Translations under genes and position numbers: made by a program | Shown here: one piece after another, positions 1 to 64,000 of the stretch | How positions within the stretch are numbered: the stretch's first letter is position 1 | Layout: the number at the start of each line of letters is the position of its first letter | Notes under the pieces: generated by a model | What the model was told of the DNA's origin: nothing | Database searches by the model: none | Seen by the model: the letters and a program-made list of their open reading frames with translations, nothing else | Assembly (NCBI RefSeq): GCF_003991155.1 | Contig: NZ_CP031294.1 | Strand: one strand, 5' to 3' | From: Escherichia coli | Lineage (GTDB): Bacteria > Pseudomonadota > Gammaproteobacteria > Enterobacterales > Enterobacteriaceae | Length of the DNA: 64,000 bases

Positions 1-1198
1 AAAGATTGTCGTTAATTACACATTTTATCTTAGAAATAAACTCAGATTCATTGTCCTTGAATGAGTCACTAAAAATATCCCAAACATTGTTAACCTCACA
101 TAAAGCCTTGTGTTCTTTATATTGTTTATTTTTTTCTTCTATTATACCTCGAATATTGCTTTCAGTAGAAAGATAACCATTCTTGAGATAAAAATCTATG
201 TCATCATCGAAAGCAATTTCCGCTCGTTCATAAATAATATCAAGACTATTAATAAATGAATATACAGAATCATCCTTTTTATCATCTAACATGTAATCAA
301 ATACATGTATGTTTTTAATTGATTCTTTAAACAAGGCATAATCAACACCTGGAACACCAGAATAGTAAACCACTGAAAACAGAACCAATCTATTGATAAA
401 ACTTTCTCTAACCTTATCCTCTGCCAAGCTTAGCTCATTCCTAAGATTAACCAGAGATGTTTTTATTTTATTTAATATACGGATATTTTTAATGCCTAAG
501 TCATTTGCTAAGACTTTTAACAAAAGAAAATCAGAATCAGTTTCATAAAAAACTTTACGTAAGTTCTTCTCAGGCGTAGGATCGTATTTTATTTCGACAT
601 CAATTACTTTTTCTCTGTACTCTAAAAACTGTTTTTTTGCAGTTTCATCATGTAAATTATCTTCATTTAAAATTAGAACAACTTTGCAACCTTTTCTTCT
701 TGCTAATTCATCAATTACCCCCATAATTTCTTTAACTTCTAGCGAATTACCTTTTCTTTCAACATCATCAATACAAACCAAATAATTATTAACAAATTTA
801 TACTCAAGAGATGACAGCAGGTTATCTGTTTTGAACCCAAAAAAATCGTTCTTTCCGAAATGTATTAAAAATTTTGACAAGGAGTTGTATTTCAACCATC
901 CCCAAAACCCATTTCTATAACGAATCATAGTTCGATCCGTTTCAGATAAAATTAGTTCTTTATATTTCTTTTCATTAATTGGTGTGGCACAATGATAAAG
1001 AGTTTTTTTAATATCACCAATAGAGTTAACCCCAAACAAAGAAACATACGAATATGCATTAAAATCTAATCCTTCAGAATGCTTAGTATAAAAACTATTC
1101 CAATAATGAGTTTTACCAACGCCCCAATCTCCTTTTATGACGGCAACCCGATGATCTGAAACTAGAAAATTTTTTAGAAATGATTCTATCGATTCCAT
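1..1198 (-). CDS. KAP-family-like P-loop NTPase, partial (3' end runs off the window start)
   Basis: Manual minus-strand translation from ATG at 1198: MESIESFLKNFLVSDHRVAVIKGDWGVGKTHYWNSFYTKHSEG...; GxWGxGKT Walker A as in KAP NTPases; no complete ORF in the track for 1-1200, consistent with a frame open to the edge; very AT-rich. Confidence 0.55.
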   Translation of the reverse strand, partial: MESIESFLKNFLVSDHRVAVIKGDWGVGKTHYWNSFYTKHSEGLDFNAYSYVSLFGVNSIGDIKKTLYHCATPINEKKYKELILSETDRTMIRYRNGFWGWLKYNSLSKFLIHFGKNDFFGFKTDNLLSSLEYKFVNNYLVCIDDVERKGNSLEVKEIMGVIDELARRKGCKVVLILNEDNLHDETAKKQFLEYREKVIDVEIKYDPTPEKNLRKVFYETDSDFLLLKVLANDLGIKNIRILNKIKTSLVNLRNELSLAEDKVRESFINRLVLFSVVYYSGVPGVDYALFKESIKNIHVFDYMLDDKKDDSVYSFINSLDIIYERAEIAFDDDIDFYLKNGYLSTESNIRGIIEEKNKQYKEHKALCEVNNVWDIFSDSFKDNESEFISKIKCVINDNL

Positions 1199-1220
1199 TA
1201 GTATCAATCCTTTAATTCAT

Positions 1221-1247
1221 ATATTGGGCGTAACAAACGCCCAATAT
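1221..1247. promoter_or_regulatory. 10-bp-stem inverted repeat (atattgggcg-N7-cgcccaatat) between the KAP-like gene start and the downstream end of the partition operon
   Basis: Perfect inverted repeat read directly; no U-tract on the minus strand, so terminator versus operator is unresolved. Confidence 0.35.
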
Positions 1248-1249
1248 AA

Positions 1250-1609
1250 TCAACCTTTCTTCATCAACTCTCGTTTAATTTCATCGGTACGCATCGTAAC
1301 GTCGGCAGCTGTGATCGCCTCGTTAAGCTTCACGATGTCCTCGATTTCCTGCGGTGACTTCTCTGCCAGATGGAAAATGGCTGCTCGAATCACGTCAGAA
1401 CGAGTGAACTTCTCGAAGCGAGGGATGAACTTCATCATCTCCAGCAGTTCGAAGTATTCGTCTTCCAGTGACATTGTGCGGCTTTTAATTTTCTCTTTGC
1501 CACGAGTCGGGCGTCCCTGTGGTCTGACTGGTTGGCGCAAAGGAGTTGTGTTCTTAGCCGGTGCATCAGGCTCTTTGCGCTTTGCTAGGTCACCCATTTT
1601 CATGGACAT
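1250..1609 (-). CDS. small basic protein downstream of parA; candidate centromere-binding partner (ParG/ParB-like), function not verified
   Basis: 119 aa ORF immediately after and translationally coupled to the ParA-type ATPase; basic N-terminus; position typical of type Ib partition operons. Confidence 0.4.
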   Translation of the reverse strand: MSMKMGDLAKRKEPDAPAKNTTPLRQPVRPQGRPTRGKEKIKSRTMSLEDEYFELLEMMKFIPRFEKFTRSDVIRAAIFHLAEKSPQEIEDIVKLNEAITAADVTMRTDEIKRELMKKG

Positions 1610-2277
1610 TATTCTTCTTCCTCCAGACTCAACAGATAATCTACAAATTCTTCAAACTCGGCTTCCGCCTTTTTGTCGCGCTCGTTACCGGTCATTTCAA
1701 AGATAGAACGACCAGACTCTTCCGCATCATCATAGACGTTGCGGTTATATAGATTGACTGGCGCAGACTCGATGCCAAACGTCTCAACAATCTCTTTAGC
1801 CGCCAGAATGCGAGACACTTGTGATGGCAAAGCCGGGCACTGGTTCATGACCGCGCGGACCTTCACTTTATCGTTTACATTACGAACATTGTCGATAATA
1901 GGATCAATGTCACGTAAAGATTTCAAATCACGACGCTTAGGACGCAGCGGGATAATGATAACGTCAGCCATCAGCATCGCTTGTCGCTGAATTTCGGAGT
2001 CGAAGCCACCAGCATCTACCACTACAAACTCAGCTCTACCCTGAAGCGATTTTAGGTGCTTAATGATGTCATCCTGAACGTATGCAAAAGGAATCAGCTC
2101 AAGGTCTTCGTTCTGTCGACGGTCTTCACACCAGCTCGTTGTCGTGCGCTGAATATCTATATCGGTAATATAAACCTTCTTCTTCTTTTTGACTTTCAGG
2201 CAAACGGCAATTTGCTGGGCAACGGTGGATTTGCCAGGCCCGCCCTTTGTGCCGCCAACCACAAAGATCTTGGTCAT
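1609..2277 (-). CDS. parA: ParA/Soj-family partition ATPase
   Basis: Deviant Walker A GGTKGGPGKST near N-terminus, ~220 aa, typical small ParA architecture. Confidence 0.8.
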   Translation of the reverse strand: MTKIFVVGGTKGGPGKSTVAQQIAVCLKVKKKKKVYITDIDIQRTTTSWCEDRRQNEDLELIPFAYVQDDIIKHLKSLQGRAEFVVVDAGGFDSEIQRQAMLMADVIIIPLRPKRRDLKSLRDIDPIIDNVRNVNDKVKVRAVMNQCPALPSQVSRILAAKEIVETFGIESAPVNLYNRNVYDDAEESGRSIFEMTGNERDKKAEAEFEEFVDYLLSLEEEE

Positions 2278-2453
2278 TGGAGAGTTCCCTTTGCGTATAT
2301 AATTATCGTCTGAAACAACTTGTTTTCTTATATGTGATATAGCCTAAATGCCTACGGCTGTGGTGTAAAGGTTAAATGGTAGGTGCTGCCTTAGAATTTT
2401 TAGGCGAGAATTAATGGCTGTTAACAAAAAAGGCGACCAAAGTCGCCTGATTT

Positions 2454-3206
2454 TTAATCTTTTAGGTATAAACCTACTGGAGTTCTTGTTTTGCGGGAGA
2501 TGATAAGTACGATAAATTTCTGAACGTTAACTTGCACTTTGTTTGGGAGCCAAGAGCTTAACTCTGCATCAAGCAACAATCCTCTGTTCCACGGCAAAAA
2601 TCCGGTTTCTTTCCCCATCCCGTACTCACCTAACACATCTTCGAACGTTTCTGTTTTGGCATTGTATATACGCACATCGCCGGTTCGCATGAGAGGCCCT
2701 GCCCAGATCTTAGCACCAGGAATGGTTTGTGTATCGTCGCAGACTAAATGCTCATACCAATGAAGAAGAAAGAGATAGGTACGGTGACACAATCCTCGCT
2801 GACGACGCTCTCTGACAGTTTCGACACCAGCTACCTGGTAACATTCGATCTCATTACCGTCTTCAACAAAACTATATTCACGCAGAGCTATCCTACCAGC
2901 GATCGTATTTTTGTTTTCGTCCAGAAGCCCGGACTGGAGCACCTCTTTGATAATCTCTTCTTCAGGGGCATCTTCATCCGCTCGATCTAAGATGAATTCG
3001 CTCAGGTCGCCTTGGTCGCGCGCACCTACACGTTCCATAGAGACATACAGGCAAATGTCATCTTCTGGTTCAATGATTTCAATTTCTGAGATTTTATAGA
3101 GGTAGGCTTCATTGATAAGAAAGCCAAAACGAACAACACGAGTCTCCCCTTTATGAGGAAACTCGCTTAGATCTTTTGAATATGCGCTATCTAGTGTAGG
3201 AGCCAT
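2454..3206 (-). CDS. hypothetical protein
   Basis: 250 aa ORF, no recognised motif. Confidence 0.45.
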   Translation of the reverse strand: MAPTLDSAYSKDLSEFPHKGETRVVRFGFLINEAYLYKISEIEIIEPEDDICLYVSMERVGARDQGDLSEFILDRADEDAPEEEIIKEVLQSGLLDENKNTIAGRIALREYSFVEDGNEIECYQVAGVETVRERRQRGLCHRTYLFLLHWYEHLVCDDTQTIPGAKIWAGPLMRTGDVRIYNAKTETFEDVLGEYGMGKETGFLPWNRGLLLDAELSSWLPNKVQVNVQKFIVLIISRKTRTPVGLYLKD

Positions 3207-3574
3207 TTTGTAGCAGAATCATCAGCCTTAACCGTGCTGACAATGCTACCATGATTGCGTAAGAAGCGGCGAATAGAATGTTCAATAACCTCCGAAAAAG
3301 CCTCGATAAAACGAGACAGCTCAGGGTACTGTTTAGCTGGCTTGACTACAAAACGAACACGACCATTCAGGTAAATTGCTTCAGCTAATGGCTTCACGCT
3401 TGCACCAGCGCGCTCAACATCGTCTTTGAAGGTAACGATGAAGCGTGAGTCTTCCGGTTCAATAGCGTCATTATTGAGCTTACGTACTTCAAGCTTGTGC
3501 TGATTCAGCACATGAGTCTCGATAATACTCGTGCAATCGCGAATAGTTTGTATAGAACGTTTCTCGTTCAGCAT
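3191..3574 (-). CDS. hypothetical protein
   Basis: 127 aa ORF overlapping the downstream gene by 16 nt. Confidence 0.45.
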   Translation of the reverse strand: MLNEKRSIQTIRDCTSIIETHVLNQHKLEVRKLNNDAIEPEDSRFIVTFKDDVERAGASVKPLAEAIYLNGRVRFVVKPAKQYPELSRFIEAFSEVIEHSIRRFLRNHGSIVSTVKADDSATKWLLH

Positions 3575-3798
3575 GTGTCCACCTTAGCCGTTAACACAAG
3601 TGTCATTGCGGCACCCCTCTCGGGGTTGAAGGCTACGAGGATGCGTAGCCTGTATGTGCCCACTTACGTGGATGCCTAATAAATCTACATCAAATTACTA
3701 AATGATTCAACATGAGCTTGAGTGAACAGGCGTGTATATGAGTGAAGATGCCATCTTTAGGATAAAAGGTAAACTGAGACCACTCATCAATCATCGCC

Positions 3799-4131
3799 TC
3801 AGTTCAGGTGCCCCCACTCACACAGCCTTTCACCTATCGTATTGTGGATAAGCAACTGTCGCTCCGTTTCCTCAGTCATAAAATCCTCTCTACTCACATA
3901 GATAGGATTTGCAGCATCGCAGAATAGCACGCCTGGAGCCTGCGTCTTAATCACGCACCCATTTATCAAGCAGCTCGCGATGAACACCAGAGGCATCTTT
4001 TTGCCGCACTTCATTAACCGTTTCATTTTTGACATCCACTGTGCTTTGAAGTCGTTTTCTGTCTTCCTGTTTTGCCTTCTCTTCCATTGCTCGTCGCGCC
4101 GCATTTCCGCCCATCGTGTAAGCGCCGACAA
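3799..4131 (-). CDS. candidate o-spanin-like lipoprotein (true start probably internal, near 4026)
   Basis: ORF in alternate frame overlapping the 3' end of the preceding TM protein gene; internal MKRLMKCGKKMPLVFIASC resembles a lipoprotein signal with lipobox. Confidence 0.3.
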   Translation of the reverse strand: MSALTRWAEMRRDEQWKRRQNRKTENDFKAQWMSKMKRLMKCGKKMPLVFIASCLINGCVIKTQAPGVLFCDAANPIYVSREDFMTEETERQLLIHNTIGERLCEWGHLN

Positions 4132-4198
4132 GAACGAAAAGAACGGCAGCCAGCGTAATCAAAGCAACTTTTAGCTTTGTCATCAGGCTGCCTAGCAT
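3947..4198 (-). CDS. candidate i-spanin-like protein (N-terminal TM helix, charged C-terminal part)
   Basis: 83 aa; hydrophobic N-terminus LKVALITLAAVLFVLVGAY followed by charged region; directly downstream of putative endolysin. Confidence 0.35.
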   Translation of the reverse strand: MLGSLMTKLKVALITLAAVLFVLVGAYTMGGNAARRAMEEKAKQEDRKRLQSTVDVKNETVNEVRQKDASGVHRELLDKWVRD

Positions 4199-4199
4199 A

Positions 4200-4919
4200 T
4201 TAGACCATCCCTTTCTGGTGTCTTCTTACCTGCGACCAGGCGATAAATCCAGCCACAACAATAGTGGCAATACCGAAGATGATGCGTACTGTATCCCCGC
4301 TAGAGATATGACCTTGTGCTTTATCCATAGCAGCGGAAACCTGCGGCATAACATCGGCCAGCTGCGCCAGACCAATACCTGCTGTAACAGTTGCGCCAGC
4401 GGTTTCTTTAGTTACAGGAACAGCCTTCACGGTTTTCACCGGCTTAACGACGCCAGCTCGACGCAGACCTTCCTCAATAACTTCTGCCGCATACCAGGTG
4501 TTCAGCGTTTTTAGTGGACCTCGACCATTCTCGTGGCGAATGATTGCCTCAACCAAAGGTCGAAGGATGTCGTAATCATGCAGATCGATGATCATGTCTG
4601 CGGTTACACCAACGGCTTTAGACACCTCATTAATGTAGGCGTCAGTGTTGTTTTCATTCGGCGGTGCCCAACGTTCAATAACTTCACGAATGGTATCGAT
4701 ACTTGAGCCGTCTTTTGCGCGACGTTTGTCGTGGTAGGTAATTAGAGTCACCGCCAGCGCACGAATCCCCCAAACAGGGTCTTTAAACGTGCAAAAGCGC
4801 GGTTCGTCTGGATTCGCAACCAGACCTTGCCACGGTGATCCTTTATCAAGATTACCGGGGTTATTATTACGAATGCCTCTCGGAGTCTTCATCCTTGATC
4901 TCCTGTTATTGCAGTCCAC
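4200..4919 (-). CDS. putative phage peptidoglycan hydrolase / lysis protein with C-terminal hydrophobic anchor
   Basis: 239 aa; GIRNNNPGNL N-terminal motif; C-terminal TM-like IIFGIATIVVAGFIAW; position between holin-like and spanin-like genes. Confidence 0.4.
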   Translation of the reverse strand: MDCNNRRSRMKTPRGIRNNNPGNLDKGSPWQGLVANPDEPRFCTFKDPVWGIRALAVTLITYHDKRRAKDGSSIDTIREVIERWAPPNENNTDAYINEVSKAVGVTADMIIDLHDYDILRPLVEAIIRHENGRGPLKTLNTWYAAEVIEEGLRRAGVVKPVKTVKAVPVTKETAGATVTAGIGLAQLADVMPQVSAAMDKAQGHISSGDTVRIIFGIATIVVAGFIAWSQVRRHQKGMV

Positions 4920-5241
4920 TTTTTACGCCATACGCGGCTAACCCCAAAAGCAGTGCGGTAATAATGAACGACGTTATTTTAGAAACAATGCCGCCAAAGA
5001 ACCCACTTGAGATGGAATCTAACCGGTTAAGGAGTTTGTCCAGATTGGAGTGTTGAATACTATGTTGCGCCGGGGTCATATCACCAAAGTAGGTTTTCAG
5101 CTGATCATTGACCTCCTGGCCAATTTCTTCACGTAGCTCTTTACCTAATTTGCCAACAACCTCCCGAGCAACGATCGCGGCAATACGCTCAACTTGCTCT
5201 GTTGTAACGCCCGCCATCTCGTTCGACATGTTTTCCTCCAT
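4906..5241 (-). CDS. small membrane-anchored protein, holin-like position
   Basis: 111 aa with C-terminal TM segment ITSFIITALLLGLAAYG; first gene of lysis cluster. Confidence 0.3.
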   Translation of the reverse strand: MEENMSNEMAGVTTEQVERIAAIVAREVVGKLGKELREEIGQEVNDQLKTYFGDMTPAQHSIQHSNLDKLLNRLDSISSGFFGGIVSKITSFIITALLLGLAAYGVKSGLQ

Positions 5242-5431
5242 GAAAAGTCAAATCGGGATGGCGGATTTATATCACACTTCTCCTTTCAATTATAGGTATA
5301 TACTTACCTACCTATGCATATACCGTTTAACGGCTGTTCAAATTCGTATCTAGTAACTCACTAATATATCCCTATGATTGCGGCTGTGAGATCGCATTTT
5401 AAACCTCACAGCCATATAAATAATGTCTAAA

Positions 5432-8400
5432 TCAGTTACTTGTTGCCCCAACAGTACCTGCAAATTTCAGCCATTGACCTGACGGACTTCTATTACTACG
5501 GTAATGATAAACGAGGATTGCGTTTGTAACTCCACCGTAGTCAGCTTTATGTGACGTTGTTAAACGAATTGTATAATCACCGTTAGGTAGATTAAAAACT
5601 TCGATTATAGATTCTGCTAATTCTACAGCACCAAATCCCGTTATATTGTTGATACTGCCAGCATTGAATCCCATAGCATCGCCAAAGCCAATCCAATAAC
5701 TTTTGCTAAACGCCCCATTTGATTTTAGGTGGCTAATGAATGTGGACAAACTCATGCCCATATCCCCACCTGAAACAGAGGAAGTTCGCACAGTCATACT
5801 TGGAAGAGCACTGCTCTTCACATAGGAACTTAGAAGGTTTGTTACCTCTGTTTTCGTATAGGCATTAAGGTTAGCCGCAGTCAAAGTAATATCGGCAGAG
5901 CCATCAAACGCCACACCAGCAATTTTCCTTGCTGTCTGCAATTTTGTGGCAGTGGCAGCATTACCAGTAGTGTTCTGATTACCGGTTGTATTCACACCAG
6001 GTATTGAATCCTTAGCGGTATATACCTGCGCCCACGCAGACCATGCCGCATCAGTGGTATCTCTTCGGGAGCGAATGAAAACCGGCGCATGTGCACCGCT
6101 CGTACCACTCCAGCCAATAAGCAACTCGCCCTCACCAGCAGCACTCGCACCTTTCATGTGCAATACGTTGCCATACGTGGTCGGGTAGCTATTGCTGTAC
6201 GCCTCGTACATTTGAATGCCAGCAGTACCTTGAGCAGAACCGCTTAACGCCGTAACTCGGCCACGAGATACCAATGTATTAATGTTGATATCGCCTGAGC
6301 CATCAAACTTAACACCATTGATGTTTCTCGCTGTTTGCAACTTCGTAGCTGTTGAAGCATTACCGTTCAAACTACCATTTACGCCACCAGTCACATTTAG
6401 TCCATTACCAATTGATACAGCACCGCTGGTATTATTAATTGTAATAGGTCGCAAACCGTTCCATGAACCTAATGTGTCTCCTGATGCTGTTAGCATGAAA
6501 TATGTGTTCGATCCATCATTACGGATAAAGAACCCAAAGCTACCGTAAGCAATGCGGAAACCATTTGCATATTTTGAAATGATCTCGCCAGAAGATGTCA
6601 AACCTCCAGATAATGTACCACCGGTAAGAGGTAATGCACCGACATCAGAGGCTGTTGGTTTGTTTTTCGTGTTATATACTCTTCGCCATCCTGGAGAATA
6701 ATCTGTGCCATTAAATACATAGATAAACTCCGCATTAGTGAGAGCACCAGAGACACTCGTCGTTGTGGCCGTTGTTATACGGATCGTATAATTGTTTGAG
6801 CTACTACCGTTATTAAATACCTCTATAACAGCTCCTGCCAATGGAATAACGCCACAACCAGTTTCACTATTTGGTATGGTTGCACTATTGGCATAGGCCC
6901 ACGCACATCGAGCAATCCATGACTTTGTGTTAAATGCTCCATTATTTTGCAATAACGTCACTAACTGTGCTGTTGTTATTGCTCCGCCATTACTTCCTGT
7001 AGTTAACCAACCAGTAGGAGATGCCGGGCAACCTATATTTGCTGGCGACAAGGAAATATTTGCCGAGCCGTCAAACGACACCCCATTAATAGTACGCGCA
7101 GTCTGCAACTTCGTAGCAGTAGCCGCGTTGCCCGTTGTATTCTGATTACCAGTCGTATTAACACCTGGCAAATTAATATTCGCAGTACCATCAAAGCTCA
7201 CGCCGCCGATAGTTCTTGCCGTCTGAAGTTTTGTAGCAGTTGCAGCATTACCAGTGGTGTTCTGATTACCCGTAGTATTTACACCTGGAAGGTTGATATT
7301 TGCAGAACCGTCGAAACCAACTCCACCGATAGATCTTGCCGTCTGCAATTTCGTGGCTGTACTTGCATTACCATTCAATGAACCAGTTAATCCACCTGTA
7401 ACAGACAACGGACCTGAAACTGTTCCTCCGGTTGTTGGCAGTGCTCCAATATCTGATGGTGTAGGTTTCTGATGTGAGCTATACATCGTATAAACAACAC
7501 CATCGGTAACGCTGGAAGGCTTACTCGCTGAATATGTTGGCGAGGTATAAATAGAAACTGTCGCATTTGCAGTACAATCCCAATGGATATTTACACGAGT
7601 CGCATAATTGCCAATCTCAACGTAAATATCATATGTATCGCCGGATGTGTTGATCCAGGCGAAATTCGTTAATCCGACAGCTGTACGCTTCCACAAAGCA
7701 CCTGTAATCCCTTTGGGGTTTCCATTGCCTGCTCGTAGAACCAGTTCTGAAATGCCTGCCTGATGTGGGGAGCCGACGTTGTAACCAGCGCCACCAATCA
7801 ATGCGATGTAAACGATGGAACTCGCTTGTGGCATGGTAACCGTAGCCAGTTTGAACCACCCTGCCCCGCCAGAGAAAGACATCGTTACTGAATTTAAAGT
7901 ACCAATATCTTTCGGCGTTAATGTGATATCCGCAGTCAGTGCTTTACCGTTAACTTTTCGGTTAGATGGCACCCTGCTATTCGCATTGTCATTGGCTGCT
8001 TTAACTGCTTTTGGCGTTGCGGCCAGCGATTCACTGGTGCTGTCGACAGCACTGCTAAGTTTCACAACACCTTTAGTTGTAAGGCTTGCGTCTTCCATCG
8101 CAACTGCACCGGCAATCTCTTCAGCACGATCAGCAGCAGCTTCCGCACGGGTCGCAGCGGATTCAGCAGCAGTTTTGCTCTGAGATGCTGCCGTCGCACT
8201 GCCTGCCGCCTCTGTTGCTTTCGTGGATGCCGTCGTGGCACTGCCCTTCGCTGCTGACGCCTGTCTGGTCGCCTCATCTTTTGAAGCAGACGCAGATGAT
8301 GCCGATGACGCCGCCGAACTGGCGGACGATGCGGCAGCCGTTTTTGAGGATTCTGCGCTGGTTTCCGACGCTTTCGCGTTCGTTTCGGATGTCTTCGCTG

Positions 8401-9460
8401 CGGAAGCAGACCTCGCTGCTGCGCTGGCCTGTTCAGTGGCTTCGCCAGCCTTCGTTGTGGCTGTTGAAGCAGACGATGCGGCACTTTCTGCCGATTTTCC
8501 GGCGGCGGTGGCACTGGCTGAGGCCTGCCCGGCACTTGTTGACGCGGCACTGGCAGACGACGCAGCCGCTGTTTTTGAGCCTGCCGCAGCTGAGGCACTC
8601 TGTGCTGCTGCCGTCTCAGAAGACTTAGCGTTCGTCTCGGACGTTTTTGCCGCCTTCGCGGAATTGCCTGCCGCTGTTGCCGAGGAGGCTGCACTACTGG
8701 CGCTCAAGGATGCGTTCGTTTCTGATGATTTCGCTGCCTCTTTTGAGGCCGCCGCATCCCGGACTGAGGTGGCAGCTTCTGACGCTTTCGTGGTCGCGGT
8801 GGATGCAGAAGTGGCTGCTGATTGTTGTGACGCTGCGGCATTCGTTTCAGATTTTTTCGCAGCAGTTGCACTCGCACTTGCGGCACTTTGTGAGGATGCC
8901 GCAGCGGATGCACTTTGAGACGCTTGAGAGGCTTTTTCTCCAGCGGTATTGGCGCTTTCTGCTGCTGCGGCAGCACTGGCCGCCGCCTCACGAGCTTTGT
9001 CGCCAGCAGCATCAATCGCGTCAGTGTTATTTTTATACCACTCAACGTTTTCGTTGTGCTCGTTGACGATCTGCATTAGCGGCTTAACGGTTACTTCTGT
9101 ACCGTCTTCACGCTCGATTGTCACCTCATCCAGAGCAGTCAACCAACTGCGCATAGACTTGGAATCAGCCGACATACGCGACATTAGTGCTGTAAAGCGC
9201 GCGCTAAACTGTGTTAAGTCGCCTTCATAGGTCGTAATGATTCGGCACGGAACCTCAGACTGAGTTTCGCCGGTATAAGGTTCTGAGAGAACAATATTCG
9301 TATCGCTTATTACGCGCTTGATCTCATACAGCTTATTGTCGGGGCCAATGACGATCATCCCCGGCAACACACCATTAGCTGTTACGTTCCAGGCTGTCCC
9401 TGCCCCAACCAGAGTATTGCTACCCTGTGTAAATGTGATAGTACCTTCCCTGTACCACAT
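5432..9460 (-). CDS. phage tail fibre protein (long, Ser/Ala-rich linker, repeated GNAATATKLQTAR fibre repeats)
   Basis: 1342 aa; low-complexity A/S/T region; three or more tandem ~50-aa repeats containing GNAATATKLQTAR typical of phage fibre proteins; located downstream of J-like gene. Confidence 0.85.
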   Translation of the reverse strand: MWYREGTITFTQGSNTLVGAGTAWNVTANGVLPGMIVIGPDNKLYEIKRVISDTNIVLSEPYTGETQSEVPCRIITTYEGDLTQFSARFTALMSRMSADSKSMRSWLTALDEVTIEREDGTEVTVKPLMQIVNEHNENVEWYKNNTDAIDAAGDKAREAAASAAAAAESANTAGEKASQASQSASAAASSQSAASASATAAKKSETNAAASQQSAATSASTATTKASEAATSVRDAAASKEAAKSSETNASLSASSAASSATAAGNSAKAAKTSETNAKSSETAAAQSASAAAGSKTAAASSASAASTSAGQASASATAAGKSAESAASSASTATTKAGEATEQASAAARSASAAKTSETNAKASETSAESSKTAAASSASSAASSASSASASKDEATRQASAAKGSATTASTKATEAAGSATAASQSKTAAESAATRAEAAADRAEEIAGAVAMEDASLTTKGVVKLSSAVDSTSESLAATPKAVKAANDNANSRVPSNRKVNGKALTADITLTPKDIGTLNSVTMSFSGGAGWFKLATVTMPQASSIVYIALIGGAGYNVGSPHQAGISELVLRAGNGNPKGITGALWKRTAVGLTNFAWINTSGDTYDIYVEIGNYATRVNIHWDCTANATVSIYTSPTYSASKPSSVTDGVVYTMYSSHQKPTPSDIGALPTTGGTVSGPLSVTGGLTGSLNGNASTATKLQTARSIGGVGFDGSANINLPGVNTTGNQNTTGNAATATKLQTARTIGGVSFDGTANINLPGVNTTGNQNTTGNAATATKLQTARTINGVSFDGSANISLSPANIGCPASPTGWLTTGSNGGAITTAQLVTLLQNNGAFNTKSWIARCAWAYANSATIPNSETGCGVIPLAGAVIEVFNNGSSSNNYTIRITTATTTSVSGALTNAEFIYVFNGTDYSPGWRRVYNTKNKPTASDVGALPLTGGTLSGGLTSSGEIISKYANGFRIAYGSFGFFIRNDGSNTYFMLTASGDTLGSWNGLRPITINNTSGAVSIGNGLNVTGGVNGSLNGNASTATKLQTARNINGVKFDGSGDININTLVSRGRVTALSGSAQGTAGIQMYEAYSNSYPTTYGNVLHMKGASAAGEGELLIGWSGTSGAHAPVFIRSRRDTTDAAWSAWAQVYTAKDSIPGVNTTGNQNTTGNAATATKLQTARKIAGVAFDGSADITLTAANLNAYTKTEVTNLLSSYVKSSALPSMTVRTSSVSGGDMGMSLSTFISHLKSNGAFSKSYWIGFGDAMGFNAGSINNITGFGAVELAESIIEVFNLPNGDYTIRLTTSHKADYGGVTNAILVYHYRSNRSPSGQWLKFAGTVGATSN

Positions 9461-9505
9461 GTTGAATATGCTCCTTGATTTGGCGGGTTATCCTTGCCCG
9501 CCATT

Positions 9506-9523
9506 AAGTAAATACTTACCTAT
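9506..9523. promoter_or_regulatory. family-1 motif TAAGTAAATACTTACCTA upstream of tail fibre gene, followed by a GC hairpin and SD
   Basis: Read directly. Confidence 0.5.
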
Positions 9524-9553
9524 TTTTACCGATATAAAATTTTTTTTCCACCA

Positions 9554-12500
9554 TCACAGACGGCCAATTCTTACTCGTAGGACGTTGTTATCGTCATAAA
9601 CGTCAATCCGCTGACCATTTATAACCAATCTCCCATTGCCGCCGCTATTACCGTTGATCTCAAGCGTTCCATTTTTGCCGAACCGCCATCCAGATCTACC
9701 GCTAACAAAATTGGTAGATTGCAGATCGCCTACTTTTGCATTGGTGATTGTGCCATCCTTGATATACGCTCCATTCATATAGGCGATACTGTTTTCGATA
9801 ACAAATGGCGTTGTGATCTTCCCGTTAACAGAGTTGACCAAACCAAACCTGTCCGCCTGAACCAAAAACTGAGATAGCCCAGTGGTGTCAATACCAAGCG
9901 CAATACCGGCAACATACTTCTGCCCTCCGCTCGTTGAAGTCTCCATTTTCAACGTCCACGCGGTTGATACTTTTTTGTTGGTATCAGCAATAGCTGTTGC
10001 CTGCTGTTGAATTGTCGCGGTATTTCCATCCACCTCTGCTTTCAGAGTATCGATTCGCCCACTCAGAGCATTATCTGCCTGCGTTCTCGCTGTCGTTTCA
10101 GTTGTGACCGCCGCAGAAATGTTGGCTGCTGTTTGAGACTCTAAGTTTGTGATTTGAGTCGCCAATGCAGCATCTTGCTCTGTACGCGTTTTCGTTTCGG
10201 TTGCTACAGCCGCTTTAATATCCTCTTTGTATTGAGAGGTCAGCTTGGTGATCTGAGACGACAACGCCGAGTCAGCATCAGTTCGAGCCTGCGTTTCAAC
10301 TGCAACGGCCGCACTAATATCTTTCGCTGTCTGTGCTTTTAAACTTGAAACCTCTTTTGTTAAAGCGGTATCACCATCTGCACGAGCCGTTGTTTCTCTG
10401 GCAAGAGACGCCTCGAGATCATTAGCTTTTGCTGTAAGAGACGTAATCTGGGTAGACAATGCACTATCGGCATCAGTCCTTGCTTTTGTCTCTACAGCAA
10501 CCGCTGCGGCAATATCAGTTCCGGTTTGTGCTCGCAGGCTGTTAATTTCTCGTGAGAGCGCCTGGTCAGCACTTGCTCTGGCCTCCTGCTCCTGAGTGAT
10601 GGCCGCGGATATATCACCGTCAACCTTTGACTGAAGCTGGTTTATTTGTTTGGCTAACGCAGAGTCCCCGCTTGCTCGGGCCTCCTGCTCACTACGTATT
10701 GCAGCAGAAATATCATCATCAACCTTTGCCTGAAGTTGGGTGATCTGGCTTGCCAGAGCCGAATCTTCCGTTGCTCGGGCTTCTTGCTCTTCCTTAATAG
10801 CTGCGACGATATCGTTGCTTACTTTCGACTCAAGCTGAGTGATCTGTGTCGTCAGAGCTTCATCGGCAGATGTACGAGCCTCCTGCTCTGTACTAATCGC
10901 CGCGCTGATATCTCCTTCAAACTTAGATTGCAGCTGAGTGACACGCTTTGCCAACGCTTCATCGCCATCGGCACGAGCGGTGGACTCTTCCAGAATACTG
11001 GCCTTAATGTCTTCGCCAATTTCTACGCGAATTTCCTCAACCTTCGTGGCCATTGCAGACATATCATCAGCAAAGGTTTTCTGTGTTGTTGCGATCTTCG
11101 CGTTATTGACCATCTGCTTGTGCTGGTCTTCATCTTGACGAAGAGCCAGGTCAATATTTGTTTTGGCTAACGCCTCAATGTTCGTAGTCAGTTCTGCACT
11201 GGCACGATCGACCTCTGCAACCGTCTTTTTCATTTCTTCAACGGCAGCGGAGCTTTCCTCTACCGTTGACTGCAACACTTCCAGTTGTTTAGCGTTTGCA
11301 GCATCGCCTTCAACACGAGCCTCGCTTTCCTTAGCAATAAGAGCCGCCGCTTCATCTCTTGCAGCCTTTATTGCCTCGACTGTATTAGCGAGAGCTTTAT
11401 CGTGTTCAGATACGGTGTTTTCGATTTCAACAATTGCAGCATCAGTAGCATCAATTTTTTCAAACGCTTCATTGACCTTGTCGATCGTTGCCGAAACCTC
11501 ACCTTTAAGCTCGGTTTGTGCGTTCTCCAAAGCATCGCTACGCTCGTTGAATTTTATTTCAAAATCCGCGAGGTTATCGCTGAACTGCTTATCTAATTCA
11601 GCTATATCTTCCTTAACGTCGTTTACCGCCCCCTCCAAAGATTCGACGCTCTGGTTGATATGCTCATTTAACTCGTCAACTGCTTCTTGAGAGGCTTTGC
11701 TGTTGATGTCCTCAAGCAGAGCCTGACCAAGCTCGGAAGATGTAATTTTGCCAGTCAGGAACGACAGTACATCGCGAGTTGTCGCCTCTGTACCCAAGTT
11801 TGAGTTCGGAGGACTTAACATACCTCGCTTGTTCGATGCTCGAACCCAGTAATACCACGTTTCGCTATCCCCAAGACCAGCATGTGTAAAGGTGGTGCTT
11901 GCAGACTCTGCGATCAGTTTCGCCGTATCCAGATTGTTGGTCTGGGATGCGTAAACATTAATGTGATCAAGGTCTACCGAATCTGGATTAACCCAATTCA
12001 GTATCACATTACGATAGTCTCCAACGGCCGTTAATGACGTTGGGGCATCCGGCGGTGTCATTGTGCCCAACACCTGATAAACGGTACTGATAATCTCTGT
12101 TTTTTTACCGTTGAATGAAACCGCATACAGCTGGAAGTCGTAGCGTCCATTCTCCGCGACATTAACGATTTCGTATTGCTCTTCGGTTACACGCGCCGAT
12201 TGCCAGTTCGATACATTGTTTTCATCAGAACGTCGCCAACTGATCCAATACTCTGGAGATTTCCCTTCCCATGTTGCAGTCAGTTTTACTGACAGGTTGC
12301 CCGGGCTTGAGAGATAAGTCCCTTCAGTGATTTGCAGATTAGATGGCTTGGAGTAAGTTGGGTCCAATACCGTCGTATTCTGCGGGATCAGCGTTGCACC
12401 ATTGTCGATTGCCTCATATTTAGACGGATTGTTCTCAACAGCGGTGATGTCAAAGCTACCCGGCGTTTCCCCTTGCGCGATGTTAACGATGCGAACGCGC

Positions 12501-14287
12501 ATAGGTTCGAGGTCTGGTTCTGTAATAGTCCAGACGCCGTTCAAAACAGGCGTTTCAGCCGAAGACAGGGCTTTTGAAAACGTAACTTTTGTTATATTTT
12601 CGCCAGTTTCAAGAACATCGCGTTCAACGATTTTGCCTTCCTGATTCAGTATTCGAATAAAGCAGCCGCCTTTGGCTAACGACACAGGCGCATCGAGTGT
12701 GACGCTGTTTTTGGTAAACGCCACAATTCGACCTGAGTTACGTTTGCCTGCGCGATATTTGTTCTGAATCAGAACGGTTTCACCAGGCATCAGAAATGAC
12801 GCGTCTAAGCCGGCAGTAAATGTAATTACATCCGACTCCATTCTGGCGGTATATAAAAGCCACAAACCAACTCGGTGAGCCTGCCCTCGGCTTGTACAGC
12901 CAAATGCTACGACTTCTGTTTTACGCTCACCATAACGGCGCATTGCGTCCTGATCTTCGACGTACTCGATGTTTTGCTTATAACCGTCCTCCTTGTTGTT
13001 GTAGGTTACGAGCGCAACGGATGGGCGATCTTTACGCGCAGAACCTTTATAGGTAAACAATCCATCTTTGACGTTAGAGTTGGTAAACATCATTACCGGA
13101 TCTGATGGGCTATCCTGCATGATGTTAACCATCCCACCAGCCCAAAACACCATGCCGCGGAATGCTCCGGCAATATCCTGAATTAGCCGGTATGCGTCCT
13201 GTCGACTGGTGATCTGCGTATTGATTGCAAAGCGTTTCTCTTTGCCACCAAAGCCATCATCGACCTCTTCGTCACAATATCGACCAATCTGGTACAACTG
13301 GCCAAGGTCAATCATAGATTCCGACACATACTGACCAAGGCCATATCGAGCATTGGTCAGCAAATCAAAGAGAATCCACGCGGGGTTCGAAGAAGACAAC
13401 AGCTTAAAAGTGCCATCCCATACCCCAGCGTAAGTGTTACTGGACTCGTTATAGTTTGAAGGTACTCGAATTTTTAGGCCACGCACCAGATAAGAGCGAG
13501 ATGGCATGGTGCTGCCGAATTGCTCAGAGTTTACCTTCAATCCAACCAAAACAGAGTTTGGATAGTTCATCGGTGTATCGACAATTTCCCCGATTGAATC
13601 CACCCATGTATCGTTATAGAGATACTGGCTACTGTTATCATCGGTAATACGGACCACACGAACCTTGTATGCTCGTCCAGGCTTAGGCAGCTTCAGCTCA
13701 TAGCTACGGTAATAAACGCCGGTCTTCTTTGCTGTTAGCTTAATGCCAACGCTTTTTTCACCTTCAGCGACCACATCTACAAATGTTGAGTCGCCATTTG
13801 CTATCTGGAACTTGTACTCAACAGTCGTACCGTTCGTGTCACCAGTTTTTTTATCTATGCTTCGCAAAGAAGGAAACTTCATGATGACACGAACCCGATC
13901 AGCTTCATCGTTATCGATTGAAACCGTTACATAATGTGTTTTTTTTAACTGGATATTGACGGATTTAGGCGTTTCAACGAAATCAAAGCCAGACATTGGA
14001 GTCTGGTCTTGTGAACCGTCGCGAAAATCCCATGTGATTCCGCTGAAGTTGGAGGAACCGTCTTCATTTACAATCGGCAGATCGTCGATAAAAATAGATC
14101 TTGCGCCATTTACTAAGCCGCCAATTACCCCTTCCCCAAGAAGATCGAGGATAGCGGCCATTGCACGAGAATTTACGGTATCGTCGGCTTCAACCGGTGT
14201 ACGGCTGGAGCTTTTGCTGCTTTTTTTACCACCCGCACCGGCAATAAACAGCGGTAGCTTTTTCTTCTTGAACTGTTCCATGTTCAA
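9554..14287 (-). CDS. lambda J-like central tail fibre / host specificity protein with internal coiled-coil repeat array
   Basis: 1577 aa; conserved J motifs NYPNSVLVGLKVNSEQFGS, GVWDGTFK, AFGCTSRGQAHRVGLWLLYT; C-terminal domain resembles lambda J C-terminus. Confidence 0.9.
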   Translation of the reverse strand: MNMEQFKKKKLPLFIAGAGGKKSSKSSSRTPVEADDTVNSRAMAAILDLLGEGVIGGLVNGARSIFIDDLPIVNEDGSSNFSGITWDFRDGSQDQTPMSGFDFVETPKSVNIQLKKTHYVTVSIDNDEADRVRVIMKFPSLRSIDKKTGDTNGTTVEYKFQIANGDSTFVDVVAEGEKSVGIKLTAKKTGVYYRSYELKLPKPGRAYKVRVVRITDDNSSQYLYNDTWVDSIGEIVDTPMNYPNSVLVGLKVNSEQFGSTMPSRSYLVRGLKIRVPSNYNESSNTYAGVWDGTFKLLSSSNPAWILFDLLTNARYGLGQYVSESMIDLGQLYQIGRYCDEEVDDGFGGKEKRFAINTQITSRQDAYRLIQDIAGAFRGMVFWAGGMVNIMQDSPSDPVMMFTNSNVKDGLFTYKGSARKDRPSVALVTYNNKEDGYKQNIEYVEDQDAMRRYGERKTEVVAFGCTSRGQAHRVGLWLLYTARMESDVITFTAGLDASFLMPGETVLIQNKYRAGKRNSGRIVAFTKNSVTLDAPVSLAKGGCFIRILNQEGKIVERDVLETGENITKVTFSKALSSAETPVLNGVWTITEPDLEPMRVRIVNIAQGETPGSFDITAVENNPSKYEAIDNGATLIPQNTTVLDPTYSKPSNLQITEGTYLSSPGNLSVKLTATWEGKSPEYWISWRRSDENNVSNWQSARVTEEQYEIVNVAENGRYDFQLYAVSFNGKKTEIISTVYQVLGTMTPPDAPTSLTAVGDYRNVILNWVNPDSVDLDHINVYASQTNNLDTAKLIAESASTTFTHAGLGDSETWYYWVRASNKRGMLSPPNSNLGTEATTRDVLSFLTGKITSSELGQALLEDINSKASQEAVDELNEHINQSVESLEGAVNDVKEDIAELDKQFSDNLADFEIKFNERSDALENAQTELKGEVSATIDKVNEAFEKIDATDAAIVEIENTVSEHDKALANTVEAIKAARDEAAALIAKESEARVEGDAANAKQLEVLQSTVEESSAAVEEMKKTVAEVDRASAELTTNIEALAKTNIDLALRQDEDQHKQMVNNAKIATTQKTFADDMSAMATKVEEIRVEIGEDIKASILEESTARADGDEALAKRVTQLQSKFEGDISAAISTEQEARTSADEALTTQITQLESKVSNDIVAAIKEEQEARATEDSALASQITQLQAKVDDDISAAIRSEQEARASGDSALAKQINQLQSKVDGDISAAITQEQEARASADQALSREINSLRAQTGTDIAAAVAVETKARTDADSALSTQITSLTAKANDLEASLARETTARADGDTALTKEVSSLKAQTAKDISAAVAVETQARTDADSALSSQITKLTSQYKEDIKAAVATETKTRTEQDAALATQITNLESQTAANISAAVTTETTARTQADNALSGRIDTLKAEVDGNTATIQQQATAIADTNKKVSTAWTLKMETSTSGGQKYVAGIALGIDTTGLSQFLVQADRFGLVNSVNGKITTPFVIENSIAYMNGAYIKDGTITNAKVGDLQSTNFVSGRSGWRFGKNGTLEINGNSGGNGRLVINGQRIDVYDDNNVLRVRIGRL

Positions 14288-14298
14288 AAAATCCTTGT

Positions 14299-14892
14299 TT
14301 ACATTAGCTGGTCAATCGTGATTGAAGAACTCACAACCTGTGAGCCAACCAGAATTTCCTCGCCATAGATAAGTTGTACTGGGTTGCCCTGGTTTTCTGT
14401 ATTTTGAGGGCCGTCGAAATAATAAGAGTTCGAGTTATCTGCCTGTCTCACACTTTCGTTAGTGGCTTGCGGCGATATGATTTGTGATATGCCGCCCATC
14501 ATCAGTGACAAACCGAGAGGTGCTAAAGCAGGCATCACTACCGCCGATACAACCAACAAAGCGGCCCCTACTACCGTCTGAAACCACCCAAAAGCAGATC
14601 CACCGCTTCCTCGCGGAACAGGTGTAATGCGGATTTTGGCAATGTTGTCAGACTGCCCCATCATCTGATATTCACTTTCGTCAACAGACCACTTGTGGCC
14701 CTGTTTATTGGTGATCTGGATGTGGTAACGGTCATAGGTTTTGATATTGCGCTTCATCCATGCTTTAAACCCAGGCTTGTTGGCCTCAATTAAATCCAGA
14801 GCCTGTTTTGTATTGCGCACCTTTAGATGCCAGTGGCGGCCAAAATGTTTGGCCATAGGGCCGCCAAGCTGCACATGAACTAACTCAGACAC
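14299..14892 (-). CDS. lambda I-like tail assembly protein
   Basis: 197 aa; hydrophobic central segment and C-terminal YGEEILVGSQVVS resembling lambda gpI; synteny. Confidence 0.75.
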   Translation of the reverse strand: MSELVHVQLGGPMAKHFGRHWHLKVRNTKQALDLIEANKPGFKAWMKRNIKTYDRYHIQITNKQGHKWSVDESEYQMMGQSDNIAKIRITPVPRGSGGSAFGWFQTVVGAALLVVSAVVMPALAPLGLSLMMGGISQIISPQATNESVRQADNSNSYYFDGPQNTENQGNPVQLIYGEEILVGSQVVSSSITIDQLM

Positions 14893-15704
14893 GTCTCATC
14901 TCCCTTGAGCAAGTCTCTGTGACGCAAGTGATGCGTCGTATGTTTCTGATACATTCCGCCGTAATAAGCACGACAACTAAGACGGTCGATCTGGTGATGA
15001 AGAATCATTCCATCGCCGATATAAACCGCGCAGTGATCTGGCATTTTCCCGTATTGAATAAAGAAGACGTCCCCACGTTGAGGCTCTGTTCCAGGTGCAA
15101 GCCGTACCAATCCCTCGTTTCGGTAGTTCTGGTCGAGAATGTCGTTATCGCCGGTGTACCACGATGGAATATGCAGGTGTGCGTTCGGGTTAAGCTCGAC
15201 GTTAAACTCACGCTTCAAATAGTCCCGACACAACATCCAGCAATCGAATACGCCAAATACATACGGTCTACCCAGGTATGGCATTTCGAAACCATCAGGT
15301 GTGATCACATTCATCTCGCTAAAATGGAAAGGGGCATCTCCCTCAACATTCTTGCGAATAGCCAGAATCATCCACGGAACTTCCGTCGCTTCACAGCCTG
15401 CACGATCGGCATCAGATGCTTCTGCTGATTCATCAGTATGTGAATGCCAGATTGCGATTACGTCACCTGCATCCTCTGCCGCCATAATGTCGTCAACGTG
15501 CATTACAAAAGTGTTCTGCGGGTTCTCCGAAACATTTCGCGCTTCCATAAAGCGATATTTGTCGCCATTAGTTCTCACCAGAAAGCCACACGCTTCATTA
15601 GGGTAGCGATTTATGGCGCAGAGATAGATTTGCTGCATAACATCAGAGCCAAGCTCAGGGATTGCTTTATTACCCATATCGCGTAGCTCCAATAAACCCG
15701 CCAA
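14880..15704 (-). CDS. lambda K-like tail tip assembly protein (JAB/MPN + NlpC/P60-like)
   Basis: 274 aa; EACGFL...HSH motif pattern and C-terminal CAVYIGDGMILHH as in gpK; synteny. Confidence 0.75.
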   Translation of the reverse strand: MAGLLELRDMGNKAIPELGSDVMQQIYLCAINRYPNEACGFLVRTNGDKYRFMEARNVSENPQNTFVMHVDDIMAAEDAGDVIAIWHSHTDESAEASDADRAGCEATEVPWMILAIRKNVEGDAPFHFSEMNVITPDGFEMPYLGRPYVFGVFDCWMLCRDYLKREFNVELNPNAHLHIPSWYTGDNDILDQNYRNEGLVRLAPGTEPQRGDVFFIQYGKMPDHCAVYIGDGMILHHQIDRLSCRAYYGGMYQKHTTHHLRHRDLLKGDETCLS

Positions 15705-16401
15705 AATGGATCACTCCGTTGGCAAAATAATTCCGACGCGCATTACAGGCGTCATAACGTTTTGTGCAGTAATCAGCACCAGACATAGACGTCTGCTGGT
15801 TATTTTTGTCGAAATATGGACCGGTATAGCCGCATTCTGGCCCTCGGTATTTCCACGGGCAGGTGTTTTTAATGATCTGACGATACGGCAGTTGCACCCC
15901 CATCAAATCGAACACACTGGACAATTCAAACTCGACAACCTGATGAGTTTCGAGAGTTTTCTGTTCGATAAACCACATTTCATCCGGGAAATGTTGGTTT
16001 GGATCTGCTGTTGGGTTGCCGTCTTTAAAATTAACGGCATCGAGGAAGCGAGCCAGCGTCATCTTGCGAATAATGCGGCAGCCAACAAGATCGTCGTTCG
16101 CCTGAACTTCCGCAGAGACGGTTCCGGCAAAGTTCGATACCTGAATTTTTGGACGTGGCAACGTTCCCTGGCCAGTTTTGTCAAAGCCTGATGCTTTGAT
16201 TGGCCACGGCTCGTATGTCACTCCTTGCCAGACGACCGGTTGCATCAGTTCGTTTGTTCCGGCGTGGAAGAATAACTTCCCCCCTGAAGTTGTGTTCGAC
16301 ATATCCAGTACGAACAACTCAATGAGTGCAGAGGGAGATAAGCTCTGAATATCAGCTTTAATTCCCATTGTTTCATCCTTGAAATAAGTAGGCGCTAACA
16401 T
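15670..16401 (-). CDS. lambda L-like minor tail protein (true start possibly at 16368)
   Basis: 243 aa; ARFLDAVNF, CPWKYRGPECGY, FGGF motifs shared with lambda gpL. Confidence 0.85.
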   Translation of the reverse strand: MLAPTYFKDETMGIKADIQSLSPSALIELFVLDMSNTTSGGKLFFHAGTNELMQPVVWQGVTYEPWPIKASGFDKTGQGTLPRPKIQVSNFAGTVSAEVQANDDLVGCRIIRKMTLARFLDAVNFKDGNPTADPNQHFPDEMWFIEQKTLETHQVVEFELSSVFDLMGVQLPYRQIIKNTCPWKYRGPECGYTGPYFDKNNQQTSMSGADYCTKRYDACNARRNYFANGVIHFGGFIGATRYG

Positions 16402-16450
16402 CCTGTCAGCGCCACAATGATAGTAAATTAGTACTTACTTATCCAGATAC

Positions 16451-16786
16451 TTAAGCCTCAAATACTTGTCTGAATGTAGCAGTTAAGACACAGTACCCCT
16501 GATATCGCTTGACCGTATGACTGTCACATACAACTACAATCCGTTTTCCTCTTGGATTAACCCAATAGAACGACTCAACGCCTGCTCGCTCAGTCAGGAA
16601 GTCATCGATTGCATTAATTTCGTTGTATGATCTGGTAAAGGTTAACGACCATTCTTCTTTAATACGATTAAGACCTTGAGCCTGTCGCTGCTCGTAGTCA
16701 TCACCAAAATTAAGTACCGTTACATTCGGTTTTACGCTTTTTTCAGATTCGTAATCTGGATACCAATTAAACGTTTGTCTTTCCAT
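16451..16786 (-). CDS. lambda M-like minor tail protein
   Basis: 111 aa; size, position and FGDDY...GLN pattern as in gpM. Confidence 0.75.
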   Translation of the reverse strand: MERQTFNWYPDYESEKSVKPNVTVLNFGDDYEQRQAQGLNRIKEEWSLTFTRSYNEINAIDDFLTERAGVESFYWVNPRGKRIVVVCDSHTVKRYQGYCVLTATFRQVFEA

Positions 16787-16828
16787 CTCACATCCTTGTG
16801 AGACTGCCCCGGTCGGGGCAGTCGATAG

Positions 16829-19800
16829 TTAGTTACGTTGAGTGTTTGGGTTGAGTGATCCGCCAGGGCGTTTCTCTTGAGCGATAGTCTCAAGCGCGAT
16901 TGCTTTCATCCGTTGAGCGGCATTGTTCCATATGCTTTCTGTATCGCCGGATTCAGTTGTGCTACCGTCACTATGGACGTTGATCTCAATTGATACAGGA
17001 GAAAGAACATTTCCTCCTCCACTCATACCATCGGTACTGAGCGTTACAGGGATTGTTCGACCATCAGGCAATGGAACATACGCCTCATTCATATCGCCTT
17101 CCCCAAACAACGCCAATTGAGGTGAGTTGGCGATACCGCCTTTCTGGTATGCCCGGAGCGGGATCACGCCGTCTTTTCCGAATATGCCACCATTTGCAAA
17201 CTTCGGAATTGCAGGAATACCATTCGTGCCATCGGCAGCAGAACTGGTCAGATTGTTGAACCCGGAAGTTGAGCCAGAAGAACCGGACATCAATCCATCG
17301 AATCCACCACCAGCCCATACTGAAACCAAACCAGATGCAACTGTCGCGCCGAAATTCAACCACTTATTACCAGAGCCGGAAGCATTAGCTCCAAGCATTG
17401 CAAACGCGGCAGACAGAGCGCCGGTAACAGAGCTGAGGTTCTGCATCGAGAAGATGGAGTCCTTCACTGCTTTTGTCTCAGCATCTTTGGCTTCGGTGCT
17501 ATTAAATAGCCCTGATACCCAGCTACCAATCGCATTTGTTGCTGTGCCAATTGCGCTGGTGGTCTGCTGTGTCGTTTGCCCCAATCCAGTTACCGAACTG
17601 GACGTCTCCTTCGTGGCTTCTCCTACCGACTTGTCGCCATTAACAGTGTTGCTTATGCGCACACCTTGATTGGCAACTGCGGAAGCAACCCCGGTGAGCA
17701 AATTACCACTCTGTGAACTACCAGCTGCGGTGGTTCCCATCCCCAACATGTTCATTAGAGGCAGCGTGATCTGCGACTTCACGACCATATTGGTGATATC
17801 TTTCAAAATGGACTGAGATAGGCTGGAGAAGCTCATCTTCCCGTTAATAACGAAATCAGTCAGGACATCAGTTAAGCCACTAAACAAATCAGTCCAGGTG
17901 CTTTCGATCTGCTCTGCCAGATTTTCGTATTCCAGTGCCAACTTCTGCGTCGCAGTCCCCGTCTCTTTAATAAGCGCGGTATTGCCAGCAGCAATCAGTT
18001 GATTGATTTTCTTTGTATAAAGCGCCACAACTTTAGGATCAGACGCCTTATCACGAAGTTCTATCAACGCTTTGAGATTGCGGTTGTAGGTGTCTTCGAA
18101 ATCAGCAACTTTCTCTTCGCGAGACGGCGTATAGCCAGCACTAATAATGGAATCCGCCTCCGGTGCCCAAGTGGAGATCATCTGCTCAACATTGCGGCGA
18201 TTAAACATCTCACGATATTCAGGTGTCGCATTTTTGAGGTCTTCAAGACGTTTTTTCGCCTTGTCGATCATCTCTTGAGTGATGAACTCGTTAGGAACCG
18301 CATTAGCCAAATCTGTCAGCGATTTCGTTGTATCGCGAAGAGACTGATCAAACGATACCGTAGCCTTAGAGCTTTCACCCATTTGCCCCATAAGCTGATC
18401 GGCTTTGTCCAGAGCCTTCTGGTATCCGGCTGCCAGTTTCTGTTGCGCTGCCTGTTCCTTCTTGGCCGCACGCTGCGAGGCGTTAGCTGATCGTTGGGCT
18501 GCTTTCTCGGCAGCTGCTGCATCCTGTTCACGAGCTTTAGTAAGTGCGGCAATGGCTGCGGCACGCTCTTCATCGCTCATTTTCTCCAGAGAGCTGGCAC
18601 TGGATGCTTTCTGCAAATTAAGCTGCGTCTTGAGTTGTTTAGGCCCAATAATCGGCTTACCTTCGAAGTCCATCATCGGAGTGCCGTCAGGCAAAGTACG
18701 CTGATAAGTCGCAGAATCCATCTGGTTTCGCATATATTGCGCCAACGCCTTCTGAGCAGCTTTATCAGTTGTACCTAACCCAAGAACAGTCCCCTGGTTT
18801 GACATTACGCCCTTACCAGTTTTGGCCGCGTTATCTCTCTCGAACTCTGCCTGAGTAAGTTCCTGAGCAACGGCTTCCAAATGCTCCTGATAACCACGAA
18901 TACTGCCTTGCAGTTTCTGGATTTGCTCGGTATTGCCATCCTTTTTGGCTTTTTCAAGCTGATCATTAAGAGTCGCGATTTGCTTCTCGGTCGCATTCTT
19001 ACGAGAAGAAAGTGAATCAACCAGTTTTTGCGCAGGCTCCAGATAGCTTTTGTTTACCGTTTCACGTAACGGTGCCAATAGCTTGTTCTTTTCGTCATCT
19101 GAAAGTGAACCGTCATCATTGATTTTCTGGATCTTATCCAGAGCCTCCTGCCGGGCTTTCACGAATGTTGCCGCGAAAATCTGGTTTTCCGCTCGAATTT
19201 TCTCAATCTGAGATTCGGCAGCCTCTTTAGCCAAACGCTTTGCTACAGCGCCGTCACCAAGAGCTATCGTGCCGGTTATCTTTTGATACTCTTCCTGATT
19301 TTTTTTCAGGCGTGCTTCGATGTCAGCCTTCGACTCTTTGTGAGTAATAACACCGGCAGAGTTAGATACGTAATTAACACCCTCACCAGTTTTTAATGCT
19401 CGTTGATCAGCAAGAATCTGCTTTTCGAGCTTTTCTGCGCGGTCGGCCATTTGTGCACGTTTGGCCGCCGTCATCGCCTCTGGTATTTTCCTAATCTCGT
19501 CAACGACCTTTGAAGTTTCGCTGCGGAGCATGGTCATGTACGTGATTAGGCCAGCAACAGCTACAGTGGCAACTGTAAATGCTGCCCCTATAGGGTTTGC
19601 TGCAATGAACGCCGTTAATCCAGCAAAAGCGCCTTTAAGCCCCGTAATCGCCCCACGGATGGCGAAAATAAGAGAGGGGATCGGAGCCAGCCCCATACGT
19701 GCCGCACGATTGAATCGGGTTACTGCTGTAGCGCCGAGGTTAAATGGAGTCTGTATGGCGGTCGCCATCGTGGCAAAGGTGCTAACCATCTGGCTGCCTG

Positions 19801-21421
19801 CGCCAACTACCCCCATGATCCCTGCTCGCATCAGTTTGAACGCAACCATCGCGGCCACGACCTTACCGAGATTAATTACCAGCTCTTGGTTCTTTGCTAA
19901 CCATTGAGCAAGCTGACGCAACCCATCGATTGCCGTCGTTAACCCCGAGCCTAAAGAATTGGCAAACGAAATCCCTTCGGCGCTATTCATGATTGAAGCC
20001 AGTTCTTTCATCCCCTTCGATAGAGAATCCAGATATCCGGCCTGACCAACCCGATCAGCAAATAACGTGAATGACGTCTGAAGTTGCGCCAGCGCACCTG
20101 TGTAGGTTTGCATCATGTCTTTCGCTGCGTTCTCATTCTCCGCACGCAGACCAACAAACATCAGAGACAACGCCTGTTTTGCCTCAACCGTACCGCTGGC
20201 AACGGCTTTAGTCAGTTCCCCCATAGTGATGCCTGCGGCGTCTGCCATTGCCTGCATCGCGTTAGGAACGGCTTCACCTAATTGCTGACGTAGCTCTTCC
20301 ATTGACACAACGCCCTTACCGGACATCTGCTGAACGGCCACAGCCGCACGTTTCAACAGCTCACTATCACCACCAAAACGAGCAACGGAGTCCACCAGCG
20401 CCTTCAGAGAACCATCGGTTGGATCTAAGCCAGCAGAACGAAACTTCACGAAGGAATCTGTTAACGCCTGCATCGCGAACGGCGCATTTTGCGCCATGTC
20501 TACGATGTACTTCATATCATCAGCGGCAGCCTGGCCCGGGTTGGACTTCTCCTTATTCAACCCTCGAAGCATCACCCGCATACGTTCCATTTCGGCCGCA
20601 GCTTCAACAATAGGCTTCTGCCACCCAAACATGATGTCAGTAACCGTTCTGGCTGCATCTCCGATCTCGCCAAGCAGGAAAATGTTGCCACGAAGGCCAG
20701 AGAACATACCTCCTTCGTTACTTTTACCGCTATGGCCAGAAGCGCCGCTACGCCGCCCGCTACCACCATCGCCACTTCCAGATGTACGAACGCGTACCGG
20801 CTTGCTAATCAGTTGCTGACGTCCGATAACTTCGTCCATCTGCTCACGAACCTTTTTCAGTCCCTCGGCAGCCTGACTCGTTGTGACACCCCAATTACTG
20901 AGTCGCTTCGTCGTGGTATTAAGGCGCGTATTCATGCCACTCACGGACGCAGAGGCTTCTTTGGCCTCCGTACCAAAGCGGCTTGCGCTTTTGCTTGCAT
21001 AGGTCGCCCAATCAGAGAAATCATTTAGCTCTGATTGCACTTTACGTAATGACGCGGTGAGTTTATCTACTGAAGAAGTTGTCGTATCGACGCGCTCAAT
21101 CAGGGCTTTAAGACCAGAATTGAGGCTGGTGATGTTGCCACGCATTTTACGCGTAGCATCTGAAGCAAGCTCAAAACCGGCAGCTACATCCTGTAGTTTA
21201 TCTGCCGTAGAATCGAGCTTGCTTTCCAGAACGCCAATGATACGGGCGACCGAACCCAAAGAGCGTTCAAAGGTTTGGATTTTTTGAGCAGGCTTTGTTA
21301 CCTGCTCACCAAATCGAGTAAGCAGTTTCCCCGCACGATCGATTGACGCTGTAAACTGTTTGTCTTCCAGCGACAGGATAAACTCTACGTTTTGTGACAT
21401 TCCCTTGTCATCCTCTGCCAA
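16829..21421 (-). CDS. tail tape measure protein
   Basis: 1530 aa, coiled-coil rich, hydrophobic segments, between G/T-like chaperone genes and M-like gene. Confidence 0.85.
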   Translation of the reverse strand: MAEDDKGMSQNVEFILSLEDKQFTASIDRAGKLLTRFGEQVTKPAQKIQTFERSLGSVARIIGVLESKLDSTADKLQDVAAGFELASDATRKMRGNITSLNSGLKALIERVDTTTSSVDKLTASLRKVQSELNDFSDWATYASKSASRFGTEAKEASASVSGMNTRLNTTTKRLSNWGVTTSQAAEGLKKVREQMDEVIGRQQLISKPVRVRTSGSGDGGSGRRSGASGHSGKSNEGGMFSGLRGNIFLLGEIGDAARTVTDIMFGWQKPIVEAAAEMERMRVMLRGLNKEKSNPGQAAADDMKYIVDMAQNAPFAMQALTDSFVKFRSAGLDPTDGSLKALVDSVARFGGDSELLKRAAVAVQQMSGKGVVSMEELRQQLGEAVPNAMQAMADAAGITMGELTKAVASGTVEAKQALSLMFVGLRAENENAAKDMMQTYTGALAQLQTSFTLFADRVGQAGYLDSLSKGMKELASIMNSAEGISFANSLGSGLTTAIDGLRQLAQWLAKNQELVINLGKVVAAMVAFKLMRAGIMGVVGAGSQMVSTFATMATAIQTPFNLGATAVTRFNRAARMGLAPIPSLIFAIRGAITGLKGAFAGLTAFIAANPIGAAFTVATVAVAGLITYMTMLRSETSKVVDEIRKIPEAMTAAKRAQMADRAEKLEKQILADQRALKTGEGVNYVSNSAGVITHKESKADIEARLKKNQEEYQKITGTIALGDGAVAKRLAKEAAESQIEKIRAENQIFAATFVKARQEALDKIQKINDDGSLSDDEKNKLLAPLRETVNKSYLEPAQKLVDSLSSRKNATEKQIATLNDQLEKAKKDGNTEQIQKLQGSIRGYQEHLEAVAQELTQAEFERDNAAKTGKGVMSNQGTVLGLGTTDKAAQKALAQYMRNQMDSATYQRTLPDGTPMMDFEGKPIIGPKQLKTQLNLQKASSASSLEKMSDEERAAAIAALTKAREQDAAAAEKAAQRSANASQRAAKKEQAAQQKLAAGYQKALDKADQLMGQMGESSKATVSFDQSLRDTTKSLTDLANAVPNEFITQEMIDKAKKRLEDLKNATPEYREMFNRRNVEQMISTWAPEADSIISAGYTPSREEKVADFEDTYNRNLKALIELRDKASDPKVVALYTKKINQLIAAGNTALIKETGTATQKLALEYENLAEQIESTWTDLFSGLTDVLTDFVINGKMSFSSLSQSILKDITNMVVKSQITLPLMNMLGMGTTAAGSSQSGNLLTGVASAVANQGVRISNTVNGDKSVGEATKETSSSVTGLGQTTQQTTSAIGTATNAIGSWVSGLFNSTEAKDAETKAVKDSIFSMQNLSSVTGALSAAFAMLGANASGSGNKWLNFGATVASGLVSVWAGGGFDGLMSGSSGSTSGFNNLTSSAADGTNGIPAIPKFANGGIFGKDGVIPLRAYQKGGIANSPQLALFGEGDMNEAYVPLPDGRTIPVTLSTDGMSGGGNVLSPVSIEINVHSDGSTTESGDTESIWNNAAQRMKAIALETIAQEKRPGGSLNPNTQRN

Positions 21422-21677
21422 ATATTTGCATCAGTTGCTCTTTGGCGTCAGGGTCTGCCTTATCCTGGCTTGGATCGTAGACTTTATCTGTTACGACTGG
21501 TCTTCCAATCCTGAGTTGCAAACCCTCCATGAACGCCTTCACAGCCTCGCCATCCGCCTGGGACGCACGAGCGACTTGTAAGTTGCGGACATCCTCTTCC
21601 GCACGCAGACGGTCTATATTGCGACTGAGCATCCAGAACATCGTGAGAGGAACGTTCAGTAGCTCTAATGGCGACAC
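21408..21677 (-). CDS. tail assembly chaperone T-like segment (probably expressed as G-T fusion by frameshift)
   Basis: Short ORF in shifted frame immediately downstream of G-like ORF; canonical position. Confidence 0.45.
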   Translation of the reverse strand: MSPLELLNVPLTMFWMLSRNIDRLRAEEDVRNLQVARASQADGEAVKAFMEGLQLRIGRPVVTDKVYDPSQDKADPDAKEQLMQIFGRG

Positions 21678-21757
21678 GGCGTAGTGAGCAACTACACGAC
21701 TGAAATAGAATCCGAGATCTATTGAGACGGTCCTTGTCCCGGATTCATCGCGGGAAA

Positions 21758-22075
21758 TTACTTTGCCCCTTCGCCAGCCGCTTTTTCGTTTTCTTCATCA
21801 ATCACTTCCATAGCGAAGGTGAAGATCTGCTGGAGTTGCGGAACAGTCAGTTTTTCAAGAACTTCGTCAGGTACTGAAGGGATAACCTTACGAACCAGAT
21901 CTGCATAAGCTGTCACTTGCTCAACAGGAGACATGTTCATGAGATCTTTGCCTTCCATCTGCTTGATGGAAACGAACAGACCTACCGTCATTTCAACGAT
22001 GGGATATTCCTGACCGCCAAATTTGATGCTTTTCTTCGGAGGCAGAATGGAATCGAGATCGAGTAATTTGGTCAT
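21758..22075 (-). CDS. tail assembly chaperone G-like
   Basis: 105 aa acidic protein between major tail gene and tape measure gene. Confidence 0.6.
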   Translation of the reverse strand: MTKLLDLDSILPPKKSIKFGGQEYPIVEMTVGLFVSIKQMEGKDLMNMSPVEQVTAYADLVRKVIPSVPDEVLEKLTVPQLQQIFTFAMEVIDEENEKAAGEGAK

Positions 22076-22130
22076 TGGTTAAAATCCTTTTAAAAGAGAG
22101 GCCCATCCTGAGCCTCTGCTTAATTACTGA

Positions 22131-22877
22131 TTAATCTGCGGGGTTAATCGTTACTGACTTAGTTGCCTTCTTACCACCGCTATTGCTGGTGAAGGAGATA
22201 TTTGTAGAACCCTGCGCCACACCACGTACCAGACCCGTTTGATCTACCGTGGCCTTTTCCTGGTCTTCGGATTCCCAAACACCGGTTTTGTCTGCGGCAT
22301 CAGCTGGAGTGATTTCGGCTGTCAGTTGCACAGTTTCTCCAGCTTTTACGGTTGGAGATTCCGGTGAGATCGACACAGTTTTTACCGGTTTAGGACCGCT
22401 CATTTTGCCCAGAACGCCTTCATCATCCGGGTATGCGCTGAACTGAACAGAGAACACACGAACATCATCAGACTGGTAGGTCATAGTGAAGTTGCCCGCG
22501 GTTGCCGCTTTCGGGATGGTCAACACATAGTCGGTGGTGTCCTGCGGAGTCAGAACCAGCTCCTTCGCCACATCAATCAGGTTAACGCCCTGTGCAGATG
22601 TGATCGTGACAGAGTTGTCATCTTCGCTCAGAGTAGAACCAGGCATCAGGTCAACCATGTTTTGGAGTACAGACTCAGCCAGAGGCGCGGTGATGGTAAT
22701 GTTGCGCCCCTGAACTAATTCGGAAATTACGGTCTGCCCCAACTGATCGACGGTGACTTTCAGCGTTTCAGTGGCTACTTCAACCTGAACACCACCTTTG
22801 GTGTAACCCAAATCCACACCACCAAACGACACCTTACAGGCACCAAGTTTGATGTTTTTTACATGGGTATTAGACAT
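22131..22877 (-). CDS. major tail protein with C-terminal Ig-like (Big_2-type) domain
   Basis: Start set at internal ATG 22877 (MSNTHVKN) preceded by AAGGAG; C-terminal Ig-like repeat similar to the decoration protein domains. Confidence 0.7.
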   Translation of the reverse strand: MSNTHVKNIKLGACKVSFGGVDLGYTKGGVQVEVATETLKVTVDQLGQTVISELVQGRNITITAPLAESVLQNMVDLMPGSTLSEDDNSVTITSAQGVNLIDVAKELVLTPQDTTDYVLTIPKAATAGNFTMTYQSDDVRVFSVQFSAYPDDEGVLGKMSGPKPVKTVSISPESPTVKAGETVQLTAEITPADAADKTGVWESEDQEKATVDQTGLVRGVAQGSTNISFTSNSGGKKATKSVTINPAD

Positions 22878-22925
22878 TGATGGAAAACTCCTTTTTCCGT
22901 TAATTCTACGCATTCATTGCGCTAA

Positions 22926-22945
22926 TAGTAAGTATATACTTACTA
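22926..22945. promoter_or_regulatory. family-1 perfect 20-bp palindrome TAGTAAGTATATACTTACTA upstream of major tail gene
   Basis: Read directly. Confidence 0.55.
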
Positions 22946-22951
22946 ATTGAG

Positions 22952-23335
22952 TTAATTCAATAAATAGCCAGCAAATTCAACAGGAATGCCTGCTTCTATT
23001 AATGCCCCATCATTTTTGGGATAAATGATTGGCATCGCCATCGGTCGTACAAGTCGAAAATAAACACCACCAGATTCCGTTTCCTCTACTGGAAACATCT
23101 CAATGATTTTATGGGCTTTCTCAACCGTCGTAGTAATTGACGAACCACGCACAATGATTGTGAATGATTCGTGATAAAAGCCCTGTAGCTCATGATCGAT
23201 GCTGATGCCGGTATTTGGGTTAATAAGCAGGACGCCAGATTTCACATTGGCAGGCAAGTAGTGACAGAAAATGTCAGTCCCGACCGTGCCAATCTTTGCC
23301 TTCTGCATCAAACTTGCAAACGCTTCAATAAACAC
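22952..23335 (-). CDS. tail terminator-like protein (gpU position); start uncertain (GTG at 23335 or ATG at 23308)
   Basis: ORF track 22952..23458 overlaps upstream gene by 120 nt; GTG with GAGAGG SD overlapping upstream stop proposed. Confidence 0.4.
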   Translation of the reverse strand: MFIEAFASLMQKAKIGTVGTDIFCHYLPANVKSGVLLINPNTGISIDHELQGFYHESFTIIVRGSSITTTVEKAHKIIEMFPVEETESGGVYFRLVRPMAMPIIYPKNDGALIEAGIPVEFAGYLLN

Positions 23336-23336
23336 A

Positions 23337-23810
23337 TTAACCTCTCGTAAATCCGGCTTTTCTGGCAGCCTCAAGAATCGCTTCTGAGAACTGCTTCTCG
23401 CTAATTTCCACCGCTCTTTCCAGAAAGTGTGGCCCAACACGGGGTTTAACACCGGCAATTGGTGGGTTTGTCACGTTCTTCATTCGAGAAAGATAACCGA
23501 GTCGGTATTTACCCAGCTCCATGTACTTAGCATAGTCACCTACTTCTACGCCCGGATGCCCCTGACGTGGTTTTGCTCCAGACACAGAAAGCTCAATACG
23601 CAGCCCTGAATAACCTTCTTTAATCACCCTGGCAAAGATGGCTGTCTCCAGAGATCCGGTTTCCAGCGGGGCCATTGCACGGCTGAGACGCTCAACCAAA
23701 CGCGCCAGCTTTTCCATGTCCCGGATAAGATATCGCTTAAATGCTTTCTGGCTGTTGTTGAGTCGATTCCCCGCACGTTTGAACTGATGCGCATCGTATT
23801 TCAGACCCAT
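23337..23810 (-). CDS. tail completion / HK97 gp10-like protein
   Basis: 157 aa, position between head-tail joining genes and tail terminator. Confidence 0.45.
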   Translation of the reverse strand: MGLKYDAHQFKRAGNRLNNSQKAFKRYLIRDMEKLARLVERLSRAMAPLETGSLETAIFARVIKEGYSGLRIELSVSGAKPRQGHPGVEVGDYAKYMELGKYRLGYLSRMKNVTNPPIAGVKPRVGPHFLERAVEISEKQFSEAILEAARKAGFTRG

Positions 23811-24145
23811 ATATTCGCCCCTACTTCAAGATGCCCAGGTCTTCCTCGTAGCCCCCAGCGGCGATGAACACTGGACACCTTTAATTTTTGACCTTCAAGG
23901 ATCAGCACATCATCAAGTTGTACAGCCGCTTCTAAAGGGACAACTAACACAGCATCAAACAGCTCCAGACTCGCCTTACCACGACTACCAGAGCTATCAG
24001 CACGAACTGACGATTTCTCATTACTCTGTTCGAACTTAACCACGCCGACATTCGTCTTCCTGACGAATTGTAATTGCGCCTCGCCGTAAACGTTCTTTGC
24101 GCCAAAGCGGTAGATCGCAATTTCTGTTTGCCACGAAATATTCAT
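23801..24145 (-). CDS. head-tail joining protein (hypothetical)
   Basis: Start set at internal ATG 24145 (MNISWQ) with GAGAGAGAG upstream; position. Confidence 0.4.
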   Translation of the reverse strand: MNISWQTEIAIYRFGAKNVYGEAQLQFVRKTNVGVVKFEQSNEKSSVRADSSGSRGKASLELFDAVLVVPLEAAVQLDDVLILEGQKLKVSSVHRRWGLRGRPGHLEVGANIWV

Positions 24146-24224
24146 GCTCTCTCTCTGTTGTTGTCGGTCGCTCTCATTACTGGCCAAAAACCCTTTCGAC
24201 CAAAAGTAAATAATGCGACTGGCG

Positions 24225-25058
24225 TTACGCACGGCGAACAATCATACGGTTGTTGATGTAACTGACCAGCAAGCGCCAGGTACTGCGAGCCACATGAACG
24301 TTTGCAGCTTTACCGGTACGGTACATGTTGGTTGTTTCACCGATTGACTCTGACAAAATGCCATCCTCTCGTGCTGCGGCAACATCATTGCCATTTGCGA
24401 TCTCACACGCTTCGTTGACAACGGCAAGCATCAACGCTTCTTTGAAGTAGTCAGGGAACTCTTCAAACTTCTCCTGCGTCATCTTTTCCCAATCGACTAA
24501 ATCATGCCGGTACGCTCCATCTGCTCCCCACGGAATGTCATACACATTCAGCATATTTTGAGGGCGATCGTATCGGTCAAAGTCGATACGTAGAATTTTG
24601 CGGATTGAGAACGGTAAAGTTTTAATTCGTCTGGTAGCCTCAATGAGACGCTTGCGCATTAAGCCTTCACCATCCGACAGCAAAGTGTCCCCATTCAGCA
24701 TATCGATCGCCTGCATTTGAGCATCAGCGACAGTTGCAAACGACTGTTCTGGTATCGACAGTTCAAAACTATTCAGCAGAACATACATTTGCCGCTCTTC
24801 ATGCGTCAGACCCGATGCAACAGCCTTCACAATGACGTACCGCAGATCGCGTTCTTTCTCAGAGAGCTGGTTATATTCAGCCGACACGACAACCGGAATC
24901 GACATTTGACCGCTGGTAATTTCTAGCGGCTCGCCATCAACGAGAATAGCCCCGGTGCTGTCCTTTACTGTGTAGGTAGCAGATTCGATATCCAGCACGT
25001 TGAAGGCAAATGAAAGGGAAACAGCTTCACCGCTACGATACGAGTCGATCTGCGCCAT
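24225..25058 (-). CDS. phage structural protein (head completion/connector candidate)
   Basis: 277 aa in head-tail joining region. Confidence 0.45.
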   Translation of the reverse strand: MAQIDSYRSGEAVSLSFAFNVLDIESATYTVKDSTGAILVDGEPLEITSGQMSIPVVVSAEYNQLSEKERDLRYVIVKAVASGLTHEERQMYVLLNSFELSIPEQSFATVADAQMQAIDMLNGDTLLSDGEGLMRKRLIEATRRIKTLPFSIRKILRIDFDRYDRPQNMLNVYDIPWGADGAYRHDLVDWEKMTQEKFEEFPDYFKEALMLAVVNEACEIANGNDVAAAREDGILSESIGETTNMYRTGKAANVHVARSTWRLLVSYINNRMIVRRA

Positions 25059-25492
25059 TACTCACCGCCTTGTGCTTTCAGGATGCCTTCAATCATCTCG
25101 ACAATTCCTTTCGCTTTGACACCAACCTGATTACCAATCACACGTAGACCGGCAATGCCTTCATTGTCTGCAATTGACTCCAACTCTTCTCGTGTGAAAG
25201 TCTGGATCTGTTTGGCCGGTTCATCTGGTGTCCCACGTTTCATTGGCACAATGTCAGGTGCTGCTGGCTCGGTAATCAGGTCTGCGGTCAACTCGCCACG
25301 ATCACTGTATGCGGCAGACGGAGAAACATTTTTGCCCTCGACTGTTGATGCTCGCATTGAGGCACAAATCCTTTGCTGATCGATAAAAGGCAACTCCGCT
25401 ACGGACACCCCGTTCTCGAACTGAACGCCGCACAACATTCCCGAATAACCGGAAAATTGCGGTTCTAATAAAACAATTTTTGCTGGTTTCAT
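25058..25492 (-). CDS. phage hypothetical protein
   Basis: 144 aa, translationally coupled to downstream gene. Confidence 0.45.
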   Translation of the reverse strand: MKPAKIVLLEPQFSGYSGMLCGVQFENGVSVAELPFIDQQRICASMRASTVEGKNVSPSAAYSDRGELTADLITEPAAPDIVPMKRGTPDEPAKQIQTFTREELESIADNEGIAGLRVIGNQVGVKAKGIVEMIEGILKAQGGE

Positions 25493-25536
25493 AACGCATT
25501 CTCTCTACATGGGCGGCTTTCGCCGCCCAATATTGA

Positions 25537-26457
25537 TTATTCCTGTGCAGCAGTGACTTCTACGGTCGCTGTCGCTTTGTGGCTACCATCTTGGGTAGTA
25601 ACCTCGATTGTGGCAGTACCAGCCGCAACGCCAGTTACAACACCGGTTTCGCTATCCACCGTTGCAAACTCGGTATTTTTGGATTCCCAAGTAACGGTTT
25701 TATTTGTTGCTCCTGCCGGCTCGACATTTGCGGTCAGCTGAACAGTTTTGTTTGCCTCAACGGTTGTGCTATTTGGGTCGATTTCGACGCCGGTAACAGC
25801 CACAACAGGCGCAGTTACTTCCACCGTTGCAGTTCCCTTTTTGCTGCCATCTTGGGAAACGATCTCAATCGTCGCAGTGCCAACTTCTACACCAGTAACG
25901 TTCCCGCTCTGGTCTACCGTTGCCTTGTCTTCATTTTTGGAAGACCAAGTAACTGCCTTATTCGTCGCATTTGACGGCTGAACATTCGCTTTCAGACTGA
26001 CTGATTTCCCTTTCTCAACAGAGGTTGAGTCTGGCGTTACCGTTACGGATTGAACGGCTACCGGATTTACGGTGACTTCCACTGACGCGGAAAGCTGGGT
26101 TTCCTGATCAGTTGCGGTAATTTTCACTTTGCCTGGTGCTACGCCAGTTACTAATCCAGTGCCGTTGACGGTTGCAATTTGATCATTGGCTGACTTCCAG
26201 GTGAATGAACTGGCACTCTTACCCATAGTAATACCTGCACTAAGTTGAACAGTTTTCCCAACCAAAACTGACGGTGAAGCCGGGGTTATGTTTACGGATT
26301 GGGAGAAGGGAACCGCCTGCAAACAAGCAGATAGCTGACTTTGTTGTCGCTCGGTTAAAGGTTCATCGGAGATAGAATTGGTAAATCCGGCACGGCACAT
26401 ATGCCCCGTAAAATCCGAAAATGCCTCTTCCGTAATCTTCATCTTTTGTTCTGGCAT
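25537..26457 (-). CDS. capsid decoration-like protein with three Ig-like (Big_2-type) domains
   Basis: 306 aa; three ~80-aa repeats with VTGV...AGTATIEVT pattern; directly downstream of major capsid gene. Confidence 0.65.
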   Translation of the reverse strand: MPEQKMKITEEAFSDFTGHMCRAGFTNSISDEPLTERQQSQLSACLQAVPFSQSVNITPASPSVLVGKTVQLSAGITMGKSASSFTWKSANDQIATVNGTGLVTGVAPGKVKITATDQETQLSASVEVTVNPVAVQSVTVTPDSTSVEKGKSVSLKANVQPSNATNKAVTWSSKNEDKATVDQSGNVTGVEVGTATIEIVSQDGSKKGTATVEVTAPVVAVTGVEIDPNSTTVEANKTVQLTANVEPAGATNKTVTWESKNTEFATVDSETGVVTGVAAGTATIEVTTQDGSHKATATVEVTAAQE

Positions 26458-26467
26458 TTCTCGCTCC

Positions 26468-26499
26468 TACAAAAAGGGTGGGCGTATAGCCCACCCTTT
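26468..26499 (-). terminator. stem-loop with T-run between major capsid and decoration genes (attenuator/terminator)
   Basis: aaagggtgggc-gtata-gcccaccctttt read directly; followed by SD and ATG of next gene. Confidence 0.5.
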
Positions 26500-26530
26500 A
26501 ACATAGATAATTACTTATCTACTTCACTGA

Positions 26531-27406
26531 TTAAATTTTTACATTGGTCAGTGCAGCGATAGCCTTATCGTGCTTATTCGCCAGAGAGCAGTACCACTTC
26601 ACACGGGTACGTACTGCGTCTTTGTTCTGTACAGTACCAATGTTTTCAACAACGATACCTGCGTTGTCGCCGCCATACAGACCAGTAACGCCGTTCTCTT
26701 CTGACAGATGCAGGCAGTAGATGCTTGCTTTGCCAGAATCGGTCGGGATGAAGTCGTTGATGATGAACGGAACGCCGTTATGACACAGCATCGGACGACC
26801 GAAGTTCTCCATCATGATTTCAGACGGACCTACGTTTACTGTACGCAGCAGCGCACGGTAAGCACGCAGGTGCTCTGAACGCATCATGATGCAGTCAGCA
26901 CCAAGATCTTTCACCGCATCGACCAGTTCGTCGAACATAGAGAAAGTCATAGATGCACCGGCGATATCGATCTTCTGATCTGCGTGCATCAGGCGTGGAA
27001 TGCCGTCAAACGCCTTGTTGTTGGAGCTGGAGTCACCCAAAATCAGGTTGCGACGGAACGCACGAGCCAGACCTTTAACTTTCTGACGAACCTGAATAGC
27101 CAACTGGTTGTTGGTGTCGGCCATAGTGGTCGCCAGGAATTTATCAACGTCTACGTCACCAGCCAGAATACGCAGTTTCGCAACGCATTCTTCGAAGGTT
27201 GCTGCACCTTCAGGGATGGTGTCGTTAACGTCGATGAAGGTAGCTTCACTCAGCGTTTTTTCACGGTTGTACAGATATGCCTTTGAATTAATTTTCATAA
27301 AAGGCAGGATGGCAAACAGGTCATCGCGATCGATGATAGTTTCGATCACACCCTGTTCAAGTTCGTTGTTAGACAGCTTTTCAGCTTCTTCACGCAGTAA
27401 TGGCAT
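26531..27406 (-). CDS. major capsid protein (HK97-fold candidate)
   Basis: 291 aa, position between scaffold and decoration genes. Confidence 0.7.
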   Translation of the reverse strand: MPLLREEAEKLSNNELEQGVIETIIDRDDLFAILPFMKINSKAYLYNREKTLSEATFIDVNDTIPEGAATFEECVAKLRILAGDVDVDKFLATTMADTNNQLAIQVRQKVKGLARAFRRNLILGDSSSNNKAFDGIPRLMHADQKIDIAGASMTFSMFDELVDAVKDLGADCIMMRSEHLRAYRALLRTVNVGPSEIMMENFGRPMLCHNGVPFIINDFIPTDSGKASIYCLHLSEENGVTGLYGGDNAGIVVENIGTVQNKDAVRTRVKWYCSLANKHDKAIAALTNVKI

Positions 27407-27431
27407 CTATCAATTCCCTTTGATTTAGATG

Positions 27432-28319
27432 TTACTTAAGTCCAATTTTCCCCAGACCGGAGGCCAACTTATCCATAGTCGACTTGTTCTTCGGTTGGGA
27501 TATTGTGTAGGTCGATTTGGAATGTGAGCCTACACCCTGCTTGGCTTCGCTACGCATCAATGCGTCAGCTTCCGGATCTGCCCGCACAATGCGTTCAATC
27601 GCGGATTCAAACGGCAACGGCTTACCTTCACCGTCAACCAGAACAGCTCGTTCTTTGTGACCTGCCGGTTTGTCATAACCCACTACGCTACCGTCTTCAC
27701 CCACTTCAAAATGAGAACCGTAGATCACGCGGGCTTTTGCCGGGGTCATCAGAACTTTGTCACGTAGGAAGAGAGAGTTACTGAAGGAAGCGCCCACGGT
27801 CATCTCGACTAATTGAGATTTCAGTGATGCGTTTTCACTTTCCAGTGCTGCATAACGTTCGTCACGCTGTGCCAGCTCTGCCTGGTGTGCTTCGATCATC
27901 TGTTTTTTAACAGCATCGAACTCACCACGACGCTCCAGTTCAGCTTGCTCCGCCTCACGACGTGCGTTTTCTGCGGCCTGTTCAGCTTCTAAAAGCTGGC
28001 GAGCACGAGCCGGATCGATATCACCGTACTGAGCAAGCTGATCGGCCAATGTGCGCTCTTTCTCTTTGCGCTTCATGTTCTCCTTCAGCAGTTCAGCACC
28101 AGCTTTCTTGGTTTTACGAAGTTCGGCCAGTAACTCTTCCTGAGTCATGCCAGCGTATTCGTCATCGCCCTTCGGCTGCTCTTTTTGTTCACCCTGTTTG
28201 TCAGGATCTTGTGTACTCTGCTCATTATCAGCAGCTACACCGCCAGCGCCTCCACGCTCATGCGCTTCAGCGACATCCATCAGACCACGACGGGCCAAAA
28301 GCATTTGCCACAGATTCAT
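27432..28319 (-). CDS. scaffolding protein
   Basis: 295 aa, highly charged coiled-coil (EAEQAAENARREAEQAELERR), between portal and capsid. Confidence 0.6.
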   Translation of the reverse strand: MNLWQMLLARRGLMDVAEAHERGGAGGVAADNEQSTQDPDKQGEQKEQPKGDDEYAGMTQEELLAELRKTKKAGAELLKENMKRKEKERTLADQLAQYGDIDPARARQLLEAEQAAENARREAEQAELERRGEFDAVKKQMIEAHQAELAQRDERYAALESENASLKSQLVEMTVGASFSNSLFLRDKVLMTPAKARVIYGSHFEVGEDGSVVGYDKPAGHKERAVLVDGEGKPLPFESAIERIVRADPEADALMRSEAKQGVGSHSKSTYTISQPKNKSTMDKLASGLGKIGLK

Positions 28320-28340
28320 AAAAATTCCTTTTGTTACTTA

Positions 28341-29915
28341 TCACTCGTTCTCTTGAGTAGATGAGTCCCCATTCCCTCGGGGTTGATCTTGCCCGCTTTC
28401 TTGGGCTGCACCACGATCATAAGTAAGTACTGACTTATTTTCAAGGGTATTTAGATCATTTTTTGGAGGAAAATTCAAGAGATCTTTATCAAATTCCTTT
28501 TTCATCGCCTCAGTAATGTTCGGGAAAATCTTCTCAATAAGCATTTCCATCTGGTGACGACGTACAGAGTCCGGTGCCTGAAGTAATGACAGTTTCTCGG
28601 CAACAGAAAATTCATCAGTAAGGCCACGAATATCGAAACTTTCTGGATATGCAATTAAAGAGTGGTCTTCGTCCAGATCTACCCCCATCCATTTCGCAAC
28701 CAGTAGCATGATTTGGCGTTCAGCCCTTTCCAGACGCTCTGCTTTTGTGACAAGCAAGCTATTTACACGCTGGAAGTCATACATTTTTGCGGCACCAGAT
28801 GAATTATCGATTCCCTGTGCGTTGTCCTGCTTCGTTCGCTCACCAGCTACACCAACTGAATGGTAGATTTCGTTAATCACCGTCTTAATCGTAGTGATGA
28901 TCATCTGAGCTTGTTTCGGGTCTGGTGACAGATAAAACGGCTGGTTTCCACCTTCAGAATCGTAGGTGAAGACTCGCTTTGTGCCCATTTCAAGCACTTT
29001 AGTGTGGTTTTCATCACCAGGTAAAAGCGACTGTACCGGTATAGCCAACTGGCTAAATGTCTGATCCTGAATAATGGCATCAAGGTTTGACAGATAGTTT
29101 GCAACCGCACGATCAAGATAAGCGATATCATCGATCAACGATGGGCTGAAATACGGTGATTCACTTTCTCCAATACAATCAACAGGAAACACAGGAACTA
29201 CGCCGAGATTATGCTCACCGCTATCCTCTAAAATAACTTTTGCCTGACGGCGACCTGCTCCACCAGCGCCCTTCTTCACTTCCTCACGGAACAGATACCA
29301 CTCGTTTTGTGTCCACAGACGATAACGTTGGTATTCCTGACCTGTAGAAGTAAAAGGATCTGCGTCATCACGAGCGACTTCCACAATTAACGCCCACAAC
29401 ATATTCCCGTCGTCGTCCCATGCCACATCCAGCATTTGCTGAGGTGAAATCCAGTAGGCGTAGGCGCGAGCATCTTTCTTTTTCTCGTCAGCTACTGACT
29501 CAACATCACCACTCATCGTGCTATCGACAACAACCCATATGCGACCGTAAATAGACGACTGCAAATCAATAGCGGCCATAAATGAGTCAATAGAGGCATT
29601 CTGGCGAGTCGCACGTTTCCAGAAATTGCGGATCTGCTCTGGTGCCTCTTCGATATTTCTATGAATGTCTTCTTTAAAGAGATATTTGTTGATGAGGTTT
29701 ACCACCTCACGAGTGTGGTTGAAGCGATAAGCACGTTCAACTCGCTCCTTAAACTCCTGATCTCCCTCTTTAAAGTAACGAAAGATATTGTCTGTAAACC
29801 AACCACGCCCGCCAGCGTAAGTGCTGGCGAGGAAGTCCCAATGTTCTTTTTTCTTTTCGTATTCCGGGTGGCGTCGCGCCACCAGATCCTTAATTTGTTT
29901 GTCGTTCAATTCCAT
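28341..29915 (-). CDS. portal protein
   Basis: 524 aa, immediately downstream of large terminase. Confidence 0.7.
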   Translation of the reverse strand: MELNDKQIKDLVARRHPEYEKKKEHWDFLASTYAGGRGWFTDNIFRYFKEGDQEFKERVERAYRFNHTREVVNLINKYLFKEDIHRNIEEAPEQIRNFWKRATRQNASIDSFMAAIDLQSSIYGRIWVVVDSTMSGDVESVADEKKKDARAYAYWISPQQMLDVAWDDDGNMLWALIVEVARDDADPFTSTGQEYQRYRLWTQNEWYLFREEVKKGAGGAGRRQAKVILEDSGEHNLGVVPVFPVDCIGESESPYFSPSLIDDIAYLDRAVANYLSNLDAIIQDQTFSQLAIPVQSLLPGDENHTKVLEMGTKRVFTYDSEGGNQPFYLSPDPKQAQMIITTIKTVINEIYHSVGVAGERTKQDNAQGIDNSSGAAKMYDFQRVNSLLVTKAERLERAERQIMLLVAKWMGVDLDEDHSLIAYPESFDIRGLTDEFSVAEKLSLLQAPDSVRRHQMEMLIEKIFPNITEAMKKEFDKDLLNFPPKNDLNTLENKSVLTYDRGAAQESGQDQPRGNGDSSTQENE

Positions 29916-29928
29916 TTGAATAACCTTA

Positions 29929-29946
29929 GATAATTACTTACCTATC
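29929..29946. promoter_or_regulatory. family-1 motif GATAATTACTTACCTATC between terminase stop and portal start
   Basis: Read directly. Confidence 0.5.
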
Positions 29947-31198
29947 GAGAACCACCAAGAATAACACGGTTTTTGACTGGATACCTACGATGTACTGGAT
30001 AGCCCAATGCGTCTGCACTATGCTCAATGCCACCTGTCTTATCCATATCTCGTGTTCCAGGCTTGTAGATGACTTTTTCCAGTGAATCAATCAAATGCTT
30101 GCACTTCGGATCGATATACAGCCGGATATCTCCAGATGCGGTCATCAGCATTCGGTTAACAGCATTAACACGATCCGCAATTGGCGGGTGCTTTTTCGAA
30201 TAATCGACACGTAAGAATCCCTTCTCTTTGAATATGTCGACGTCAGACTCCCCGCGAGCATGTTGGCGATAAGCACCTGCCGGATCTGGAAATACCGTTA
30301 TCTGTGATTTCCAGCGCCAGAAGCGTCTCTCAAGCTCATCACAAACCTCTGCCGTGTTAGAGGAAAAGAGCACCAATTCATCAATTGCCCATAGCTCACC
30401 ATTTGGCTGAGGTTGCAAAATTACTGAAGACATCGGGTCAATGTTGAAGTCCTGCCCTACCCATATAGGCAACCGAGGGTTGAACTGAAGCGGTTTTACA
30501 TGCACGTTACGATCGAACGGGTAGTAAACGCGCCCGGACATGTTCTCAAAGCTCGCCAGGTACTCCTGAGCGAACGATTTCGGGTCCATATCGTTCTTAG
30601 CAGCTTCAATTTCCGCCGTAGGTACAAACGGAGAATCGGCAGTTACAAACTGCCAGCTCTTCCACTGTCCCTTTCTTTGCAGCTCTACGTTCTGGCCTAT
30701 AGTCCACAGTTTGTGAAATTCCGAGAAGCCTTTTGGCGTACCAATGATCAGTGCACCGCCGCGTGTCGATGAAAGAGTAGGTCGTAACACCTTGTACCAG
30801 GTGTCAGCCTTCATATCCTGAAATTCATCAAGCACTACAAAATGCAACGCTACGCCGCGCAGAGTGTCAGGCTTATCAGCACCTTTGAGGGCGATCTCCG
30901 AACCGTTCTTCAACACGATTGTCATCGTGGTGTCGTTCTTTTTCCTAACCCACTTACGAGGCAGAACTTCCTGTAGATCGTCCCACAAAATCTGGCGAGC
31001 CATCTGGTAAGTAGGAGCGACATACCAGACTCTTTGCTTTTTTTCCTTTGCCGCCGCACGAATAATAGTGGAGATCGACAACCGGGATTTTCCCCAGCGT
31101 CGACCAGCACAAACAACTTTAAATCGATGCGGAGACTGGAAGACTTTCATCTGTCCAGAATGCAGTTGCACAAGACTGAGCGAGGACGGGATTGCCAT
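29942..31198 (-). CDS. terminase large subunit
   Basis: Walker A CAGRRWGKS, Walker B-like VVLDEFQ, C-terminal nuclease-like region; upstream of portal. Confidence 0.8.
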   Translation of the reverse strand: MAIPSSLSLVQLHSGQMKVFQSPHRFKVVCAGRRWGKSRLSISTIIRAAAKEKKQRVWYVAPTYQMARQILWDDLQEVLPRKWVRKKNDTTMTIVLKNGSEIALKGADKPDTLRGVALHFVVLDEFQDMKADTWYKVLRPTLSSTRGGALIIGTPKGFSEFHKLWTIGQNVELQRKGQWKSWQFVTADSPFVPTAEIEAAKNDMDPKSFAQEYLASFENMSGRVYYPFDRNVHVKPLQFNPRLPIWVGQDFNIDPMSSVILQPQPNGELWAIDELVLFSSNTAEVCDELERRFWRWKSQITVFPDPAGAYRQHARGESDVDIFKEKGFLRVDYSKKHPPIADRVNAVNRMLMTASGDIRLYIDPKCKHLIDSLEKVIYKPGTRDMDKTGGIEHSADALGYPVHRRYPVKNRVILGGSR

Positions 31199-31830
31199 TA
31201 TTCGTCCTCCCCTTCACTTCCATCATCTGTCGCATCAAATTCGCTTAGAGCTTCTTCTTCCAACGTCTCAAGCAATTCGTCATCGATGATTTCAGGCTCG
31301 TCGTCTTCCTGACGTAATTTCGCCACCTGGGAAGGCGTAAGCTCACCAAATACCAGGTTCGGAATTTCTTCCTCGTCATTTTCCGCATGATCCATGCCCA
31401 ATGCTTTGGACGAAACTTCAAAGCATTTTGCAAGGGTATTACTGGCTCTCTGTAAGCTCTTGAGAGAATCCTCAATCGCCCCTAAAGGCTTACCCTCACG
31501 TTTGGCCGTAGTGACTTCGACCATCACCATCTGCCCCAACGCATACGCCCAGCCGTCATAACGTGTACGACGTTCTTCTATCTTTTCCGCACGGGCTTTA
31601 GCGCGAAGCTCTGCGTCAGATTTAAGAGACTCACGAACCATCTTCCCAACAGAGTCCGCGCCTTTCTCTAATCCTCGCTTTTTGAAATGTCTGGAGAGTG
31701 TTTCACGACGAATGCCGTACTCTTCCTCCAGCTTTGAGAGTGTATATTCGCCTGACGTCCATTTGGCTTCAGCTTCGGCCCACTCCGCTGGTGTCAGGCG
31801 AGTTTTTACCTCGTCTTTTTCGACCGTCAT
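31198..31830 (-). CDS. terminase small subunit candidate (HTH, acidic C-terminus)
   Basis: 210 aa, start of terminase large subunit overlaps its stop; N-terminal HTH-like segment. Confidence 0.5.
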   Translation of the reverse strand: MTVEKDEVKTRLTPAEWAEAEAKWTSGEYTLSKLEEEYGIRRETLSRHFKKRGLEKGADSVGKMVRESLKSDAELRAKARAEKIEERRTRYDGWAYALGQMVMVEVTTAKREGKPLGAIEDSLKSLQRASNTLAKCFEVSSKALGMDHAENDEEEIPNLVFGELTPSQVAKLRQEDDEPEIIDDELLETLEEEALSEFDATDDGSEGEDE

Positions 31831-31925
31831 AGATCCCTCTAAAACACACAGAGCGCGTCCATGCGCTCTAAAACAACTTGTTTACTGCATCTGCTAACCA
31901 ACTTGTTTTCTGGGGTGTTTAATTA

Positions 31926-31993
31926 GGTCTGGCATGTCTTACGAAGCCTGCTTCCGTATATATTTAATAAGTTACTTATTATTTATATATACA
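31926..31993. repeat. long imperfect palindrome (gcctgcttccgtatat-AT-rich core-atatacagatgcagg), copy 1 of 2
   Basis: Read directly; second copy with same arms at 62229-62289. Confidence 0.7.
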
Positions 31994-32025
31994 GATGCAG
32001 GTCTTTAAATAAGCTCCCAGACCGA

Positions 32026-32292
32026 TTACATCACCAGTAACTTCGCTTTGGCTCGACCTAAAGTGGTTAACCCAAGAGTCCGGCGGTGATAGCGATTGTC
32101 ACTGCGTTGGCGCGTATGCCCTTTCTCCACCAGCCCCTTTTTTATCAGAGCGCGAATTGAGAACTGGATACTTTGCTTGGTTGTCTTGTACGGCAAAACT
32201 TCAAGCAATTCGTCCAGGTCAAGTAGATGACCTCGCTCATAACCGAGATTGAGCGTTTTGATGATGTCCTTTTGTTTGTCGGTTAACGTCAT
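32026..32292 (-). CDS. small winged-helix/HTH-like DNA-binding protein
   Basis: 88 aa basic protein, last gene of the ParB/ABC/GNAT operon. Confidence 0.4.
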   Translation of the reverse strand: MTLTDKQKDIIKTLNLGYERGHLLDLDELLEVLPYKTTKQSIQFSIRALIKKGLVEKGHTRQRSDNRYHRRTLGLTTLGRAKAKLLVM

Positions 32293-32301
32293 GGCAAATC
32301 C

Positions 32302-33192
32302 TTATGCCGGTAAAGCAATTTCTAACGGTTTATCCAAAGGTTGTTTGTCGAATGCCAGCAGTGGCAGCGTGTCAGGCAGTCGACGGCCAAAGTCAGGGTT
32401 TCGGTACACACCATACAACGGAGACGTAAAGCTCAGGTTGTGAATGTCCTTGAGCAGCTTCACAATGCTGGCCTCGTCCACCAGACTGTCGGCAATGTCC
32501 TGAATCGTCGTGCCACGATTCCGCCCAGCTTTTGCCAGGGAACTGTTCTTATGGTAGTCCGCCACCAAATCGCGCAGCGCACGGCGACGACGAGACTCGC
32601 TCATAGCGAACAACTCTTTGACGATCGCCTCGTTATCACCCGGGTCGGAGCGGAAATGGCGCTGGAACACACGCAGTGCACTTTCATAGCTCTTCGGTCG
32701 CTCAGGGCGGATGAACTTAAACCCTGCTTTCATGGCGAAGGGATTGTATTTGCTCATCGAGGACTGGATCTCAATGATTGGCCGGTCATGCATCCTGCTA
32801 ACCAGGTTAATCATTCTATAAGAGACGCCTACGCCACGATACTGAGTATCCACAACTGAGCGACTGATCACCGCAAAGTTGTTATTCACGTACCGACCCC
32901 AGTACTGGTTAGCCACGGTGGTATTAGTGGTTGGTTTCAACTTAGGAAACATGCGGTGGCGAGGTGCCAACAGTAGTTTCGGGTAAGCCATAACCACGAC
33001 GCCCACCAGACGGTCATCAAGTTCGCAGCGATAGTAAGTTGGCGCGAAAGGTTTGCCGTCTGTTTTGTAGTGAAGCGACTTAAGAGCGTGCCAGTCCTCT
33101 ACAGTTCCCTTTGTAACAGTCATTCGCTCCAGAAAGTCCAGATGACGCGGAAACTCTTCAGGGCGGTAGCGTTTAATGATGATGTCCGTCAT
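32302..33192 (-). CDS. GNAT-like acyltransferase-domain protein (tentative)
   Basis: 296 aa; central QYRGVGVSYRMINLV resembles GNAT acetyl-CoA motif A, followed by KAGFKFI. Confidence 0.35.
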   Translation of the reverse strand: MTDIIIKRYRPEEFPRHLDFLERMTVTKGTVEDWHALKSLHYKTDGKPFAPTYYRCELDDRLVGVVVMAYPKLLLAPRHRMFPKLKPTTNTTVANQYWGRYVNNNFAVISRSVVDTQYRGVGVSYRMINLVSRMHDRPIIEIQSSMSKYNPFAMKAGFKFIRPERPKSYESALRVFQRHFRSDPGDNEAIVKELFAMSESRRRRALRDLVADYHKNSSLAKAGRNRGTTIQDIADSLVDEASIVKLLKDIHNLSFTSPLYGVYRNPDFGRRLPDTLPLLAFDKQPLDKPLEIALPA

Positions 33193-33854
33193 GAATGGAC
33201 CTCATCATGACTACCATTGTGATATTCCACCTTCACGCGTTCTTTGTAGTGCTTGGTGATCTGCATATCAGGGCGCAGCGCGTTCTTCAGGTCTTCGTGA
33301 GTCGTCGCCACCATTACCGTCGCACCAACCTTTCGAGCGGCACGCTGGAGGTTAGACGCCACAACCTGAGCGGTTACACGGTCGAGAACAGCGCCGAACT
33401 CGTCAGCAGCCCATACTTTAGCGCCTGACTCAATCAGTTTGGCAATCTTGAGACGATATTTCTGGCCGTCTGACATTTCAGAAGGCTTGCGAACAAACAG
33501 ATATGCATCGTTCAGACCAGCCATAGATAACAACCCAAGCGCATCACTGGTCGTTTTGCCCAACTGATCGATGACGTTAACCTCATTATCGAAGGTAAAA
33601 TCATCGATGGAGGCTACAGACAGCCCTTCATCCTTCATCTGTCGTTGCAACTCGCGCAGCACAACGGATTTGCCGGAACCGGATTGGCCGGTGATGTACA
33701 CCACATCGCCCTGCTTCACTTCCAGCTCCAGATTGTCGTAAAGCGTCCACTCTTTTTCGTCCAGGCCAAGCCCGAACGACTCAGCGATTTCCAACGTGCG
33801 CGTGGTTTTATTTACGCGTGTCTGAAACGATACGTTGATGATGTATTTGCTCAT
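33189..33854 (-). CDS. small ABC-type ATPase (nucleotide-binding domain only)
   Basis: Walker A GQSGSGKS, ABC signature LSDGQKYR, Walker B VWAADEFGAVLD, H-loop TTHE. Confidence 0.7.
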   Translation of the reverse strand: MSKYIINVSFQTRVNKTTRTLEIAESFGLGLDEKEWTLYDNLELEVKQGDVVYITGQSGSGKSVVLRELQRQMKDEGLSVASIDDFTFDNEVNVIDQLGKTTSDALGLLSMAGLNDAYLFVRKPSEMSDGQKYRLKIAKLIESGAKVWAADEFGAVLDRVTAQVVASNLQRAARKVGATVMVATTHEDLKNALRPDMQITKHYKERVKVEYHNGSHDEVHS

Positions 33855-34519
33855 GCAGCCATCTCCCCGGAAGAGATCTTCTCCGCATATGCCACAAATG
33901 CGTCTACCCCGCTTTCTCCCGTCATTTCTTCCATATGGGCAAGCAAATCACCAACAACAATGGCAGAGCCAGCAGGGAGCGTTTTAAAGCCCAATACGTC
34001 GACAACACGTACTTCTTCCGCTGCAACTTCACGACTGATCTCGGTGTGTTCATCCTTCTGTCGTTTAGTTTCTTCGCCAAGATCGATAACTAGCGAGTCG
34101 GTGTCCATTTCTTCTGTCATACTGCCAACGAGAACATTCAACTCACGCTCTTCAAAGCCGAAAACCTCGATATCGTCCAGAACAAGCGACTCAAGCTCTT
34201 TCTGTAGCTTAATTGCATCGTAATCAATGCTGGCAAGTCGGTTATCTTCAAGGCGCTTCGCACGAACCTCGTCATCACTGAGATCATCGCGAACAATAAC
34301 CGGTACGCGCTCAAGTCCAGCAAAAATTGCAGCCTCACGGCGGCCGTGGCCAGTAATAATTACGTCGTTCTTATCGACCGTAATTGGCTGGTCAAATCCG
34401 CGCTTTTTAATGGCTGCGGCTAGATCTCGGATCTGCTGTTCATCATGCTTTTTGGCATTCATCTCATAGGGAATAAGATCTGCCGGGTCGCGATATACGA
34501 TTTCAAACTTTTTGGTCAT
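33851..34519 (-). CDS. ParB/Srx-fold domain protein 2
   Basis: Start at ATG overlapping upstream stop (TAATG); ParB N-domain-like QPITVDKNDVIITGHGRREAAIFAGLERVPVIV. Confidence 0.65.
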   Translation of the reverse strand: MTKKFEIVYRDPADLIPYEMNAKKHDEQQIRDLAAAIKKRGFDQPITVDKNDVIITGHGRREAAIFAGLERVPVIVRDDLSDDEVRAKRLEDNRLASIDYDAIKLQKELESLVLDDIEVFGFEERELNVLVGSMTEEMDTDSLVIDLGEETKRQKDEHTEISREVAAEEVRVVDVLGFKTLPAGSAIVVGDLLAHMEEMTGESGVDAFVAYAEKISSGEMAA

Positions 34520-35217
34520 TACATACGCTCCTTGTAGTAGTCGACCAGCCACACCAGAGCCTCACCAGCGTTCTCCATTTCATTACCGGTGTTAATAGCC
34601 TGCTCTTTGATGATGTTTTTTATGGTTTCTGCAACACGATCTGACGCATCGAAAGTTACTTTGAAGCGCATGGTCTGATGTTCCGCACCCACACGTTCGG
34701 TTTTCTCTCGTTTGTCGGTATCGACAGGCTCATCACTACCACGAGACAACGCCTCCAGTGCTTCAAGGTCGATTGCCGCCTCTTTTGCTAAAACCATCGA
34801 GATTTCGTCGTCATACGGAGCGATTTCAGACAGTTGATAGTCAAGTTCTGACTGAATTTCTTCAATGAAGCGTTGCAATGCGATTTGGTCGTCTTCACCG
34901 TATCGCTCGTTGTCCACCAGTGACATCTGTTTAGCTACGACATCGCTAATTTTGCCCACAGAAAGCACCGGAACCGTTGAAATTCCTTGCTCAATAGCAG
35001 CACGCCAGCGATGTTCGCCGCCGAGGATTTCAAAAAATCCATCTTCAAGTTCACGAGCCAAAATTGGCTTAAAAAAGCCCAATTTTTCGATAGAACCTTT
35101 CAGTTTTTCAAAATTCTGCGCACCAACCGAATTGGTGTTCCAGGTATTCGGGCGAAGGTTGGCAACATCAACCTGCAAAATCGTGATTTTTACATCCATT
35201 TTATTGCTACAATCCAC
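34519..35217 (-). CDS. ParB/Srx-fold domain protein 1
   Basis: ParB N-domain-like segment FEILGGEHRWRAAIEQGISTVPV. Confidence 0.65.
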   Translation of the reverse strand: MDCSNKMDVKITILQVDVANLRPNTWNTNSVGAQNFEKLKGSIEKLGFFKPILARELEDGFFEILGGEHRWRAAIEQGISTVPVLSVGKISDVVAKQMSLVDNERYGEDDQIALQRFIEEIQSELDYQLSEIAPYDDEISMVLAKEAAIDLEALEALSRGSDEPVDTDKREKTERVGAEHQTMRFKVTFDASDRVAETIKNIIKEQAINTGNEMENAGEALVWLVDYYKERM

Positions 35218-35281
35218 TAAGTAATCACTTACTTATTATAATAGCCAAATAACATACAAAAGGCACTAAGGAAAGAGGTTT

Positions 35282-36841
35282 ATGACTGTTCGGATTGTAT
35301 CTAACGCAGTAAATGCGCTTATTTCTGGCGCAGATGACAAGGTAAAGCAACTGGTGCAGCAAATGTTGAGCTACGAAGTCGAGACTGGCGACTGGAAGGG
35401 CACAAGCACGATGTTCAACTGGAGTAAAAACTCGTTCCCTGCTGGCTTTGCCAAGCCTGTAGCGGCGAACTTGAACAAGGCGGGCATCAAATGTGTTCAT
35501 ATCCGCAAAGACAAAGCCCCGGCGCTTGGTAAACCAAATCCTGCGGTTAACCCATTCCCATACAATCCTGATTATGCGTATCAGGATCAGACTGTGGAAA
35601 CACTGGTTCGAGAGGGAATGATGATTGCGCAGATCGCTACTGGTGGCGGGAAATCTAACGTTGCCTGCAAAGCAGCTGCACGTATCGGTCGAATGACATT
35701 ATTTTTAACAACCCGCTCTGTTCTGATGTTTCAAATGGCCGAAAACTTCCAGAGATCCATCGACTACCGCGCCGAAAATGGCGAACCGTGGTTAAAAGAC
35801 CAAAAGGTTGGAGTCATTGGCTCGGGTGAGTTCCAGGTATCACGACATATCAACGTCGCTACAGTTCAAACTCTTGCAAGTTTCCTCGAAGAACCACCAC
35901 GCGATGCAACACCAGATAAGAAAAGCTACCACCTCAAACGTCGGGAGTTGGTGAAACGCTTCCTTTCAAGTGTCTCTCTTCTTATTCTGGAAGAGGCGCA
36001 TGAGTCTTCAGGCTCAAATTTCTATGACATCGCCAGATTATGTGTGAACGCAGACTATCGTCTGGCGCTTACAGCCACGCCGTTCATGAAGGATTCGACG
36101 GAAGCCAACATGCGCCTGATGGCGGTGGCCGGGCGAATTGAAATTAAAGTCACAGAAAAGTACCTGATTGATCGAGGCATTCTGGCAAAGCCGTACTTCC
36201 TTTATCATAAAGTTGCCTACAAGCCAGACGAGGCCAGAATCAAGGCCGAACTTGCCAACAAACACCTCAATTTTAGAGTTGGTATGAGCACCGCCTACCA
36301 AAAGGCTTATCAGTTGGGGATCGTGTATAATTTGGGACGTAACGAGGCCATAGTGCGCGAGGCATTGCTTTATAAGCAACATTCACTCAACTGCATGACT
36401 CTGGTTCGTCTTAAACGCCACGGGCAAATCCTGATGGAGATGATGAAGGAGTCAGGTCTTAAAGTTGATTTCATCTATGGGGAATCTAACCAGACGACAA
36501 GGCAAGCAAAGCTGAATAGTTTAGCGTCTGGTGAAATAGATGTTTTAATAGGCTCGACTATTCTGGATGTTGGTGTTGATGTGCCAAGCGTTGGTGCGGT
36601 CATTCTTGCTGGTGGTGGGAAAGCAGAAGTTGAAATGAGACAGCGTGTCGGTCGTGGCTTACGAGCCAAAAAAAATCAGGCAAACGTGTGTTTTATCACC
36701 GATTTCATTGACATTAGCAACAAATACCTGTTGTCTCACTCTTATGAGCGAAAACACATCATCGACACCACACCTGGCTTTGCAGAAGGTGTATTGCCTA
36801 TTGATGGAGCATTCGATTTTGGAGTTCTGAAACGAGATTAG
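35282..36841 (+). CDS. superfamily 2 helicase (DEAD/DEAH-like, ResIII-type)
   Basis: Walker A ATGGGKS, motif II LILEEAH, motif III LTATP, motif VI QRVGRGLR. Confidence 0.85.
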   Translation: MTVRIVSNAVNALISGADDKVKQLVQQMLSYEVETGDWKGTSTMFNWSKNSFPAGFAKPVAANLNKAGIKCVHIRKDKAPALGKPNPAVNPFPYNPDYAYQDQTVETLVREGMMIAQIATGGGKSNVACKAAARIGRMTLFLTTRSVLMFQMAENFQRSIDYRAENGEPWLKDQKVGVIGSGEFQVSRHINVATVQTLASFLEEPPRDATPDKKSYHLKRRELVKRFLSSVSLLILEEAHESSGSNFYDIARLCVNADYRLALTATPFMKDSTEANMRLMAVAGRIEIKVTEKYLIDRGILAKPYFLYHKVAYKPDEARIKAELANKHLNFRVGMSTAYQKAYQLGIVYNLGRNEAIVREALLYKQHSLNCMTLVRLKRHGQILMEMMKESGLKVDFIYGESNQTTRQAKLNSLASGEIDVLIGSTILDVGVDVPSVGAVILAGGGKAEVEMRQRVGRGLRAKKNQANVCFITDFIDISNKYLLSHSYERKHIIDTTPGFAEGVLPIDGAFDFGVLKRD

Positions 36842-36843
36842 TT

Positions 36844-37122
36844 ATGAGTGAAAAGAAAACAACTTACTGTCAGGTAGCATTGTCTGATAAGGCCAATGAC
36901 AAACTTGGAAAGTTTCAAGTGAAACTAAAAGAAAAAAATATCAAAATGTCTAAGGCTGAAGTCATAAATACCATTCTGGAACAATTGACAATGGCCGACT
37001 TTGACAAGGTTATATCTTCTGTCGGGGCTTCCGCTAAGACTCGTGAGAAAATCATGCGTATCTATGAGAACTCTAATATGACAAAGGAAGATCTCAAAAC
37101 GCTATTAAGCAGATTAAAATAA
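36844..37122 (+). CDS. small protein, possible ribbon-helix-helix DNA-binding protein
   Basis: 92 aa, start 3 nt after helicase stop (coupled); RHH assignment tentative. Confidence 0.4.
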   Translation: MSEKKTTYCQVALSDKANDKLGKFQVKLKEKNIKMSKAEVINTILEQLTMADFDKVISSVGASAKTREKIMRIYENSNMTKEDLKTLLSRLK

Positions 37123-37148
37123 TCACGCTATCAATTAGGGAGACAAAG

Positions 37149-37613
37149 ATGAAGTCTCCCATACTGTTCACTTTCTGTTCTAAAACTATCATGAAATACT
37201 CGCTTCTCCCTCTACTAACGTTACCAGTGTTGATGCTTGCCGCGTGCCAATCACACCCAATATCAATCCATGACGCCAAACCAGCACCGCAGGCCAAAGT
37301 GTTCAAGTATCAAAGCGCAGCGCCAGCTACGTTGGTGGTAATGAGAGACACAGGTTTTGTAGGAGCTGGATGTGATGCTTCCATTTTCATCAACGGCGAA
37401 ACTGTCGCAAAACTGGCTACAGGCGAAAAAGCGACTTTCCATTTAAATGCCGGAGAATTAATTGTGGGTGCATCTCTTGAAGGTGCAGGTTTATGTGCTC
37501 TAAACCCCGCTCGTCAAGAGCGAGAAACGACTCTGAAGAATGGAGACACAAAAGCGTTCAGGGTGTTTACCAGCAATTCTGGTGACATCGACATTCTGCC
37601 AACAACTCTGTGA
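37149..37613 (+). CDS. putative lipoprotein
   Basis: Signal peptide with lipobox-like LAAC (MKYSLLPLLTLPVLMLAAC). Confidence 0.55.
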   Translation: MKSPILFTFCSKTIMKYSLLPLLTLPVLMLAACQSHPISIHDAKPAPQAKVFKYQSAAPATLVVMRDTGFVGAGCDASIFINGETVAKLATGEKATFHLNAGELIVGASLEGAGLCALNPARQERETTLKNGDTKAFRVFTSNSGDIDILPTTL

Positions 37614-37617
37614 TGAC

Positions 37618-38142
37618 ATGACAACCAAAGATATTACCTACGGTATCCAAGCTGAACTCTGGCCGCGAGATTACACTAACGTTGAAAAACTACTGATGTT
37701 CTGGCGCAGAGAACAAATTCCTGTAAGGGTCACTCTCGAAGATGGCCAGGCGTTTTGCATGTACGTTTATGGCCTCATGCCATCTCGTAACAAAGTTGAC
37801 CTTTGCCCAGCCCCTTTTGACAAAGAAAATCGTATAAGGCTCCCACTTGAACGCATTAGTACAATTGAATCAGGTGTGGTTGACAGTATCGCTCACGATT
37901 TCAAAGGTCGACTAACAGTTCACCCTGATTATGTCGATAATCGGCCATCACGCCGCGATTTTTTTGCAATTTGCAACCAAGCCTACAAAGCAAACAAATC
38001 TATAAGGGTGTACATGGCGGATGGCCGTGAAATTGAGGGGGTGTCAGCAGGCGCAGATGCTTGTCAGGTTACACTACGTGTCGAGAACGGTAGAAAAATA
38101 GTTGTTTTGTTCGATTGGGTTGAACGAATTTTGCCTTTTTGA
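37618..38142 (+). CDS. hypothetical protein
   Basis: Start set at in-frame ATG just after upstream stop; ORF track 37540..38142. Confidence 0.4.
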   Translation: MTTKDITYGIQAELWPRDYTNVEKLLMFWRREQIPVRVTLEDGQAFCMYVYGLMPSRNKVDLCPAPFDKENRIRLPLERISTIESGVVDSIAHDFKGRLTVHPDYVDNRPSRRDFFAICNQAYKANKSIRVYMADGREIEGVSAGADACQVTLRVENGRKIVVLFDWVERILPF

Positions 38143-38145
38143 GTT

Positions 38146-38454
38146 ATGAAATCGATATTGTTACCACCATTATTTTTACTTTGCTCAGTTGCGGCAAATG
38201 CAATGGACTATAAGCCTGTCATTCAGTCGCTGATGAATGACGTGTGCTCAACGTCTCAGAATGTATCAGTTTGCATGTATCAATTTTCGGCAGCCGTAAA
38301 AGCAGGAAAAGCGATAGGCGAGAATGTGGAACTGTGTAAGAAAGTGGCAAATGAAGAACGGGCAATGTTGGATTGCGAATCTAGCGAGTCATCGGCACAG
38401 TTCGTTGATGCGCTATTTGACACCAATCGTAAGGCTGTAGAGTCTGTTCAATAA
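38146..38454 (+). CDS. small secreted protein (signal peptide)
   Basis: MKSILLPPLFLLCSVAANA signal-peptide-like N-terminus; 102 aa. Confidence 0.5.
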   Translation: MKSILLPPLFLLCSVAANAMDYKPVIQSLMNDVCSTSQNVSVCMYQFSAAVKAGKAIGENVELCKKVANEERAMLDCESSESSAQFVDALFDTNRKAVESVQ

Positions 38455-38645
38455 ATCTATAAGGTTAATAACCGGCTAAGTCCGGTTATTATTTTTCACA
38501 TCACTTCTTTATATCTACAAATCAAATAACCTAAATATATATAAGGTCTAAAGCCGCAATCAATTATTTATTTAGGGAACACCTTCGACGATCTCGCTTT
38601 TATTTCTAGGACTTTCATCCCTGCAAAAAATTTAAAAAAAAACAC

Positions 38646-38673
38646 TTGCAATCTTTTTTCGCATATCGATAAT
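38646..38673 (+). promoter_or_regulatory. sigma70-like promoter candidate (TTGCAA-N16-GATAAT) preceded by A-tracts
   Basis: Hexamers read directly upstream of the 38739 operon; not validated. Confidence 0.4.
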
Positions 38674-38738
38674 TGAACTCGTCGAAAGCGAAGACGCTAA
38701 CGACAATAAATTTTAAATTTACATAAGGAAAAATTATC

Positions 38739-39389
38739 ATGGCTAACATTATCATTTCTAAAAAATCCATCATTGAAGCTGCTTCCATTGTATCCGATGA
38801 ACTGCGCGAAAAAGCAGATCTGGCAACTCAAACATATAACGAACATTATAAAAATGGTACGCACACTAAAGCAGACAAAGCAAATATGCAAGCTGCGACC
38901 ACTAAACTTGCTTACTTCATCAACAACGTCGTAAACGCAGTAGAAGACGAAAAATTATGCTCTGTTTTCTACTATGCGATTAAAGCAAGCAAACAAGCGC
39001 CAGAAGTATTTTTCCGTGATGCAATGACTAATAGTTATTCTCTGGAAAAACTGGTTTATCTGGTTAAATCAATTAAATCTGGTAAATGCGTTTATTCCAT
39101 CGCTGATATGTCTGGATCTCGTGTATTCGCTTTAATCGATATGATTAACGACGAGATCGACACGTTCACTAATGGCGCTGTTTTCGATTTAATGAATGAA
39201 GCTAAAAAAGCGTGTGAAATTAAATTGGACGCTGGTTATACTCAAGCCAACCAGTTGATCAATCTTTGCGAACGTCTTGGACTTGTTGAAAAAGTCAAAG
39301 GAGCTGGGAGCGCGAAAGCTGGTACTCAGCAATATCGCTTCATTAAAAATGATTTCTACAATTATTTAGCTGATGCTTTCAAAGCGTAA
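38739..39389 (+). CDS. hypothetical protein (AT-rich)
   Basis: 216 aa ORF with upstream promoter candidate and downstream hairpin. Confidence 0.55.
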   Translation: MANIIISKKSIIEAASIVSDELREKADLATQTYNEHYKNGTHTKADKANMQAATTKLAYFINNVVNAVEDEKLCSVFYYAIKASKQAPEVFFRDAMTNSYSLEKLVYLVKSIKSGKCVYSIADMSGSRVFALIDMINDEIDTFTNGAVFDLMNEAKKACEIKLDAGYTQANQLINLCERLGLVEKVKGAGSAKAGTQQYRFIKNDFYNYLADAFKA

Positions 39390-39437
39390 TTAATGGAATC
39401 AAGCGCCCACTATGGGCGCTTTAAAGGAGCTTTGAAA

Positions 39438-39641
39438 ATGGTCAGCTATGACAAGATCCGCGCGGAATATCGCGCAAAGTATCGCGCTTATAAACTAGAA
39501 TTAATCGATGATTTAATCGCGCAACGCGACCAATTAAATTTTACGTTTTCTGATTTGCTTAACAGCAAGCGAGATTGCAAGCGCAAACGTGAATACTTAC
39601 GTTTAAGCGCATTAATCGGAAAACTTCAAAATTCTATTTAA
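39438..39641 (+). CDS. small hypothetical protein
   Basis: Start at ATG preceded by AAAGGAG; ORF track version starts inside the upstream hairpin. Confidence 0.35.
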   Translation: MVSYDKIRAEYRAKYRAYKLELIDDLIAQRDQLNFTFSDLLNSKRDCKRKREYLRLSALIGKLQNSI

Positions 39642-39661
39642 TTTTTTTAAGGAGCTTAATC

Positions 39662-39892
39662 ATGTTTGTTCTTATCGCTGGCGTTAACGTCCATAACGAA
39701 TATTATGTTAATCGCATCGCTGGGATCGCTGGTTACGCTGGGCGCGCAGTCGAGTTTATCGATGAAACAACGCGTAAAATTGATTTATTGAGCGACCAGG
39801 AGCGAAAAAAAGCAGACGTGAACGACGCTGATATATTTTTAATGTTAAAAGCGTTTGTAGAAATGGGATTTAAAATCAGTTTACACAAATAA
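39662..39892 (+). CDS. small hypothetical protein
   Basis: 76 aa, SD AAGGAG upstream; followed by two tandem terminators. Confidence 0.4.
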   Translation: MFVLIAGVNVHNEYYVNRIAGIAGYAGRAVEFIDETTRKIDLLSDQERKKADVNDADIFLMLKAFVEMGFKISLHK

Positions 39893-39897
39893 AATCG

Positions 39898-39925
39898 AGC
39901 GCCCACTATGGGCGCTTTTTTCGTT
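39898..39925 (+). terminator. intrinsic terminator (gagcgcccac-tat-gggcgct + T-run); same hairpin also at 39401-39422
   Basis: Stem-loop and T6 run read directly. Confidence 0.7.
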
Positions 39926-39942
39926 TCCAATACTTCCACAAT

Positions 39943-39970
39943 AACGCGCCATTGATGGCGCGTTTTTTAT
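39943..39970 (+). terminator. second tandem intrinsic terminator (aacgcgccat-tga-tggcgcgtt + T-run)
   Basis: Stem-loop and T6 run read directly. Confidence 0.65.
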
Positions 39971-40383
39971 TGTCTTTAACTCACTCCAACAACATAAAAA
40001 TAAGCGCCAAAATAACGCCATAAACGCGCTTTTATATCCTTACCAGTACATACCCATTACTTAACACATTAACGCGCTTAAAACGCGTTATATTGCGCTA
40101 TAGCGTATGGTTAATCATTGGCTTTTAGTCTTGCTATGTGATCCGCGTTTATTTGTCGGCGCGGATCGGCATTTTGTTTTGTTCCGTATCCGCTCGCGTA
40201 TTATGTGCGCGTGATTTTTCACATAATCACACCACTTAATCACGTATGTGATTATGCTACGAAAGAAATCTGGATGTCTCAGGCGACGAAAGTCATCATA
40301 ATTTTCCCCGCTCGCCTGTCCGACAACCGCTGGTTGGATTCCACCAGCTTCCCGATGTTTTTTTCTACATAAAGGCGAATGCA

Positions 40384-40460
40384 GCCGTTTCCCGAAAAAA
40401 TCCTGGCCGTTTCCCGTCGGCTCATGAATACGTTCCTCGCCGTTTCTGAAAATTTCCCTG
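40384..40460. repeat. three iteron-like repeats GCCGTTTC(C/T)(C/G)
   Basis: gccgtttcccgaaaaaa / gccgtttcccgtcgg / gccgtttctgaaaatttccctg read directly. Confidence 0.5.
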
Positions 40461-40509
40461 CGGCAGCTGGTGGCTATAGAGAAAGGGCCGTTTCTGGCCC
40501 TCTTCTCAG

Positions 40510-40992
40510 TTACACGCCATCAAGGATGTGGATGCGGTTGCTTGCGTATACATTCAGCATAAAGTTAGCGCAAAACAGTTTCCATGTATCAACGCCAGCG
40601 GTATACGTAATGTTTTTGCATTTAATCGCATTGTTGGCGATCCGCATCCCCTGCGATACTGCTTCATCGTCGGAAAATTTGAACGACGATTGAGTTTTAA
40701 TCCAGACAGAAATCTGCGTAGCGAACTCAATCAGCTTGGACTGGCAGAATCGCCCGGAGCGCACCGGAAAGACGAACGTTCCGAATCCAGAATTTACCAC
40801 ATATGCTTTCTCAAATACCCGCGAGTAACGACGATTGCCAATGATGTCGCGTGCAATAATGCATTTTTCTTGTGCTGACAGTTCTACCGTCTCATTGTCG
40901 CGCCATGCACCAAGTACTCGTTTTTCAATGTCAGAGAACGTTACAGCGATATTGCCATGTGCGGGTGCGTTTACAGTAGCGATAAAATTCAT
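40510..40992 (-). CDS. hypothetical protein
   Basis: 160 aa; conserved family-2 box immediately upstream of start. Confidence 0.55.
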   Translation of the reverse strand: MNFIATVNAPAHGNIAVTFSDIEKRVLGAWRDNETVELSAQEKCIIARDIIGNRRYSRVFEKAYVVNSGFGTFVFPVRSGRFCQSKLIEFATQISVWIKTQSSFKFSDDEAVSQGMRIANNAIKCKNITYTAGVDTWKLFCANFMLNVYASNRIHILDGV

Positions 40993-41009
40993 GATTAATT
41001 CCTTATCGT

Positions 41010-41045
41010 AAATAACAAATTGTTTTCTTGTTGGTGTTAATTATC
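41010..41045 (-). promoter_or_regulatory. family-2 promoter/operator-like box (AACA-N3-TGTT core + TCTTGTTGG extension)
   Basis: aaataacaaattgttttcttgttggtgttaattatc read directly; about 20 bp upstream of ATG 40992. Confidence 0.6.
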
Positions 41046-41167
41046 GTTGTACGAATAAGGCGTCAAAGTGGAAAGTTGCGGTAGCCGGACGGGAACAGGT
41101 GGGTTTGTCGGTTGCCTGGAGGTAAGAGGTTGGTGTTTTTAGCCTGCGGGAAACAGGATGGTCATTT

Positions 41168-41191
41168 AAGGCCACCAGCATTGGTGGCCTT
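41168..41191. terminator. GC-rich hairpin (aaggccaccagcattggtggcctt); near-identical hairpin at 41651-41674
   Basis: Inverted repeat read directly; the two copies share flanks gtcatttaag / ccttaat. Confidence 0.45.
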
Positions 41192-41196
41192 AATCT

Positions 41197-41478
41197 TTAG
41201 TGGAGCAGACCGATGTCGATGGTATCCCCTGAATCATCCACACGGATCATCAGCATGGCAAAGGCGTTTAGTGGATAGCTTGCGTGCCATTCAGGGAAGC
41301 GGTCATCTCGCATGAAGTCGGCAATGTCGTAAACGCATCCCTCAAAGTGGAAGAATCGCGTGCTTACCTGCTCGTCATAATCCACATGATCCATTTCTTG
41401 CTGTTCTGTTTCCGGCAAGTCCAGCCATGATTCAAGAAATACATTTTGTGCTTTAGGGGTAATGGTGAAATCAGTCAT
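41197..41478 (-). CDS. small acidic hypothetical protein
   Basis: Start set at ATG 41478 with GAGGA SD; family-2 box upstream. Confidence 0.5.
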   Translation of the reverse strand: MTDFTITPKAQNVFLESWLDLPETEQQEMDHVDYDEQVSTRFFHFEGCVYDIADFMRDDRFPEWHASYPLNAFAMLMIRVDDSGDTIDIGLLH

Positions 41479-41495
41479 GAGCATATCCTCACTGC

Positions 41496-41529
41496 GTAAA
41501 CATGTTGTTTTCTTGTTGGTGTAATTATC
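41496..41529 (-). promoter_or_regulatory. family-2 promoter/operator-like box
   Basis: gtaaacatgttgttttcttgttggtgtaattatc. Confidence 0.6.
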
Positions 41530-41813
41530 GCAGTGTAGATAAGGCATAAAAGAAGTTAATACAGGCTGAATACACAAGAAAGGTTCTGGAAGTTGATAGC
41601 CAGGTTTCAAACTAACCTTCGGTTATTAAAAGTCATTTAAGACCACCAATGCTGGTGGCCTTAATAATTATCGCCCGATTACGCTAAGGATCTTTTCCTC
41701 AACTGATTTGTTGTTGCGACTAAACTGCCTTGCGTATCTGATGACAGAAGAGGCGTTTTGCTTTCTGACCATCTCGGCTCTTTCCTTCAGGCGTTTCTTG
41801 AAATCGCCCATAT

Positions 41814-42188
41814 TTACCACCAGGCGCAGAAGGTCAGTCTGTTATTGTGAAAGTCGTGGTTCTTAATCAGATCTTCCACAAGCTCTTTCAACTCCCCCAC
41901 ATCATGCCAGTAACCTTCATCGTACTCCTGACTGCCGAAGAAAAAACCTTCCCGGGTAGGCAAGTACTCTTCGCAATTACTTTCGTTTATGTGCATCAAA
42001 TGAGCCTTCAGAAAACAAATGTCATTCATCGTTAATTCTAAAAGCTCACAATTTTCGACTTCACCTACGTTGCGCTCCATCCACCCAACGAGCGCATTGA
42101 ACTTACGGAAGTAAGCAACCTGCTTTCTGGATGCCTCGTTATTCAGATCGTTTTTAGGCTGTGTCTCGATATAGATATCAAGTCCCAT
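41814..42188 (-). CDS. hypothetical protein
   Basis: Start set at ATG 42188 (MGLDIYIE) with AAGGAAA SD. Confidence 0.45.
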   Translation of the reverse strand: MGLDIYIETQPKNDLNNEASRKQVAYFRKFNALVGWMERNVGEVENCELLELTMNDICFLKAHLMHINESNCEEYLPTREGFFFGSQEYDEGYWHDVGELKELVEDLIKNHDFHNNRLTFCAWW

Positions 42189-42242
42189 GATGGTTTCCTT
42201 ATTAAGTTGCTTCAGTGAAATCATTTTCACAAATCAGATAAG

Positions 42243-42266
42243 GCAGAAAACAAATTGTTATCGGGC
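42243..42266. promoter_or_regulatory. family-2 palindrome core (agaaaacaaattgtt), inverted orientation relative to the other copies
   Basis: Read directly. Confidence 0.5.
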
Positions 42267-42305
42267 ATAAGAAAATGGCGCGGTTTACGCGCCATTCAAA
42301 GAGGA

Positions 42306-42701
42306 TTAAGCGAATACGCTTTCAGGGATTAAGGTGTCAGCAGGAATGCCGGAGGTAATGCGCAGGCCGTACTGACCAATCCAGGTAGTGTTGGTATTCA
42401 GGCTGGAGGCGAATACGGTGTTAACCATATTCATCATGGTTTCAAACACCTCTTCATCAACCTGGCGGAAGTAGTTCTCGATTTTCAGCAGCAGCGGGTC
42501 AGTTGCATCGAAAATAGACTGGTATTGAGTCGCGTACTCGCCGCCGGAGGCATCACCTTTACGCACGATCGTACTGGCCTGGACTTCGGCACCAGTTTCG
42601 GTGTTGTACGTAACAACGGTGATTTTTGCCACATTCTTACCTTCGGCGGTTTCAGAGGCATAGTAAACATCAACTGTCAGTTTTTCGCGTTTAACGGTCA
42701 T
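42306..42701 (-). CDS. hypothetical protein
   Basis: Start set at ATG 42701 (MTVKREK) with GGAGAG SD; family-1 palindrome and terminator upstream. Confidence 0.5.
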   Translation of the reverse strand: MTVKREKLTVDVYYASETAEGKNVAKITVVTYNTETGAEVQASTIVRKGDASGGEYATQYQSIFDATDPLLLKIENYFRQVDEEVFETMMNMVNTVFASSLNTNTTWIGQYGLRITSGIPADTLIPESVFA

Positions 42702-42764
42702 TTCACTCTCCGTAGTGTTTTGGTTATTTTTATATTCTATGATCGTAAGTATGTACTTACAATA

Positions 42765-42792
42765 CAAAAAAGCCCCGTAAGGATGGCGGGGC
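42765..42792 (-). terminator. intrinsic terminator (agccccg-taaggatggc-ggggct with T-run on minus strand)
   Basis: Read directly; downstream of gene 42828..43139. Confidence 0.65.
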
Positions 42793-42827
42793 TGTCGTAC
42801 TGTCGACTAATTACCACTTGCACATTA

Positions 42828-43139
42828 TCAGGCTATTGCCATCACTGATGCTCTCTGAATCTCTTGCTGGGCCACGCGGTTAACTTCCATCAAAGCCAGT
42901 TCGAGCTGATGTTCCGGCCACATTCTTTGAAATGCCACCCAGCCTTTTCCACGCTGGCGACGAACATTCATTACATAACGAGTAAAGGTGTATTTATCGA
43001 AAGACACCGCTGTTTCACGGAACAGACGAATAGAGGTTCCATTGGCAACGATGTCCAGCAAAGTTAATTGAGCAACCAGCGCAGGCTTCTCTTTTCTCTT
43101 CTGGTCTTTGTCCAGACCAAGAACCAATGATTTTTTCAT
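42828..43139 (-). CDS. hypothetical protein
   Basis: Start set at ATG 43139 (MKKSLVLG); family-2 box upstream. Confidence 0.5.
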   Translation of the reverse strand: MKKSLVLGLDKDQKRKEKPALVAQLTLLDIVANGTSIRLFRETAVSFDKYTFTRYVMNVRRQRGKGWVAFQRMWPEHQLELALMEVNRVAQQEIQRASVMAIA

Positions 43140-43147
43140 CACAACTC

Positions 43148-43186
43148 CGTAAACAACTTGTTTTCTCAATGGCGTAAATAATACCA
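43148..43186 (-). promoter_or_regulatory. family-2 promoter/operator-like box
   Basis: ccgtaaacaacttgttttctcaatggcgtaaataatacc. Confidence 0.6.
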
Positions 43187-43292
43187 GTAAGAAAACGGCT
43201 ACAAAGCATATTGATCAGGTGCATGAGCGATATGCAGGTTCTTCCCTGCGGCTATAGAGAAATTAAGCCAGCATTGCTGGCTTTGGTTAGGT

Positions 43293-43622
43293 TTACTCGA
43301 ATACTTCAAGAAACTCCTGAACGTCCCAATGCTGGACAAGGTGAAGATAGACCTTAGAAATAACATCATTCTCGCTATCGCATGTGAAGTAGTACTTCTG
43401 GCTGCGGTTGTATGTGTCCACACAAAATTCGCTCATATCCATAAAGTCAGCATCTTCACCCATGTCGCAAATCATCAAAGCAGGTGCGTCATCACGAGTC
43501 ATCAGCTCAAGCACCCACCGCGAATTGATCAGAGTGGAAGACCAACCTTCTAACTCATAAAACTGATCAAACTCTTTTTGAGTTAATTTCTTGATTTGGT
43601 TGATGTCGATATTTGCAAACAT
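43293..43622 (-). CDS. small acidic hypothetical protein
   Basis: Start set at ATG 43622 (MFANIDIN) with AAGGA SD; family-2 box upstream. Confidence 0.5.
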   Translation of the reverse strand: MFANIDINQIKKLTQKEFDQFYELEGWSSTLINSRWVLELMTRDDAPALMICDMGEDADFMDMSEFCVDTYNRSQKYYFTCDSENDVISKVYLHLVQHWDVQEFLEVFE

Positions 43623-43630
43623 AAAGCAAT

Positions 43631-43666
43631 CCTTAAACAACATGTTTTCTTGATGGTGTTATTATC
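43631..43666 (-). promoter_or_regulatory. family-2 promoter/operator-like box
   Basis: ccttaaacaacatgttttcttgatggtgttattatc. Confidence 0.6.
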
Positions 43667-43792
43667 GCAATAACGCACAGGTGAAAAAGGATTTTATTCC
43701 GGTGAATGTGGTTTTGGCAGTGAGTTTTCAGGTTCAGTACCGAGTACACTTTTTACATTATTCTGATTTAGTGGCCGAAGGTGGCTGGTGGG

Positions 43793-44125
43793 CAGAATAA
43801 TCCTCTCCCCGAAAACCTACTGAAATCGATTGTGACCCGTTGGCTGTCTGGCACAATTACGCTGTAACTGGGCATTCAGAGGGAATCCAGCGGTAAGTAA
43901 GTTCGCCTGCACGTGAGCGCCTCTCTTCTTCCCGCACATTACAGGTGGGTAGCCGCAACTCTCCCTCTCGCTATACCGGTACGCCGCCGTTCCTGAACCG
44001 GCATCGAGCCTTCTCCCGAAATCCACACAGGCAACTCGACCGTTTCCCTGAAAACCTCCAGCCGTTCCCCGAAGGCAACCCAGCCGTTTCTGTAGCGGGA
44101 TGCAACCTTTTCCCTGTATGGACCG
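43793..44125. repeat. array of about 7 iteron-like repeats (C(C/T)GTTTCCC(T)GAA-type)
   Basis: ctccccgaaaacc, cttctcccgaaatcc, ccgtttccctgaaaacc, gccgttccccgaagg, gccgtttctgtagc, ccttttccctgtatgg, gccgttcctgaacc read directly. Confidence 0.5.
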
Positions 44126-44229
44126 AAGGCTGACCGTAGGGGTGTTACGGGGGATAAAATCAGGAGTTGAATAAATACGAAAAAGGAGGCGACACCCCTC
44201 CTTCTCTCCCCACTTATACATACCTGGCT

Positions 44230-44830
44230 TCTTCGCTATACATGTTGTGTTTTATTCGTGTTTTATCTGTCTCAACCTCTCTATGGACGTTAATACTCAC
44301 TCCTTCCAGAACGTTCTATACGGCGACTAATTCTGTTGGTGAATTGGGTGTGTTGTTCTCTCTGTCGGTGTATGTGGTTTCGTTCGTTTTGCGGTGGTTC
44401 TTCTATGGGGTGTTCTCGTCGTTTTGGTGATTGTTCTTCTCCGTGTATGGAGTAATGGCAGGTGGGCGATTCCTTTCGTTATTGTGTTTGAGTTGTTTGT
44501 CTGGAGTGCGTGAAGGGCTTTTGTAGTTATTCGTGTGTTGGGTAATGGCGTTTCCCGTGATTGTTCTGTTTCGTGTCTTTTGGGATTGAGAGAAACCTTG
44601 CGGTTACAGGCTTCGTTGGGGTTTCAGTGATTCTGGTGTTTCTTCGCTGTTTGGGTAATGGCGTGTCGTGGGTATCGCGCGTATGGAAGTTTCGAATTGC
44701 CTGTGAAAGTTAGGTTGGTTGTCCGGTAGCCTGAGAAGAAGAGGTGGGTCTTTTCGGTAGCCTGCCATAAAGAGGTTGGTTGTTTTTGGTAATGGCATAT
44801 GTGTTATTTAGTTGTTTTGTTATGCCTGAA
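44230..44830. repeat. strongly strand-skewed (G+T-rich on plus strand) non-coding tract with degenerate ~60-bp repeats (ggtaatggc..., cggtagcctg...)
   Basis: Base composition and repeated words read directly; ORFs in the tract are low-complexity and rejected. Confidence 0.5.
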
Positions 44831-45036
44831 AATAAGTTGTTTATATGGTTATGTAACGCAACGGGAACGATTTTGAGCGTGTGTTTTTGTTGGTAGTGTG
44901 TTGGGTCGTCTGTGGTGAAAATTGGACGCTGTGGCGCTGTCTGCTGCGTAGAATTACGGGTATAAGCAGTGATGTGTGAAAACGTCAATTTTTTAGACCA
45001 AATCGGGTGAAAGCGTTGATGTTTCGTTGATCTGTT

Positions 45037-45074
45037 ATTCAGTTGTTTTCTTATTGGTATAAACAACTGTAACC
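45037..45074. promoter_or_regulatory. family-2-related box with split arms (cagttgttt-N12-aaacaactg)
   Basis: Read directly. Confidence 0.45.
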
Positions 45075-45176
45075 TATTGATATTTAAGGATGTGATTCCA
45101 GGCATGGAAGGGGAGTAGTGGCGATCAACGGATTCTTATAGAAAAGAATCAAATTGTGACCGCCATTATCAATGTT

Positions 45177-45911
45177 TTACTTAGTTTTGTTTAGCAGAGA
45201 GAGAATTTCATCACTAATTTCACTCGCCTGTTTGATAGCCAATGCAGTTACCTCTTCTATGGTTGGTGACTGTTGATGCTCATATTTGGTTTCGGTTATG
45301 ACAATGTGTTCTTCACCAGAATTTGCGCATAGTGCCGCATTGACGATAAGGTTTGAGTAAGAATTTAGCAGAGCACTGTTGATGAACGCTTTCACGGTAT
45401 TACTGTCTGCACCAAATACATCTTTTCTGACCGCTTCAGCCTCACAGCGAACCCCTGCAGCAACATCGTGAAGAACATGTATGGCCTTGGAGCTTGTTTG
45501 TTCACAGTACTCAATCATTATTGTCGAATTGTTCTGTTCAACAAACGATCTGATGCCTGACGATTTACCCATAGCATCGAAGGCAGCGTGACCCGCACTA
45601 GTAGAGATATCTTCATAGAGTTCTTCATCGCTATCTTTTTCTTCAGGTGTCGAGGTGTCTTCATCGTCGTAATAGATATTGCCTTTAATCAGTGTCTTGG
45701 ACACTTGATATAAACAATAAGAAACGAGATTTAAGCATTGGATTTTAGCTGTATTGTCCTTTGTCGCCTCGCTATTCAGTTCTTTCGCTTCTTCAGTAAG
45801 GCTGTTGATAAGACTTTGTATTTTTTCCAACGCGTTAGGTGCACACTCCGCGTTGTCCATAAAGAATTTATAACCAGTCCCAGGGATTTCTAAACTTTTC
45901 AACTTTTTCAT
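45177..45911 (-). CDS. hypothetical protein
   Basis: 244 aa ORF. Confidence 0.5.
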   Translation of the reverse strand: MKKLKSLEIPGTGYKFFMDNAECAPNALEKIQSLINSLTEEAKELNSEATKDNTAKIQCLNLVSYCLYQVSKTLIKGNIYYDDEDTSTPEEKDSDEELYEDISTSAGHAAFDAMGKSSGIRSFVEQNNSTIMIEYCEQTSSKAIHVLHDVAAGVRCEAEAVRKDVFGADSNTVKAFINSALLNSYSNLIVNAALCANSGEEHIVITETKYEHQQSPTIEEVTALAIKQASEISDEILSLLNKTK

Positions 45912-45956
45912 TTCTTTGATAATCCTAAAAACAAACTACCAATGCTTTAATATCTG

Positions 45957-46256
45957 TTACCAGTTCCAGCACTCAAGCCCTTCAACGACCGGCGCACCAC
46001 AATCAAAATGTACAGAGTCAAAGCCTACATCAAGTACTTTCTGAATGTTAGCAATCGCGCCTTCGGATATACCATATCGACGCAAGTCCTCTTTCCAGAC
46101 ATCATCCTGTAACCCAGCGTGGACAATACAACCGCCGTCAATTTGTGAAACCCAATCCAGCTCATTGCTTGCGATCATGAATCGGCGAGCATCTTCCTCT
46201 GATGTATGAGATGAGCTGATCAATGCCACCTGGTAGGCTTGGGTAATGTTCAACAT
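45957..46256 (-). CDS. hypothetical protein
   Basis: 99 aa; two family-2 boxes upstream. Confidence 0.5.
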   Translation of the reverse strand: MLNITQAYQVALISSSHTSEEDARRFMIASNELDWVSQIDGGCIVHAGLQDDVWKEDLRRYGISEGAIANIQKVLDVGFDSVHFDCGAPVVEGLECWNW

Positions 46257-46266
46257 TTCAACAACT

Positions 46267-46340
46267 CCGAAACAATTTGTTTTCTTATGTGGCTTATTAT
46301 CTCAATCAACAAAAGGTAGAAAACAAATTGTTTTAGGGTT
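46267..46340. promoter_or_regulatory. two facing family-2 boxes (46267-46301 and 46315-46340)
   Basis: ccgaaacaatttgttttcttatgtggcttattatc and ggtagaaaacaaattgttttagggtt. Confidence 0.55.
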
Positions 46341-46417
46341 TGTTAAAGTCAGAAGGGGTTGTGTCTATATGAAAATGCCCAGCGTGTTGCCGGGCATTGC
46401 GAACAGAGGTTGTTTAA

Positions 46418-48451
46418 TTACTTAACCTGGTGGCCTGGTTTAGCACCAGCATCCGGGCTTAACAGGAAGATATCTTTCCCGCCGGGGCCAGCAGCCATCA
46501 CCATGCCTTCGGAGATACCGAAGCGCATTTTACGCGGAGCCAGGTTAGCCACCATAATGGTGTGACGACCAATCAGTGCCTGTGGGTCTGGATAAGCAGA
46601 ACGGATGCCTGAGAAGACATTACGCTTTTCACCACCGAGATCCAGTGTCAGACGCAGCAGTTTGTCAGAACCTTCGACAAACTCCGCGTTTTCAATCAGC
46701 GCCACACGCAGGTCAACTTTGGCGAAGTCGTCAAAGGTGATGGTTTCCTGAATCGGGTCGTCAGCCAGTGGGCCAGTTACCGGTGCAGCTGTGGCTTTCA
46801 CTTCTTCTTTGGATGCTTCCACCAGTGCTTCCACCTGTTTCATATCGATACGGTTATACAATGCCTTGAACGGATTCACTTTATGGCCCAGCAGCGGTTG
46901 CTGGATACCATCCCAGGTCAGTTCTGTATTCAGGAATGCTTCTGCACGTTCAGTCAGTTTCGGCAGTACCGGTTTCAAGTACGTCATCAGCACGCGGAAC
47001 AGGTTAATGCCCATAGAGCAAATCGCCTGCAGATCGGCATCGCGTCCTTCCTGCTTCGCCACCACCCACGGAGCCTGTTCATCGACATATCGGTTAGCCA
47101 GGTCAGCCAATGCCATGATTTCACGGATAGCTTTACCAAATTCGCGGCTTTCCCATGCTTCGCCAATCACTTCAGCGGCATCAGTAAAGGTTTTGTACAG
47201 TTGCGGGTCAGCCAGTTCGCTTGCCAGCACGCCGTCAAAACGCTTGTTGATAAAGCCTGCATTACGGGAGGCCAGGTTAACCACTTTGTTCACGATATCG
47301 GCATTCACGCGCTGAACGAAATCCTCCAGGTTGAGATCGATATCATCAATGCGCGAAGAGAGTTTCGCAGTGTAGTAGTAACGCAGGCTGTCGGCGTCAA
47401 AATGATTCAGCCAGGTGCTGGCTTTAATAAAGGTGCCGCGAGACTTGGACATCTTCGCGCCGTTCACCGTCACATAGCCGTGAACAAACAGGTTGGTCGG
47501 CTTGCGGAAGTTGCTGCCTTCCAGCATGGCAGGCCAGAACAGGCTGTGGAAGTAAACAATATCTTTACCGATGAAGTGGTACAGCTCGGCTGTGGAGTCT
47601 TTCTTCCAGTATTCATCGAAGCTGGTGGTATCGCCGCGCTTGTCGCACAGATTCTTGAAGGAACCCATGTAGCCAATCGGCGCGTCCAGCCAGACGTAGA
47701 AATATTTGCCCGGCGCGTTCGGAATTTCAAAACCGAAGTAAGGCGCATCGCGGGAGATATCCCACTGTTGCAGGCCGGATTCAAACCACTCCTGCATTTT
47801 GTTCGCCACCTGCTCCTGCAACGCACCGCTGCGGGTCCATGCCTGCAACATTTCGCTGAAAGAGGGCAGATCAAAGAAGAAGTGTTCGGAATCACGCATT
47901 ACCGGGGTAGCGCCAGAAACCACCGATTTCGGCTCGATCAATTCAGTCGGGCTATATGTTGCGCCGCAGACTTCACAGTTATCGCCGTATTGATCTGGCG
48001 CTTTACATTTCGGGCAGGTGCCTTTCACAAAACGATCCGGCAGGAACATGCCTTTTTCCGGGTCGTACAACTGAGAGATAGTGCGGTTTTTAATAAAACC
48101 GTTCTCTTTCAGGCGAGTATAGATAAGCTCAGACAGCTGGCGGTTCTCTTCGCTGTGCGTCGAGTGATAGTTGTCATAGCTGATGTTAAAGCCTGCGAAA
48201 TCAGTCTGGTGTTCCTGACTCATTTCGCCAATCATCTGCTCCGGTGTGATACCAAGCTGCTGTGCTTTCAGCATGATCGGCGTACCGTGGGCATCGTCGG
48301 CACAGATGAAATTAACCTCGTGGCCGCGCATTCGCTGGTAACGAACCCAGACATCAGCCTGGATGTGCTCCAGCATATGGCCGAGGTGGATTGAGCCGTT
48401 AGCGTACGGCAGCGCGCACGTCACCAGAATTTTCTTCGCGACTTGGGTCAT
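46418..48451 (-). CDS. metG: methionine--tRNA ligase
   Basis: Near-full-length match by recall to enterobacterial MetG: HIGH-type motif [16 protein letters not shown], zinc knuckle CPKC...C..C, C-terminal tRNA-binding domain; start set at MTQVAKK (ATG 48451), the ORF-track start is an upstream artefact. Confidence 0.95.
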
Positions 48452-48608
48452 AGTAGGCATTACTTCTTTGTAGTGAAAAGGGGCTTGATAGTAACAAAAT
48501 GGCCTTATGTCTGCCATGTGATAACAGCATTTCTCATAAATGATTAAATGTCGTAGCTGGAGTACACTACAAGGCGACAATTGCGCAAATTAAAATAAAG
48601 GAGACGGG

Positions 48609-49709
48609 ATGAGCGAGTCCAAATCGCCGGATGCCCTGAGAGCAATGGTAGCCGGTACGCTGGCTAATTTTCAGCACCCAACCCTGAAACACAACCTGAC
48701 TACGCTTAAAGCGTTACACCATGTTGCGTTGATGGATGACACACTGCATGTCGAACTAATCATGCCTTTCGTGTGGAATAAGCCTTTTGAAGACCTGAAA
48801 GAGCAATGTAGTGGTGATCTGCTCCGTATCACTGGCGCAAAGGCTATTGACTGGAAGCTGTCGTACAACATTGCCACGCTTAAGCGCGTCAAAAACCAAC
48901 CAGGCATTAATGGCGTTAAGAACATTATCGCCGTCAGCTCAGGCAAGGGCGGCGTGGGTAAATCCTCCACGGCGGTAAACCTGGCACTGGCGTTGGCTGC
49001 TGAAGGTGCGAAAGTTGGTATTTTGGATGCCGATATCTATGGTCCATCAATTCCAACCATGCTGGGCGCGGAAAACCAACGTCCAACCTCACCTGACGGT
49101 ACTCACATGGCACCTATCATGTCTCATGGCCTGGCAACCAACTCTATTGGTTATCTGGTCACCGACGACAATGCAATGGTGTGGCGTGGACCGATGGCCA
49201 GCAAGGCGCTGATGCAGATGTTGCAGGAAACTCTATGGCCTGATCTGGACTATCTCGTTCTCGATATGCCGCCGGGCACTGGTGATATTCAGTTGACGCT
49301 GGCGCAGAACATTCCTGTAACTGGTGCGGTTGTGGTAACTACGCCGCAAGACATCGCGCTGATCGATGCGAAGAAAGGCATTGTGATGTTCGAAAAAGTC
49401 GAAGTGCCGGTACTGGGTATCGTCGAAAACATGAGTGTGCATATTTGCAGTAACTGCGGTCATCACGAGCCAATTTTTGGCACCGGTGGCGCACAGAAAC
49501 TGGCCGAGAAATACAACACGCAGTTGTTAGGCCAAATGCCACTTCATATCTCTCTTCGTGAAGATCTGGATAACGGAACACCAACCGTTATTAGTCGTCC
49601 AGATAGCGAATTTACGGCTATTTATCGTGACCTCGCAGATCGCGTTGCCGCCCAAATGTATTGGCAAGGTGAAGTAATACCTGGCGAAATCGCATTCCGC
49701 GCAGTGTGA
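48609..49709 (+). CDS. mrp: Fe-S cluster carrier ATPase Mrp/ApbC
   Basis: Walker A SGKGGVGKS, CxxC motif (CSNCGHH), conserved divergent arrangement with metG as in enterobacterial chromosomes. Confidence 0.93.
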   Translation: MSESKSPDALRAMVAGTLANFQHPTLKHNLTTLKALHHVALMDDTLHVELIMPFVWNKPFEDLKEQCSGDLLRITGAKAIDWKLSYNIATLKRVKNQPGINGVKNIIAVSSGKGGVGKSSTAVNLALALAAEGAKVGILDADIYGPSIPTMLGAENQRPTSPDGTHMAPIMSHGLATNSIGYLVTDDNAMVWRGPMASKALMQMLQETLWPDLDYLVLDMPPGTGDIQLTLAQNIPVTGAVVVTTPQDIALIDAKKGIVMFEKVEVPVLGIVENMSVHICSNCGHHEPIFGTGGAQKLAEKYNTQLLGQMPLHISLREDLDNGTPTVISRPDSEFTAIYRDLADRVAAQMYWQGEVIPGEIAFRAV

Positions 49710-49714
49710 TAAAA

Positions 49715-49734
49715 GGCGGTGCATTGCACCGCCT
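49715..49734. terminator. hairpin between convergent mrp and umuD'-like genes (ggcggtgca-ttgcaccgcc)
   Basis: Inverted repeat read directly. Confidence 0.55.
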
Positions 49735-49745
49735 AATCAGTTCTC

Positions 49746-50135
49746 CTACATCACGGGACAATCATCAAACTCGCCACTTCTTGCGTCGTTGATAATGTGA
49801 GTGATCACACCAAACACGGCATTGCTGCCCGTGCATCCATCGTCATCCTTTGGCAATGCTTCCTTCTTACCGGTTCTTAAATCCTCCAGATGCTGACGTG
49901 GGTACTTCCGGTATCTTTTTACGCGATATTCCCCATCCAGAGCGCATACAAGCAGAGAACCATCAACCGGGGTAAGTGAGGAATCGACCACCAGCAATGC
50001 ACCCTGTAATATTCCCTCACGATGATGACTATCAGCTGCCCTCATGAAGTAGGTCGCTGAAGGATGTCTAATTATCTGCTGATCAAGAGAAATACGGCTC
50101 TCAGCATAATCCGCCGCAGGAGAAGGGAAGCCCAT
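49746..50135 (-). CDS. UmuD'-like (pre-cleaved UmuD / HumD-type) S24 peptidase-fold protein
   Basis: Begins M-GFPSPAADY, i.e. at the position of the UmuD self-cleavage product; lacks the N-terminal arm; divergent C-terminal tail. Confidence 0.7.
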   Translation of the reverse strand: MGFPSPAADYAESRISLDQQIIRHPSATYFMRAADSHHREGILQGALLVVDSSLTPVDGSLLVCALDGEYRVKRYRKYPRQHLEDLRTGKKEALPKDDDGCTGSNAVFGVITHIINDARSGEFDDCPVM

Positions 50136-50233
50136 AGCGTTTTCACCTCAGAGTACTGTTTATCCATACAGTATACATTAAAGATGCTTGAAGTGTGCAA
50201 TAGCGCGATGCTTTGCGCTCGTCTGGTGGCGCG

Positions 50234-50485
50234 TTATTTTTTGGCTATATCTTCTTTCTGATATACCGGATCGTTTCCTTTTGGCAGCAGGAGGCTTAAC
50301 TGCCGGTAGTGCCGTAGCCGTTCCATGAAATAGGTGCGCAGGTTCTCAGGTTGCTCACGGGCTACCTGTTCCGCTATGACGGGTATGTTCAATCGCTCTT
50401 TGTAGGCAACCCCCCTGGCAGCCAGGTCAACGTTAACTTTATTCCTTTCTTCCTGGCTTTTGGCTGCTATGTTCCAGTTGCTCAT
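50234..50485 (-). CDS. hypothetical protein
   Basis: 83 aa ORF. Confidence 0.4.
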
Positions 50486-50747
50486 GTTTAAGGCTCACAT
50501 TTCCAGATGGTATTCTGAACACCCGTACCAGGCGCAAGATGAGGGTTAGCGTTCGCGCTATGCAGATATACAGCTTTAGACTTTCCGTATTGCTGACAGG
50601 CTTTATCTGCGTTTTTTGGCAGGCTATCCAAGCCAATACCAGCCATCGAACTGGATGCTAACCTTTTCACCGTCATTGTATTGCACCATCGCACACCCAG
50701 ACATAGCTAAAATCGCACCGACAATACCGCTTTTCCAAAAAGCTCTA

Positions 50748-50769
50748 ATTAGGTCATTCGTTACCTAAT
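50748..50769. promoter_or_regulatory. inverted repeat attaggt-N8-acctaat upstream of hsdM (candidate operator)
   Basis: Read directly. Confidence 0.3.
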
Positions 50770-50837
50770 GTCCGAACTGCTAAAGCATCCAAGTTGCTGT
50801 AGAATCACATCCAATTACTTAAACCTGAAATAAGTGG

Positions 50838-52396
50838 ATGAAAATGACAAGTATTCAACAACGTGCAGAGCTTCATCGCCAGATCTGGCAAATTGCTAAC
50901 GATGTCAGGGGTTCAGTCGATGGATGGGATTTTAAGCAGTACGTTTTGGGCGCGCTTTTTTACCGTTTTATCAGCGAAAATTTTTCCAGTTATATTGAAG
51001 CCGGTGATGACAGTATCTGTTATGCGAAACTGGATGACAGCGTAATTACTGATGACATTAAAGACGATGCCATCAAAACTAAAGGCTACTTCATCTACCC
51101 CAGTCAGCTTTTCTGCAACGTAGCTGCGAAAGCAAATACTAATGACAGACTGAATGCAGATTTAAACAGCATCTTCGTTGCTATCGAAAGTTCTGCTTAC
51201 GGTTATCCTTCAGAAGCTGACATCAAAGGTTTGTTTGCTGATTTCGATACCACCAGTAACCGCCTGGGTAACACCGTTAAAGATAAAAATGCCCGCTTGG
51301 CTGCGGTTCTGAAAGGGGTTGAAGGGCTAAAACTTGGTGACTTCCATGAACATCAGATTGACCTGTTCGGTGACGCCTATGAGTTCCTGATTTCTAACTA
51401 TGCGGCGAATGCCGGTAAGTCCGGCGGCGAGTTCTTTACACCGCAGCACGTCTCTAAGCTGATTGCACAACTGGCTATGCACGGGCAGACCCACGTTAAC
51501 AAAATCTACGACCCGGCAGCAGGCTCCGGTTCGCTGTTGTTGCAGGCGAAAAAACAGTTTGATGACCATATCATCGAAGAAGGTTTTTTTGGTCAGGAAA
51601 TCAACCATACGACCTATAACCTGGCGCGTATGAACATGTTTTTGCACAACATCAACTACGACAAGTTTGATATCAAGCTGGGTAATACACTGACTGAGCC
51701 GCACTTCAGAGATGAAAAACCGTTTGATGCCATCGTTTCTAACCCGCCGTATTCGGTGAAATGGATTGGCAGCGATGACCCGACGCTGATTAACGATGAA
51801 CGTTTTGCCCCGGCTGGCGTTCTGGCCCCCAAATCCAAAGCTGACTTTGCGTTTGTATTACATGCGCTGAACTATCTTTCGGCCAAAGGTCGCGCTGCGA
51901 TTGTCTGCTTCCCAGGCATTTTTTACCGTGGCGGCGCGGAGCAGAAAATCCGTCAGTATCTGGTCGACAATAACTATGTCGAAACCGTGATTTCACTGGC
52001 ACCGAATCTGTTCTTTGGCACCACTATTGCCGTCAATATTCTGGTGCTGTCTAAACATAAAACGGATACCAAAGTTCAGTTTATTGATGCCAGCGAACTG
52101 TTCAAAAAAGAGACTAACAACAACATTCTGACCGATGCTCATATCGAACAGATTATGCAGGTATTTGCCAGCAAGGAAGATGTTGCTCATCTGGCGAAAT
52201 CTGTTGCGTTTGAGACTGTTGTCGCGAATGACTATAACCTGTCGGTGAGCAGCTATGTGGAAGCGAAAGATACTCGCGAAATTATCGATATCGCTGAGCT
52301 GAATGCTGAGCTGAAAACCACGGTCAGCAAAATCGACCAGTTGCGTAAAGATATTGATGCGATTGTTGCTGAGATTGAAGGTAGCGAGGTACAGGC

Positions 52397-52400
<4 letters not shown>
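50838..52400 (+). CDS. hsdM: Type I restriction-modification N6-adenine DNA methyltransferase subunit
   Basis: NPPY motif ([10 protein letters not shown]), AdoMet-binding motif, 520 aa; operon with hsdS and hsdR. Confidence 0.93.
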
Positions 52401-53656
<1,256 letters not shown>

Positions 53657-53777
53657 TTGACCATTGCTACCGACCGGATCACCTTAACATCCGGTCTATA
53701 TAGAGACTATTTTTTACACGCCGGAAGTCGCCCTTAAAGCCCTTCCGGCCCTTGCCAGACGGCACAAAGGATGCGCT

Positions 53778-56700
53778 ATGACTCATCAGACACACACCAT
53801 TGCTGAATCCAATAACTTTATCGTTCTTGATAAGTACATCAAAGCCGAGCAAACAGGCGACAGCTACCAGAGCGAATCGGACCTGGAACGTGAACTGATT
53901 CAGGATCTGCGGAATCAGGGCTATGAATTTATTTCCGTAAAATCTCAGTCGGCGATGCTGGCCAACGTTCGGGAACAGCTTCAGAGCCTCAATGGTGTGA
54001 TGTTTAATGACAGCGAGTGGCGGCGCTTCACGGAGCAGTATCTGGACAACCCCAGCGATGGTATTCTGGATAAAACCCGTAAAATCCATATCGACTATAT
54101 CTGCGACTTTATTTTTGACGACGGGCGACTTGAGAACATCTATTTGATAGATAAAAAGAATCTCATGCGCAATAAGGTGCAGATTATCCAGCAGTTTGAA
54201 CAGACGGGTTCTCATGCTAACCGTTATGACGTCACGATCCTGGTTAATGGTTTACCGCTGGTGCAAATCGAACTAAAAAAACGCGGGGTGGCGATTCGTG
54301 AGGCTTTCAACCAGATACATCGTTACAGTAAAGAGAGTTTTAACAGCGAAAATTCCCTGTTTAAGTATCTGCAACTGTTTGTCATTTCTAACGGCACCGA
54401 TACCCGTTATTTTGCCAACACGACAAAGCGCGATAAAAACAGTTTTGACTTCACCATGAATTGGGCGAAATCAGACAACACGCTGATTAAAGACCTCAAA
54501 GACTTTACCGCTACCTTTTTCCAGAAACATACTCTGCTGAATGTTCTGGTGAACTACAGCGTTTTTGACAGTAGTCAGACGCTACTGGTGATGCGACCGT
54601 ACCAGATTGCCGCCACCGAGCGCATTCTGTGGAAAATTAAGAGTTCCTTTACAGCGAAGAACTGGTCAAAACCGGAAAGCGGTGGGTATATCTGGCATAC
54701 TACCGGTTCTGGTAAAACCCTCACCAGCTTTAAAGCCGCGCGTCTGGCAACAGAGCTGGACTTTATTGATAAAGTCTTCTTTGTGGTCGACAGGAAAGAC
54801 CTCGATTACCAGACCATGAAGGAATATCAGCGTTTTTCGCCAGACAGCGTCAACGGCTCGGAAAATACCGCAGGCCTTAAACGAAATCTGGATAAGGACG
54901 ATAACAAAATTATCGTCACTACTATTCAGAAACTCAATAACCTGATGAAAGCAGAAAGCGACCTGCCTGTATATAATCAGCAAGTGGTGTTTATATTTGA
55001 TGAATGCCACCGCAGCCAGTTTGGAGAAGCGCAGAAAAACCTGAAGAAGAAATTCAAACGCTATTATCAGTTTGGTTTTACCGGCACCCCTATTTTCCCG
55101 GAAAACGCTTTAGGCTCAGAAACGACCGCCAGCGTATTTGGTCGTGAATTGCATTCGTATGTAATTACCGATGCGATTCGTGATGAAAAAGTGCTCAAAT
55201 TCAAGGTGGACTACAACGATGTGCGGCCACAGTTTAAATCTTTAGAGACAGAAACCGACGAGAAAAAACTGAGTGCGGCTGAAAATCAGCAGGCATTTCT
55301 TCATCCCATGCGTATACAGGAAATTACGCAATATATTCTGAATAACTTCCGCCAGAAGACCCACCGTACTTTCCCAGGTTCCAAAGGCTTTAATGCCATG
55401 CTGGCAGTGAGTAGCGTGGATGCCGCGAAAGCCTATTACGCGACGTTTAAACGGTTACAAGAGGAAGCAGCTAATAAATCGGCTACCTATAAACCGCTGC
55501 GTGTTGCAACAATCTTCTCCTTTGCCGCCAATGAAGAACAAAATGCCATTGGTGAAATTTCCGATGAAACTTTTGATACCAGCGCAATGGACAGCAGTGC
55601 TAAAGAGTTTCTTGACGCTGCAATTCGTGAGTATAACAGCTATTTTAAAACTAACTTCAGCACCGACAGTAACGGTTTTCAGAACTACTATCGTGATTTA
55701 GCCCAACGGGTTAAAAATCAGGATATCGATCTGTTAATTGTCGTTGGGATGTTTTTAACCGGCTTCGACGCTCCAACATTGAACACGCTATTCGTCGATA
55801 AAAACTTGCGTTTTCACGGCCTGATGCAGGCATTCTCCCGTACCAACCGCATTTATGACGCTACTAAAACCTTCGGTAACATCGTCACTTTTCGGGATCT
55901 GGAACGCTCAACCATTGATGCCATAACGCTGTTTGGTGATAAAAATACTAAAAATGTGGTGTTAGAAAAGAGTTATGCTGAGTATATGGAAGGCTTTACA
56001 GATGCTGCCACTGGTGAAGCTAAACGCGGCTTTATGGCAGTAGTTTCAGAACTGGAACAACGGTTCCCTGACCCTGCCAGTATTGAAAGTGAAAAACAGA
56101 AGAAAGACTTCGTAAAACTGTTTGGTGAATACCTGCGTGCCGAGAACATCCTGCAAAACTATGATGAATTTGCCACGCTGAAAGCCCTGCAACAAATCGA
56201 TCTTAGCGATCCTGTTGCGGTAGAAAAATTCAAAGCAGAACATTATGTGGATGATGAAAAGTTCGCTGAATTGCAAACAATTCGTCTCCCTGCTGAACGC
56301 AAGATTCAGGATTATCGTTCTGCCTATAACGATATTCGCGACTGGCAGCGCCGTGAGAAAGAAGCTGAGAAAAAAGAGAAATCAACCACTGACTGGGATG
56401 ACGTAGTTTTTGAGGTCGATTTGCTGAAGTCTCAGGAAATAAACCTGGATTATATCCTTGGACTGATTTTCGAACACAACAGACAAAATAAAGGCAAGGG
56501 CGAAATGATCGAAGAGGTCAAACGCTTAATTCGTTCAAGCCTGGGGAACCGGGCGAAAGAGGGCCTGGTGGTCGATTTTATTCAGCAAACGAACCTGGAT
56601 GATTTACCAGACAAAGCCAGTATCATTGAGGCATTCTTTACGTTTGCTCAACGCGAACAGCAACGTGAAGCAGAAGCATTGATAAAAGAAGAAAATCTCA

Positions 56701-56894
56701 ATGAAGAGGCGGCGAAACGCTATATTCGCACGTCTTTAAAACGCGAATACGCCACCGAAAATGGCACAGAATTAAACGAGACATTACCAAAACTTAGTCC
56801 GTTAAACCCGCAATATAAAACGAAAAAACAGACCGTTTTCCAGAAAATCGTCACGTTTATTGAAAAGTTCAAAGGAGTAGGTGGGCAGATATAG
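53778..56894 (+). CDS. hsdR: Type I restriction enzyme endonuclease/translocase subunit (EcoR124I HsdR-like)
   Basis: 1038 aa; SF2 helicase motifs (TGSGKT, DECHR), N-terminal nuclease domain; sequence recalled as very close to EcoR124I HsdR. Confidence 0.93.
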
Positions 56895-56952
56895 TGTATT
56901 AATCTGAACCAGATCTGGCAGACATCTGTGCAAATTGCAGATAGCTGTCAGA

Positions 56953-57363
56953 TCAAACCATCGTAGGGATGTTTGTATCCACTTTGAACTCAGGTACACC
57001 AACGAACTCTTTAACCTTCATCTGGTAGCCGGTTCTGTCAGTTTTGATGACTTCCTGTTTGCCCTCTATAAACTGCTCACGCCACTCGTCGCGACGGGAA
57101 GCTGGCATGATCAGCAAAACGTTAGTCATATCCGTGACCTTCCTCCAGTACTCGGCCCAAATATTCTGTTTCACCCATTCCAGATCGACTTTATCCAGCC
57201 AAGCTCGATTCAAACGTGAGCGTTCTTCATCTGGTCGATGGTTTAGTCTCAGCAGGCGATTAATCATGTTGTGGCGTTCGTCGCCATAAACGAAGTCGTG
57301 TACCTGATACATGAAGGCGATCTCTTTCTCGCACTCGGCCACGATTTCGTGGATGACATTCAT
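56953..57363 (-). CDS. hypothetical protein
   Basis: 136 aa ORF; heptamer repeat directly upstream of start. Confidence 0.45.
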   Translation of the reverse strand: MNVIHEIVAECEKEIAFMYQVHDFVYGDERHNMINRLLRLNHRPDEERSRLNRAWLDKVDLEWVKQNIWAEYWRKVTDMTNVLLIMPASRRDEWREQFIEGKQEVIKTDRTGYQMKVKEFVGVPEFKVDTNIPTMV

Positions 57364-57370
57364 TTCCTGC

Positions 57371-57398
57371 CGATAGTCGATAGTCGATAGTCGATAGC
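57371..57398. repeat. heptanucleotide tandem repeat (CGATAGT)x4, 8 bp upstream of the 57363 start codon
   Basis: Read directly. Confidence 0.85.
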
Positions 57399-57443
57399 AG
57401 CGTTTGAGTTGGGATCGTCGATGATGGAAAGGGCTGTATTCAT

Positions 57444-57484
57444 AATAGCACCATTAAGAAGTGATTTGTTTAATGGTGCTATTA
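57444..57484. terminator. 14-bp-stem hairpin (aatagcaccattaa...ttaatggtgctatt)
   Basis: Read directly; downstream of gene 57547..58218. Confidence 0.5.
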
Positions 57485-57546
57485 TTTCAAAAATGAAAAG
57501 GTACTAAATAGAAATAAACAGGCAATCCTTCAAATAAAGGCATTGG

Positions 57547-58218
57547 CTAATCATACTTGGAGGTATTTATCACCAGAATTTTGTTTGTATAAATCTTCTT
57601 AATATCCCATGTGACATTACCGGAATACCATTGACCGTTATATACTTGGTTTCCAGTTGCACCTGTCATTGTTACATAGACAGGTCTGTCGTAATCGGTT
57701 CGTCTATAGTTATATACTCCAACCATAGCAGGCATTACCGCACATGGATACCCCATATCTATTGTAAATTGAGGGTCAGAAATAGTGATAAGTTTCGCAT
57801 CAAGGGGCATCATCTCACCGTGATACACCATTGCGCCTGCGCTGTTATACATGGCAATGCCATAGCCAGAATGTGGTAACACCATATCAGAAAAAGCATA
57901 AACTGTTATTGTTCCGGGGCTACCATTTACCTGATGCAATCTGAGAGCATTGTATCCGTTACTATGTTCATGAATAAACATCATGTTCGCCTTATTACTG
58001 CTTTTTATGAAAAAAAAACATGATTTGTTTGATGGGATTGATGTTTGAAAAACAGAACCTTTAGATGTAGACATTGTCCCTTTATTAATCAGATTTTGCG
58101 GAGTAAATTCAGGACTCATCCACAAACTTCCATCTGATTGAGTAATTGACATCCCGAACATAATTATCCCCAGTATGTGTATATGTAAGAACCAAGCCCC
58201 GTATATAAATTTGACCAA
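57547..58218 (-). CDS. hypothetical protein (AT-rich; contains T9 homopolymer on coding strand)
   Basis: 223 aa ORF; overlaps upstream ORF by 55 nt in another frame. Confidence 0.4.
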   Translation of the reverse strand: MVKFIYGAWFLHIHILGIIMFGMSITQSDGSLWMSPEFTPQNLINKGTMSTSKGSVFQTSIPSNKSCFFFIKSSNKANMMFIHEHSNGYNALRLHQVNGSPGTITVYAFSDMVLPHSGYGIAMYNSAGAMVYHGEMMPLDAKLITISDPQFTIDMGYPCAVMPAMVGVYNYRRTDYDRPVYVTMTGATGNQVYNGQWYSGNVTWDIKKIYTNKILVINTSKYD

Positions 58219-58445
58219 CTAACCGTATTTCCATTAATAGTAACATTTGGAACAGGTAAATTGATGTAGTTGTCGTTGTTAAGAGGCATTAATGACCACA
58301 CGGCATGTAGTGATTTACCCGGTGGCGGATTAGAGTACGTCTTAGAGCCTGATGACGCCGTAAATCGATCAAGAAAAAAAATAGGTGTAAGGAAGCCAGT
58401 AACGTTAATTCCTTTATTGTTGTAAATCCCTGTACCGTATGCCAT
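58164..58445 (-). CDS. hypothetical protein (possibly N-terminal part of a frameshifted gene with 57547..58218)
   Basis: 93 aa ORF, AT-rich. Confidence 0.3.
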   Translation of the reverse strand: MAYGTGIYNNKGINVTGFLTPIFFLDRFTASSGSKTYSNPPPGKSLHAVWSLMPLNNDNYINLPVPNVTINGNTVSWSNLYTGLGSYIYTYWG

Positions 58446-58499
58446 TTTTCACCCTTGTTTTTATCAACACAATATGGCCGATCATGCGGCCATATCAGA

Positions 58500-59069
58500 T
58501 CAATTAGAGCTTTGAAAGACTTTGTGTGGTTGTGTTGCGAGGTTATGTCGATGGCTTAACTCACGCATCATGTCTTCAAGGCGACTCTTTGTGTCGTCGA
58601 GTTGGTCGGCCATTGCTCCCAAAAGCTGACGAACGGCCATAGGATCATCGCTGTTTAGTGATGGCATTTTATAACCCGCCTGAGAAGACATAAGATTGAA
58701 CGCAGACATCAACATCGTTAGAGAGGATTTAAGCCCAGCAATTTCACGATCTTTGCTGGCAATAATCGTCTCACTCTTGTTAGTGTCATCAGTTCGTTGA
58801 GTCTCGCTCACCATATCCAAAGTCGCCTGCAACTTATCAGCGCGCTCTTTTTCAGCAAGATAATGAACACCGAAATGATGTGCTAAAGCTACAACCTGAG
58901 TTGGCTCTTCAAAGGTGGACTCAAAATTAAGTGCTGTAACCACTCTCTCAAATATGGAAACGTCTTCTATTCCTCGAAGAATGGCTAACATTTTGACCAG
59001 TTCATTAGCATCCATTTCTTCGAATAAGGCGTTTTGTTCATCAGCTATCGCTTTGCATTTCTTGCACAT
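58500..59069 (-). CDS. hypothetical protein
   Basis: 189 aa; family-2 box upstream. Confidence 0.5.
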   Translation of the reverse strand: MCKKCKAIADEQNALFEEMDANELVKMLAILRGIEDVSIFERVVTALNFESTFEEPTQVVALAHHFGVHYLAEKERADKLQATLDMVSETQRTDDTNKSETIIASKDREIAGLKSSLTMLMSAFNLMSSQAGYKMPSLNSDDPMAVRQLLGAMADQLDDTKSRLEDMMRELSHRHNLATQPHKVFQSSN

Positions 59070-59084
59070 GTGTTTTTCCTAATT

Positions 59085-59119
59085 CTTAAACAAGTTGTTT
59101 TCTTATTGGCTTTATTGTG
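59085..59119 (-). promoter_or_regulatory. family-2 promoter/operator-like box
   Basis: cttaaacaagttgttttcttattggctttattgtg. Confidence 0.6.
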
Positions 59120-59366
59120 ATGTGGCATAAAAGGGGAGCAAGCTAAACGTAAAGGTGCAAACTCTCTATTTCGGTCAACGAAACACAAGGGCCATTTGGC
59201 CCTTGTTATTAACACGTTGCTTTACGGACTAGCGGATAAGCGAAGTAGATCGCCAGACCAATGAGGACGCCATCAGAAATGACAGACATCATCTTTCCCG
59301 TAAAATCCACCAACACCGCCATCACCAGAAGAGCAATGACGATCACAAGCCGGAATCTCTCAAGCA

Positions 59367-59792
59367 TTAGAGATAAGCATCCAGTGACAACTGAAGCGCC
59401 TGGGCGATCTTTTTCAGTGCCTGCTCTTCTTGTTCACCAATGCCATCCTGATCGGCAATATCAAGGCACAGACACAGAACATCGACCGCCTCTGGAGTAC
59501 CCGCAATATCAGACAGCTCACGAATAGCCTGTGCATTAGCAGAACGAGGGGACGCTTCGTAACGAGCACGGATATTGGCGCTCATTTGGGCAATTTCACC
59601 AGCAAACGGAGAAAACGCAGGCAGAGCTGCAATTGTCTTCTCAAGAATGGCAATTTCTTTTGCGTCACATGTGCCGTCGGCATAGGAGATCATGTACGCG
59701 CCCCACACGGTGGCCTCAACCGCATCACGGTTCTCCATTTTTTTGACTTCGATAACTGCTTTACGAGTTTTCTTTTTGAAGAAACCTAACAT
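59367..59792 (-). CDS. TerB-like (tellurite-resistance TerB domain) protein, tentative
   Basis: 141 aa; two D-x-DG-x-x-x-x-E segments (SYADGTCDAKE, IADQDGIGEQEEQA) as in TerB. Confidence 0.45.
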   Translation of the reverse strand: MLGFFKKKTRKAVIEVKKMENRDAVEATVWGAYMISYADGTCDAKEIAILEKTIAALPAFSPFAGEIAQMSANIRARYEASPRSANAQAIRELSDIAGTPEAVDVLCLCLDIADQDGIGEQEEQALKKIAQALQLSLDAYL

Positions 59793-59812
59793 GTGTTTTC
59801 CTTTTGTTATTT

Positions 59813-59838
59813 GTCAAAACAAGTTGTTTTATAGTTTC
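59813..59838 (-). promoter_or_regulatory. family-2 palindrome (aaaacaagttgtttt)
   Basis: Read directly, about 20 bp upstream of ATG 59792. Confidence 0.55.
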
Positions 59839-59885
59839 ATAAATTGCTTACGCAAAGATGGTCAATGCATATGCACTAACAGCCG

Positions 59886-60074
59886 TCAGAAATAACCAAG
59901 TACCGAACCGACTGGAAAAACAAAAATCCCAACTACACGAGCCAAGGTCATGCCAGCCTGAAACTGGAGATCGCCAGAGCAAACAAGTTTTATAATGTTC
60001 GATACCCAACCGGCGGCCATGAGGGCAAGAATTGCCAGCCAAATTTTTCCAAAGTGATTTGAAAACCAGTTCAT
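59886..60074 (-). CDS. small membrane protein
   Basis: 62 aa, two hydrophobic segments. Confidence 0.35.
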   Translation of the reverse strand: MNWFSNHFGKIWLAILALMAAGWVSNIIKLVCSGDLQFQAGMTLARVVGIFVFPVGSVLGYF

Positions 60075-60083
60075 ACAACCGCC

Positions 60084-60578
60084 TTAGTCACAGCATGATC
60101 CTGAGTAACCGGATGAACTTGAGGTATCGCATCCACCGTCATCCCATCCAGAGTGACAGGACGCTCTACTGGAGTGGTGGTAATTGTCGTCGACGGAGGT
60201 GTGGTGATGGATGAACCCGGCATCAAAAGGCTCTGGCCGGCTGGAACGGCTACCGTCGCCAGTGAAACTATAATGAGAACGTAGGCCATTGGTTTCAGCC
60301 TCTTTCTTTGAAAATTTTCCATTCGAACTGTCCTTGTTGTTTTTCTCCTTCACTAAAGGCCGTGTACTTTTCGCTTCGCGTGAAGAACCAGAGGCAACAA
60401 TCGCCCCCACGTTCGCAACAACTGACGCTTGATTATCTAAACGTTCATTCAGCAACCGAACGGTAGTCTCTAGTTCATCAAGACGTGACATAACACGACC
60501 GCTAAACAATTCGGCCAAAATTTGACGTAAAGAACGAGGACGTTTAGTTGCAGAAGTGAAATAGGTTTGACGTGCCAT
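60084..60578 (-). CDS. hypothetical protein (C-terminal half may be artefactual; a signal-peptide ORF is embedded in another frame)
   Basis: 164 aa ORF; embedded ORF 60071..60322 begins MAYVLIIVSLATVAVPAG. Confidence 0.3.
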   Translation of the reverse strand: MARQTYFTSATKRPRSLRQILAELFSGRVMSRLDELETTVRLLNERLDNQASVVANVGAIVASGSSREAKSTRPLVKEKNNKDSSNGKFSKKEAETNGLRSHYSFTGDGSRSSRPEPFDAGFIHHHTSVDDNYHHSSRASCHSGWDDGGCDTSSSSGYSGSCCD

Positions 60579-60723
60579 GTGGACTCCATCCAGTGTCAGA
60601 AAGAGTTGCGGCTGGCGATTGCCAGCCGCCTTTCTCGTTCCATCCTGGAACTGTGTCTTACCGACACATTGTCATCCTGACGCTGATAAGATACATGATT
60701 TAAAATGATAGGTAAACACTTAC

Positions 60724-61317
60724 TTACCACTTGTTATAAACAAAACCAATATCTTTCTTGTGAGGCATATCTGCTGCTGAAAAAGCTGCGATCTTCGCGA
60801 GTCGATCACATATTTCATTTTCACGATGCCCGGCGTGACCTTTAACCCACTTCCAGCGAACATTATGTCGACTTGCGGCCTCATCCAGACGTTTCCACAG
60901 ATCAACATTCTTTACCGGTTTTTTATCAGAAGTCATCCATCCATTACGTTTCCACCATTTCATCCACTGTGTCATGCCGTTTTTCAGATACTGGCTATCA
61001 GAGTACAAAATAACGTTGCATGGATATTTCAAACGCTCCAGCCCGATAAGTGCGCCCATCATCTCCATGCGGTTATTGGTGGTGCTATGAAAACCATCTG
61101 AGAACTCGCGTTCCTCACCACGATACTGGAGAACGATACCGTAACCGCCCGGGCCACCCGGATTTTTAAGGCAAGAGCCATCACTAAAGATTTTCACGGT
61201 TTTGAGCTGGGGATTGAACTCTACGACAGGCGTTGTGGGATTGGTGCGGGGAGAATTTTTGTTTTTGGCTTTTTTGCGAGTTTTTGCTTGCGATCGGGCT
61301 GGTGTCTTCGTCGTCAT
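60724..61317 (-). CDS. RNase HI-like ribonuclease with basic N-terminal extension
   Basis: Start set at ATG 61317 (MTTKTPAR) with AGGAG SD; four acidic residues align with the RNase HI catalytic D/E/D/D positions by recalled alignment to E. coli RnhA. Confidence 0.75.
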
Positions 61318-61900
61318 ATAAACTCCTGAATCAAGCGCCGCGCCGATTTTTTCCTCGCGCGTGCGCACACGCGTGCGTGTTAATAATTATTAAAATAAAC
61401 AAATTACTTCCCAGAACAGGTTTTTTATAAACCTGAACTGAACGAACGAAGTGAGTGAAGTTCACCTCGAACGAAGTGAGAGGTTGTCTTTTCAGGTAAT
61501 ACTCTCCCAGGGAGGTGAGTATAAAATTCCTCACCAACCTGGTCGTTTCATAACCTGAAAAGCTATGGTCTAAGTCTACTGCCAGCTTAGACTTGGGAAG
61601 TTATGGATGACAGCACCCCAGAACCGAGATCTTCCCACACTTTATGAAGGGGAGTACTGGATTCAACCTCTCGAAACACCCCAGACTCGACAATCATAAA
61701 GTGACCCTTGTCTCTGCTCACTTTGGTTCCCCCTTCCCCGACACCTAAACGGCACCGGTTCTACGCTGGTAGTGAGCTTTTTTAAACCTGACGCCAGTGA
61801 CGCTTACCCCCACCCATCAGGTCGAGTCTCCAGTCTACGACTGGAAACTATCAGATCTTAGCACTTACAATTCACTTTATGAATAGTTTGTACTTATCTA

Positions 61901-62155
61901 TCATTTCGATTGATTATTTTTTCGACCATGTAGTTGAACATTCAAGGCAAACACCTCGTTGATCAACTCACCTAAAAGCTGTTCAACAAGTTCGCGATGC
62001 TCCCCAAGATGCAAGCACTTAATTGCCCATTCGTACAAGTTGAAAGCCTGCTCACGATCTTTCATCATTTCACGAGCCTGGGCCAGAAAATCGCTCTCTA
62101 CGAGCGCAACGACATTAGTCGGATATGACATGTTGGTTTCCTTAAAGTGGTTCAT
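61901..62155 (-). CDS. small hypothetical protein
   Basis: 84 aa ORF. Confidence 0.35.
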   Translation of the reverse strand: MNHFKETNMSYPTNVVALVESDFLAQAREMMKDREQAFNLYEWAIKCLHLGEHRELVEQLLGELINEVFALNVQLHGRKNNQSK

Positions 62156-62228
62156 AAAATCGATTTTAAAGCGTCTGGGAAGGGGTTCTAGTGGATTCTG
62201 TAGTGGTGTTCAGGTCTGGGAGTCTCTG

Positions 62229-62289
62229 ATATAAAACAGCCTGCTTCCGTATATTAATAATTAATATGTAGTTATTTATATATACAGAA
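62229..62289. repeat. long imperfect palindrome (agcctgcttccgtatat-AT-rich core-atatacagaagcaggct), copy 2 of 2
   Basis: Read directly; same arms and orientation as 31926-31993. Confidence 0.7.
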
Positions 62290-62317
62290 GCAGGCTAATT
62301 ACAGACGCCAGAACAAA

Positions 62318-62911
62318 CTAAGCAGCCTTCTTTGATGGTCTTTTTTTCCTGATCACATTCGCAGGATCATACCCTCCCAGACTTTTCATGACGTCCAAAG
62401 GGATCTTGCTTATAGAGTGCCCAGCGTCCTGACAGAATCCTCGAAAAACAACGAGCATACTGCCACCGGGGTTGATGTTTACTTCTACCTGACCCAAATT
62501 GACGTCAGGCTCGACAAACGCTACGCGGCCACCAGACAGAATAATCGTCTCATTCGCACACTCTGTTGCACGCTCATACCACTTTGTATCGAGGGATTGA
62601 GGAATTAGCATCACTGTTGTAACTCCGCGAGCCTGCTCACGTATAGCCGCATCAATCCAGGGGGAGATTTTGGAGTAGGGTGGATTGAGGAAGGCAATTG
62701 TACCTGGCTGTCCCCATTCAGATTTCAAAGCATCACGCTCAACGCCTATGAAATTAGGCAGCTTCGCATTGTCCTTGTTGCAGGCAACGTCAACATCAAA
62801 TGTCACTCCAAGATAACGTTGAATGGCAGAAAACAGCCAGTCAGGTGTTCTCCAGAGGTCACGAAGAGAGTTGTCGCGCTTTCGCTGTTTGATTTTTTCG
62901 GCTGCAATCAT
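62318..62911 (-). CDS. phage-type DNA N6-adenine methyltransferase (Dam-like)
   Basis: FLNPPYSK catalytic motif, 197 aa. Confidence 0.75.
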   Translation of the reverse strand: MIAAEKIKQRKRDNSLRDLWRTPDWLFSAIQRYLGVTFDVDVACNKDNAKLPNFIGVERDALKSEWGQPGTIAFLNPPYSKISPWIDAAIREQARGVTTVMLIPQSLDTKWYERATECANETIILSGGRVAFVEPDVNLGQVEVNINPGGSMLVVFRGFCQDAGHSISKIPLDVMKSLGGYDPANVIRKKRPSKKAA

Positions 62912-62922
62912 CTTCTTTCTCG

Positions 62923-62942
62923 ATAGGTAAGTGATTACCTAT
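62923..62942. promoter_or_regulatory. family-1 palindrome ATAGGTAA-gtga-TTACCTAT, 12 bp upstream of the methylase start
   Basis: Read directly. Confidence 0.55.
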
Positions 62943-62976
62943 TTTTGCATTTGATTTTATGTCTGACAATCAAATA

Positions 62977-63020
62977 AAACGCGCCAGAAATGCAAACGAG
63001 AAGCTCTCTGGCGCGTTTTT
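62977..63020. terminator. hairpin with flanking A/T runs (aaaacgcgccaga...tctggcgcgtttt), candidate bidirectional terminator
   Basis: Read directly. Confidence 0.55.
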
Positions 63021-63094
63021 GTGGTGCTGGATATGTGATTGGCTTACCCAGCACTATAAAGCTCTCTATGGGCTTTATTTTCAGTAGGGGGACG

Positions 63095-63904
63095 TCATCC
63101 AATAGTGTACTCCGCTACAAACTTCTTAACGATCGGTGATTCTTCGTTCAATGTTAGATTTCCACCGTCTCTAACGGCAATTCCTGTCGCTGGAAATACA
63201 GCCATCATTTGCCCAGCCTGAGTTGACGCAGTGTTAAGCGGATACGGTTTTTCTGGATTGCTCATTAAAGCAATCTTAATACTATTACTTGTAGCCTTCT
63301 TTTCTGTGAGAAGGTGTCTCATGGAAATTACCGTGTAAACACTAATATCTGGACCTCCGCTAAACCAATTAAGAAGGTTTAATATCTTATCCTTTGCTTT
63401 GACAGGCGCGTTTTCGTAAGCGTCTAAGAAAATATCTGTTTCTAAGCCTGCTTTATTGAAAAACGAATCATCTTTATCACTTAAAGTAAAACGAGGACCT
63501 CTTGCAGTACGCGCTTTTTTATTTGTGTTGCTATCATTTGACTGTTGAACTTTTAATTCATCATTAACATCAACACACTCTTCAACCTCAATCAATCCCA
63601 ATTGTTCTGGCTCGTTTTCGGCAGATTCAACACTTTCAGCGTTAATTACGTTTATAGGCTCATGCGCTAACTCCAACTCATTTAAAGCAGAGCTGAAATC
63701 ACCTGCTTTTTCTTCATTGAACAGTTCTTCGGCAACATCATCAGAACTCATGGCTACGCCAGCATCGAGGCCGAGCAGCAGATCGTCAATATCATCAGTA
63801 TTTTCAACCTGTGCGGCTTTTTTTACTGGCTCATCAAGTGATTGCAACATGGCTGTCAGCTCGTCCAGATCATCATTTGCCATTACATTTTCAACCGAAC
63901 TCAT
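63095..63904 (-). CDS. acidic hypothetical protein
   Basis: 269 aa, very acidic N-terminal half. Confidence 0.45.
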   Translation of the reverse strand: MSSVENVMANDDLDELTAMLQSLDEPVKKAAQVENTDDIDDLLLGLDAGVAMSSDDVAEELFNEEKAGDFSSALNELELAHEPINVINAESVESAENEPEQLGLIEVEECVDVNDELKVQQSNDSNTNKKARTARGPRFTLSDKDDSFFNKAGLETDIFLDAYENAPVKAKDKILNLLNWFSGGPDISVYTVISMRHLLTEKKATSNSIKIALMSNPEKPYPLNTASTQAGQMMAVFPATGIAVRDGGNLTLNEESPIVKKFVAEYTIG

Positions 63905-64000
63905 GTAAGTCTCCTTCTGCTTGGTTACATTTGCGTTTCGATAGCTACATTTTGACTAAACCTATCAGGCGGAAAAGTATTAAATACAGGCAGGAAATGA

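What the first reader, a model, noticed from the sequence alone, without database searches (positions are those of the whole stretch)
39930..40330. Palindrome-dense non-coding region after the tandem terminators
The region is rich in short GCGC-centred inverted repeats (aacgcgcttaaaacgcgtt, gatccgcg...gcgcggatc) and repeated taatcac / tgtgattatg words, with no ORF. It looks like a protein-binding cis region (origin, partition or packaging site).
Basis: seen in the sequence. Interest (0 to 1): 0.35.

Follow-up and report, generated by a model that had tools for sequence, protein, structure and literature searches.

The report
Conserved terminator-and-repeat spacer in phage-plasmid
The palindrome-rich stretch is real, but most of it is transcription terminators plus palindromes found only in this lineage; what related phage-plasmids actually conserve is a short repeat family and two Chi sites just to its right, whose function is still unknown.

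Summary
The window is an SSU5-family phage-plasmid of E. coli. The finding lies inside a 617-bp ORF-free gap (39893-40509) between convergent operons. About 780 plasmids or phages from eight or more genera, including Y. pestis pMT1, have a homologous gap.

Inverted repeats are about 10 times denser than in shuffles, and this is the densest 401-nt stretch of the 64 kb.

Palindrome density is not conserved. Homologous gaps in other clades sit at chance level, and the flagged palindromes survive only in the window's own E. coli lineage.

The conserved parts are:
- tandem + strand terminators;
- at least one - strand terminator;
- a few short blocks;
- two inverted Chi sites (40341, 40466);
- direct GCCGTTTCC repeats (40384-40496) that recur as a 22-bp-periodic array 3.6 kb away (43986-44126). 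The two clusters bracket a six-gene cassette.

The plasmid origin is elsewhere, at IncFIB repA with unrelated iterons. The terminase gene is 8.7 kb away.

Best reading: a terminator-insulated convergence zone carrying protein-binding repeats and Chi. The main rival is a small non-coding RNA locus, because three hairpins show + strand-specific G.U substitutions. Function is unproven. Interest is modest.

The parts
39897..39923 (+). Terminator T1 of the + strand operon: hairpin GAGCGCCCA-CUA-UGGGCGCUU followed by a U6 run. The same 19-nt hairpin also occurs at 39402-39420.
   Evidence: Terminator scan. Fold energy -15.5 kcal/mol, z -4.0. Nearly invariant in all relatives. Exact duplicate found.
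39938..39973 (+). Terminator T2: core hairpin 39943-39964 AACGCGCCAU-UG-AUGGCGCGUU plus a U6 run, extended by A/U arms ACAAUAA/UUAUUGU. This is the first 'palindrome' of the finding.
   Evidence: Fold energy -16.8 kcal/mol, z -4.6. The stem arms are invariant while the loop varies among relatives.
39994..40019 (-). Terminator-like hairpin on the - strand (GGCGUUA-UUU-UGGCGCU) followed by UAUUUUUAUG. It pairs fully only on the - strand, because its G.U pairs become A.C on the + strand.
   Evidence: A homologous hairpin plus U-run is found in Enterobacter, Klebsiella and Salmonella relatives. The block AAAAATAAGCGCCA is highly conserved. The hairpin is weak in the window itself: -6.0 kcal/mol, z -2.0.
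40043..40058 (.). Conserved block AGTACATACCCATTAC, function unknown.
   Evidence: Conservation profile across 9 clades and alignment.
40070..40090 (.). In other clades the homologous position is a - strand terminator-like hairpin with a U-run (AAAACGCGCUAUAACGUGUUUU UUUG).
   Evidence: Fold energy -16.8 kcal/mol on the - strand. Relatives. The perfect palindrome is kept only in window-type sequences.
40138..40181 (+). GATC-containing hairpin GAUCCGCG-N12-CGCGGAUC followed by GCAUUUUGUUUUG, which is terminator-like on the + strand. Only the 5' word GTGATC(CGCG) is conserved family-wide.
   Evidence: Fold energy -18.6 kcal/mol, z -3.3. The hairpin is kept in 10 of 23 representatives. GTGATC is invariant even in the most divergent relative.
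40200..40256 (.). Nest of AATCAC/GTGATT half-sites: GTGATT at 40211, AATCAC at 40225 and 40238, GTGATT at 40248. It includes CATAATCACA (40222) and its inverted copy TGTGATTATG (40247). CATAAT reads as a -10-like hexamer on both strands. The module looks like an operator/promoter and is an amplification specific to this lineage.
   Evidence: A - strand promoter-like match uses CATAAT at 40256-40251. Most relatives have a single CATAATCACA on the + strand. This version of the segment is found only in E. coli SSU5-like phages.
40280..40318 (+). Hairpin CAGGCGA...UCGCCUG enclosing a GAC-GAAA-GUC mini-hairpin. Relatives have GGGG-CUGAAA-CCCC at the homologous place.
   Evidence: Fold energy -15.5 kcal/mol, z -3.1. 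The relatives' hairpin shows a GGAG/CUCC compensatory variant and G.U intermediates.
40341..40348 (-). Chi site (CCACCAGC on the + strand, which is GCTGGTGG on the - strand).
   Evidence: Present in nearly all of the 60 unique homologues, including all three versions of the middle segment.
40384..40460 (+). Direct repeats R1 (40384), R2 (40406) and R3 (40439). The unit is GCCGTTTCY-N5-7-TYCCCYG, and R1-R2 are spaced exactly 22 bp. The core GCCGTTTCCC of R1 and R2 is the most conserved sequence of the gap.
   Evidence: Four of the five GCCGTTTCY words in the 64 kb fall in 40384-40496: R1-R3 here plus R4 at 40487. Invariant in all relatives, including the 51%-identity one. R1-R2 is a paralogue of the second array (blastn E 6e-4). 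R2's stem shows G-C / G.U / A-U variation.
40466..40473 (+). Chi site (GCTGGTGG), inverted relative to the one at 40341.
   Evidence: Present in roughly 50 of the 60 homologues.
40479..40507 (-). Terminator of the - strand operon, which ends with the 160-aa gene at 40510-40992. Its loop carries the fourth repeat core R4 (40487-40496).
   Evidence: Fold energy -18.2 kcal/mol, z -3.3. In relatives it reads GGGGC-UGGAAAC-GCCCC followed by UUUCUUUU. The R4 core is not kept in the most divergent relative.
43986..44126 (+). Second array of the same repeat family. Cores are at 43986, 44008, 44039, 44061, 44083 and 44105, with spacings of 22, 31, 22, 22 and 22 bp. It lies in a second unannotated non-coding region upstream of the six-gene cassette 43643-40510.
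   Evidence: Conserved 3-4 kb from the gap in nearly all relatives with enough flank. No gene is annotated there in about 700 plasmids. The overlapping ORF has no Pfam or PHROG hit.
44180..44206 (-). A - strand terminator immediately upstream (in the - sense) of the second array. The order terminator then array is the same as at 40479-40507.
   Evidence: Terminator scan. Fold energy -16.7 kcal/mol.

Best explanation
The interval is not one element. It is the left and middle part of a conserved 617-bp convergence zone (39893-40509) of SSU5-family phage-plasmids.

Shown:
- Two tandem intrinsic terminators stop the rightward operon.
- One terminator stops the long leftward operon.
- At least one further leftward terminator-like hairpin sits inside the gap. 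The central ~500 bp are therefore shielded from incoming transcription on both sides.
- The part under family-wide constraint is on the right: direct GCCGTTTCC repeats flanked by two inverted Chi sites.
- The same repeat family forms a strictly 22-bp-periodic array 3.6 kb away, so the two clusters bracket a six-gene cassette of unknown function.

Inferred:
- The repeats are binding sites for a phage-encoded sequence-specific protein. The two clusters would act together, by looping or handcuffing, either to control the cassette or as a phase-specific replication-control element.
- The Chi sites limit RecBCD degradation and promote recombination. This fits the mosaic exchange of segments seen exactly here.

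Excluded: this is not the plasmid origin, not a P1-type pac site and not a par centromere.
For: Family and context.

Conservation: the gap keeps its length, its blocks exceed synonymous-site conservation, and it has no conserved ORF.

Terminators on both strands, in the window and in relatives.

Palindromes are lineage-specific: kept only in window-type sequences; density is at chance (0-3) in the other clades tested; the middle segment exists in three versions.

Repeats: 4 of the 5 GCCGTTTCY words in 64 kb lie in 112 bp. R1-R2 are spaced 22 bp in all relatives. The core is invariant down to a relative whose neighbouring protein is 51% identical. The second array has 22-bp periodicity. The two clusters are paralogous.

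Unit-specific hairpin pairing is only marginal: mean stem 3.9 against 3.6 in permutations. That favours a direct-repeat reading over a hairpin reading for most units.

Chi: 15 in the window against 1.4 expected. It is the joint most frequent 8-mer of a complete 108.6-kb relative. Homologues carry 2-4 copies in the gap.

Mosaic breakpoints inside the gap.

Plasmid origin elsewhere, with unrelated iterons.
Against: - No binding protein is identified. The cassette proteins and both flanking proteins have no Pfam function. The 160-aa neighbour gives a confident model with no known fold.
- No Rep-type initiator was found in the genes searched around the two clusters, and no convincing DnaA box or AT-rich unwinding element was seen next to the repeats.
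- R3 and R4 are irregularly spaced, and R4 is lost in the most divergent relative.
- R2, one of the repeats, shows G-C / G.U / A-U variation. In three hairpins every non-Watson-Crick cell is G.U on the + strand: 74 G.U against 0 A.C, about 8 events. This points to a folded single strand (RNA or ssDNA) rather than duplex recognition.
- Nothing here shows binding or function.
Confidence: 0.42

Rival explanations
1. Small non-coding RNA locus. The terminator-insulated centre carries its own promoter or promoters at the conserved CATAATCACA motif. CATAAT would be the -10 element on the + strand; TGTGATTAT would be an extended -10 on the - strand.

A + strand RNA would start with the GAAA-capped hairpin and run through the second hairpin and R2. 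A - strand RNA of about 230-300 nt would end at the conserved leftward terminators. The repeats would then be RNA hairpins displaying UUUCCC loops, possibly for an RNA-binding protein such as the FljA-like regulator encoded 2 kb upstream.
For: - GNRA (GAAA) and UUCG-type loops read on the + strand.
- Every departure from Watson-Crick pairing in HP-A, HP-B and R2 is G.U on the + strand: 74 cells against 0 A.C. There is a GGAG/CUCC double change and a G-C/G.U/A-U series.
- Terminator-like hairpins on the - strand inside the gap, conserved in several genera, have no upstream gene to serve.
- The left terminator pairs fully only on the - strand.
- CATAATCAC is invariant in the majority clade.
- A PF03614 (FljA) protein is syntenic in all relatives, including the most divergent.
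Against: - No Rfam family matches in the window or in six relatives.
- No good sigma-70 promoter is conserved.
- The + strand RNA has no canonical terminator: the U-run at 40356-40365 lies 9-14 nt after the nearest hairpin.
- Folding energies of the middle and right parts are close to shuffles, z -0.9 to -1.7, with no consistent strand preference. Consensus folding finds little beyond the terminators.
- The middle segment is replaced in three versions and deleted in Klebsiella.
- The strand-specific evidence rests on about 8 events.
- Y. pestis sRNA-seq lists two pMT1 sRNAs, neither in this gap.
- Strict 22-bp phasing of the second array is not expected for RNA hairpins.
Confidence: 0.28
2. 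Lytic-phase or secondary replication origin. The GCCGTTTCC units are iterons for an unrecognised initiator encoded in or next to the six-gene cassette. The arrangement would resemble P1 or F, with an origin array at 43986-44126 and a control array at 40384-40460. Chi sites in minus-then-plus order flank it as they flank a chromosomal origin.
For: - 22-bp direct repeats lie in two clusters bracketing an operon.
- The order of the Chi sites (- at 40341, + at 40466) matches what is expected around an origin (orientation rule as stated in PMC12315714).
- GATC words cluster in the gap of many relatives, and the element encodes its own adenine methylase.
- The region is insulated from transcription.
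- pMT1, which is maintained as a plasmid, lacks the second array. That array is therefore not needed for plasmid maintenance.
Against: - No Rep-like gene was found: all cassette proteins are 160 aa or shorter and have no Pfam hit.
- No AT-rich unwinding element or DnaA boxes were recognised.
- GC skew gives no origin signal here; the cumulative curve follows gene orientation.
- Chi has no global orientation switch at this site: 13 on each strand, interleaved.
- GATC clustering is not conserved: 2 in the window, 1 in one clade.
Confidence: 0.15
3. Largely passive spacer and recombination junction. Only the terminators, and perhaps Chi, are functional. The rest is kept by short divergence times, by hitch-hiking, and by repeated homologous exchange between relatives at the conserved blocks.
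For: - Clear mosaicism. S56-type sequences are 95-100% identical to the window on both sides but 23-60% in the middle. The 160-aa gene of one relative is 99% identical while the 216-aa gene is 83%.
- There are three versions of the middle segment, one of them a deletion.
- Chi sites promote such exchange.
- Palindromes are lineage-specific.
Against: - Blocks such as GCCGTTTCCC (twice), TTCTACATAAAGGC and AGTACATACCCATTAC are invariant or nearly so in lineages whose four-fold sites are 29-64% identical.
- The gap keeps its length in about 780 records.
- The repeat family is maintained at a second locus.
Confidence: 0.1
4. Packaging (pac/cos) site or partition centromere.
For: - GTGATC words resemble the TGATCA/G hexamers of P1 pac, and relatives have 2-4 of them.
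- Two ParB-N-domain proteins are encoded 5 kb to the left.
- One clade has Chi sites in plus-then-minus order around the middle of the gap, the order that would protect ends made by a cut there.
Against: - The window has only one TGATCC and one GGATCG.
- The terminase large subunit gene is 8.7 kb away (29942-31198). There is a separate 470-bp gap next to the putative small-subunit gene.
- In no phage record does the gap lie at a genome end.
- No parA/parB pair adjoins the gap. A small ATPase gene pair that I read as the likely partition locus lies at the far left of the window (1250-2277).
- In the window, the Chi order around the repeats is the opposite of what would protect a cut made between them.
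Confidence: 0.05

Closest known systems
Bidirectional / tandem intrinsic terminator zones between convergent operons
   Same: GC-rich hairpins followed by U-runs sit directly after the stop codons of both converging operons. They are duplicated in tandem, have A/U-extended stems, and are conserved across genera.
   Different: About 500 bp of additional conserved non-coding sequence lies between the outer terminators. It includes inward terminators with no gene to serve, and a repeat family shared with a second locus.
Iteron arrays bracketing a rep gene in P1 (incC-repA-incA) and F (ori2/incB-repE-incC)
   Same: Direct repeats of about two helical turns (22 bp) occur in two clusters, in the same orientation, flanking a transcription unit. 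One cluster is larger and more regular than the other.
   Different: - No Rep-family initiator lies between the clusters.
- No DnaA box or AT-rich element was recognised.
- The element already has a classical P1-like IncFIB replicon elsewhere, with unrelated iterons and GATC repeats.
- One unit shows base-pair covariation.
- Autonomous replication is untested.
[quoted passage not shown]
   Same: Exact GCTGGTGG is strongly over-represented. It is the joint top 8-mer of a complete relative, at one per 4.2 kb.
   Different: In the lambdoid class, Chi is almost all in one orientation and piles up near one genome end. Here the counts are 13 and 13 with no global polarity, but there is a local hot spot of 2-4 alternating sites in this gap.
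Phage/plasmid regulatory small RNAs encoded in intergenic regions (for example P1 c4, lambda oop, P4 CI; named from my own knowledge)
   Same: It is a conserved ORF-free region with hairpins capped by GNRA-type loops, strand-specific G.U substitutions and internal terminators.
   Different: There is no Rfam match and no conserved promoter/terminator pair defining a transcript. The segment is replaceable and deletable in some clades. No target complementarity was identified.

Membership tests
Intrinsic (Rho-independent) terminator | Stable GC-rich hairpin immediately followed by a U-run, placed downstream of a stop codon. | tested here: met
   T1 is -15.5 kcal/mol and T2 is -16.8 kcal/mol, each followed by U6, within 5-50 nt of the stop at 39892. 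The - strand terminator 40479-40507 is -18.2 kcal/mol and lies after the stop at 40510.
Intrinsic (Rho-independent) terminator | Stem conserved while the loop varies among homologues. | tested here: met
   T2 arms are invariant, while the loop reads TTGA, TTGT, CATT, ACAA or CAAT in different relatives. T1 is nearly invariant.
Iteron-type replication origin | Three or more direct repeats of 17-22 bp, phased at about two helical turns. | tested here: inconclusive
   In the gap only R1-R2 are 22 bp apart; R3 and R4 follow at 33 and 48 bp. The second array has four consecutive units at exactly 22 bp.
Iteron-type replication origin | An initiator (Rep) gene adjacent to the repeats. | tested here: not met
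   The genes searched around and between the two clusters have no Rep-family Pfam hit, and their PHROG families are of unknown function. The 160-aa neighbour has no known fold. The 244-aa ORF at 45177-45911 has no Pfam hit.
Iteron-type replication origin | An AT-rich unwinding element and DnaA boxes beside the iterons. | tested here: inconclusive
   By inspection there are only 7-8 of 9 matches to TTATNCACA and short AT-rich runs. No formal scan was run.
Iteron-type replication origin | Supports autonomous replication. | not testable with these tools
   This needs cloning into a conditional vector, or marker-frequency analysis.
IncFIB (P1-like) plasmid oriV of this element | RepA iterons next to repA. 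| tested here: not met
   In the complete relative pAVS0223-B, repA lies about 40 kb from the gap. Its iterons (ATCCACTATAGAGAG, 21-bp spacing) are unrelated to GCCGTTTCC.
P1-type pac site | Clusters of TGATCA/G hexamers (4 + 3) within or beside the small terminase gene. | tested here: not met
   The window has one TGATCC and one GGATCG. TerL is at 29942-31198, 8.7 kb away.
ParABS partition centromere | Centromere repeats adjacent to a parA-parB operon. | tested here: not met
   No ParA or ParB gene adjoins the gap. The ParB-N-domain genes are at 33851-35217, upstream of the terminase gene on the same strand.
Chi (RecBCD hot spot) | Exact 5'-GCTGGTGG-3'. | tested here: met
   40341-40348 on the - strand and 40466-40473 on the + strand. 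Conserved in most homologues.
Chi (RecBCD hot spot) | Alters RecBCD activity in vivo. | not testable with these tools
   This needs recombination or degradation assays in recBCD+ and recD hosts.
Structured non-coding RNA | Match to a described RNA family. | tested here: not met
   There is no Rfam hit at the gathering threshold. The best sub-threshold hits are terminator look-alikes.
Structured non-coding RNA | Base-pair covariation and strand-specific G.U pairs. | tested here: inconclusive
   Three hairpins show 74 G.U and 0 A.C cells, one double compensatory change and one G-C/G.U/A-U series. This rests on about 8 events only. Other proposed helices fail, and folding z-scores are weak.
Structured non-coding RNA | A defined transcript (promoter, 5' end, 3' end). 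| not testable with these tools
   The consensus scans are ambiguous. The only transcript list I could check (Y. pestis, PMC3770706 Table S1) has no sRNA here.

The most novel reading that the evidence does not exclude
The GCCGTTTCC units would define a previously unrecognised two-site cis system of the whole SSU5 / pHCM2 / pMT1 phage-plasmid family. It would be either the long-sought lytic-phase replicon, with iterons and an unknown small initiator from the bracketed six-gene cassette, or a looped control domain that switches that cassette between plasmid and phage life. The gap under study would be its second, controlling array.
Probability: 0.2. Interest if true: 0.6.

Novelty: new member of a known kind. 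Interest (0 to 1): 0.33.

Why it matters
SSU5-type phage-plasmids are very common in clinical Enterobacteriaceae. They include Y. pestis pMT1 and S. Typhi pHCM2 relatives and carriers of resistance genes. How they switch from plasmid maintenance to lytic growth, and where lytic replication starts, is not described in the papers I could search.

A non-coding zone kept in about 780 records, plus a repeat family shared with a second non-coding locus, gives concrete sites to delete or to use as bait. If the repeats turn out to be a control or origin element, they would explain part of that switch.

If they do nothing, the region is an ordinary terminator spacer and recombination junction.

Tried and rejected
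- Rfam on the window and six relatives: nothing.
- Small conserved protein: rejected. Frames break among near-identical copies.
- A single long structured RNA: consensus folding finds only the terminators, and per-sequence z-scores are weak.
- Chi/anti-Chi as a long-range helix: rejected. Mismatches show no strand bias, and several lineages break it.
- Helices CCCAG/CTGGG and CGCC/GGCG: rejected, with many non-pairs.
- Repeat units as hairpins in general: only a marginal excess of own-arm pairing.
- Known Y. pestis sRNAs: sR082 and sR083 map elsewhere on pMT1.
- GC skew as an origin or terminus marker: uninformative, because almost all genes are on one strand.
- Same repeat in other phage families: a three-core pattern scan of IMG/VR returned unrelated tandem repeats plus two SSU5 relatives.
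- Annotation of the second array in phage records: only 'hypothetical protein' or nothing.
- By eye only: XerCD dif/cer core, Tus Ter, CRP, Fur, sigma-54 and DnaA-box matches were partial and not conserved.
- Literature on SSU5 origin, pac or iterons: nothing relevant found.
Full report
**What the window is.** A 1.2-kb query around the finding matches E. coli SSU5-like phage-plasmids at 97-98% (phage CMS-2020a, PhiR41_1, and Cyrano of strain LF82) and matches Klebsiella and Salmonella SSU5 relatives more distantly. In the plasmid collection, the 621-bp gap alone finds 779 records. These come from Klebsiella, Escherichia, Enterobacter, Yersinia (pMT1/pFra), Salmonella, Citrobacter, Cronobacter and others. 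Most of those listed are typed IncFIB and non-mobilizable, and 432 cover at least 80% of the query at 66-100% identity. Annotated relatives show no feature in the gap.

**Where the finding sits.** The rightward genes are a UvsW-type helicase, a PF03614 FljA-like regulator, a 216-aa protein and one or two very small proteins. They end at 39892. The leftward genes end at 40510 with a 160-aa protein. In a complete relative, that leftward strand carries a run of replication and nucleotide-metabolism genes (nrdAB, thyA, folA, dam-like methylase, rnhA and others), so the gap is where nearly all leftward transcription meets the only rightward cluster. The gap 39893-40509 keeps its length, about 590-665 bp, in every relative examined, including two whose 160-aa protein is only 51-57% identical.

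**Checking the observation.** The quoted words are at the stated coordinates. Perfect inverted repeats (stem >=7, loop <=30) number 19 nested hits in 39930-40330. This compares with 1.2 +/- 1.4 in dinucleotide shuffles (0 of 300 reach it) and 1.7 +/- 2.2 in all 401-nt windows of the 64 kb (none reaches it). CGCG and GCGC are 5-7-fold enriched, and AACGCG about 37-fold. Mechanical ORFs exist, but none survives comparison: single-base indels and stops break every frame even among 97%-identical copies.

**What the palindromes are.**
- *Terminators.* The first is terminator T2 itself (39943-39964, -16.8 kcal/mol, U6), preceded by T1 (39897-39917, -15.5 kcal/mol, U6). Next comes a leftward terminator-like hairpin at 40019-40003 with a U-run. 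Its G.U pairs make it a 7-bp stem only on the - strand, and Enterobacter, Klebsiella and Salmonella relatives have a homologous hairpin and U-run.
- *The 'aacgcgcttaaaacgcgtt' palindrome.* In those relatives, the position homologous to 40070-40090 is a second leftward terminator-like hairpin with a U-run.
- *The GATC hairpin.* 40140-40167 is followed by a U-rich run on the + strand.
- *The AATCAC nest.* 40200-40256 holds four AATCAC/GTGATT half-sites around CATAAT hexamers that read as -10 elements on both strands.
- *The last hairpin.* 40280-40318 encloses a GAC-GAAA-GUC mini-hairpin.

**Are the palindromes the conserved thing? No.** I collected 60 unique homologues of the gap from plasmid, genome and IMG/VR records. 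At aligned columns, the flagged palindromes keep their pairing only in window-type sequences. The GATC hairpin survives in 10 of 23 representatives; the AATCAC pairs and the 40280 hairpin in 6-7 of 23. Counting inverted repeats between T2 and the first repeat unit in each lineage gives 8 in the window (0.8 expected). Eleven representatives of other lineages have 0-3, mostly within the shuffle range. The middle of the gap exists in three versions: window-type in 15 sequences, majority-type in 31, and a Klebsiella type with a deletion in 14. The window version is found only in E. coli SSU5-like phages. Palindrome richness is therefore a property of this lineage, not of the element.

**What is conserved.** Four-fold degenerate sites of the two flanking genes are 29-64% identical between the window and the more distant relatives compared. 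The gap nonetheless contains invariant or nearly invariant blocks:
- T1 and the T2 arms;
- AAAAATAAGCGCCA, the leftward terminator;
- AGTACATACCCATTAC;
- GTGATC;
- GCTCGCGTAT;
- TTCTACATAAAGGC;
- above all, GCCGTTTCCC twice, exactly 22 bp apart (40384 and 40406).

Two looser copies follow at 40439 and 40487. The last sits in the loop of the leftward terminator. Four of the five GCCGTTTCY words in the 64 kb lie in these 112 bp.

**A second array.** Searching the window and a complete relative for the core found a second cluster at 43986-44126. It has six units, four of them at exactly 22-bp intervals, all on the + strand. Nearly every relative with enough flank has it, 3-4 kb from the gap. It lies in a second non-coding region of about 900 bp that PGAP leaves unannotated in about 700 plasmids. 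The overlapping ORF has no Pfam or PHROG hit.

R1-R2 aligns to two adjacent units of this array at 73-78% identity (E 6e-4 and 0.002 in that small search). In some relatives the units share 15-17 identical bases, for example GCCGTTTCCCTTCGG. Each array lies just downstream, in the leftward sense, of a leftward terminator. Together they bracket six small genes of unknown function (43643-40510). Yersinia records are absent from the matches to this second region, and in pFra an IS1541 transposase gene lies about 1.2 kb to that side of the gap.

**Chi.** CCACCAGC at 40341 and GCTGGTGG at 40466 are Chi sites in opposite orientation. Chi occurs 15 times in the window against 1.4 expected. In the complete 108.6-kb relative it is the joint most frequent 8-mer, with 26 copies, 13 on each strand and no global polarity. 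Nearly all 60 homologues keep the left site and roughly 50 keep the right one. One clade has four sites in the gap, alternating - + - +, and Klebsiella types have a further left site. I first read the two sites as a long-range helix. The variants do not support that: 3 G.U, 4 A.C and 6 other mismatches, and several lineages lose one partner.

**DNA site or folded strand?**
- *For duplex recognition.* The core is invariant, the units are in direct orientation, the second array is strictly 22-bp phased, and there are two clusters. A permutation test also finds only a marginal excess of each unit's own 5' arm pairing with its own downstream sequence: mean stem 3.9 against 3.6 (7 of 2000 permutations with G.U allowed; 88 of 2000 with Watson-Crick pairs only).
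- *For a folded + strand.* In the 31 majority-type sequences, three hairpins were scored: AUAGC-GAAA-GCUAU, GGGG-CUGAAA-CCCC, and R2's GRYCG...CGGYU. In these, every cell that departs from Watson-Crick pairing is G.U on the + strand: 74 cells, no A.C. There is a GGAG/CUCC double change and a G-C / G.U / A-U series in R2. I estimate about eight independent events, so the support is suggestive only. Single-stranded DNA would give the same pattern.
- *Against a defined RNA.* There is no Rfam hit and no conserved sigma-70 promoter. The rightward strand has no canonical terminator. Folding z-scores are weak and inconsistent between strands. The middle segment is replaceable. The Y. pestis sRNA catalogue has nothing in this gap.

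**What it is not.**
- *The plasmid origin.* It is a classical P1-like IncFIB unit at repA. ATCCACTATAGAGAG iterons spaced 21 bp lie upstream, more iterons lie downstream, and there are GATC-containing repeats. No GCCGTTTCC word occurs there.
- *A pac site.* The terminase large-subunit gene is 8.7 kb to the left, and the gap is not at the end of any phage record.
- *A par centromere.* No parAB pair adjoins it. The two ParB-N-domain genes lie upstream of the terminase gene on the same strand.

**Mosaicism.** E. coli S56-type sequences are 95-100% identical to the window at 39872-40160 and again from about 40400 onward, but only 23-60% identical in between. Another lineage is majority-like on the left and identical on the right. 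One relative has a 99%-identical 160-aa gene but an 83%-identical 216-aa gene. Breakpoints fall at T2, at the GTGATC block, near 40190 and at R1-R2. The gap is thus a recurrent recombination junction, which fits a local Chi hot spot.

**Verdict.** The palindromes are largely terminators and lineage-specific sequence. The candidate functional core is the repeat-plus-Chi block at the right edge, together with its partner array.

My best account, at 0.42, is a terminator-insulated convergence zone carrying protein-binding direct repeats that work with the second array, plus Chi sites that shape recombination. The rivals are a small-RNA locus (0.28), a lytic origin (0.15), a mostly passive spacer (0.10) and pac or par (0.05). 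None can be settled without transcript mapping, binding assays and deletions.

Noticed in passing
window 43800-44710: This is a second conserved non-coding region of about 900 bp, unannotated in about 700 plasmids. It holds the 22-bp-periodic repeat array (43986-44126), a - strand terminator (44180-44206), and then about 450 bp of strongly G+T-rich sequence on the + strand (AT skew -0.32, GC skew +0.22). That last part has three copies of a ~29-nt repeat ending GTAATGGC. No Yersinia record matched this region.
   Followed up: partly
whole window; complete relative NZ_CP124417.1 (L081-L083): Chi (GCTGGTGG) is about 10-fold over-represented: 15 in the window against 1.4 expected. In the 108.6-kb relative it is the joint most frequent 8-mer, with 13 copies on each strand. 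There is no global orientation bias, unlike the Chi-rich lambdoid phages described in PMC12315714.
   Followed up: partly
window 39402-39420 and 39898-39916: The 19-nt terminator hairpin AGCGCCCACTATGGGCGCT occurs twice, identically, bracketing the two small genes at 39439-39892. Relatives carry one or the other of these genes, and the most divergent relative has two hairpin copies in tandem. The hairpin behaves like a reusable module boundary.
   Followed up: partly
window 37540-38142 (+): This gene encodes a protein of the PF03614 family (FljA, repressor of phase-1 flagellin; E 2.5e-84), with a weak Hfq-like match at its C-terminal end. It is syntenic with the gap in all relatives, including the most divergent ones. 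It could be an RNA-binding regulator, or a factor that changes host flagellin expression.
   Followed up: no
window 46418-48580 (-), 48609-49709 (+), 50838-56894 (+): The element carries a full-length methionyl-tRNA synthetase (catalytic, anticodon-binding and tRNA-binding domains), an ApbC/Mrp-type Fe-S carrier ATPase, and a complete type I restriction-modification system (hsdM, hsdS, hsdR).
   Followed up: no
window 33189-35217 (-): Two adjacent ParB-N-domain proteins and an ABC-type ATPase are encoded upstream of the terminase and portal genes, on the same strand. I suspect a role in packaging or DNA handling rather than plasmid partition.
   Followed up: no
L084 3732-3801 (- strand of the locus = + strand of the gap); L013: In the most divergent relative, the left-middle of the gap is an array of about nine 8-nt units (AGCNNTTT). 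A Buttiauxella relative has four 10-nt units (GCGTTTTAGC) at the same place. The window has only scattered AACGCG/CGCGTT words there. This short-period repeat expands and contracts between lineages.
   Followed up: partly
window 40510-40992 (-): The 160-aa protein (phrog_1641) is restricted to this phage-plasmid family. It gives a confident AlphaFold model (pLDDT 88, pTM 0.77) with no significant match to any solved structure.
   Followed up: partly

What the first reader, a model, noticed from the sequence alone, without database searches (positions are those of the whole stretch)
41010..46340. One ~35-bp promoter/operator-like box in front of at least ten small single-gene units
A conserved element with a 5-3-5 inverted-repeat core (AAACA-NNN-TGTTT), usually extended by TCTT(A/G)TTGG(T/C)...ATTAT, lies 10-25 bp upstream of the start codon of each small minus-strand gene between 40.5 and 46.3 kb. 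Copies are at 41010, 41496, 42243, 43148, 43631, 45037, 46267 and 46315, with further copies at 31868 and 31896 upstream of the small terminase and at 59085 and 59813 beyond the R-M operon. Most copies share one orientation relative to the gene, but 42243 and 46315 are inverted, which fits a protein-binding operator better than a bare promoter. Together with the repeated terminator hairpins this gives a cassette-like array of [box-gene-terminator] units, as if one regulator controls a regulon of small, mostly acidic accessory proteins (candidate anti-defence or host-takeover genes).
Basis: seen in the sequence. Interest (0 to 1): 0.75.

Follow-up and report, generated by a model that had tools for sequence, protein, structure and literature searches.

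The report
Repeated promoter-operator box of a phage-plasmid
A 13-base palindrome (AAACAA-N-TTGTTT) built into a stereotyped promoter and leader heads about sixteen transcription units of this SSU5-type phage-plasmid; it most likely is the operator through which one still unidentified regulator keeps the whole lytic programme, not just the small accessory genes, silent while the element lives as a plasmid.

Summary
The window is an E. coli SSU5/pLF82-type phage-plasmid. The box core is a 6-1-6 palindrome, AAACAA-N-TTGTTT. It occurs 9 times exactly and 16 times with at most 1 mismatch in the 110-kb plasmid, against 0.04 and 0.8 in shuffles, and every copy is intergenic.

The box is part of a ~70-bp module. 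This has no usable -35, a (TGn)GATAAT -10, an A-rich leader AAGAAAACAA, and the palindrome in one of two places. It starts 13-14 bp after the -10 (about +13) or ends 19 bp before it (about -38). Some promoters have both, 51 bp apart.

The module heads six accessory cassettes. It also precedes the DnaB-like helicase, cobT, nrdB, parA and the terS late operon.

The same box is unchanged in SSU5, two Klebsiella lineages and Yersinia pMT1. It is absent from a Moellerella relative.

Published RNA-seq of the 98%-identical phage Cyrano shows box-headed genes at background in the lysogen.

Best reading: a DNA operator for an element-encoded repressor, giving a P1-C1-like dispersed-operator regulon. 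The binder is unknown. An RNA-level operator for the element's FljA-like translational repressor is the main rival. Anti-defence roles are unsupported.

The parts
41013..41025 (-). box (TAACAAATTGTTT on the + strand, 1 mismatch) at about +13 of the promoter of gene 40510-40992; -10 GATAAT at 41040-41045
41498..41510 (-). box at about +13 of the promoter of gene 41197-41478; TGcGATAAT -10 at 41524-41529
42248..42260 (-). inverted box at the upstream position (ends 19 nt before the TGtGAAAAT -10) of gene 41814-42188; no downstream palindrome
   Evidence: orthologous copies SSU5 85608 and pJN2-26 21779
43151..43163 (-). box at about +13 of the promoter of gene 42828-43139; -10 TATTAT at 43178-43183
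43635..43647 (-). box at about +13 of the promoter of gene 43293-43622; TGcGATAAT -10 at 43661-43666
46270..46282 (-). downstream box of the promoter of gene 45957-46256; -10 GATAAT at 46297-46302
46321..46333 (-). upstream inverted partner of the same promoter, centre 51 bp from the box at 46270-46282
   Evidence: the same 51-bp pairs occur in SSU5 (88325/88376) and CP027615 (19516/19567); pJN2-26 28545 keeps the spacing with only a downstream half-box
44830..44842 (.). box-like copy (AAATAAGTTGTTT, 1 mismatch) inside the 1.5-kb non-coding stretch; conserved counterparts in SSU5 (90746) and pJN2-26 (25875)
45037..45049 (-). half-box only (leader motif AAGAAAACAAC, no right arm)
31871..31908 (-). 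two tandem boxes (31871-31883 exact; 31896-31908 with 1 mismatch; centres 25 bp apart) downstream of a TAATTA -10, ahead of terS (31198-31830) and the ~30-kb late operon
   Evidence: conserved in SSU5 and pMT1, single box in Klebsiella
31849..31870 (-). G+C-rich hairpin plus T-run (terminator-like) between the double box and the terS start codon
   Evidence: stem conserved with variable loop in SSU5, pJN2-26 and pMT1
59088..59100 (-). box at the promoter of gene 58500-59069
59817..59829 (-). box at the promoter of the TciA-like gene 59367-59792
2313..2325 (-). box in the parA promoter (ParA 1609-2277, small basic partner 1250-1603), followed after 5 nt by a second CGATAAT -10, so centred near -24 of that promoter
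   Evidence: conserved in SSU5, pJN2-26 and CP027615
41166..41193 (-). hairpin TTAAGGCCACCA..TGGTGGCCTTAA closing the unit 41197-41478; a near-identical copy at 41637-41664 closes the next unit; a further hairpin lies at 43265-43283
37618..38142 (+). FljA-like protein (Pfam PF03614), candidate trans-acting factor under the RNA-level rival
1250..1603 (-). 117-aa basic partner of ParA (ParG-like by sequence pattern), candidate DNA-level binder

Best explanation
The box is the operator of a stereotyped promoter-operator-leader module that SSU5-family phage-plasmids place in front of most transcription units of their lytic programme.

On the gene strand the module reads as follows:
- a T-rich/CCTT(A/T)T stretch with no usable -35;
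- a -10 of the GATAAT or TATTAT type, often preceded by TGn;
- a conserved start region (CACCAAC);
- an A-rich leader, AAGAAAACAA.

The 13-bp palindrome AAACAA-N-TTGTTT has a free central base and takes one of two fixed positions. In one it begins 13-14 bp after the -10, at about +7 to +19, and uses the leader's AAACAA as its left arm. In the other it ends 19 bp before the -10, at about -44 to -32, turned so that its AGA flank again faces the -10. Some promoters have both, 51 bp (about five helical turns) apart.

I propose that a dimeric DNA-binding repressor encoded by the element occupies the palindrome. From the upstream site it would exclude RNA polymerase, and from the downstream site it would block open-complex formation or promoter escape. 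Replication, nucleotide-metabolism, accessory and late genes would then be held off together in the plasmid-prophage state and released together on induction.

Shown: the motif, its enrichment, its fixed geometry, its conservation across diverged lineages, and the silence of box-headed genes in a lysogen.

Inferred: the transcription start, protein binding at the DNA level, the repressive sign, and the identity of the binder, which is unknown.
For: Enrichment: 9 exact and 16 near-exact copies against 0.04 and 0.8 in shuffles, all intergenic.

Geometry: a -10-like hexamer lies 12-14 nt upstream of the palindrome in 56 of 100 scorable instances, with TGn in 41. Canonical -35/-10 scans do not pick these promoters. 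Upstream copies always end 19 nt before the -10, and pairs are always 51 bp apart. Promoters with an upstream palindrome keep only the half-box leader downstream. So each promoter carries at least one full palindrome, at one of the two positions.

Symmetry: the central base is unconstrained (G43, A31, T30, C27). Departures fall at mirror-image positions. None of 131 instances shows a compensatory change. The leaders fold no better than shuffles, with z between -0.4 and +1.4. There is no Rfam match.

Conservation: the box sequence is unchanged in four relatives, and the central base differs between orthologous dnaB promoters.
- SSU5: 20 copies.
- Klebsiella pJN2-26: 17 copies.
- The distant Klebsiella lineage CP027615: 21 copies.
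- pMT1: 6 copies.

Expression: in the 98%-identical phage Cyrano, box-headed genes are at background in the lysogen (median 9.8).
- terS 7.1, cobT 7.8, nrdB 12.9, helicase 21.
- CYRAN_101 7.5, 105 12.8, 106 12.2, 110 6.7, 111 25.5.
- Box-less genes on the other strand are expressed.

The same phage is induced 39-fold by ciprofloxacin (PMC9928086).
Against: No transcription start has been mapped, and no protein has been shown to bind.

The box is not used symmetrically. Most copies have one orientation. The AAGA flank is one-sided. The left arm is better kept than the right, with 13 against 38 departures. A symmetric dimer does not need any of this; it has to be put down to promoter or leader constraints.

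No candidate DNA-binding protein fits the distribution of the box.
- The ParA partner is missing from pMT1, which keeps boxes, and present in the Moellerella plasmid, which has none.
- The XRE-type 'putative repressor' of Cyrano is absent from SSU5.
- The ParB-like proteins and the 88-aa wHTH are silent in the lysogen.

The parA operon carries a box yet is expressed 5-9 times above background in the lysogen.

Silence in the lysogen could equally mean that an activator is missing.
Confidence: 0.5

Rival explanations
1. RNA-level operator. The conserved leader (AAGAAAACAA plus, usually, N-UUGUUU) is the binding site on the 5' untranslated region for the element's FljA-like protein (37618-38142). 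FljA is the Salmonella repressor that binds the fliC leader and blocks its translation (from my knowledge of Aldridge et al. 2006 and Yamamoto & Kutsukake 2006, which I could not read here). The phage-plasmid would use a copy of it to silence its lytic mRNAs after transcription.
For: The protein matches Pfam PF03614 (Flag1_repress) over its full length, E = 1.7e-84.

It lies on the strand of lysogeny-expressed genes. In Cyrano it reads 18 in overnight LB and log2 7-8 in the other conditions.

It is kept at 79% identity in plasmids of Klebsiella. From general knowledge K. pneumoniae is non-flagellate, so flagellin cannot be its target there.

Its distribution matches the box in all six lineages compared. 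It is present in E. coli, SSU5, pJN2-26, CP027615 and pMT1, and absent from the box-less Moellerella plasmid. Among genes with that pattern it is the only one with a regulatory family.

The box sits between the predicted start and the Shine-Dalgarno sequence in one orientation. Its one-sided flank and better-kept 5' half are what single-strand recognition would give.
Against: The palindrome is unexplained. There is no stable hairpin, and 0 of 131 instances keep pairing through change.

The upstream copies at -38 lie outside the mRNA of the gene they precede, yet hold a fixed distance to the -10.

Box-headed mRNAs are at background in the lysogen. Translational repression alone does not predict that.

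The FljA-like protein is only 33% identical in CP027615, where the box is unchanged.

Similarity to the natural FljA target is weak. The Salmonella and Citrobacter fliC leader shares only CAAGTTGT and breaks an invariant box position. The E. coli fliC leader has nothing.

The co-occurrence rests on a single box-less lineage.
Confidence: 0.2
2. The binder is the small basic partner of ParA (1250-1603), a ParG-like centromere-binding protein. The boxes would then double as dispersed partition and silencing sites, as sopC sites do in N15 and OB sites do for KorB in RK2.
For: A box sits in the parA promoter in every box-bearing lineage that has this par locus.

The operon is expressed in the lysogen: ParA 50, partner 89, against a median of 9.8.

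The protein has a basic, disordered tail (RPQGRPTRGK). Two stretches, IKSRTMS(L/I)EDE and RSDVIRAAI, are invariant from 100% down to 48% identity, which matches the invariance of the box.

It has a weak hit to an RHH family (aCcr1, E = 2e-4, below the curated cut-off).
Against: pMT1 keeps six boxes but has no homologue of this protein or of its ParA.

The Moellerella plasmid keeps the protein, with KSRTVSMEDE, but has no box. Its parA promoter has AATAACAAGGC direct repeats instead.

Type Ib centromeres are normally repeat arrays, not single sites.
Confidence: 0.15
3. Positive control. The box is a recognition element for an element-encoded activator or sigma-like factor made only after induction, and the promoters are silent in lysogens for lack of it.
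For: There is no usable -35. Box-headed genes are silent in the lysogen. An upstream position near -38 would suit a class II activator.
Against: Most copies lie downstream of the only plausible -10, and only 6-42 nt from the start codon. That leaves no room for a promoter downstream of them. The downstream sequences hold no conserved -10. No RNA polymerase or sigma gene is annotated in the element.
Confidence: 0.08
4. The copy number reflects spread of a mobile promoter cassette that serves as a homology patch for shuffling small genes, as PeSL elements do in T4-type phages, rather than common regulation. This is not exclusive of the other readings.
For: The array is a series of [promoter-box, small ORF, hairpin] units. 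Its gene content differs between E. coli, SSU5, pJN2-26 and CP027615 while the boxes stay. Genes 41814-42188, 43293-43622 and 45177-45911 have no SSU5 counterpart.
Against: The box also heads conserved core genes at orthologous positions. There the flanks have diverged but the palindrome has not, which points to selection on the site itself.
Confidence: 0.07

Closest known systems
Phage-plasmid P1: C1 repressor with operators dispersed over the genome (own knowledge; Lobocka et al. 2004)
   Same: A plasmid prophage in which one short operator recurs at many promoters scattered over about 100 kb. Replication (ban helicase), accessory and late-control genes are held off together.
   Different: The P1 operator is an asymmetric 17-mer (ATTGCTCTAATAAATTT) overlapping the promoter hexamers. 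Here the site is a 13-bp perfect palindrome at +13 or -38, inside a stereotyped promoter and leader. No C1 homologue was recognised and the binder is unknown.
Stoperators of Cluster A mycobacteriophages (L5 gp71)
   Same: Tens of 13-14-bp sites lie in short intergenic regions, mostly in one orientation relative to transcription and downstream of starts. They silence the lytic genes of a prophage.
   Different: Stoperators are asymmetric, act on elongating polymerase, and are not tied to a -10. This box is palindromic and holds a fixed distance to a -10.
PeSL (promoter-early stem-loop) cassettes of T4-type phages (Arbiol, Comeau & Krisch 2010; own knowledge)
   Same: A repeated promoter plus a hairpin frames small ORFs of unknown function in a plastic region, giving a [promoter-ORF-hairpin] array whose content varies between relatives.
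   Different: PeSLs have no operator palindrome and are confined to hyperplastic regions. This box also heads core replication, partition and late operons.
KorB OB operators of IncP plasmids and dispersed sopC sites of phage-plasmid N15
   Same: OB is likewise a 13-bp 6-1-6 palindrome (TTTAGC-S-GCTAAA) scattered at about 12 promoters. The N15 centromere repeats lie in lytic promoters and affect their expression.
   Different: Those sites are bound by ParB-family proteins made in the plasmid state. Here the two ParB-like genes are silent in the lysogen, and the par locus is a ParA/ParG-like type Ib pair.
FljA-fliC leader control in Salmonella
   Same: A homologue of FljA is encoded here, and the box lies in predicted 5' leaders just upstream of the Shine-Dalgarno sequence.
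   Different: FljA has one known target. Similarity between the box and the fliC leader is limited to CAAGTTGT. RNA binding by the plasmid protein is untested.

Membership tests
Canonical sigma-70 promoter | -35 TTGACA-like hexamer 16-18 bp from a TATAAT-like -10 | tested here: not met
   The consensus scan finds none of the box promoters. A -10 is present (GATAAT 31, TATTAT 22 of 100) but no -35.
Extended -10 promoter | TGn immediately upstream of the -10 | tested here: inconclusive
   TGn is present in 41 of 100 instances that have a recognisable -10.
Dispersed-operator immunity regulon (P1 C1 type) | One operator sequence repeated at many promoters across the element | tested here: met
   16 copies in this plasmid and 17-21 in relatives, all intergenic and promoter-linked.
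Dispersed-operator immunity regulon (P1 C1 type) | Operator-headed genes are silent in the lysogen | tested here: met
   Cyrano RNA-seq table (PMC9928086 S1): box-headed genes read 5.7-25 against a median of 9.8. The exception is the parA operon at 50-89.
Dispersed-operator immunity regulon (P1 C1 type) | A cognate repressor that binds the operator | not testable with these tools
   No binding data exist. The candidates conflict with the phyletic pattern or with expression.
Dispersed-operator immunity regulon (P1 C1 type) | P1 operator sequence ATTGCTCTAATAAATTT | tested here: not met
   The box is AAACAA-N-TTGTTT. The P1 consensus is quoted from memory.
Structured RNA element or known RNA family | Stable fold, covariation, or an Rfam match | tested here: not met
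   No Rfam match in the window. Leader folds have z from -0.4 to +1.4. No compensatory changes in 131 instances.
KorB/ParB-type operator | 13-bp 6-1-6 palindrome scattered at promoters | tested here: met
KorB/ParB-type operator | ParB-family binder expressed in the plasmid state | tested here: not met
   The ParB-like genes (33851-35199; CYRAN_119 and 120) read 5.0 and 9.5, which is background.
FljA-controlled leader | FljA-family protein encoded by the element | tested here: met
   PF03614, E = 1.7e-84.
FljA-controlled leader | Leader resembles the fliC operator, or binds the protein | tested here: inconclusive
   Only CAAGTTGT is shared with the Salmonella and Citrobacter fliC leader, and nothing with the E. 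coli one. Binding is not testable here.
T4 RegA translational operator | RegA homologue present | tested here: not met
   tblastn with T4 RegA (sequence from memory) finds nothing below E = 0.9 in three genomes.
PeSL-like mobile promoter cassette | Promoter plus hairpin framing small variable ORFs | tested here: met
PeSL-like mobile promoter cassette | Confined to plastic regions | tested here: not met
   The box also lies before dnaB, cobT, nrdB, parA and terS.

The most novel reading that the evidence does not exclude
The conserved leader and box form an RNA operator for the element's FljA-like protein. A repressor family known only for switching flagellin would then have been taken over by a whole family of phage-plasmids, including those of non-flagellate Klebsiella, to hold their lytic mRNAs untranslated. 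The palindrome would serve a second, DNA-level layer.
Probability: 0.15. Interest if true: 0.8.

Novelty: new member of a known kind. Interest (0 to 1): 0.5.

Why it matters
SSU5-type phage-plasmids (pHCM2 of S. Typhi, pMT1 of Y. pestis, pLF82/Cyrano, and many Klebsiella and E. coli plasmids, some carrying resistance genes) are common. About 800 PLSDB records carry their par locus. Their lysis-lysogeny control is essentially undescribed: I found no paper that mentions this box.

The box gives a ready map of the lytic regulon, about 16-21 promoters per genome. It also gives a precise bait (AAACAA-N-TTGTTT) for finding the regulator, and a simple reporter design. It shows that the small cassette genes are co-regulated with replication and packaging genes rather than forming a regulon of their own.

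If the binder proves to be the partition protein or the FljA-like protein, the system would link plasmid maintenance or translational control to prophage immunity in a new way.

Tried and rejected
- RNA structure: the leaders fold no better than shuffles, there is no covariation and no Rfam match.
- Sigma-28 reading of 'GCGATAA': the -35 TAAA is absent, and the E. coli fliC promoter and leader (L130) do not resemble the module.
- T4 RegA-type operator: no RegA homologue.
- P1-late-type promoter (inverted repeat at -22 upstream of a -10): only the parA promoter has a -10 after the palindrome. The other copies have no -10 downstream.
- Cyrano's annotated 'putative repressor' (XRE type, next to the integrase): it is absent from SSU5, and its own control region has a different palindrome, GGTAAGCACTTACC.
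- ParB-like proteins and the 88-aa wHTH: silent in the lysogen.
- 92-aa RHH-like protein (36844-37122): it is expressed in the lysogen, but its putative DNA-reading strand varies between lineages, and its own promoter carries the TAAGTA palindrome rather than the box.
- Cross-family test: an exact-box scan of IMG/VR gave 120 loci. 55 were SSU5-like; none of the others encoded any of the candidate proteins (tblastn).
- Homologues of the ParA partner and of the FljA-like protein were found almost only in SSU5-like contigs, so they gave no independent context.
- Structure of the ParA partner: uninformative.
- Structure of gene product 40510-40992: a confident model with no PDB neighbour.
- Anti-defence assignment of the array proteins: no PADLOC or named PHROG hit.
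- Host-factor reading: the E. coli chromosome could not be scanned for the 13-mer with these tools. I recall no E. coli regulator with this consensus.

Full report
**What the window is.** Positions 40400-46500 are 100% identical to E. coli plasmid NZ_OW849379.1 and 98% identical to phage-plasmid Cyrano (pLF82). Weaker matches go to Klebsiella phage-plasmids and Salmonella phage SSU5. Window position equals record position minus 32000, with small indels later, in hsdS. Nearly all genes are on the minus strand. To see the whole element I joined the rest of that record to the window, giving 110,667 bp.

**The observation.** The pattern AAACANNNTGTTT occurs 9 times in the window against 0.24 expected; 0 of 100 shuffles reached that count.

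Aligned on the gene strand, the core is a 6-1-6 palindrome, AAACAA-N-TTGTTT. In the whole plasmid it occurs 9 times exactly and 16 times with at most one mismatch. Fifty dinucleotide shuffles gave 0.04 and 0.8. All 16 copies are intergenic.

Three corrections apply. Site 45037 is only a half-site. The copies at 2313 and 44830 were missed. Only six genes of the 40.5-46.3 kb array carry the box.

**Anatomy.** I aligned 27 copies from this plasmid and SSU5, and later 128 distinct copies from SSU5-like genomes. Conservation runs from a -10 hexamer to the end of the palindrome: (TGn)GATAAT, two bases, CACCAAC, AAGA, then AAACAA-N-TTGTTT, usually followed by A.
- The hexamer ends 12-14 nt before the palindrome in 56 of 100 scorable cases.
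- TGn precedes the hexamer in 41 of those.
- The start codon follows the palindrome by 6-42 nt, median 19.
- There is no usable -35, and the consensus scanner misses these promoters.

Taking the usual 7-nt distance from a -10 to the start, transcription would begin at the A of CCAAC. The palindrome would then span about +7 to +19. This start is inferred, not mapped.

The 'inverted' copies (42248, 46321, and their orthologues in SSU5, pJN2-26 and CP027615) occupy a second fixed position. They end exactly 19 nt before the -10, at about -44 to -32, and their AGA flank points toward the -10. Where both positions are filled, the centres are 51 bp apart in every case seen.

Promoters with an upstream palindrome often keep only the leader half (AAGAAAACAA) downstream. 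Each promoter of this class therefore has at least one complete palindrome, at one of two positions.

**Which genes.** In this plasmid the module heads the following units:
- six accessory cassettes of the array;
- genes 58500-59069 and 59367-59792 (TciA-like);
- parA;
- the terS late operon, with two tandem boxes and then a conserved hairpin plus T-run;
- outside the window: the DnaB-like helicase, cobT, nrdB and a 141-aa gene.

So this is not a regulon of small acidic proteins. Two of the six box-headed array proteins are basic. None matches a defence or anti-defence family or any named PHROG.

**Conservation.** The box sequence is the same, and lies at orthologous promoters, in these relatives:
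- SSU5: 20 copies with at most 1 mismatch.
- Klebsiella pJN2-26: 17 copies.
- A distant Klebsiella lineage, CP027615/L134: 21 copies, with core proteins 50-70% identical.
- The degraded relative pMT1 of Y. pestis: 6 copies.

At the dnaB promoter the flanks differ and the central base is T, A, C and G in four lineages, while the arms are intact.

Over 131 distinct instances the central base is free. Departures fall at mirror-image positions, and none is compensatory. A Moellerella SSU5-like plasmid has no box at all; its three one-mismatch hits lie in coding sequence.

**DNA or RNA?** Several results point to double-stranded DNA recognised by a symmetric protein:
- the perfect palindrome with a free centre;
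- the absence of covariation;
- leaders that fold no better than shuffles, and no Rfam match;
- the two fixed positions relative to the -10, one of them outside the transcript, with 51-bp phasing.

Against a purely symmetric reading, the AAGA flank is one-sided and the left arm is better kept than the right (13 against 38 departures). I attribute this to the arm also being the start of the leader.

**Sign of control.** The Cyrano transcriptome table (PMC9928086, supplement) gives a median of 9.8 for prophage genes in overnight LB. Box-headed genes sit at that level: terS 7.1, cobT 7.8, nrdB 12.9, helicase 21, and array genes 6.7-25.5.

Box-less genes on the other strand are expressed. Examples are repA 133, HumD 148, the helicase/92-aa/FljA-like operon 18-114, and the toxin-antitoxin pairs. 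Cyrano virions rise 39-fold with ciprofloxacin.

Silence in the lysogen, together with sites at +13 and -38, fits a repressor. A missing activator is not excluded, but it fits the +13 position badly.

**Who binds?** This is unresolved.

The small basic partner of ParA (1250-1603) is attractive. A box sits in the parA promoter in every box-bearing lineage that has this par locus. The protein is expressed in the lysogen at 89. It keeps two invariant stretches down to 48% identity. However, pMT1 keeps boxes without it, and the Moellerella plasmid keeps it without boxes. Its presumed ribbon-helix-helix fold could not be confirmed.

The FljA-like protein (37618-38142; Pfam PF03614, E = 1.7e-84) is the only gene with a regulatory family whose presence tracks the box across all six lineages compared. 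From my own knowledge K. pneumoniae lacks flagella, yet Klebsiella plasmids retain this protein, so its target is not flagellin. FljA is known, again from my own knowledge, as a binder of the fliC mRNA leader. This supports the RNA-level rival.

That rival has weaknesses. It leaves the palindrome, the upstream copies and the low mRNA levels unexplained. The protein is only 33% identical where the box is unchanged. The fliC leaders share at most CAAGTTGT with the box.

Other candidates fare worse:
- The 88-aa wHTH and the ParB-like proteins are silent in the lysogen.
- Cyrano's annotated repressor is missing from SSU5.
- Gene product 40510-40992 shares the phyletic pattern and heads itself with a box, but it has no recognisable fold relative.

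**Comparison with known systems.** In logic the closest is phage-plasmid P1, where one repressor acts on operators scattered over the genome. Mycobacteriophage stoperators are next. In layout the array resembles the PeSL cassettes of T4-type phages. In site form the box resembles the 13-bp KorB operators. It differs from each in sequence, in its symmetry and fixed geometry around a -10, and in having no identified binder.

Full-text searches for the sequence and for SSU5 regulation found no description of it. I therefore class it as a new member of a known kind.

**Verdict.** The operator idea is supported, but the regulon is the lytic programme at large. I give a DNA operator for an element-encoded repressor 0.5, an RNA operator for the FljA-like protein 0.2, and the rest to other readings.

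Noticed in passing
window 37618-38142 (+): Full-length homologue of FljA, the 'repressor of phase-1 flagellin' (Pfam PF03614, E = 1.7e-84). It lies in a plus-strand operon with a UvsW-like helicase, a 92-aa protein and a lipoprotein. It is conserved in SSU5, pMT1 and Klebsiella plasmids (33-83% identity) and absent from the Moellerella relative.
   Followed up: partly
window 9505, 22929, 28420, 35218, 42746; also record positions 14260, 20060, 22556, 26072, 99743 of NZ_OW849379.1: A second repeated palindrome family, TAAGTA-N2-6-TACTTA, with ten copies in the plasmid. Most lie in promoter-like intergenic spots, including the promoter of the box-less array gene 42306-42701 and the helicase/FljA-like operon promoter at 35218. 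Unlike the box, it is also present in the Moellerella plasmid.
   Followed up: partly
window 43700-45150: A 1.5-kb stretch without convincing genes; Cyrano annotates two ORFs here, both silent. It is full of degenerate direct repeats (units ending GGTAATGGC, a CGGTAGCCTG..GAGGT pair). It holds a conserved box-like copy at 44830 and a half-box at 45037. About 170 bp (44310-44480) are conserved with an unannotated part of SSU5. It could be an origin or iteron field, or a non-coding RNA region.
   Followed up: partly
window 31849-31870 (-): A conserved G+C-rich hairpin followed by GTGTGTTTT sits between the double box and the terS start. The stem is kept and the loop varies in SSU5, pJN2-26 and pMT1. 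It may be a terminator or antitermination point that delays the late operon.
   Followed up: partly
window 46297-46400 (+): Read on the plus strand, the -10 region of gene 45957-46256 is TATTAT followed after 20 nt by the inverted box. The metG bidirectional terminator lies about 60 nt further on. A ~90-nt divergent transcript carrying a box is conceivable. The same arrangement exists in SSU5.
   Followed up: no
window 1250-2277 (-): A type Ib-like partition pair: a 222-aa ParA and a 117-aa basic partner with a disordered arginine-rich tail. The ~130-bp region upstream of parA is almost identical in E. coli, SSU5 and pJN2-26. pMT1 lacks this pair and has a P1-type ParAB instead.
   Followed up: partly
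[not shown]
   Followed up: partly
window 36844-37122 (+): A 92-aa protein with a ribbon-helix-helix-like N-terminus (CQVxL strand followed by two helices). It is expressed 12 times above background in the Cyrano lysogen (CYRAN_117).
   Followed up: partly
window 49746-50135 (-): A HumD-type UmuD' homologue (NCBIfam equivalog, E = 8e-66), strongly expressed in the Cyrano lysogen (148). It is annotated there as a 'LexA-like peptidase'.
   Followed up: partly
window 41166-41193 and 41637-41664: Near-identical 28-bp hairpins (TTAAGGCCACCA-loop-TGGTGGCCTTAA) close two neighbouring cassettes. Similar GGCC hairpins directly precede the upstream boxes in SSU5 and Klebsiella relatives.
   Followed up: no
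window 52397-56894: The type I R-M genes differ from the otherwise identical record NZ_OW849379.1 by a 12-nt insertion in hsdS and a further 7-nt offset downstream, so the window comes from a close relative of that plasmid, not from it.
   Followed up: no
L151 15348-15420 (Moellerella plasmid, upstream of parA): In the box-less relative the parA leader carries two direct repeats of AATAACAAGGC about 21 nt apart. Each resembles half a box (A-AACAA).
   Followed up: no

Follow-up and report, generated by a model that had tools for sequence, protein, structure and literature searches.

Background

Rho of enterobacteria terminates transcription on RNA that is untranslated, unstructured and at least about 80 nt long, and in which C exceeds G; the RNA does not need to be pyrimidine-rich. 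The Rho-dependent terminators and rut leaders of lambda tR1, rho and pgaA specify RNA that is untranslated, C-rich, G-poor and unstructured, and lie between transcription units with a pause or hairpin at the end. Theta-type origins (P1 oriR/incA, F RepFIB and lambda ori) are marked by direct repeats whose cores are conserved and whose spacers vary, in 22-bp (two-turn) phasing, a second cluster being found a few kilobases away. The origin of bacteriophage P4, likewise a phage-plasmid, is reportedly bipartite (ori/crr), with two clusters of one short iteron several kilobases apart. In the phage-plasmid P1, immunity relies on the C1 repressor, the operators of which are scattered across the genome. 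A further system to which the sequences described here bear some likeness is the RfaH ops element, a 12-nt sequence (GGCGGTAGCGTG) in which C3:G8, G5, T6, T11 and G12 are the bases used in recognition and pausing (PMC5995543).

The window, i.e. the whole 64-kb stretch of DNA analysed here, is an SSU5-like phage-plasmid, to which Escherichia phage Cyrano is 97% identical. Phage-plasmids of the SSU5/pHCM2 type are frequently found in clinical E. coli, Klebsiella, Enterobacter and Salmonella, and bear resistance and defence cargo. The subject of this study is a gene-free block of approximately 1.5 kb in this element.

A conserved non-coding block at the edge of the cargo

The block is the largest conserved non-coding region of SSU5-type phage-plasmids, and is without annotation; no mention of it was found in the literature on the SSU5/pHCM2 origin, iterons and RNA-seq. 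At 65-75% identity, it is present in 833 PLSDB plasmids and in 242 of the 5426 complete E. coli genomes (4.5%), its hundreds of carriers being phage-plasmids of the SSU5 type from E. coli, Klebsiella and Salmonella. This level of identity between genera is on a par with that of the adjacent coding DNA. As the conserved stretch spans positions 43650-45176, the extent given in a preliminary description of this DNA (43650-45170) was essentially right. Its claim of a large cis element is supported, the region being conserved and gene-free. Rare natural variants from which most of the tract is missing do exist. The features of the block, and of related sites elsewhere in the window, are listed in Table 1.

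Homology ends abruptly at around 45176, and beyond this point lies variable cargo, of which 43-44 distinct flanks were distinguished among 129 loci bearing the anchor, the final conserved sequence ahead of the cargo. The block is therefore, as observed, the junction between the swappable cargo and the conserved early genes of these phage-plasmids, and marks the precise edge of a hotspot for cargo exchange. In 30 of the 43 cargo types, the first cargo gene is on the minus strand, such that it is transcribed into the tract, and in most of these types its stop codon is only about 10-40 nt from the anchor. The same orientation is found for the window genes next to the block (45177-48451). Cargo transcription points away from the tract in the other 13 of the 43 types, and in Klebsiella types a plus-strand DUF262 and type I R-M operon is found beyond the anchor. 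The preliminary description placed the block upstream of an accessory gene, but relative to minus-strand transcription it is downstream of the accessory gene at 45177-45911 and upstream of the conserved early genes.

Table 1. Positions of sequence features in the conserved block and of related sites elsewhere in the window
Feature	Position	Strand	Description
Iteron array A1	40385-40496	+	four copies, at 40385, 40407, 40440 and 40488; conserved family-wide
C-repeat cluster C1	41076-41168	+	three units of ~30 bp, upstream of the promoter of gene 40510-40992
Early-gene promoter/operator module of gene 43293-43643	43635-43695	-	operator-like palindrome AAACAACATGTTT (43635-43647) and extended -10 TGCGATAAT
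Left block	43784-43860	+	conserved; Chi octamer (43784-43791); degenerate iteron CCTCTCCCCGAAAACC (43802-43817); promoter-like site
Promoter-like site (putative)	43830-43857	+	TTGTGA-N16-CACAAT, with TG at the extended -10 position
Iteron array A2	43987-44125	+	CCKTTYCC starting at 43987, 44040, 44062, 44084 and 44106; degenerate copy at 44009
Block 4	44144-44222	-	GTTACGGGGGAT..TTGAAT..GCGA..CCCTCC..CTTATAC; conserved, at the low-coordinate end of the tract
Strand-skewed tract	44230-45060	-	plus strand G+T-rich; minus-strand transcript C/A-rich, G-poor, non-coding and almost without secondary structure
Direct repeat GTAATGGC	44452-44796	+	four copies, at 44452, 44542, 44655 and 44789; spacing 90-134 bp
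C repeats (C2)	44724-44780	+	two copies of CGGTAGCCTG-N6-AGAGGTKGGT, starting at 44724 and 44755, 31 bp apart
Operator-like palindrome AAACAA-N-TTGTTT	44830-44842		copy AAATAAGTTGTTT inside the tract
Promoter-like site (putative)	44959-44994	-	A-tract, TTGACG (44988 to 44983), 18-nt spacer, TATACC (44964 to 44959)
Early-gene 5'-leader motif	45043-45060	-	TTGTTTTCTTATTGGTAT on the plus strand; half-operator inside; no gene behind
Anchor	45120-45176	-	imperfect inverted repeat GGCGATCAAC ... GTGACCGCC flanking an inner hairpin, then TTGATA/TTGACA on the minus strand

Coding potential

Comparison across relatives revealed neither a period-3 signal nor a conserved reading frame in the tract, the length of which varies between lineages by non-multiples of three. 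This confirms the earlier view that no credible ORF is present. Each copy of GTAATGGC nevertheless supplies a conserved ATG on the plus strand, from which small hydrophobic peptides ('MA...') or a low-complexity protein might be made; hydrophobic peptides do result from the G/T-rich codons, ORFs of 73-117 aa exist in some Klebsiella versions, and some depositors have annotated ORFs within the tract. This is extremely improbable, however, as the same ATG opens ORFs of anything between 4 and 110 aa in different lineages, through frameshifts and stops, the conservation is without a three-base period, and the upstream GGAG/GGGT is just 2 nt from the ATG. PGAP annotates nothing across the tract in most RefSeq records. 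With these coding tests negative, a small peptide at each GTAATGGC was rejected.

Composition of the tract and the predicted properties of its RNA

The G+T content of the plus strand is 0.72 at 44300-44800 and 0.70 over the full tract (A 0.16, C 0.14, G 0.30, T 0.40), or 70-74% overall. The highest 500-bp window reaches 0.738, against 0.496 ± 0.028 (maximum 0.598) for the remainder of the window; the skew is thus unique within the 64 kb, and it is retained in every homologous locus. The preliminary description was correct in recognising this skew, but its 'almost only G and T' was an overstatement, and the skewed stretch is around 830 bp long rather than 600 bp. The commonest low-frequency variants are G>A on the plus strand, and per site C>T occurs at about the same rate as G>A. 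This implies that the G excess is not a by-product of deamination of the plus strand, which was rejected as the source of the skew, and that it instead looks selected.

On the minus strand, the corresponding RNA is over some 800 nt composed of 30-32% C, 14-15% G and 40% A. The excess of C over G amounts to +20 to +26 per 100 nt at 44420-44880, compared with a mean of -2.5 ± 7.6 in the window, and the minimum free energy of folding is -10.5 kcal/mol per 120 nt, compared with -28.1 ± 7.0 kcal/mol for the window; of all minus-strand windows in the 64 kb, the five that fold most weakly lie within the tract. Conserved RNA structure is absent from both strands (SCI <= 0.3), save for one hairpin at each end, hence the block is not the 'structured' element that it had been supposed to be. 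By contrast, the suggestion that its minus-strand transcript would have the composition on which Rho loads holds good, as this RNA would be C-rich, G-poor, untranslated and nearly free of structure.

The two end hairpins both favour the minus strand, a preference that arises through G-U pairs. That of block 4 (44206 to 44176), which is followed on this strand by a T-rich tail, folds more strongly as minus-strand RNA in 22 of 23 distinct sequences (-12.1 versus -7.1 kcal/mol); it is terminator-like in the window and in Klebsiella versions, and in the SSU5 clade is retained only via G-U pairs, with a poor U tract. The anchor hairpin has the stronger minus-strand fold in 11 of 12 distinct sequences (-16.1 versus -11.0 kcal/mol). 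The strand preference of the hairpins is the same as the direction of the flanking genes and of the majority of cargo types. Resemblances to the lambda boxB (CCCTGAAAA) and to a CsrA site (AUACAGGGA), inspected by eye, were considered fortuitous or unconserved.

A possible polar barrier to transcription

These properties suggest, with a probability of about one in three, that the tract separates the cargo from the block of iterons and early genes as a polar barrier to transcription, its RNA being untranslated and prone to Rho action. It would be read on the strand used by almost all neighbouring genes, being entered by transcripts that leave the cargo and possibly by others from a local, operator-linked promoter. 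Because such RNA would be untranslated, C-rich, G-poor and unable to fold, Rho should load on it and halt transcription, with the block-4 hairpin and its U-rich tail providing a back-up stop that closes the tract. Rho loading and this hairpin together would make the tract a one-way barrier or attenuator irrespective of which cargo has been swapped in, and thereby may shield the iteron array and the operator-controlled early genes from read-through; a DNA-binding protein would occupy the 22-bp phased iterons, which are repeated 3.5 kb away behind another terminator. If correct, this would explain how accessory genes can be freely swapped without disturbing lytic control, and would make the tract a portable insulator.

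The tract resembles known Rho-dependent terminators in the nature of its RNA, in its position between transcription units and in having a hairpin at the end. A rut site calls for some 80 nt or more of RNA that escapes translation, folds poorly and contains far more C than G, and the minus-strand RNA of the tract would have these properties over approximately 800 nt. The tract, for which Rho dependence is a prediction, differs from described rut sites in being about ten times longer, in being A-rich rather than pyrimidine-rich, and in having a strongly conserved sequence with repeated motifs.

Several observations are not easily accommodated by a barrier. Composition alone leaves the conservation of the sequence at a level similar to coding DNA unexplained, as it does the direct orientation of GTAATGGC and of the C repeats, which is kept in all lineages. 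The RNA is 40% A, not pyrimidine-rich, and its 800 nt are around ten times what a rut site needs. A long tract would be superfluous if the closing hairpin were an efficient intrinsic terminator. In the SSU5 clade this hairpin has no good U tract. In 13 of the 43 cargo types transcription heads away from the tract, and there is no promoter that could be assigned with confidence. Candidate sigma-70 promoters exist on both strands, all with an imperfect -10. In 28 of 37 relatives, an identically placed counterpart of the plus-strand site at 43830-43857 scores above the PWM threshold; the minus-strand site at 44959-44994, in which the -10 has C in place of T at -7, is above threshold in 19 of 37, and its alignment columns are strongly conserved.

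Repeats within the tract

The degenerate long repeats of the preliminary description are real, but they do not form units of ~60 bp: the copies of GTAATGGC are 90-134 bp apart and the C repeats 31 bp, and Tandem Repeats Finder reported no array in 43650-45170 (score >= 30). At least two copies of GTAATGGC are found in all 37 relatives (mean 2.95), three of the four copies in the window being preceded by TTCTTC-N9-10-GG, and the exact sequence GGTAATGGC occurs in the tract and nowhere else in the window. Two conserved copies of the C repeat are found in 31-33 of 37 lineages. The C2 repeats are similar to the sequence at 41076-41140 (nhmmer, E 4e-5 to 1e-5), and the arrangement of C1, gene 40510-40992 and A1 is colinear with that of C2, the tract and A2 to within about 6 nt, the nhmmer matches pairing query positions 42-104 with target positions 46-109 and query 730-800 with target 736-795. 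Two explanations of this likeness were rejected: similarity is confined to the C repeats, ruling out an array of decayed promoter modules, and no similarity was found by tblastn to indicate that the tract is a decayed paralogue of gene 40510-40992.

The correspondence with a module that contains a protein-coding gene implies that the tract is itself organised like a gene, and in this it lends support to a different interpretation, possible though doubtful, in which the tract is the body of a minus-strand non-coding RNA gene of approximately 0.55-1 kb. Its C/A backbone, free of structure and protected by the hairpins at its ends, would display repeated motifs (GCCAUUAC four times and ACCCACCUCUU...CAGGCUACCG twice) and act in trans as a sponge or scaffold, e.g. 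for Rho, Hfq, ribosomal protein S1 or a phage RNA/ssDNA-binding protein. The number and orientation of motifs is conserved in 37 of 37 lineages, conservation equals that of coding DNA, the end hairpins are specific to the minus strand, and the order of C repeats, body, hairpin and iterons matches, to about 6 nt, that of C1, gene 40510-40992, terminator and A1; the operator copy immediately upstream suggests control by a repressor. On the other hand, no convincing promoter follows the C repeats, Rho should shorten an untranslated C-rich RNA of such length, no match to Rfam 15 (E <= 1) was found inside 43650-45170, complementarity to targets is inconspicuous, and most of the tract is missing from rare natural variants. 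We know of no comparable RNA sponge in a phage. As an antisense motif GCCAUUAC was rejected, GTAATGGC being found at just one gene start in Cyrano. The fuller proposal, that the tract represents a new kind of phage gene, framed by the same regulatory elements as a protein gene (C repeats, hairpin, iterons) and specifying a structure-free, C/A-rich RNA of ~0.5-1 kb that acts as a multivalent decoy for an RNA-binding factor of host or phage (Rho, Hfq, S1 or another) and would thereby set the expression of early genes or cargo, or the decision between the plasmid and lytic states, is improbable; were it true, it would define a new class of regulatory RNA.

The C repeats also invite comparison with ops, since CGGTAGCCTG corresponds to positions C3 to G12 of that element with the exception of G10, and retains C3:G8, G5, T6 and T11/G12. 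It is very unlikely that the plus strand is the functional transcript, with a G/U-rich leader starting at ~43868 that carries two ops-like elements on the non-template strand and recruits host RfaH, extending transcription into plus-strand cargo such as defence operons. The conservation of two copies in 31-33 of 37 lineages, the upstream plus-strand promoter-like site in 28 of 37 lineages and the plus-strand DUF262 and type I R-M operon that follows the anchor in Klebsiella types are all consistent with such a leader. However, CGGTAGCCTG lacks G1 and G2, and its three occurrences in the window are not above chance (1.13 expected; 12% of shuffles reach three). The downstream genes here run on the opposite strand, no co-directional operon following in this window, as do those of 30 of 43 cargo types. 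The copies of the repeat at 41076-41168 face genes on the minus strand, and the end hairpins favour that strand as well. A search for an RfaH or NusG paralogue encoded by the phage found none.

Iteron arrays and the question of replication

The iterons are genuine, being phased direct repeats present in about seven copies at 43802-44125 when the degenerate copies at 43802-43817 (CCTCTCCCCGAAAACC) and 44009-44020 are included. Matches to CC[GT]TT[TC]C[CT] in the window number 15 on the plus strand and one on the minus strand, a total no different from chance (15.3 ± 3.6), yet nine of these fall in two clusters (40385/40407/40440/40488 and 43987/44040/44062/44084/44106), and the densest cluster has five matches in 150 bp, against a maximum of two in any of 300 Markov simulations. 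The final four copies of A2 are spaced at exactly 22 bp. Among diverged relatives, A2 has 3-6 copies (mostly 4-6) in 34 of 37, exactly 22 bp separating neighbours in 95 of 133 spacings, with the cores conserved and the spacers variable. A1 and A2 are around 3.5 kb apart, both conserved throughout the family, and each lies directly behind minus-strand stop signals, the terminator hairpin of gene 40510-40992 having the A1 copy at 40488 in its loop.

In having direct repeats with a conserved core, variable spacers and two-turn phasing, as well as a second cluster a few kilobases away, these arrays are similar to theta-type origins. In contrast to such origins, A2 is unrelated to the iterons of the element's own RepA, has no DnaA box, adjacent AT-rich element or GATC cluster, and neither array has a recognised initiator gene beside it. 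The repA gene of Cyrano (60633-61688), ~33 kb from the block, is flanked by CTATAGTGGAT-type iterons, and the RepA origin has DnaA boxes and GATC clusters as well as iterons of its own; the CCGTTTCCC motif is absent from the surroundings of Cyrano repA. Given this different motif, A1 and A2 were rejected as the plasmid origin. No DnaA box (TTATCCACA-like, with at most one mismatch) was found in 43650-45180, where 40-bp windows of at least 75% A+T occur only at 44783-44857 and 45027-45098, at least 650 bp from the iterons, and neither iteron cluster is adjoined by an AT-rich unwinding element or a DnaA box. The earlier suggestion of a replication origin is consequently not upheld in its usual sense. 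The iterons may instead serve in partition or packaging, as the preliminary description also proposed, or in a second origin. Likenesses to the F nic site (TGGGGTGT), loxP arms, a type I-E CRISPR repeat and the DnaA box were inspected by eye, and considered fortuitous or unconserved.

A second origin used in the lytic state, or a P4-like (ori/crr) site acting in cis in replication, is a separate matter, and quite unlikely. In this case a phage initiator would bind both iteron clusters, and the skewed tract would expose one strand through an R-loop formed by a plus-strand transcript or through the loading of helicase and primase. The strict 22-bp phasing is origin-like, and the same repeat occurs in two clusters a few kilobases apart, as is said of P4. 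The phage encodes a helicase, primase, Pol III alpha, RNase H and T4-like UvsW, UvsX, UvsY and gp32, with no lytic origin having been mapped and no origin-like repeats alongside its helicase and primase genes. Additionally, the conserved plus-strand promoter-like site points towards the iterons and tract, and R-loops are favoured by the GC skew of what would be the non-template strand (+0.4 to +0.5). Against this, the DnaA box and AT-rich unwinding element are missing beside both clusters and, unlike in P4, there is no AT-rich stretch, nor an alpha-type primase-helicase known to bind the clusters. The G content of the tract, at 30-32%, is lower than R-loop predictors call for. The variant spectrum lacks the excess of plus-strand C>T expected of chronically single-stranded DNA, the end hairpins favour minus-strand RNA, and variants without most of the tract exist. 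No initiator candidate was found among the flanking small proteins, which belong only to PHROG families of unknown function: none of ten neighbouring proteins was above the curated NCBIfam cutoffs, two had no match in Pfam, and a 160-aa neighbour had no match to a DNA-binding fold. The proteins beside and upstream of the helicase were also rejected as initiators, having no initiator domain (DUF2971 or nothing) and no internal iterons. Should a second origin nevertheless be present, the lytic origin of SSU5-type phage-plasmids would have been located.

It is distinctly unlikely that the iteron arrays, perhaps with the tract motifs, are a platform on double-stranded DNA for loading, partition or silencing, with the tract merely insulating them; the binder might then be the orphan ParB-like proteins encoded ~9 kb away. 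Two clusters of phased direct repeats, each behind terminators in a poorly transcribed pocket, would suit this role, and the ParB and ParB-like nuclease-domain proteins of Cyrano are encoded with no ParA next to them. However, elsewhere (Cyrano 29.3-30.3 kb) a ParA gene is accompanied by one for a small partner protein, hence the centromere is likely to be there; nothing connects the ParB-like proteins with the iteron motif, and the motifs of the tract itself are left unexplained.

Operators and early-gene modules

The palindrome AAACAA-N-TTGTTT occurs 13 times in the window and 18 times in Cyrano, compared with 1.1 expected, and nearly all copies other than that in the tract are 25-50 nt upstream of start codons. 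Judged by its sequence and distribution, it is operator-like, and would be the global operator of the phage, with the regulatory region around the tract carrying one copy. The situation is similar to the C1 network of P1, in that one operator-like sequence fronts many operons and has one copy in the block, although AAACAA-N-TTGTTT is palindromic where the P1 operators are asymmetric, and the copy in the block has no gene following it. The promoter/operator module at the low-coordinate edge of the block (43635-43695) is conserved in 37 relatives, and belongs to a repeat family with copies at 41020, 41505, 43158, 43642, 45043 and 59095.

Genomic setting and conservation of the block

The non-coding block at 43650-45176 lies within sequence (43600-45200) shared with Escherichia phage Cyrano at 97% identity and with other E. 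coli phage-plasmids at 92-96%; across 43950-45176, there is 67% identity to a more distant relative, Salmonella phage SSU5. Judged from the annotated sequences of Cyrano, PhiR41_1 and SSU5, this is a 108-kb SSU5-type phage-plasmid, in which gene co-orientation is near total, in the direction of the window's minus strand. To the left of the block is a series of small genes, conserved and on the minus strand (40510-43643), and to its right accessory genes start at 45177, here for proteins of 244 aa and 99 aa and for a methionyl-tRNA synthetase. Across 129 loci, homology breaks off at 45176, give or take a few bases, and is followed by 43-44 unrelated flanks; hence the block forms the fixed edge of a cargo hotspot. 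In 30 of the 43 flank types, the first cargo gene is encoded on the minus strand and reads into the block, and most of these types have the cargo stop codon within approximately 10-40 nt of the anchor, the conserved sequence preceding the cargo; in the other 13 the first cargo gene is on the plus strand, directed away from the block. In the window, the junction cargo includes a MinD/Mrp-like ATPase as well as the methionyl-tRNA synthetase, which is full-length; other lineages have DUF262 with type I R-M, a GIY-YIG nuclease or IS elements at this site.

A distant BLAST search matched the block to 833 plasmids from Klebsiella, Escherichia, Enterobacter, Salmonella, Citrobacter and Cronobacter; identity is 65-75% in most cases, and PGAP usually leaves the matching segment unannotated. 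Of 5426 complete E. coli genomes, 242 contain the block, plasmid-borne in every case; among phages it occurs only in those that are SSU5-like. The invariant right-end sequence served to probe for further copies and recovered 66 viral contigs; collapsing these at 97% identity left 37 lineages for alignment. Column variability in the G+T-rich tract (44230-45060) is 0.16-0.25, not above that of adjacent coding DNA, and clades differ in the block about as much as they do in the orthologous gene 40510-40992. In the SSU5, Enterobacter and Salmonella clade, but not in the E. coli and Klebsiella clades, an extra 243-bp plus-strand ORF (SSU5_110; L003:8121-8363, with equivalents at L010 and L011) separates the left promoter module from the iterons.

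A literature search found no description of the region, and no Rfam family matched. The parts of the block are of known kinds (iterons, a Rho-type leader, operators); its scale, extreme keto/amino strand segregation, motif content and fixed place at a cargo hotspot are unusual.

Features of the block and its surroundings
Feature	Coordinates	Strand	Remark
Palindrome AAACAA-N-TTGTTT	2313, 31871, 31896, 41013, 41498, 42248, 43151, 43635, 44830, 46270, 46321, 59088, 59817		operator-like
Palindrome copy inside block	44830-44842
Palindrome half-copy with 5'-leader motif	45043-45060
Candidate promoter, A-tract, TTGACG-N18-TATACC	44994->44959	-	imperfect -10
Candidate promoter, TTGTGA-N16-CACAAT, TG at extended -10	43830-43857	+	imperfect -10
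Iteron cluster 1	43987-44106	+	five copies
Iteron cluster 2	40385-40488	+	four copies
Left gene's promoter/operator	43635-43695		conserved, 37 lineages
Left block with Chi site	43784-43860		conserved, 37 lineages
Iteron cores			conserved, 37 lineages
Block 4	44144-44222		conserved, 37 lineages
Many tract positions, including every motif copy			conserved, 37 lineages
Group of blocks	44810-45060		conserved, 37 lineages
Anchor	45120-45176		conserved, 37 lineages
Anchor hairpin	45168->45118
Block-4 hairpin	44206->44176
Strong terminators	39897-39925, 39944-39969	+
Terminator-like hairpins	40139-40178, 40195-40220
Palindrome TAACGCG-N7-CGCGTTA	40070-40090
Terminator hairpins with Chi in stem	41166-41193, 41637-41664
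Cargo: methionyl-tRNA synthetase	46418-48451	-
Cargo: MinD/Mrp-like ATPase	48609-49709	+

Iterons and the question of an origin

The CCKTTYCC-type iteron pattern is not more frequent than expected by chance across the window, but it is clustered: four of the five copies in the first cluster are exactly 22 bp apart, and the largest cluster in 300 simulations had two copies. Between three and six copies are retained in 34 of 37 lineages, with the exact 22-bp spacing in 95 of 133 cases and variable spacer sequence; the second cluster is likewise conserved across the family. The iteron array of the preliminary description is thereby upheld, and judged by sequence these are bona fide phased repeats, the combination of constant phasing and variable spacers arguing for a protein that would bind one face of double-stranded DNA.

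The accompanying suggestion of a replication origin fares less well where the plasmid origin is concerned. Cyrano repA is located approximately 33 kb from the block, beyond the window, and its flanks carry iterons of the classical CTATAGTGGAT type together with DnaA boxes and GATC clusters; the CCGTTTCCC motif was not found there, and neither a DnaA box nor an AT-rich segment was found next to the iterons of the block. These distant, unrelated iterons and the lack of origin hallmarks here rule the block out as the plasmid origin. A second origin, resembling that of P4, is kept alive as an explanation by the phasing and duplication of the iterons, in a phage without any mapped lytic origin.

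Operator-like sites and a parallel module

With 1.1 copies expected, the 13-bp palindrome AAACAA-N-TTGTTT has 13 copies in the window and 18 in Cyrano. Nearly all precede a start codon by 25-50 nt (terS, parA, helicase, nrdB and early genes). The palindrome resembles an operator for a global phage regulator. Both the copy and the half-copy inside the block have no gene behind them. Promoter-like sites occur on both strands, at the same position in many lineages; every -10 hexamer is imperfect, and none of the sites is callable with confidence.

Using nhmmer, the minus-strand segment 41180->40370 was found to be colinear with 44830->43930. The former runs from C repeats (units of approximately 30 bp) through a promoter, gene 40510-40992 and a terminator to iterons; the latter from C repeats through the tract and a hairpin to iterons. 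The offsets of shared elements are nearly identical (query 42-104 against target 46-109, and query 730-800 against target 736-795), implying that the tract fills the place of the gene body in a recurring frame. No residual similarity between tract and gene was detected, and the tract was rejected as an array of decayed promoter modules. The neighbouring 160-aa protein gives a confident predicted structure with no structural neighbour found, and hence no clue to the repeat binder.

The Chi octamer GCTGGTGG occurs 15 times in the window against 1.4 expected (for instance at 40341(-), 40466(+), 41172(-), 41651(+) and 43784(+)), mostly on the minus strand below about 32 kb and the plus strand above about 36 kb; two copies lie in the stems of near-identical terminator hairpins (TTAAGGCCACCAGCATTGGTGGCCTTAA). 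The convergent intergenic pocket at 39893-40380 contains repeated ATAA(R)CGC motifs, a palindrome and two strong terminators, which explain sub-threshold Rfam sRNA matches; its other terminator-like hairpins could end small RNAs.

Composition and coding potential of the skewed tract

GC skew ranges from +0.3 to +0.5 across 44300-45100, with AT skew between -0.3 and -0.6. The plus-strand G+T fraction is 0.70 over the tract and 0.72 at 44300-44800, with a 500-bp maximum of 0.738 compared with 0.496 ± 0.028 elsewhere in the window (maximum 0.598). There is no second run of such skew within the 64 kb, and the same 700-900 bp skewed run is found in every homologous locus. The sign of the GC skew flips at block 4, at the low-coordinate end of the tract: the iteron segment 43961-44100 is C-rich on the plus strand (C over G by 23 to 25 per 100 nt), the tract on the minus, so that transcripts arriving from either side would be richer in C than G before block 4.

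Repetition was present, as short conserved motifs (GTAATGGC four times and the 31-bp unit CGGTAGCCTG-N6-AGAGGTKGGT twice), but not in the degenerate units of about 60 bp previously described, and TRF found no tandem array. The absence of a credible ORF was confirmed. No period-3 signal is evident in the conservation profile of the aligned lineages, the differences in tract length between lineages are not multiples of three, and the longest ORFs shift in frame and length, those starting from the conserved ATG inside every GTAATGGC ranging from 4 to 110 codons; a coding tract was rejected on these grounds.

Among within-clade low-frequency variants on the plus strand, the per-site rates of C>T and G>A are similar and G>A is the largest class, implying that the G excess is eroded by mutation rather than made by plus-strand deamination, in an analysis that is rough because inter-clade recombination can mimic mutation. 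Deamination of an exposed plus strand is thus disfavoured as the source of the skew, and the spectrum points to selection on the G excess.

Probable strand of transcription and possible function

RNAalifold found no conserved RNA secondary structure on either strand (SCI ≤ 0.3). For minus-strand RNA, the mean MFE per 120 nt is -10.5 kcal/mol in the tract, compared with -28.1 ± 7.0 across the window; the tract RNA includes the five weakest-folding windows of the entire 64 kb, and has an excess of C over G of 20-26 per 100 nt. The block is bracketed by the anchor and block-4 hairpins. In diverged lineages, both are maintained in part by G-U pairs possible only on the minus strand; the fold is stronger on this strand for the anchor hairpin in 11 of 12 distinct sequences, and for the block-4 hairpin in 22 of 23. 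With its T-rich tail, the block-4 hairpin has the score of an intrinsic terminator in the window and in Klebsiella, but a weak one in the SSU5 clade. Unstructured C-rich RNA and hairpin strandedness together favour the minus strand, shared with the neighbouring genes, as the one transcribed and selected.

The best-supported reading, given a probability of about one in three, is that the tract acts as a polar barrier or attenuator: its RNA, on the commonly transcribed strand, would be untranslated and Rho-prone, a hairpin would close it, and any cargo on the right would be separated from the iteron array and operator-controlled early genes on the left. The observations behind this are the composition, the lack of translation and of structure, the boundary position, gene orientation and hairpin strandedness; minus-strand transcription, the action of Rho and a shielding purpose are inferred. 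Sequence-level conservation and the repeated motifs are left unaccounted for by a barrier, making a trans-acting multivalent RNA, with gene-like organisation and protected ends, a serious rival. The likeness of CGGTAGCCTG to the RfaH ops element (PMC5995543), striking in the contact bases, is statistically weak; the motif is also on the wrong strand relative to most neighbouring genes, and the phage encodes no RfaH or NusG paralogue.

In rare natural variants (L152, 4900-6100; L103, 1-1343), the tract is cut approximately 130-250 nt past its low-coordinate end and the remainder replaced, in L152 by an ordinary small gene with a standard promoter/operator module. As the iterons and block 4 survive in both, the tract and the iterons are separable, and the tract is not strictly essential.
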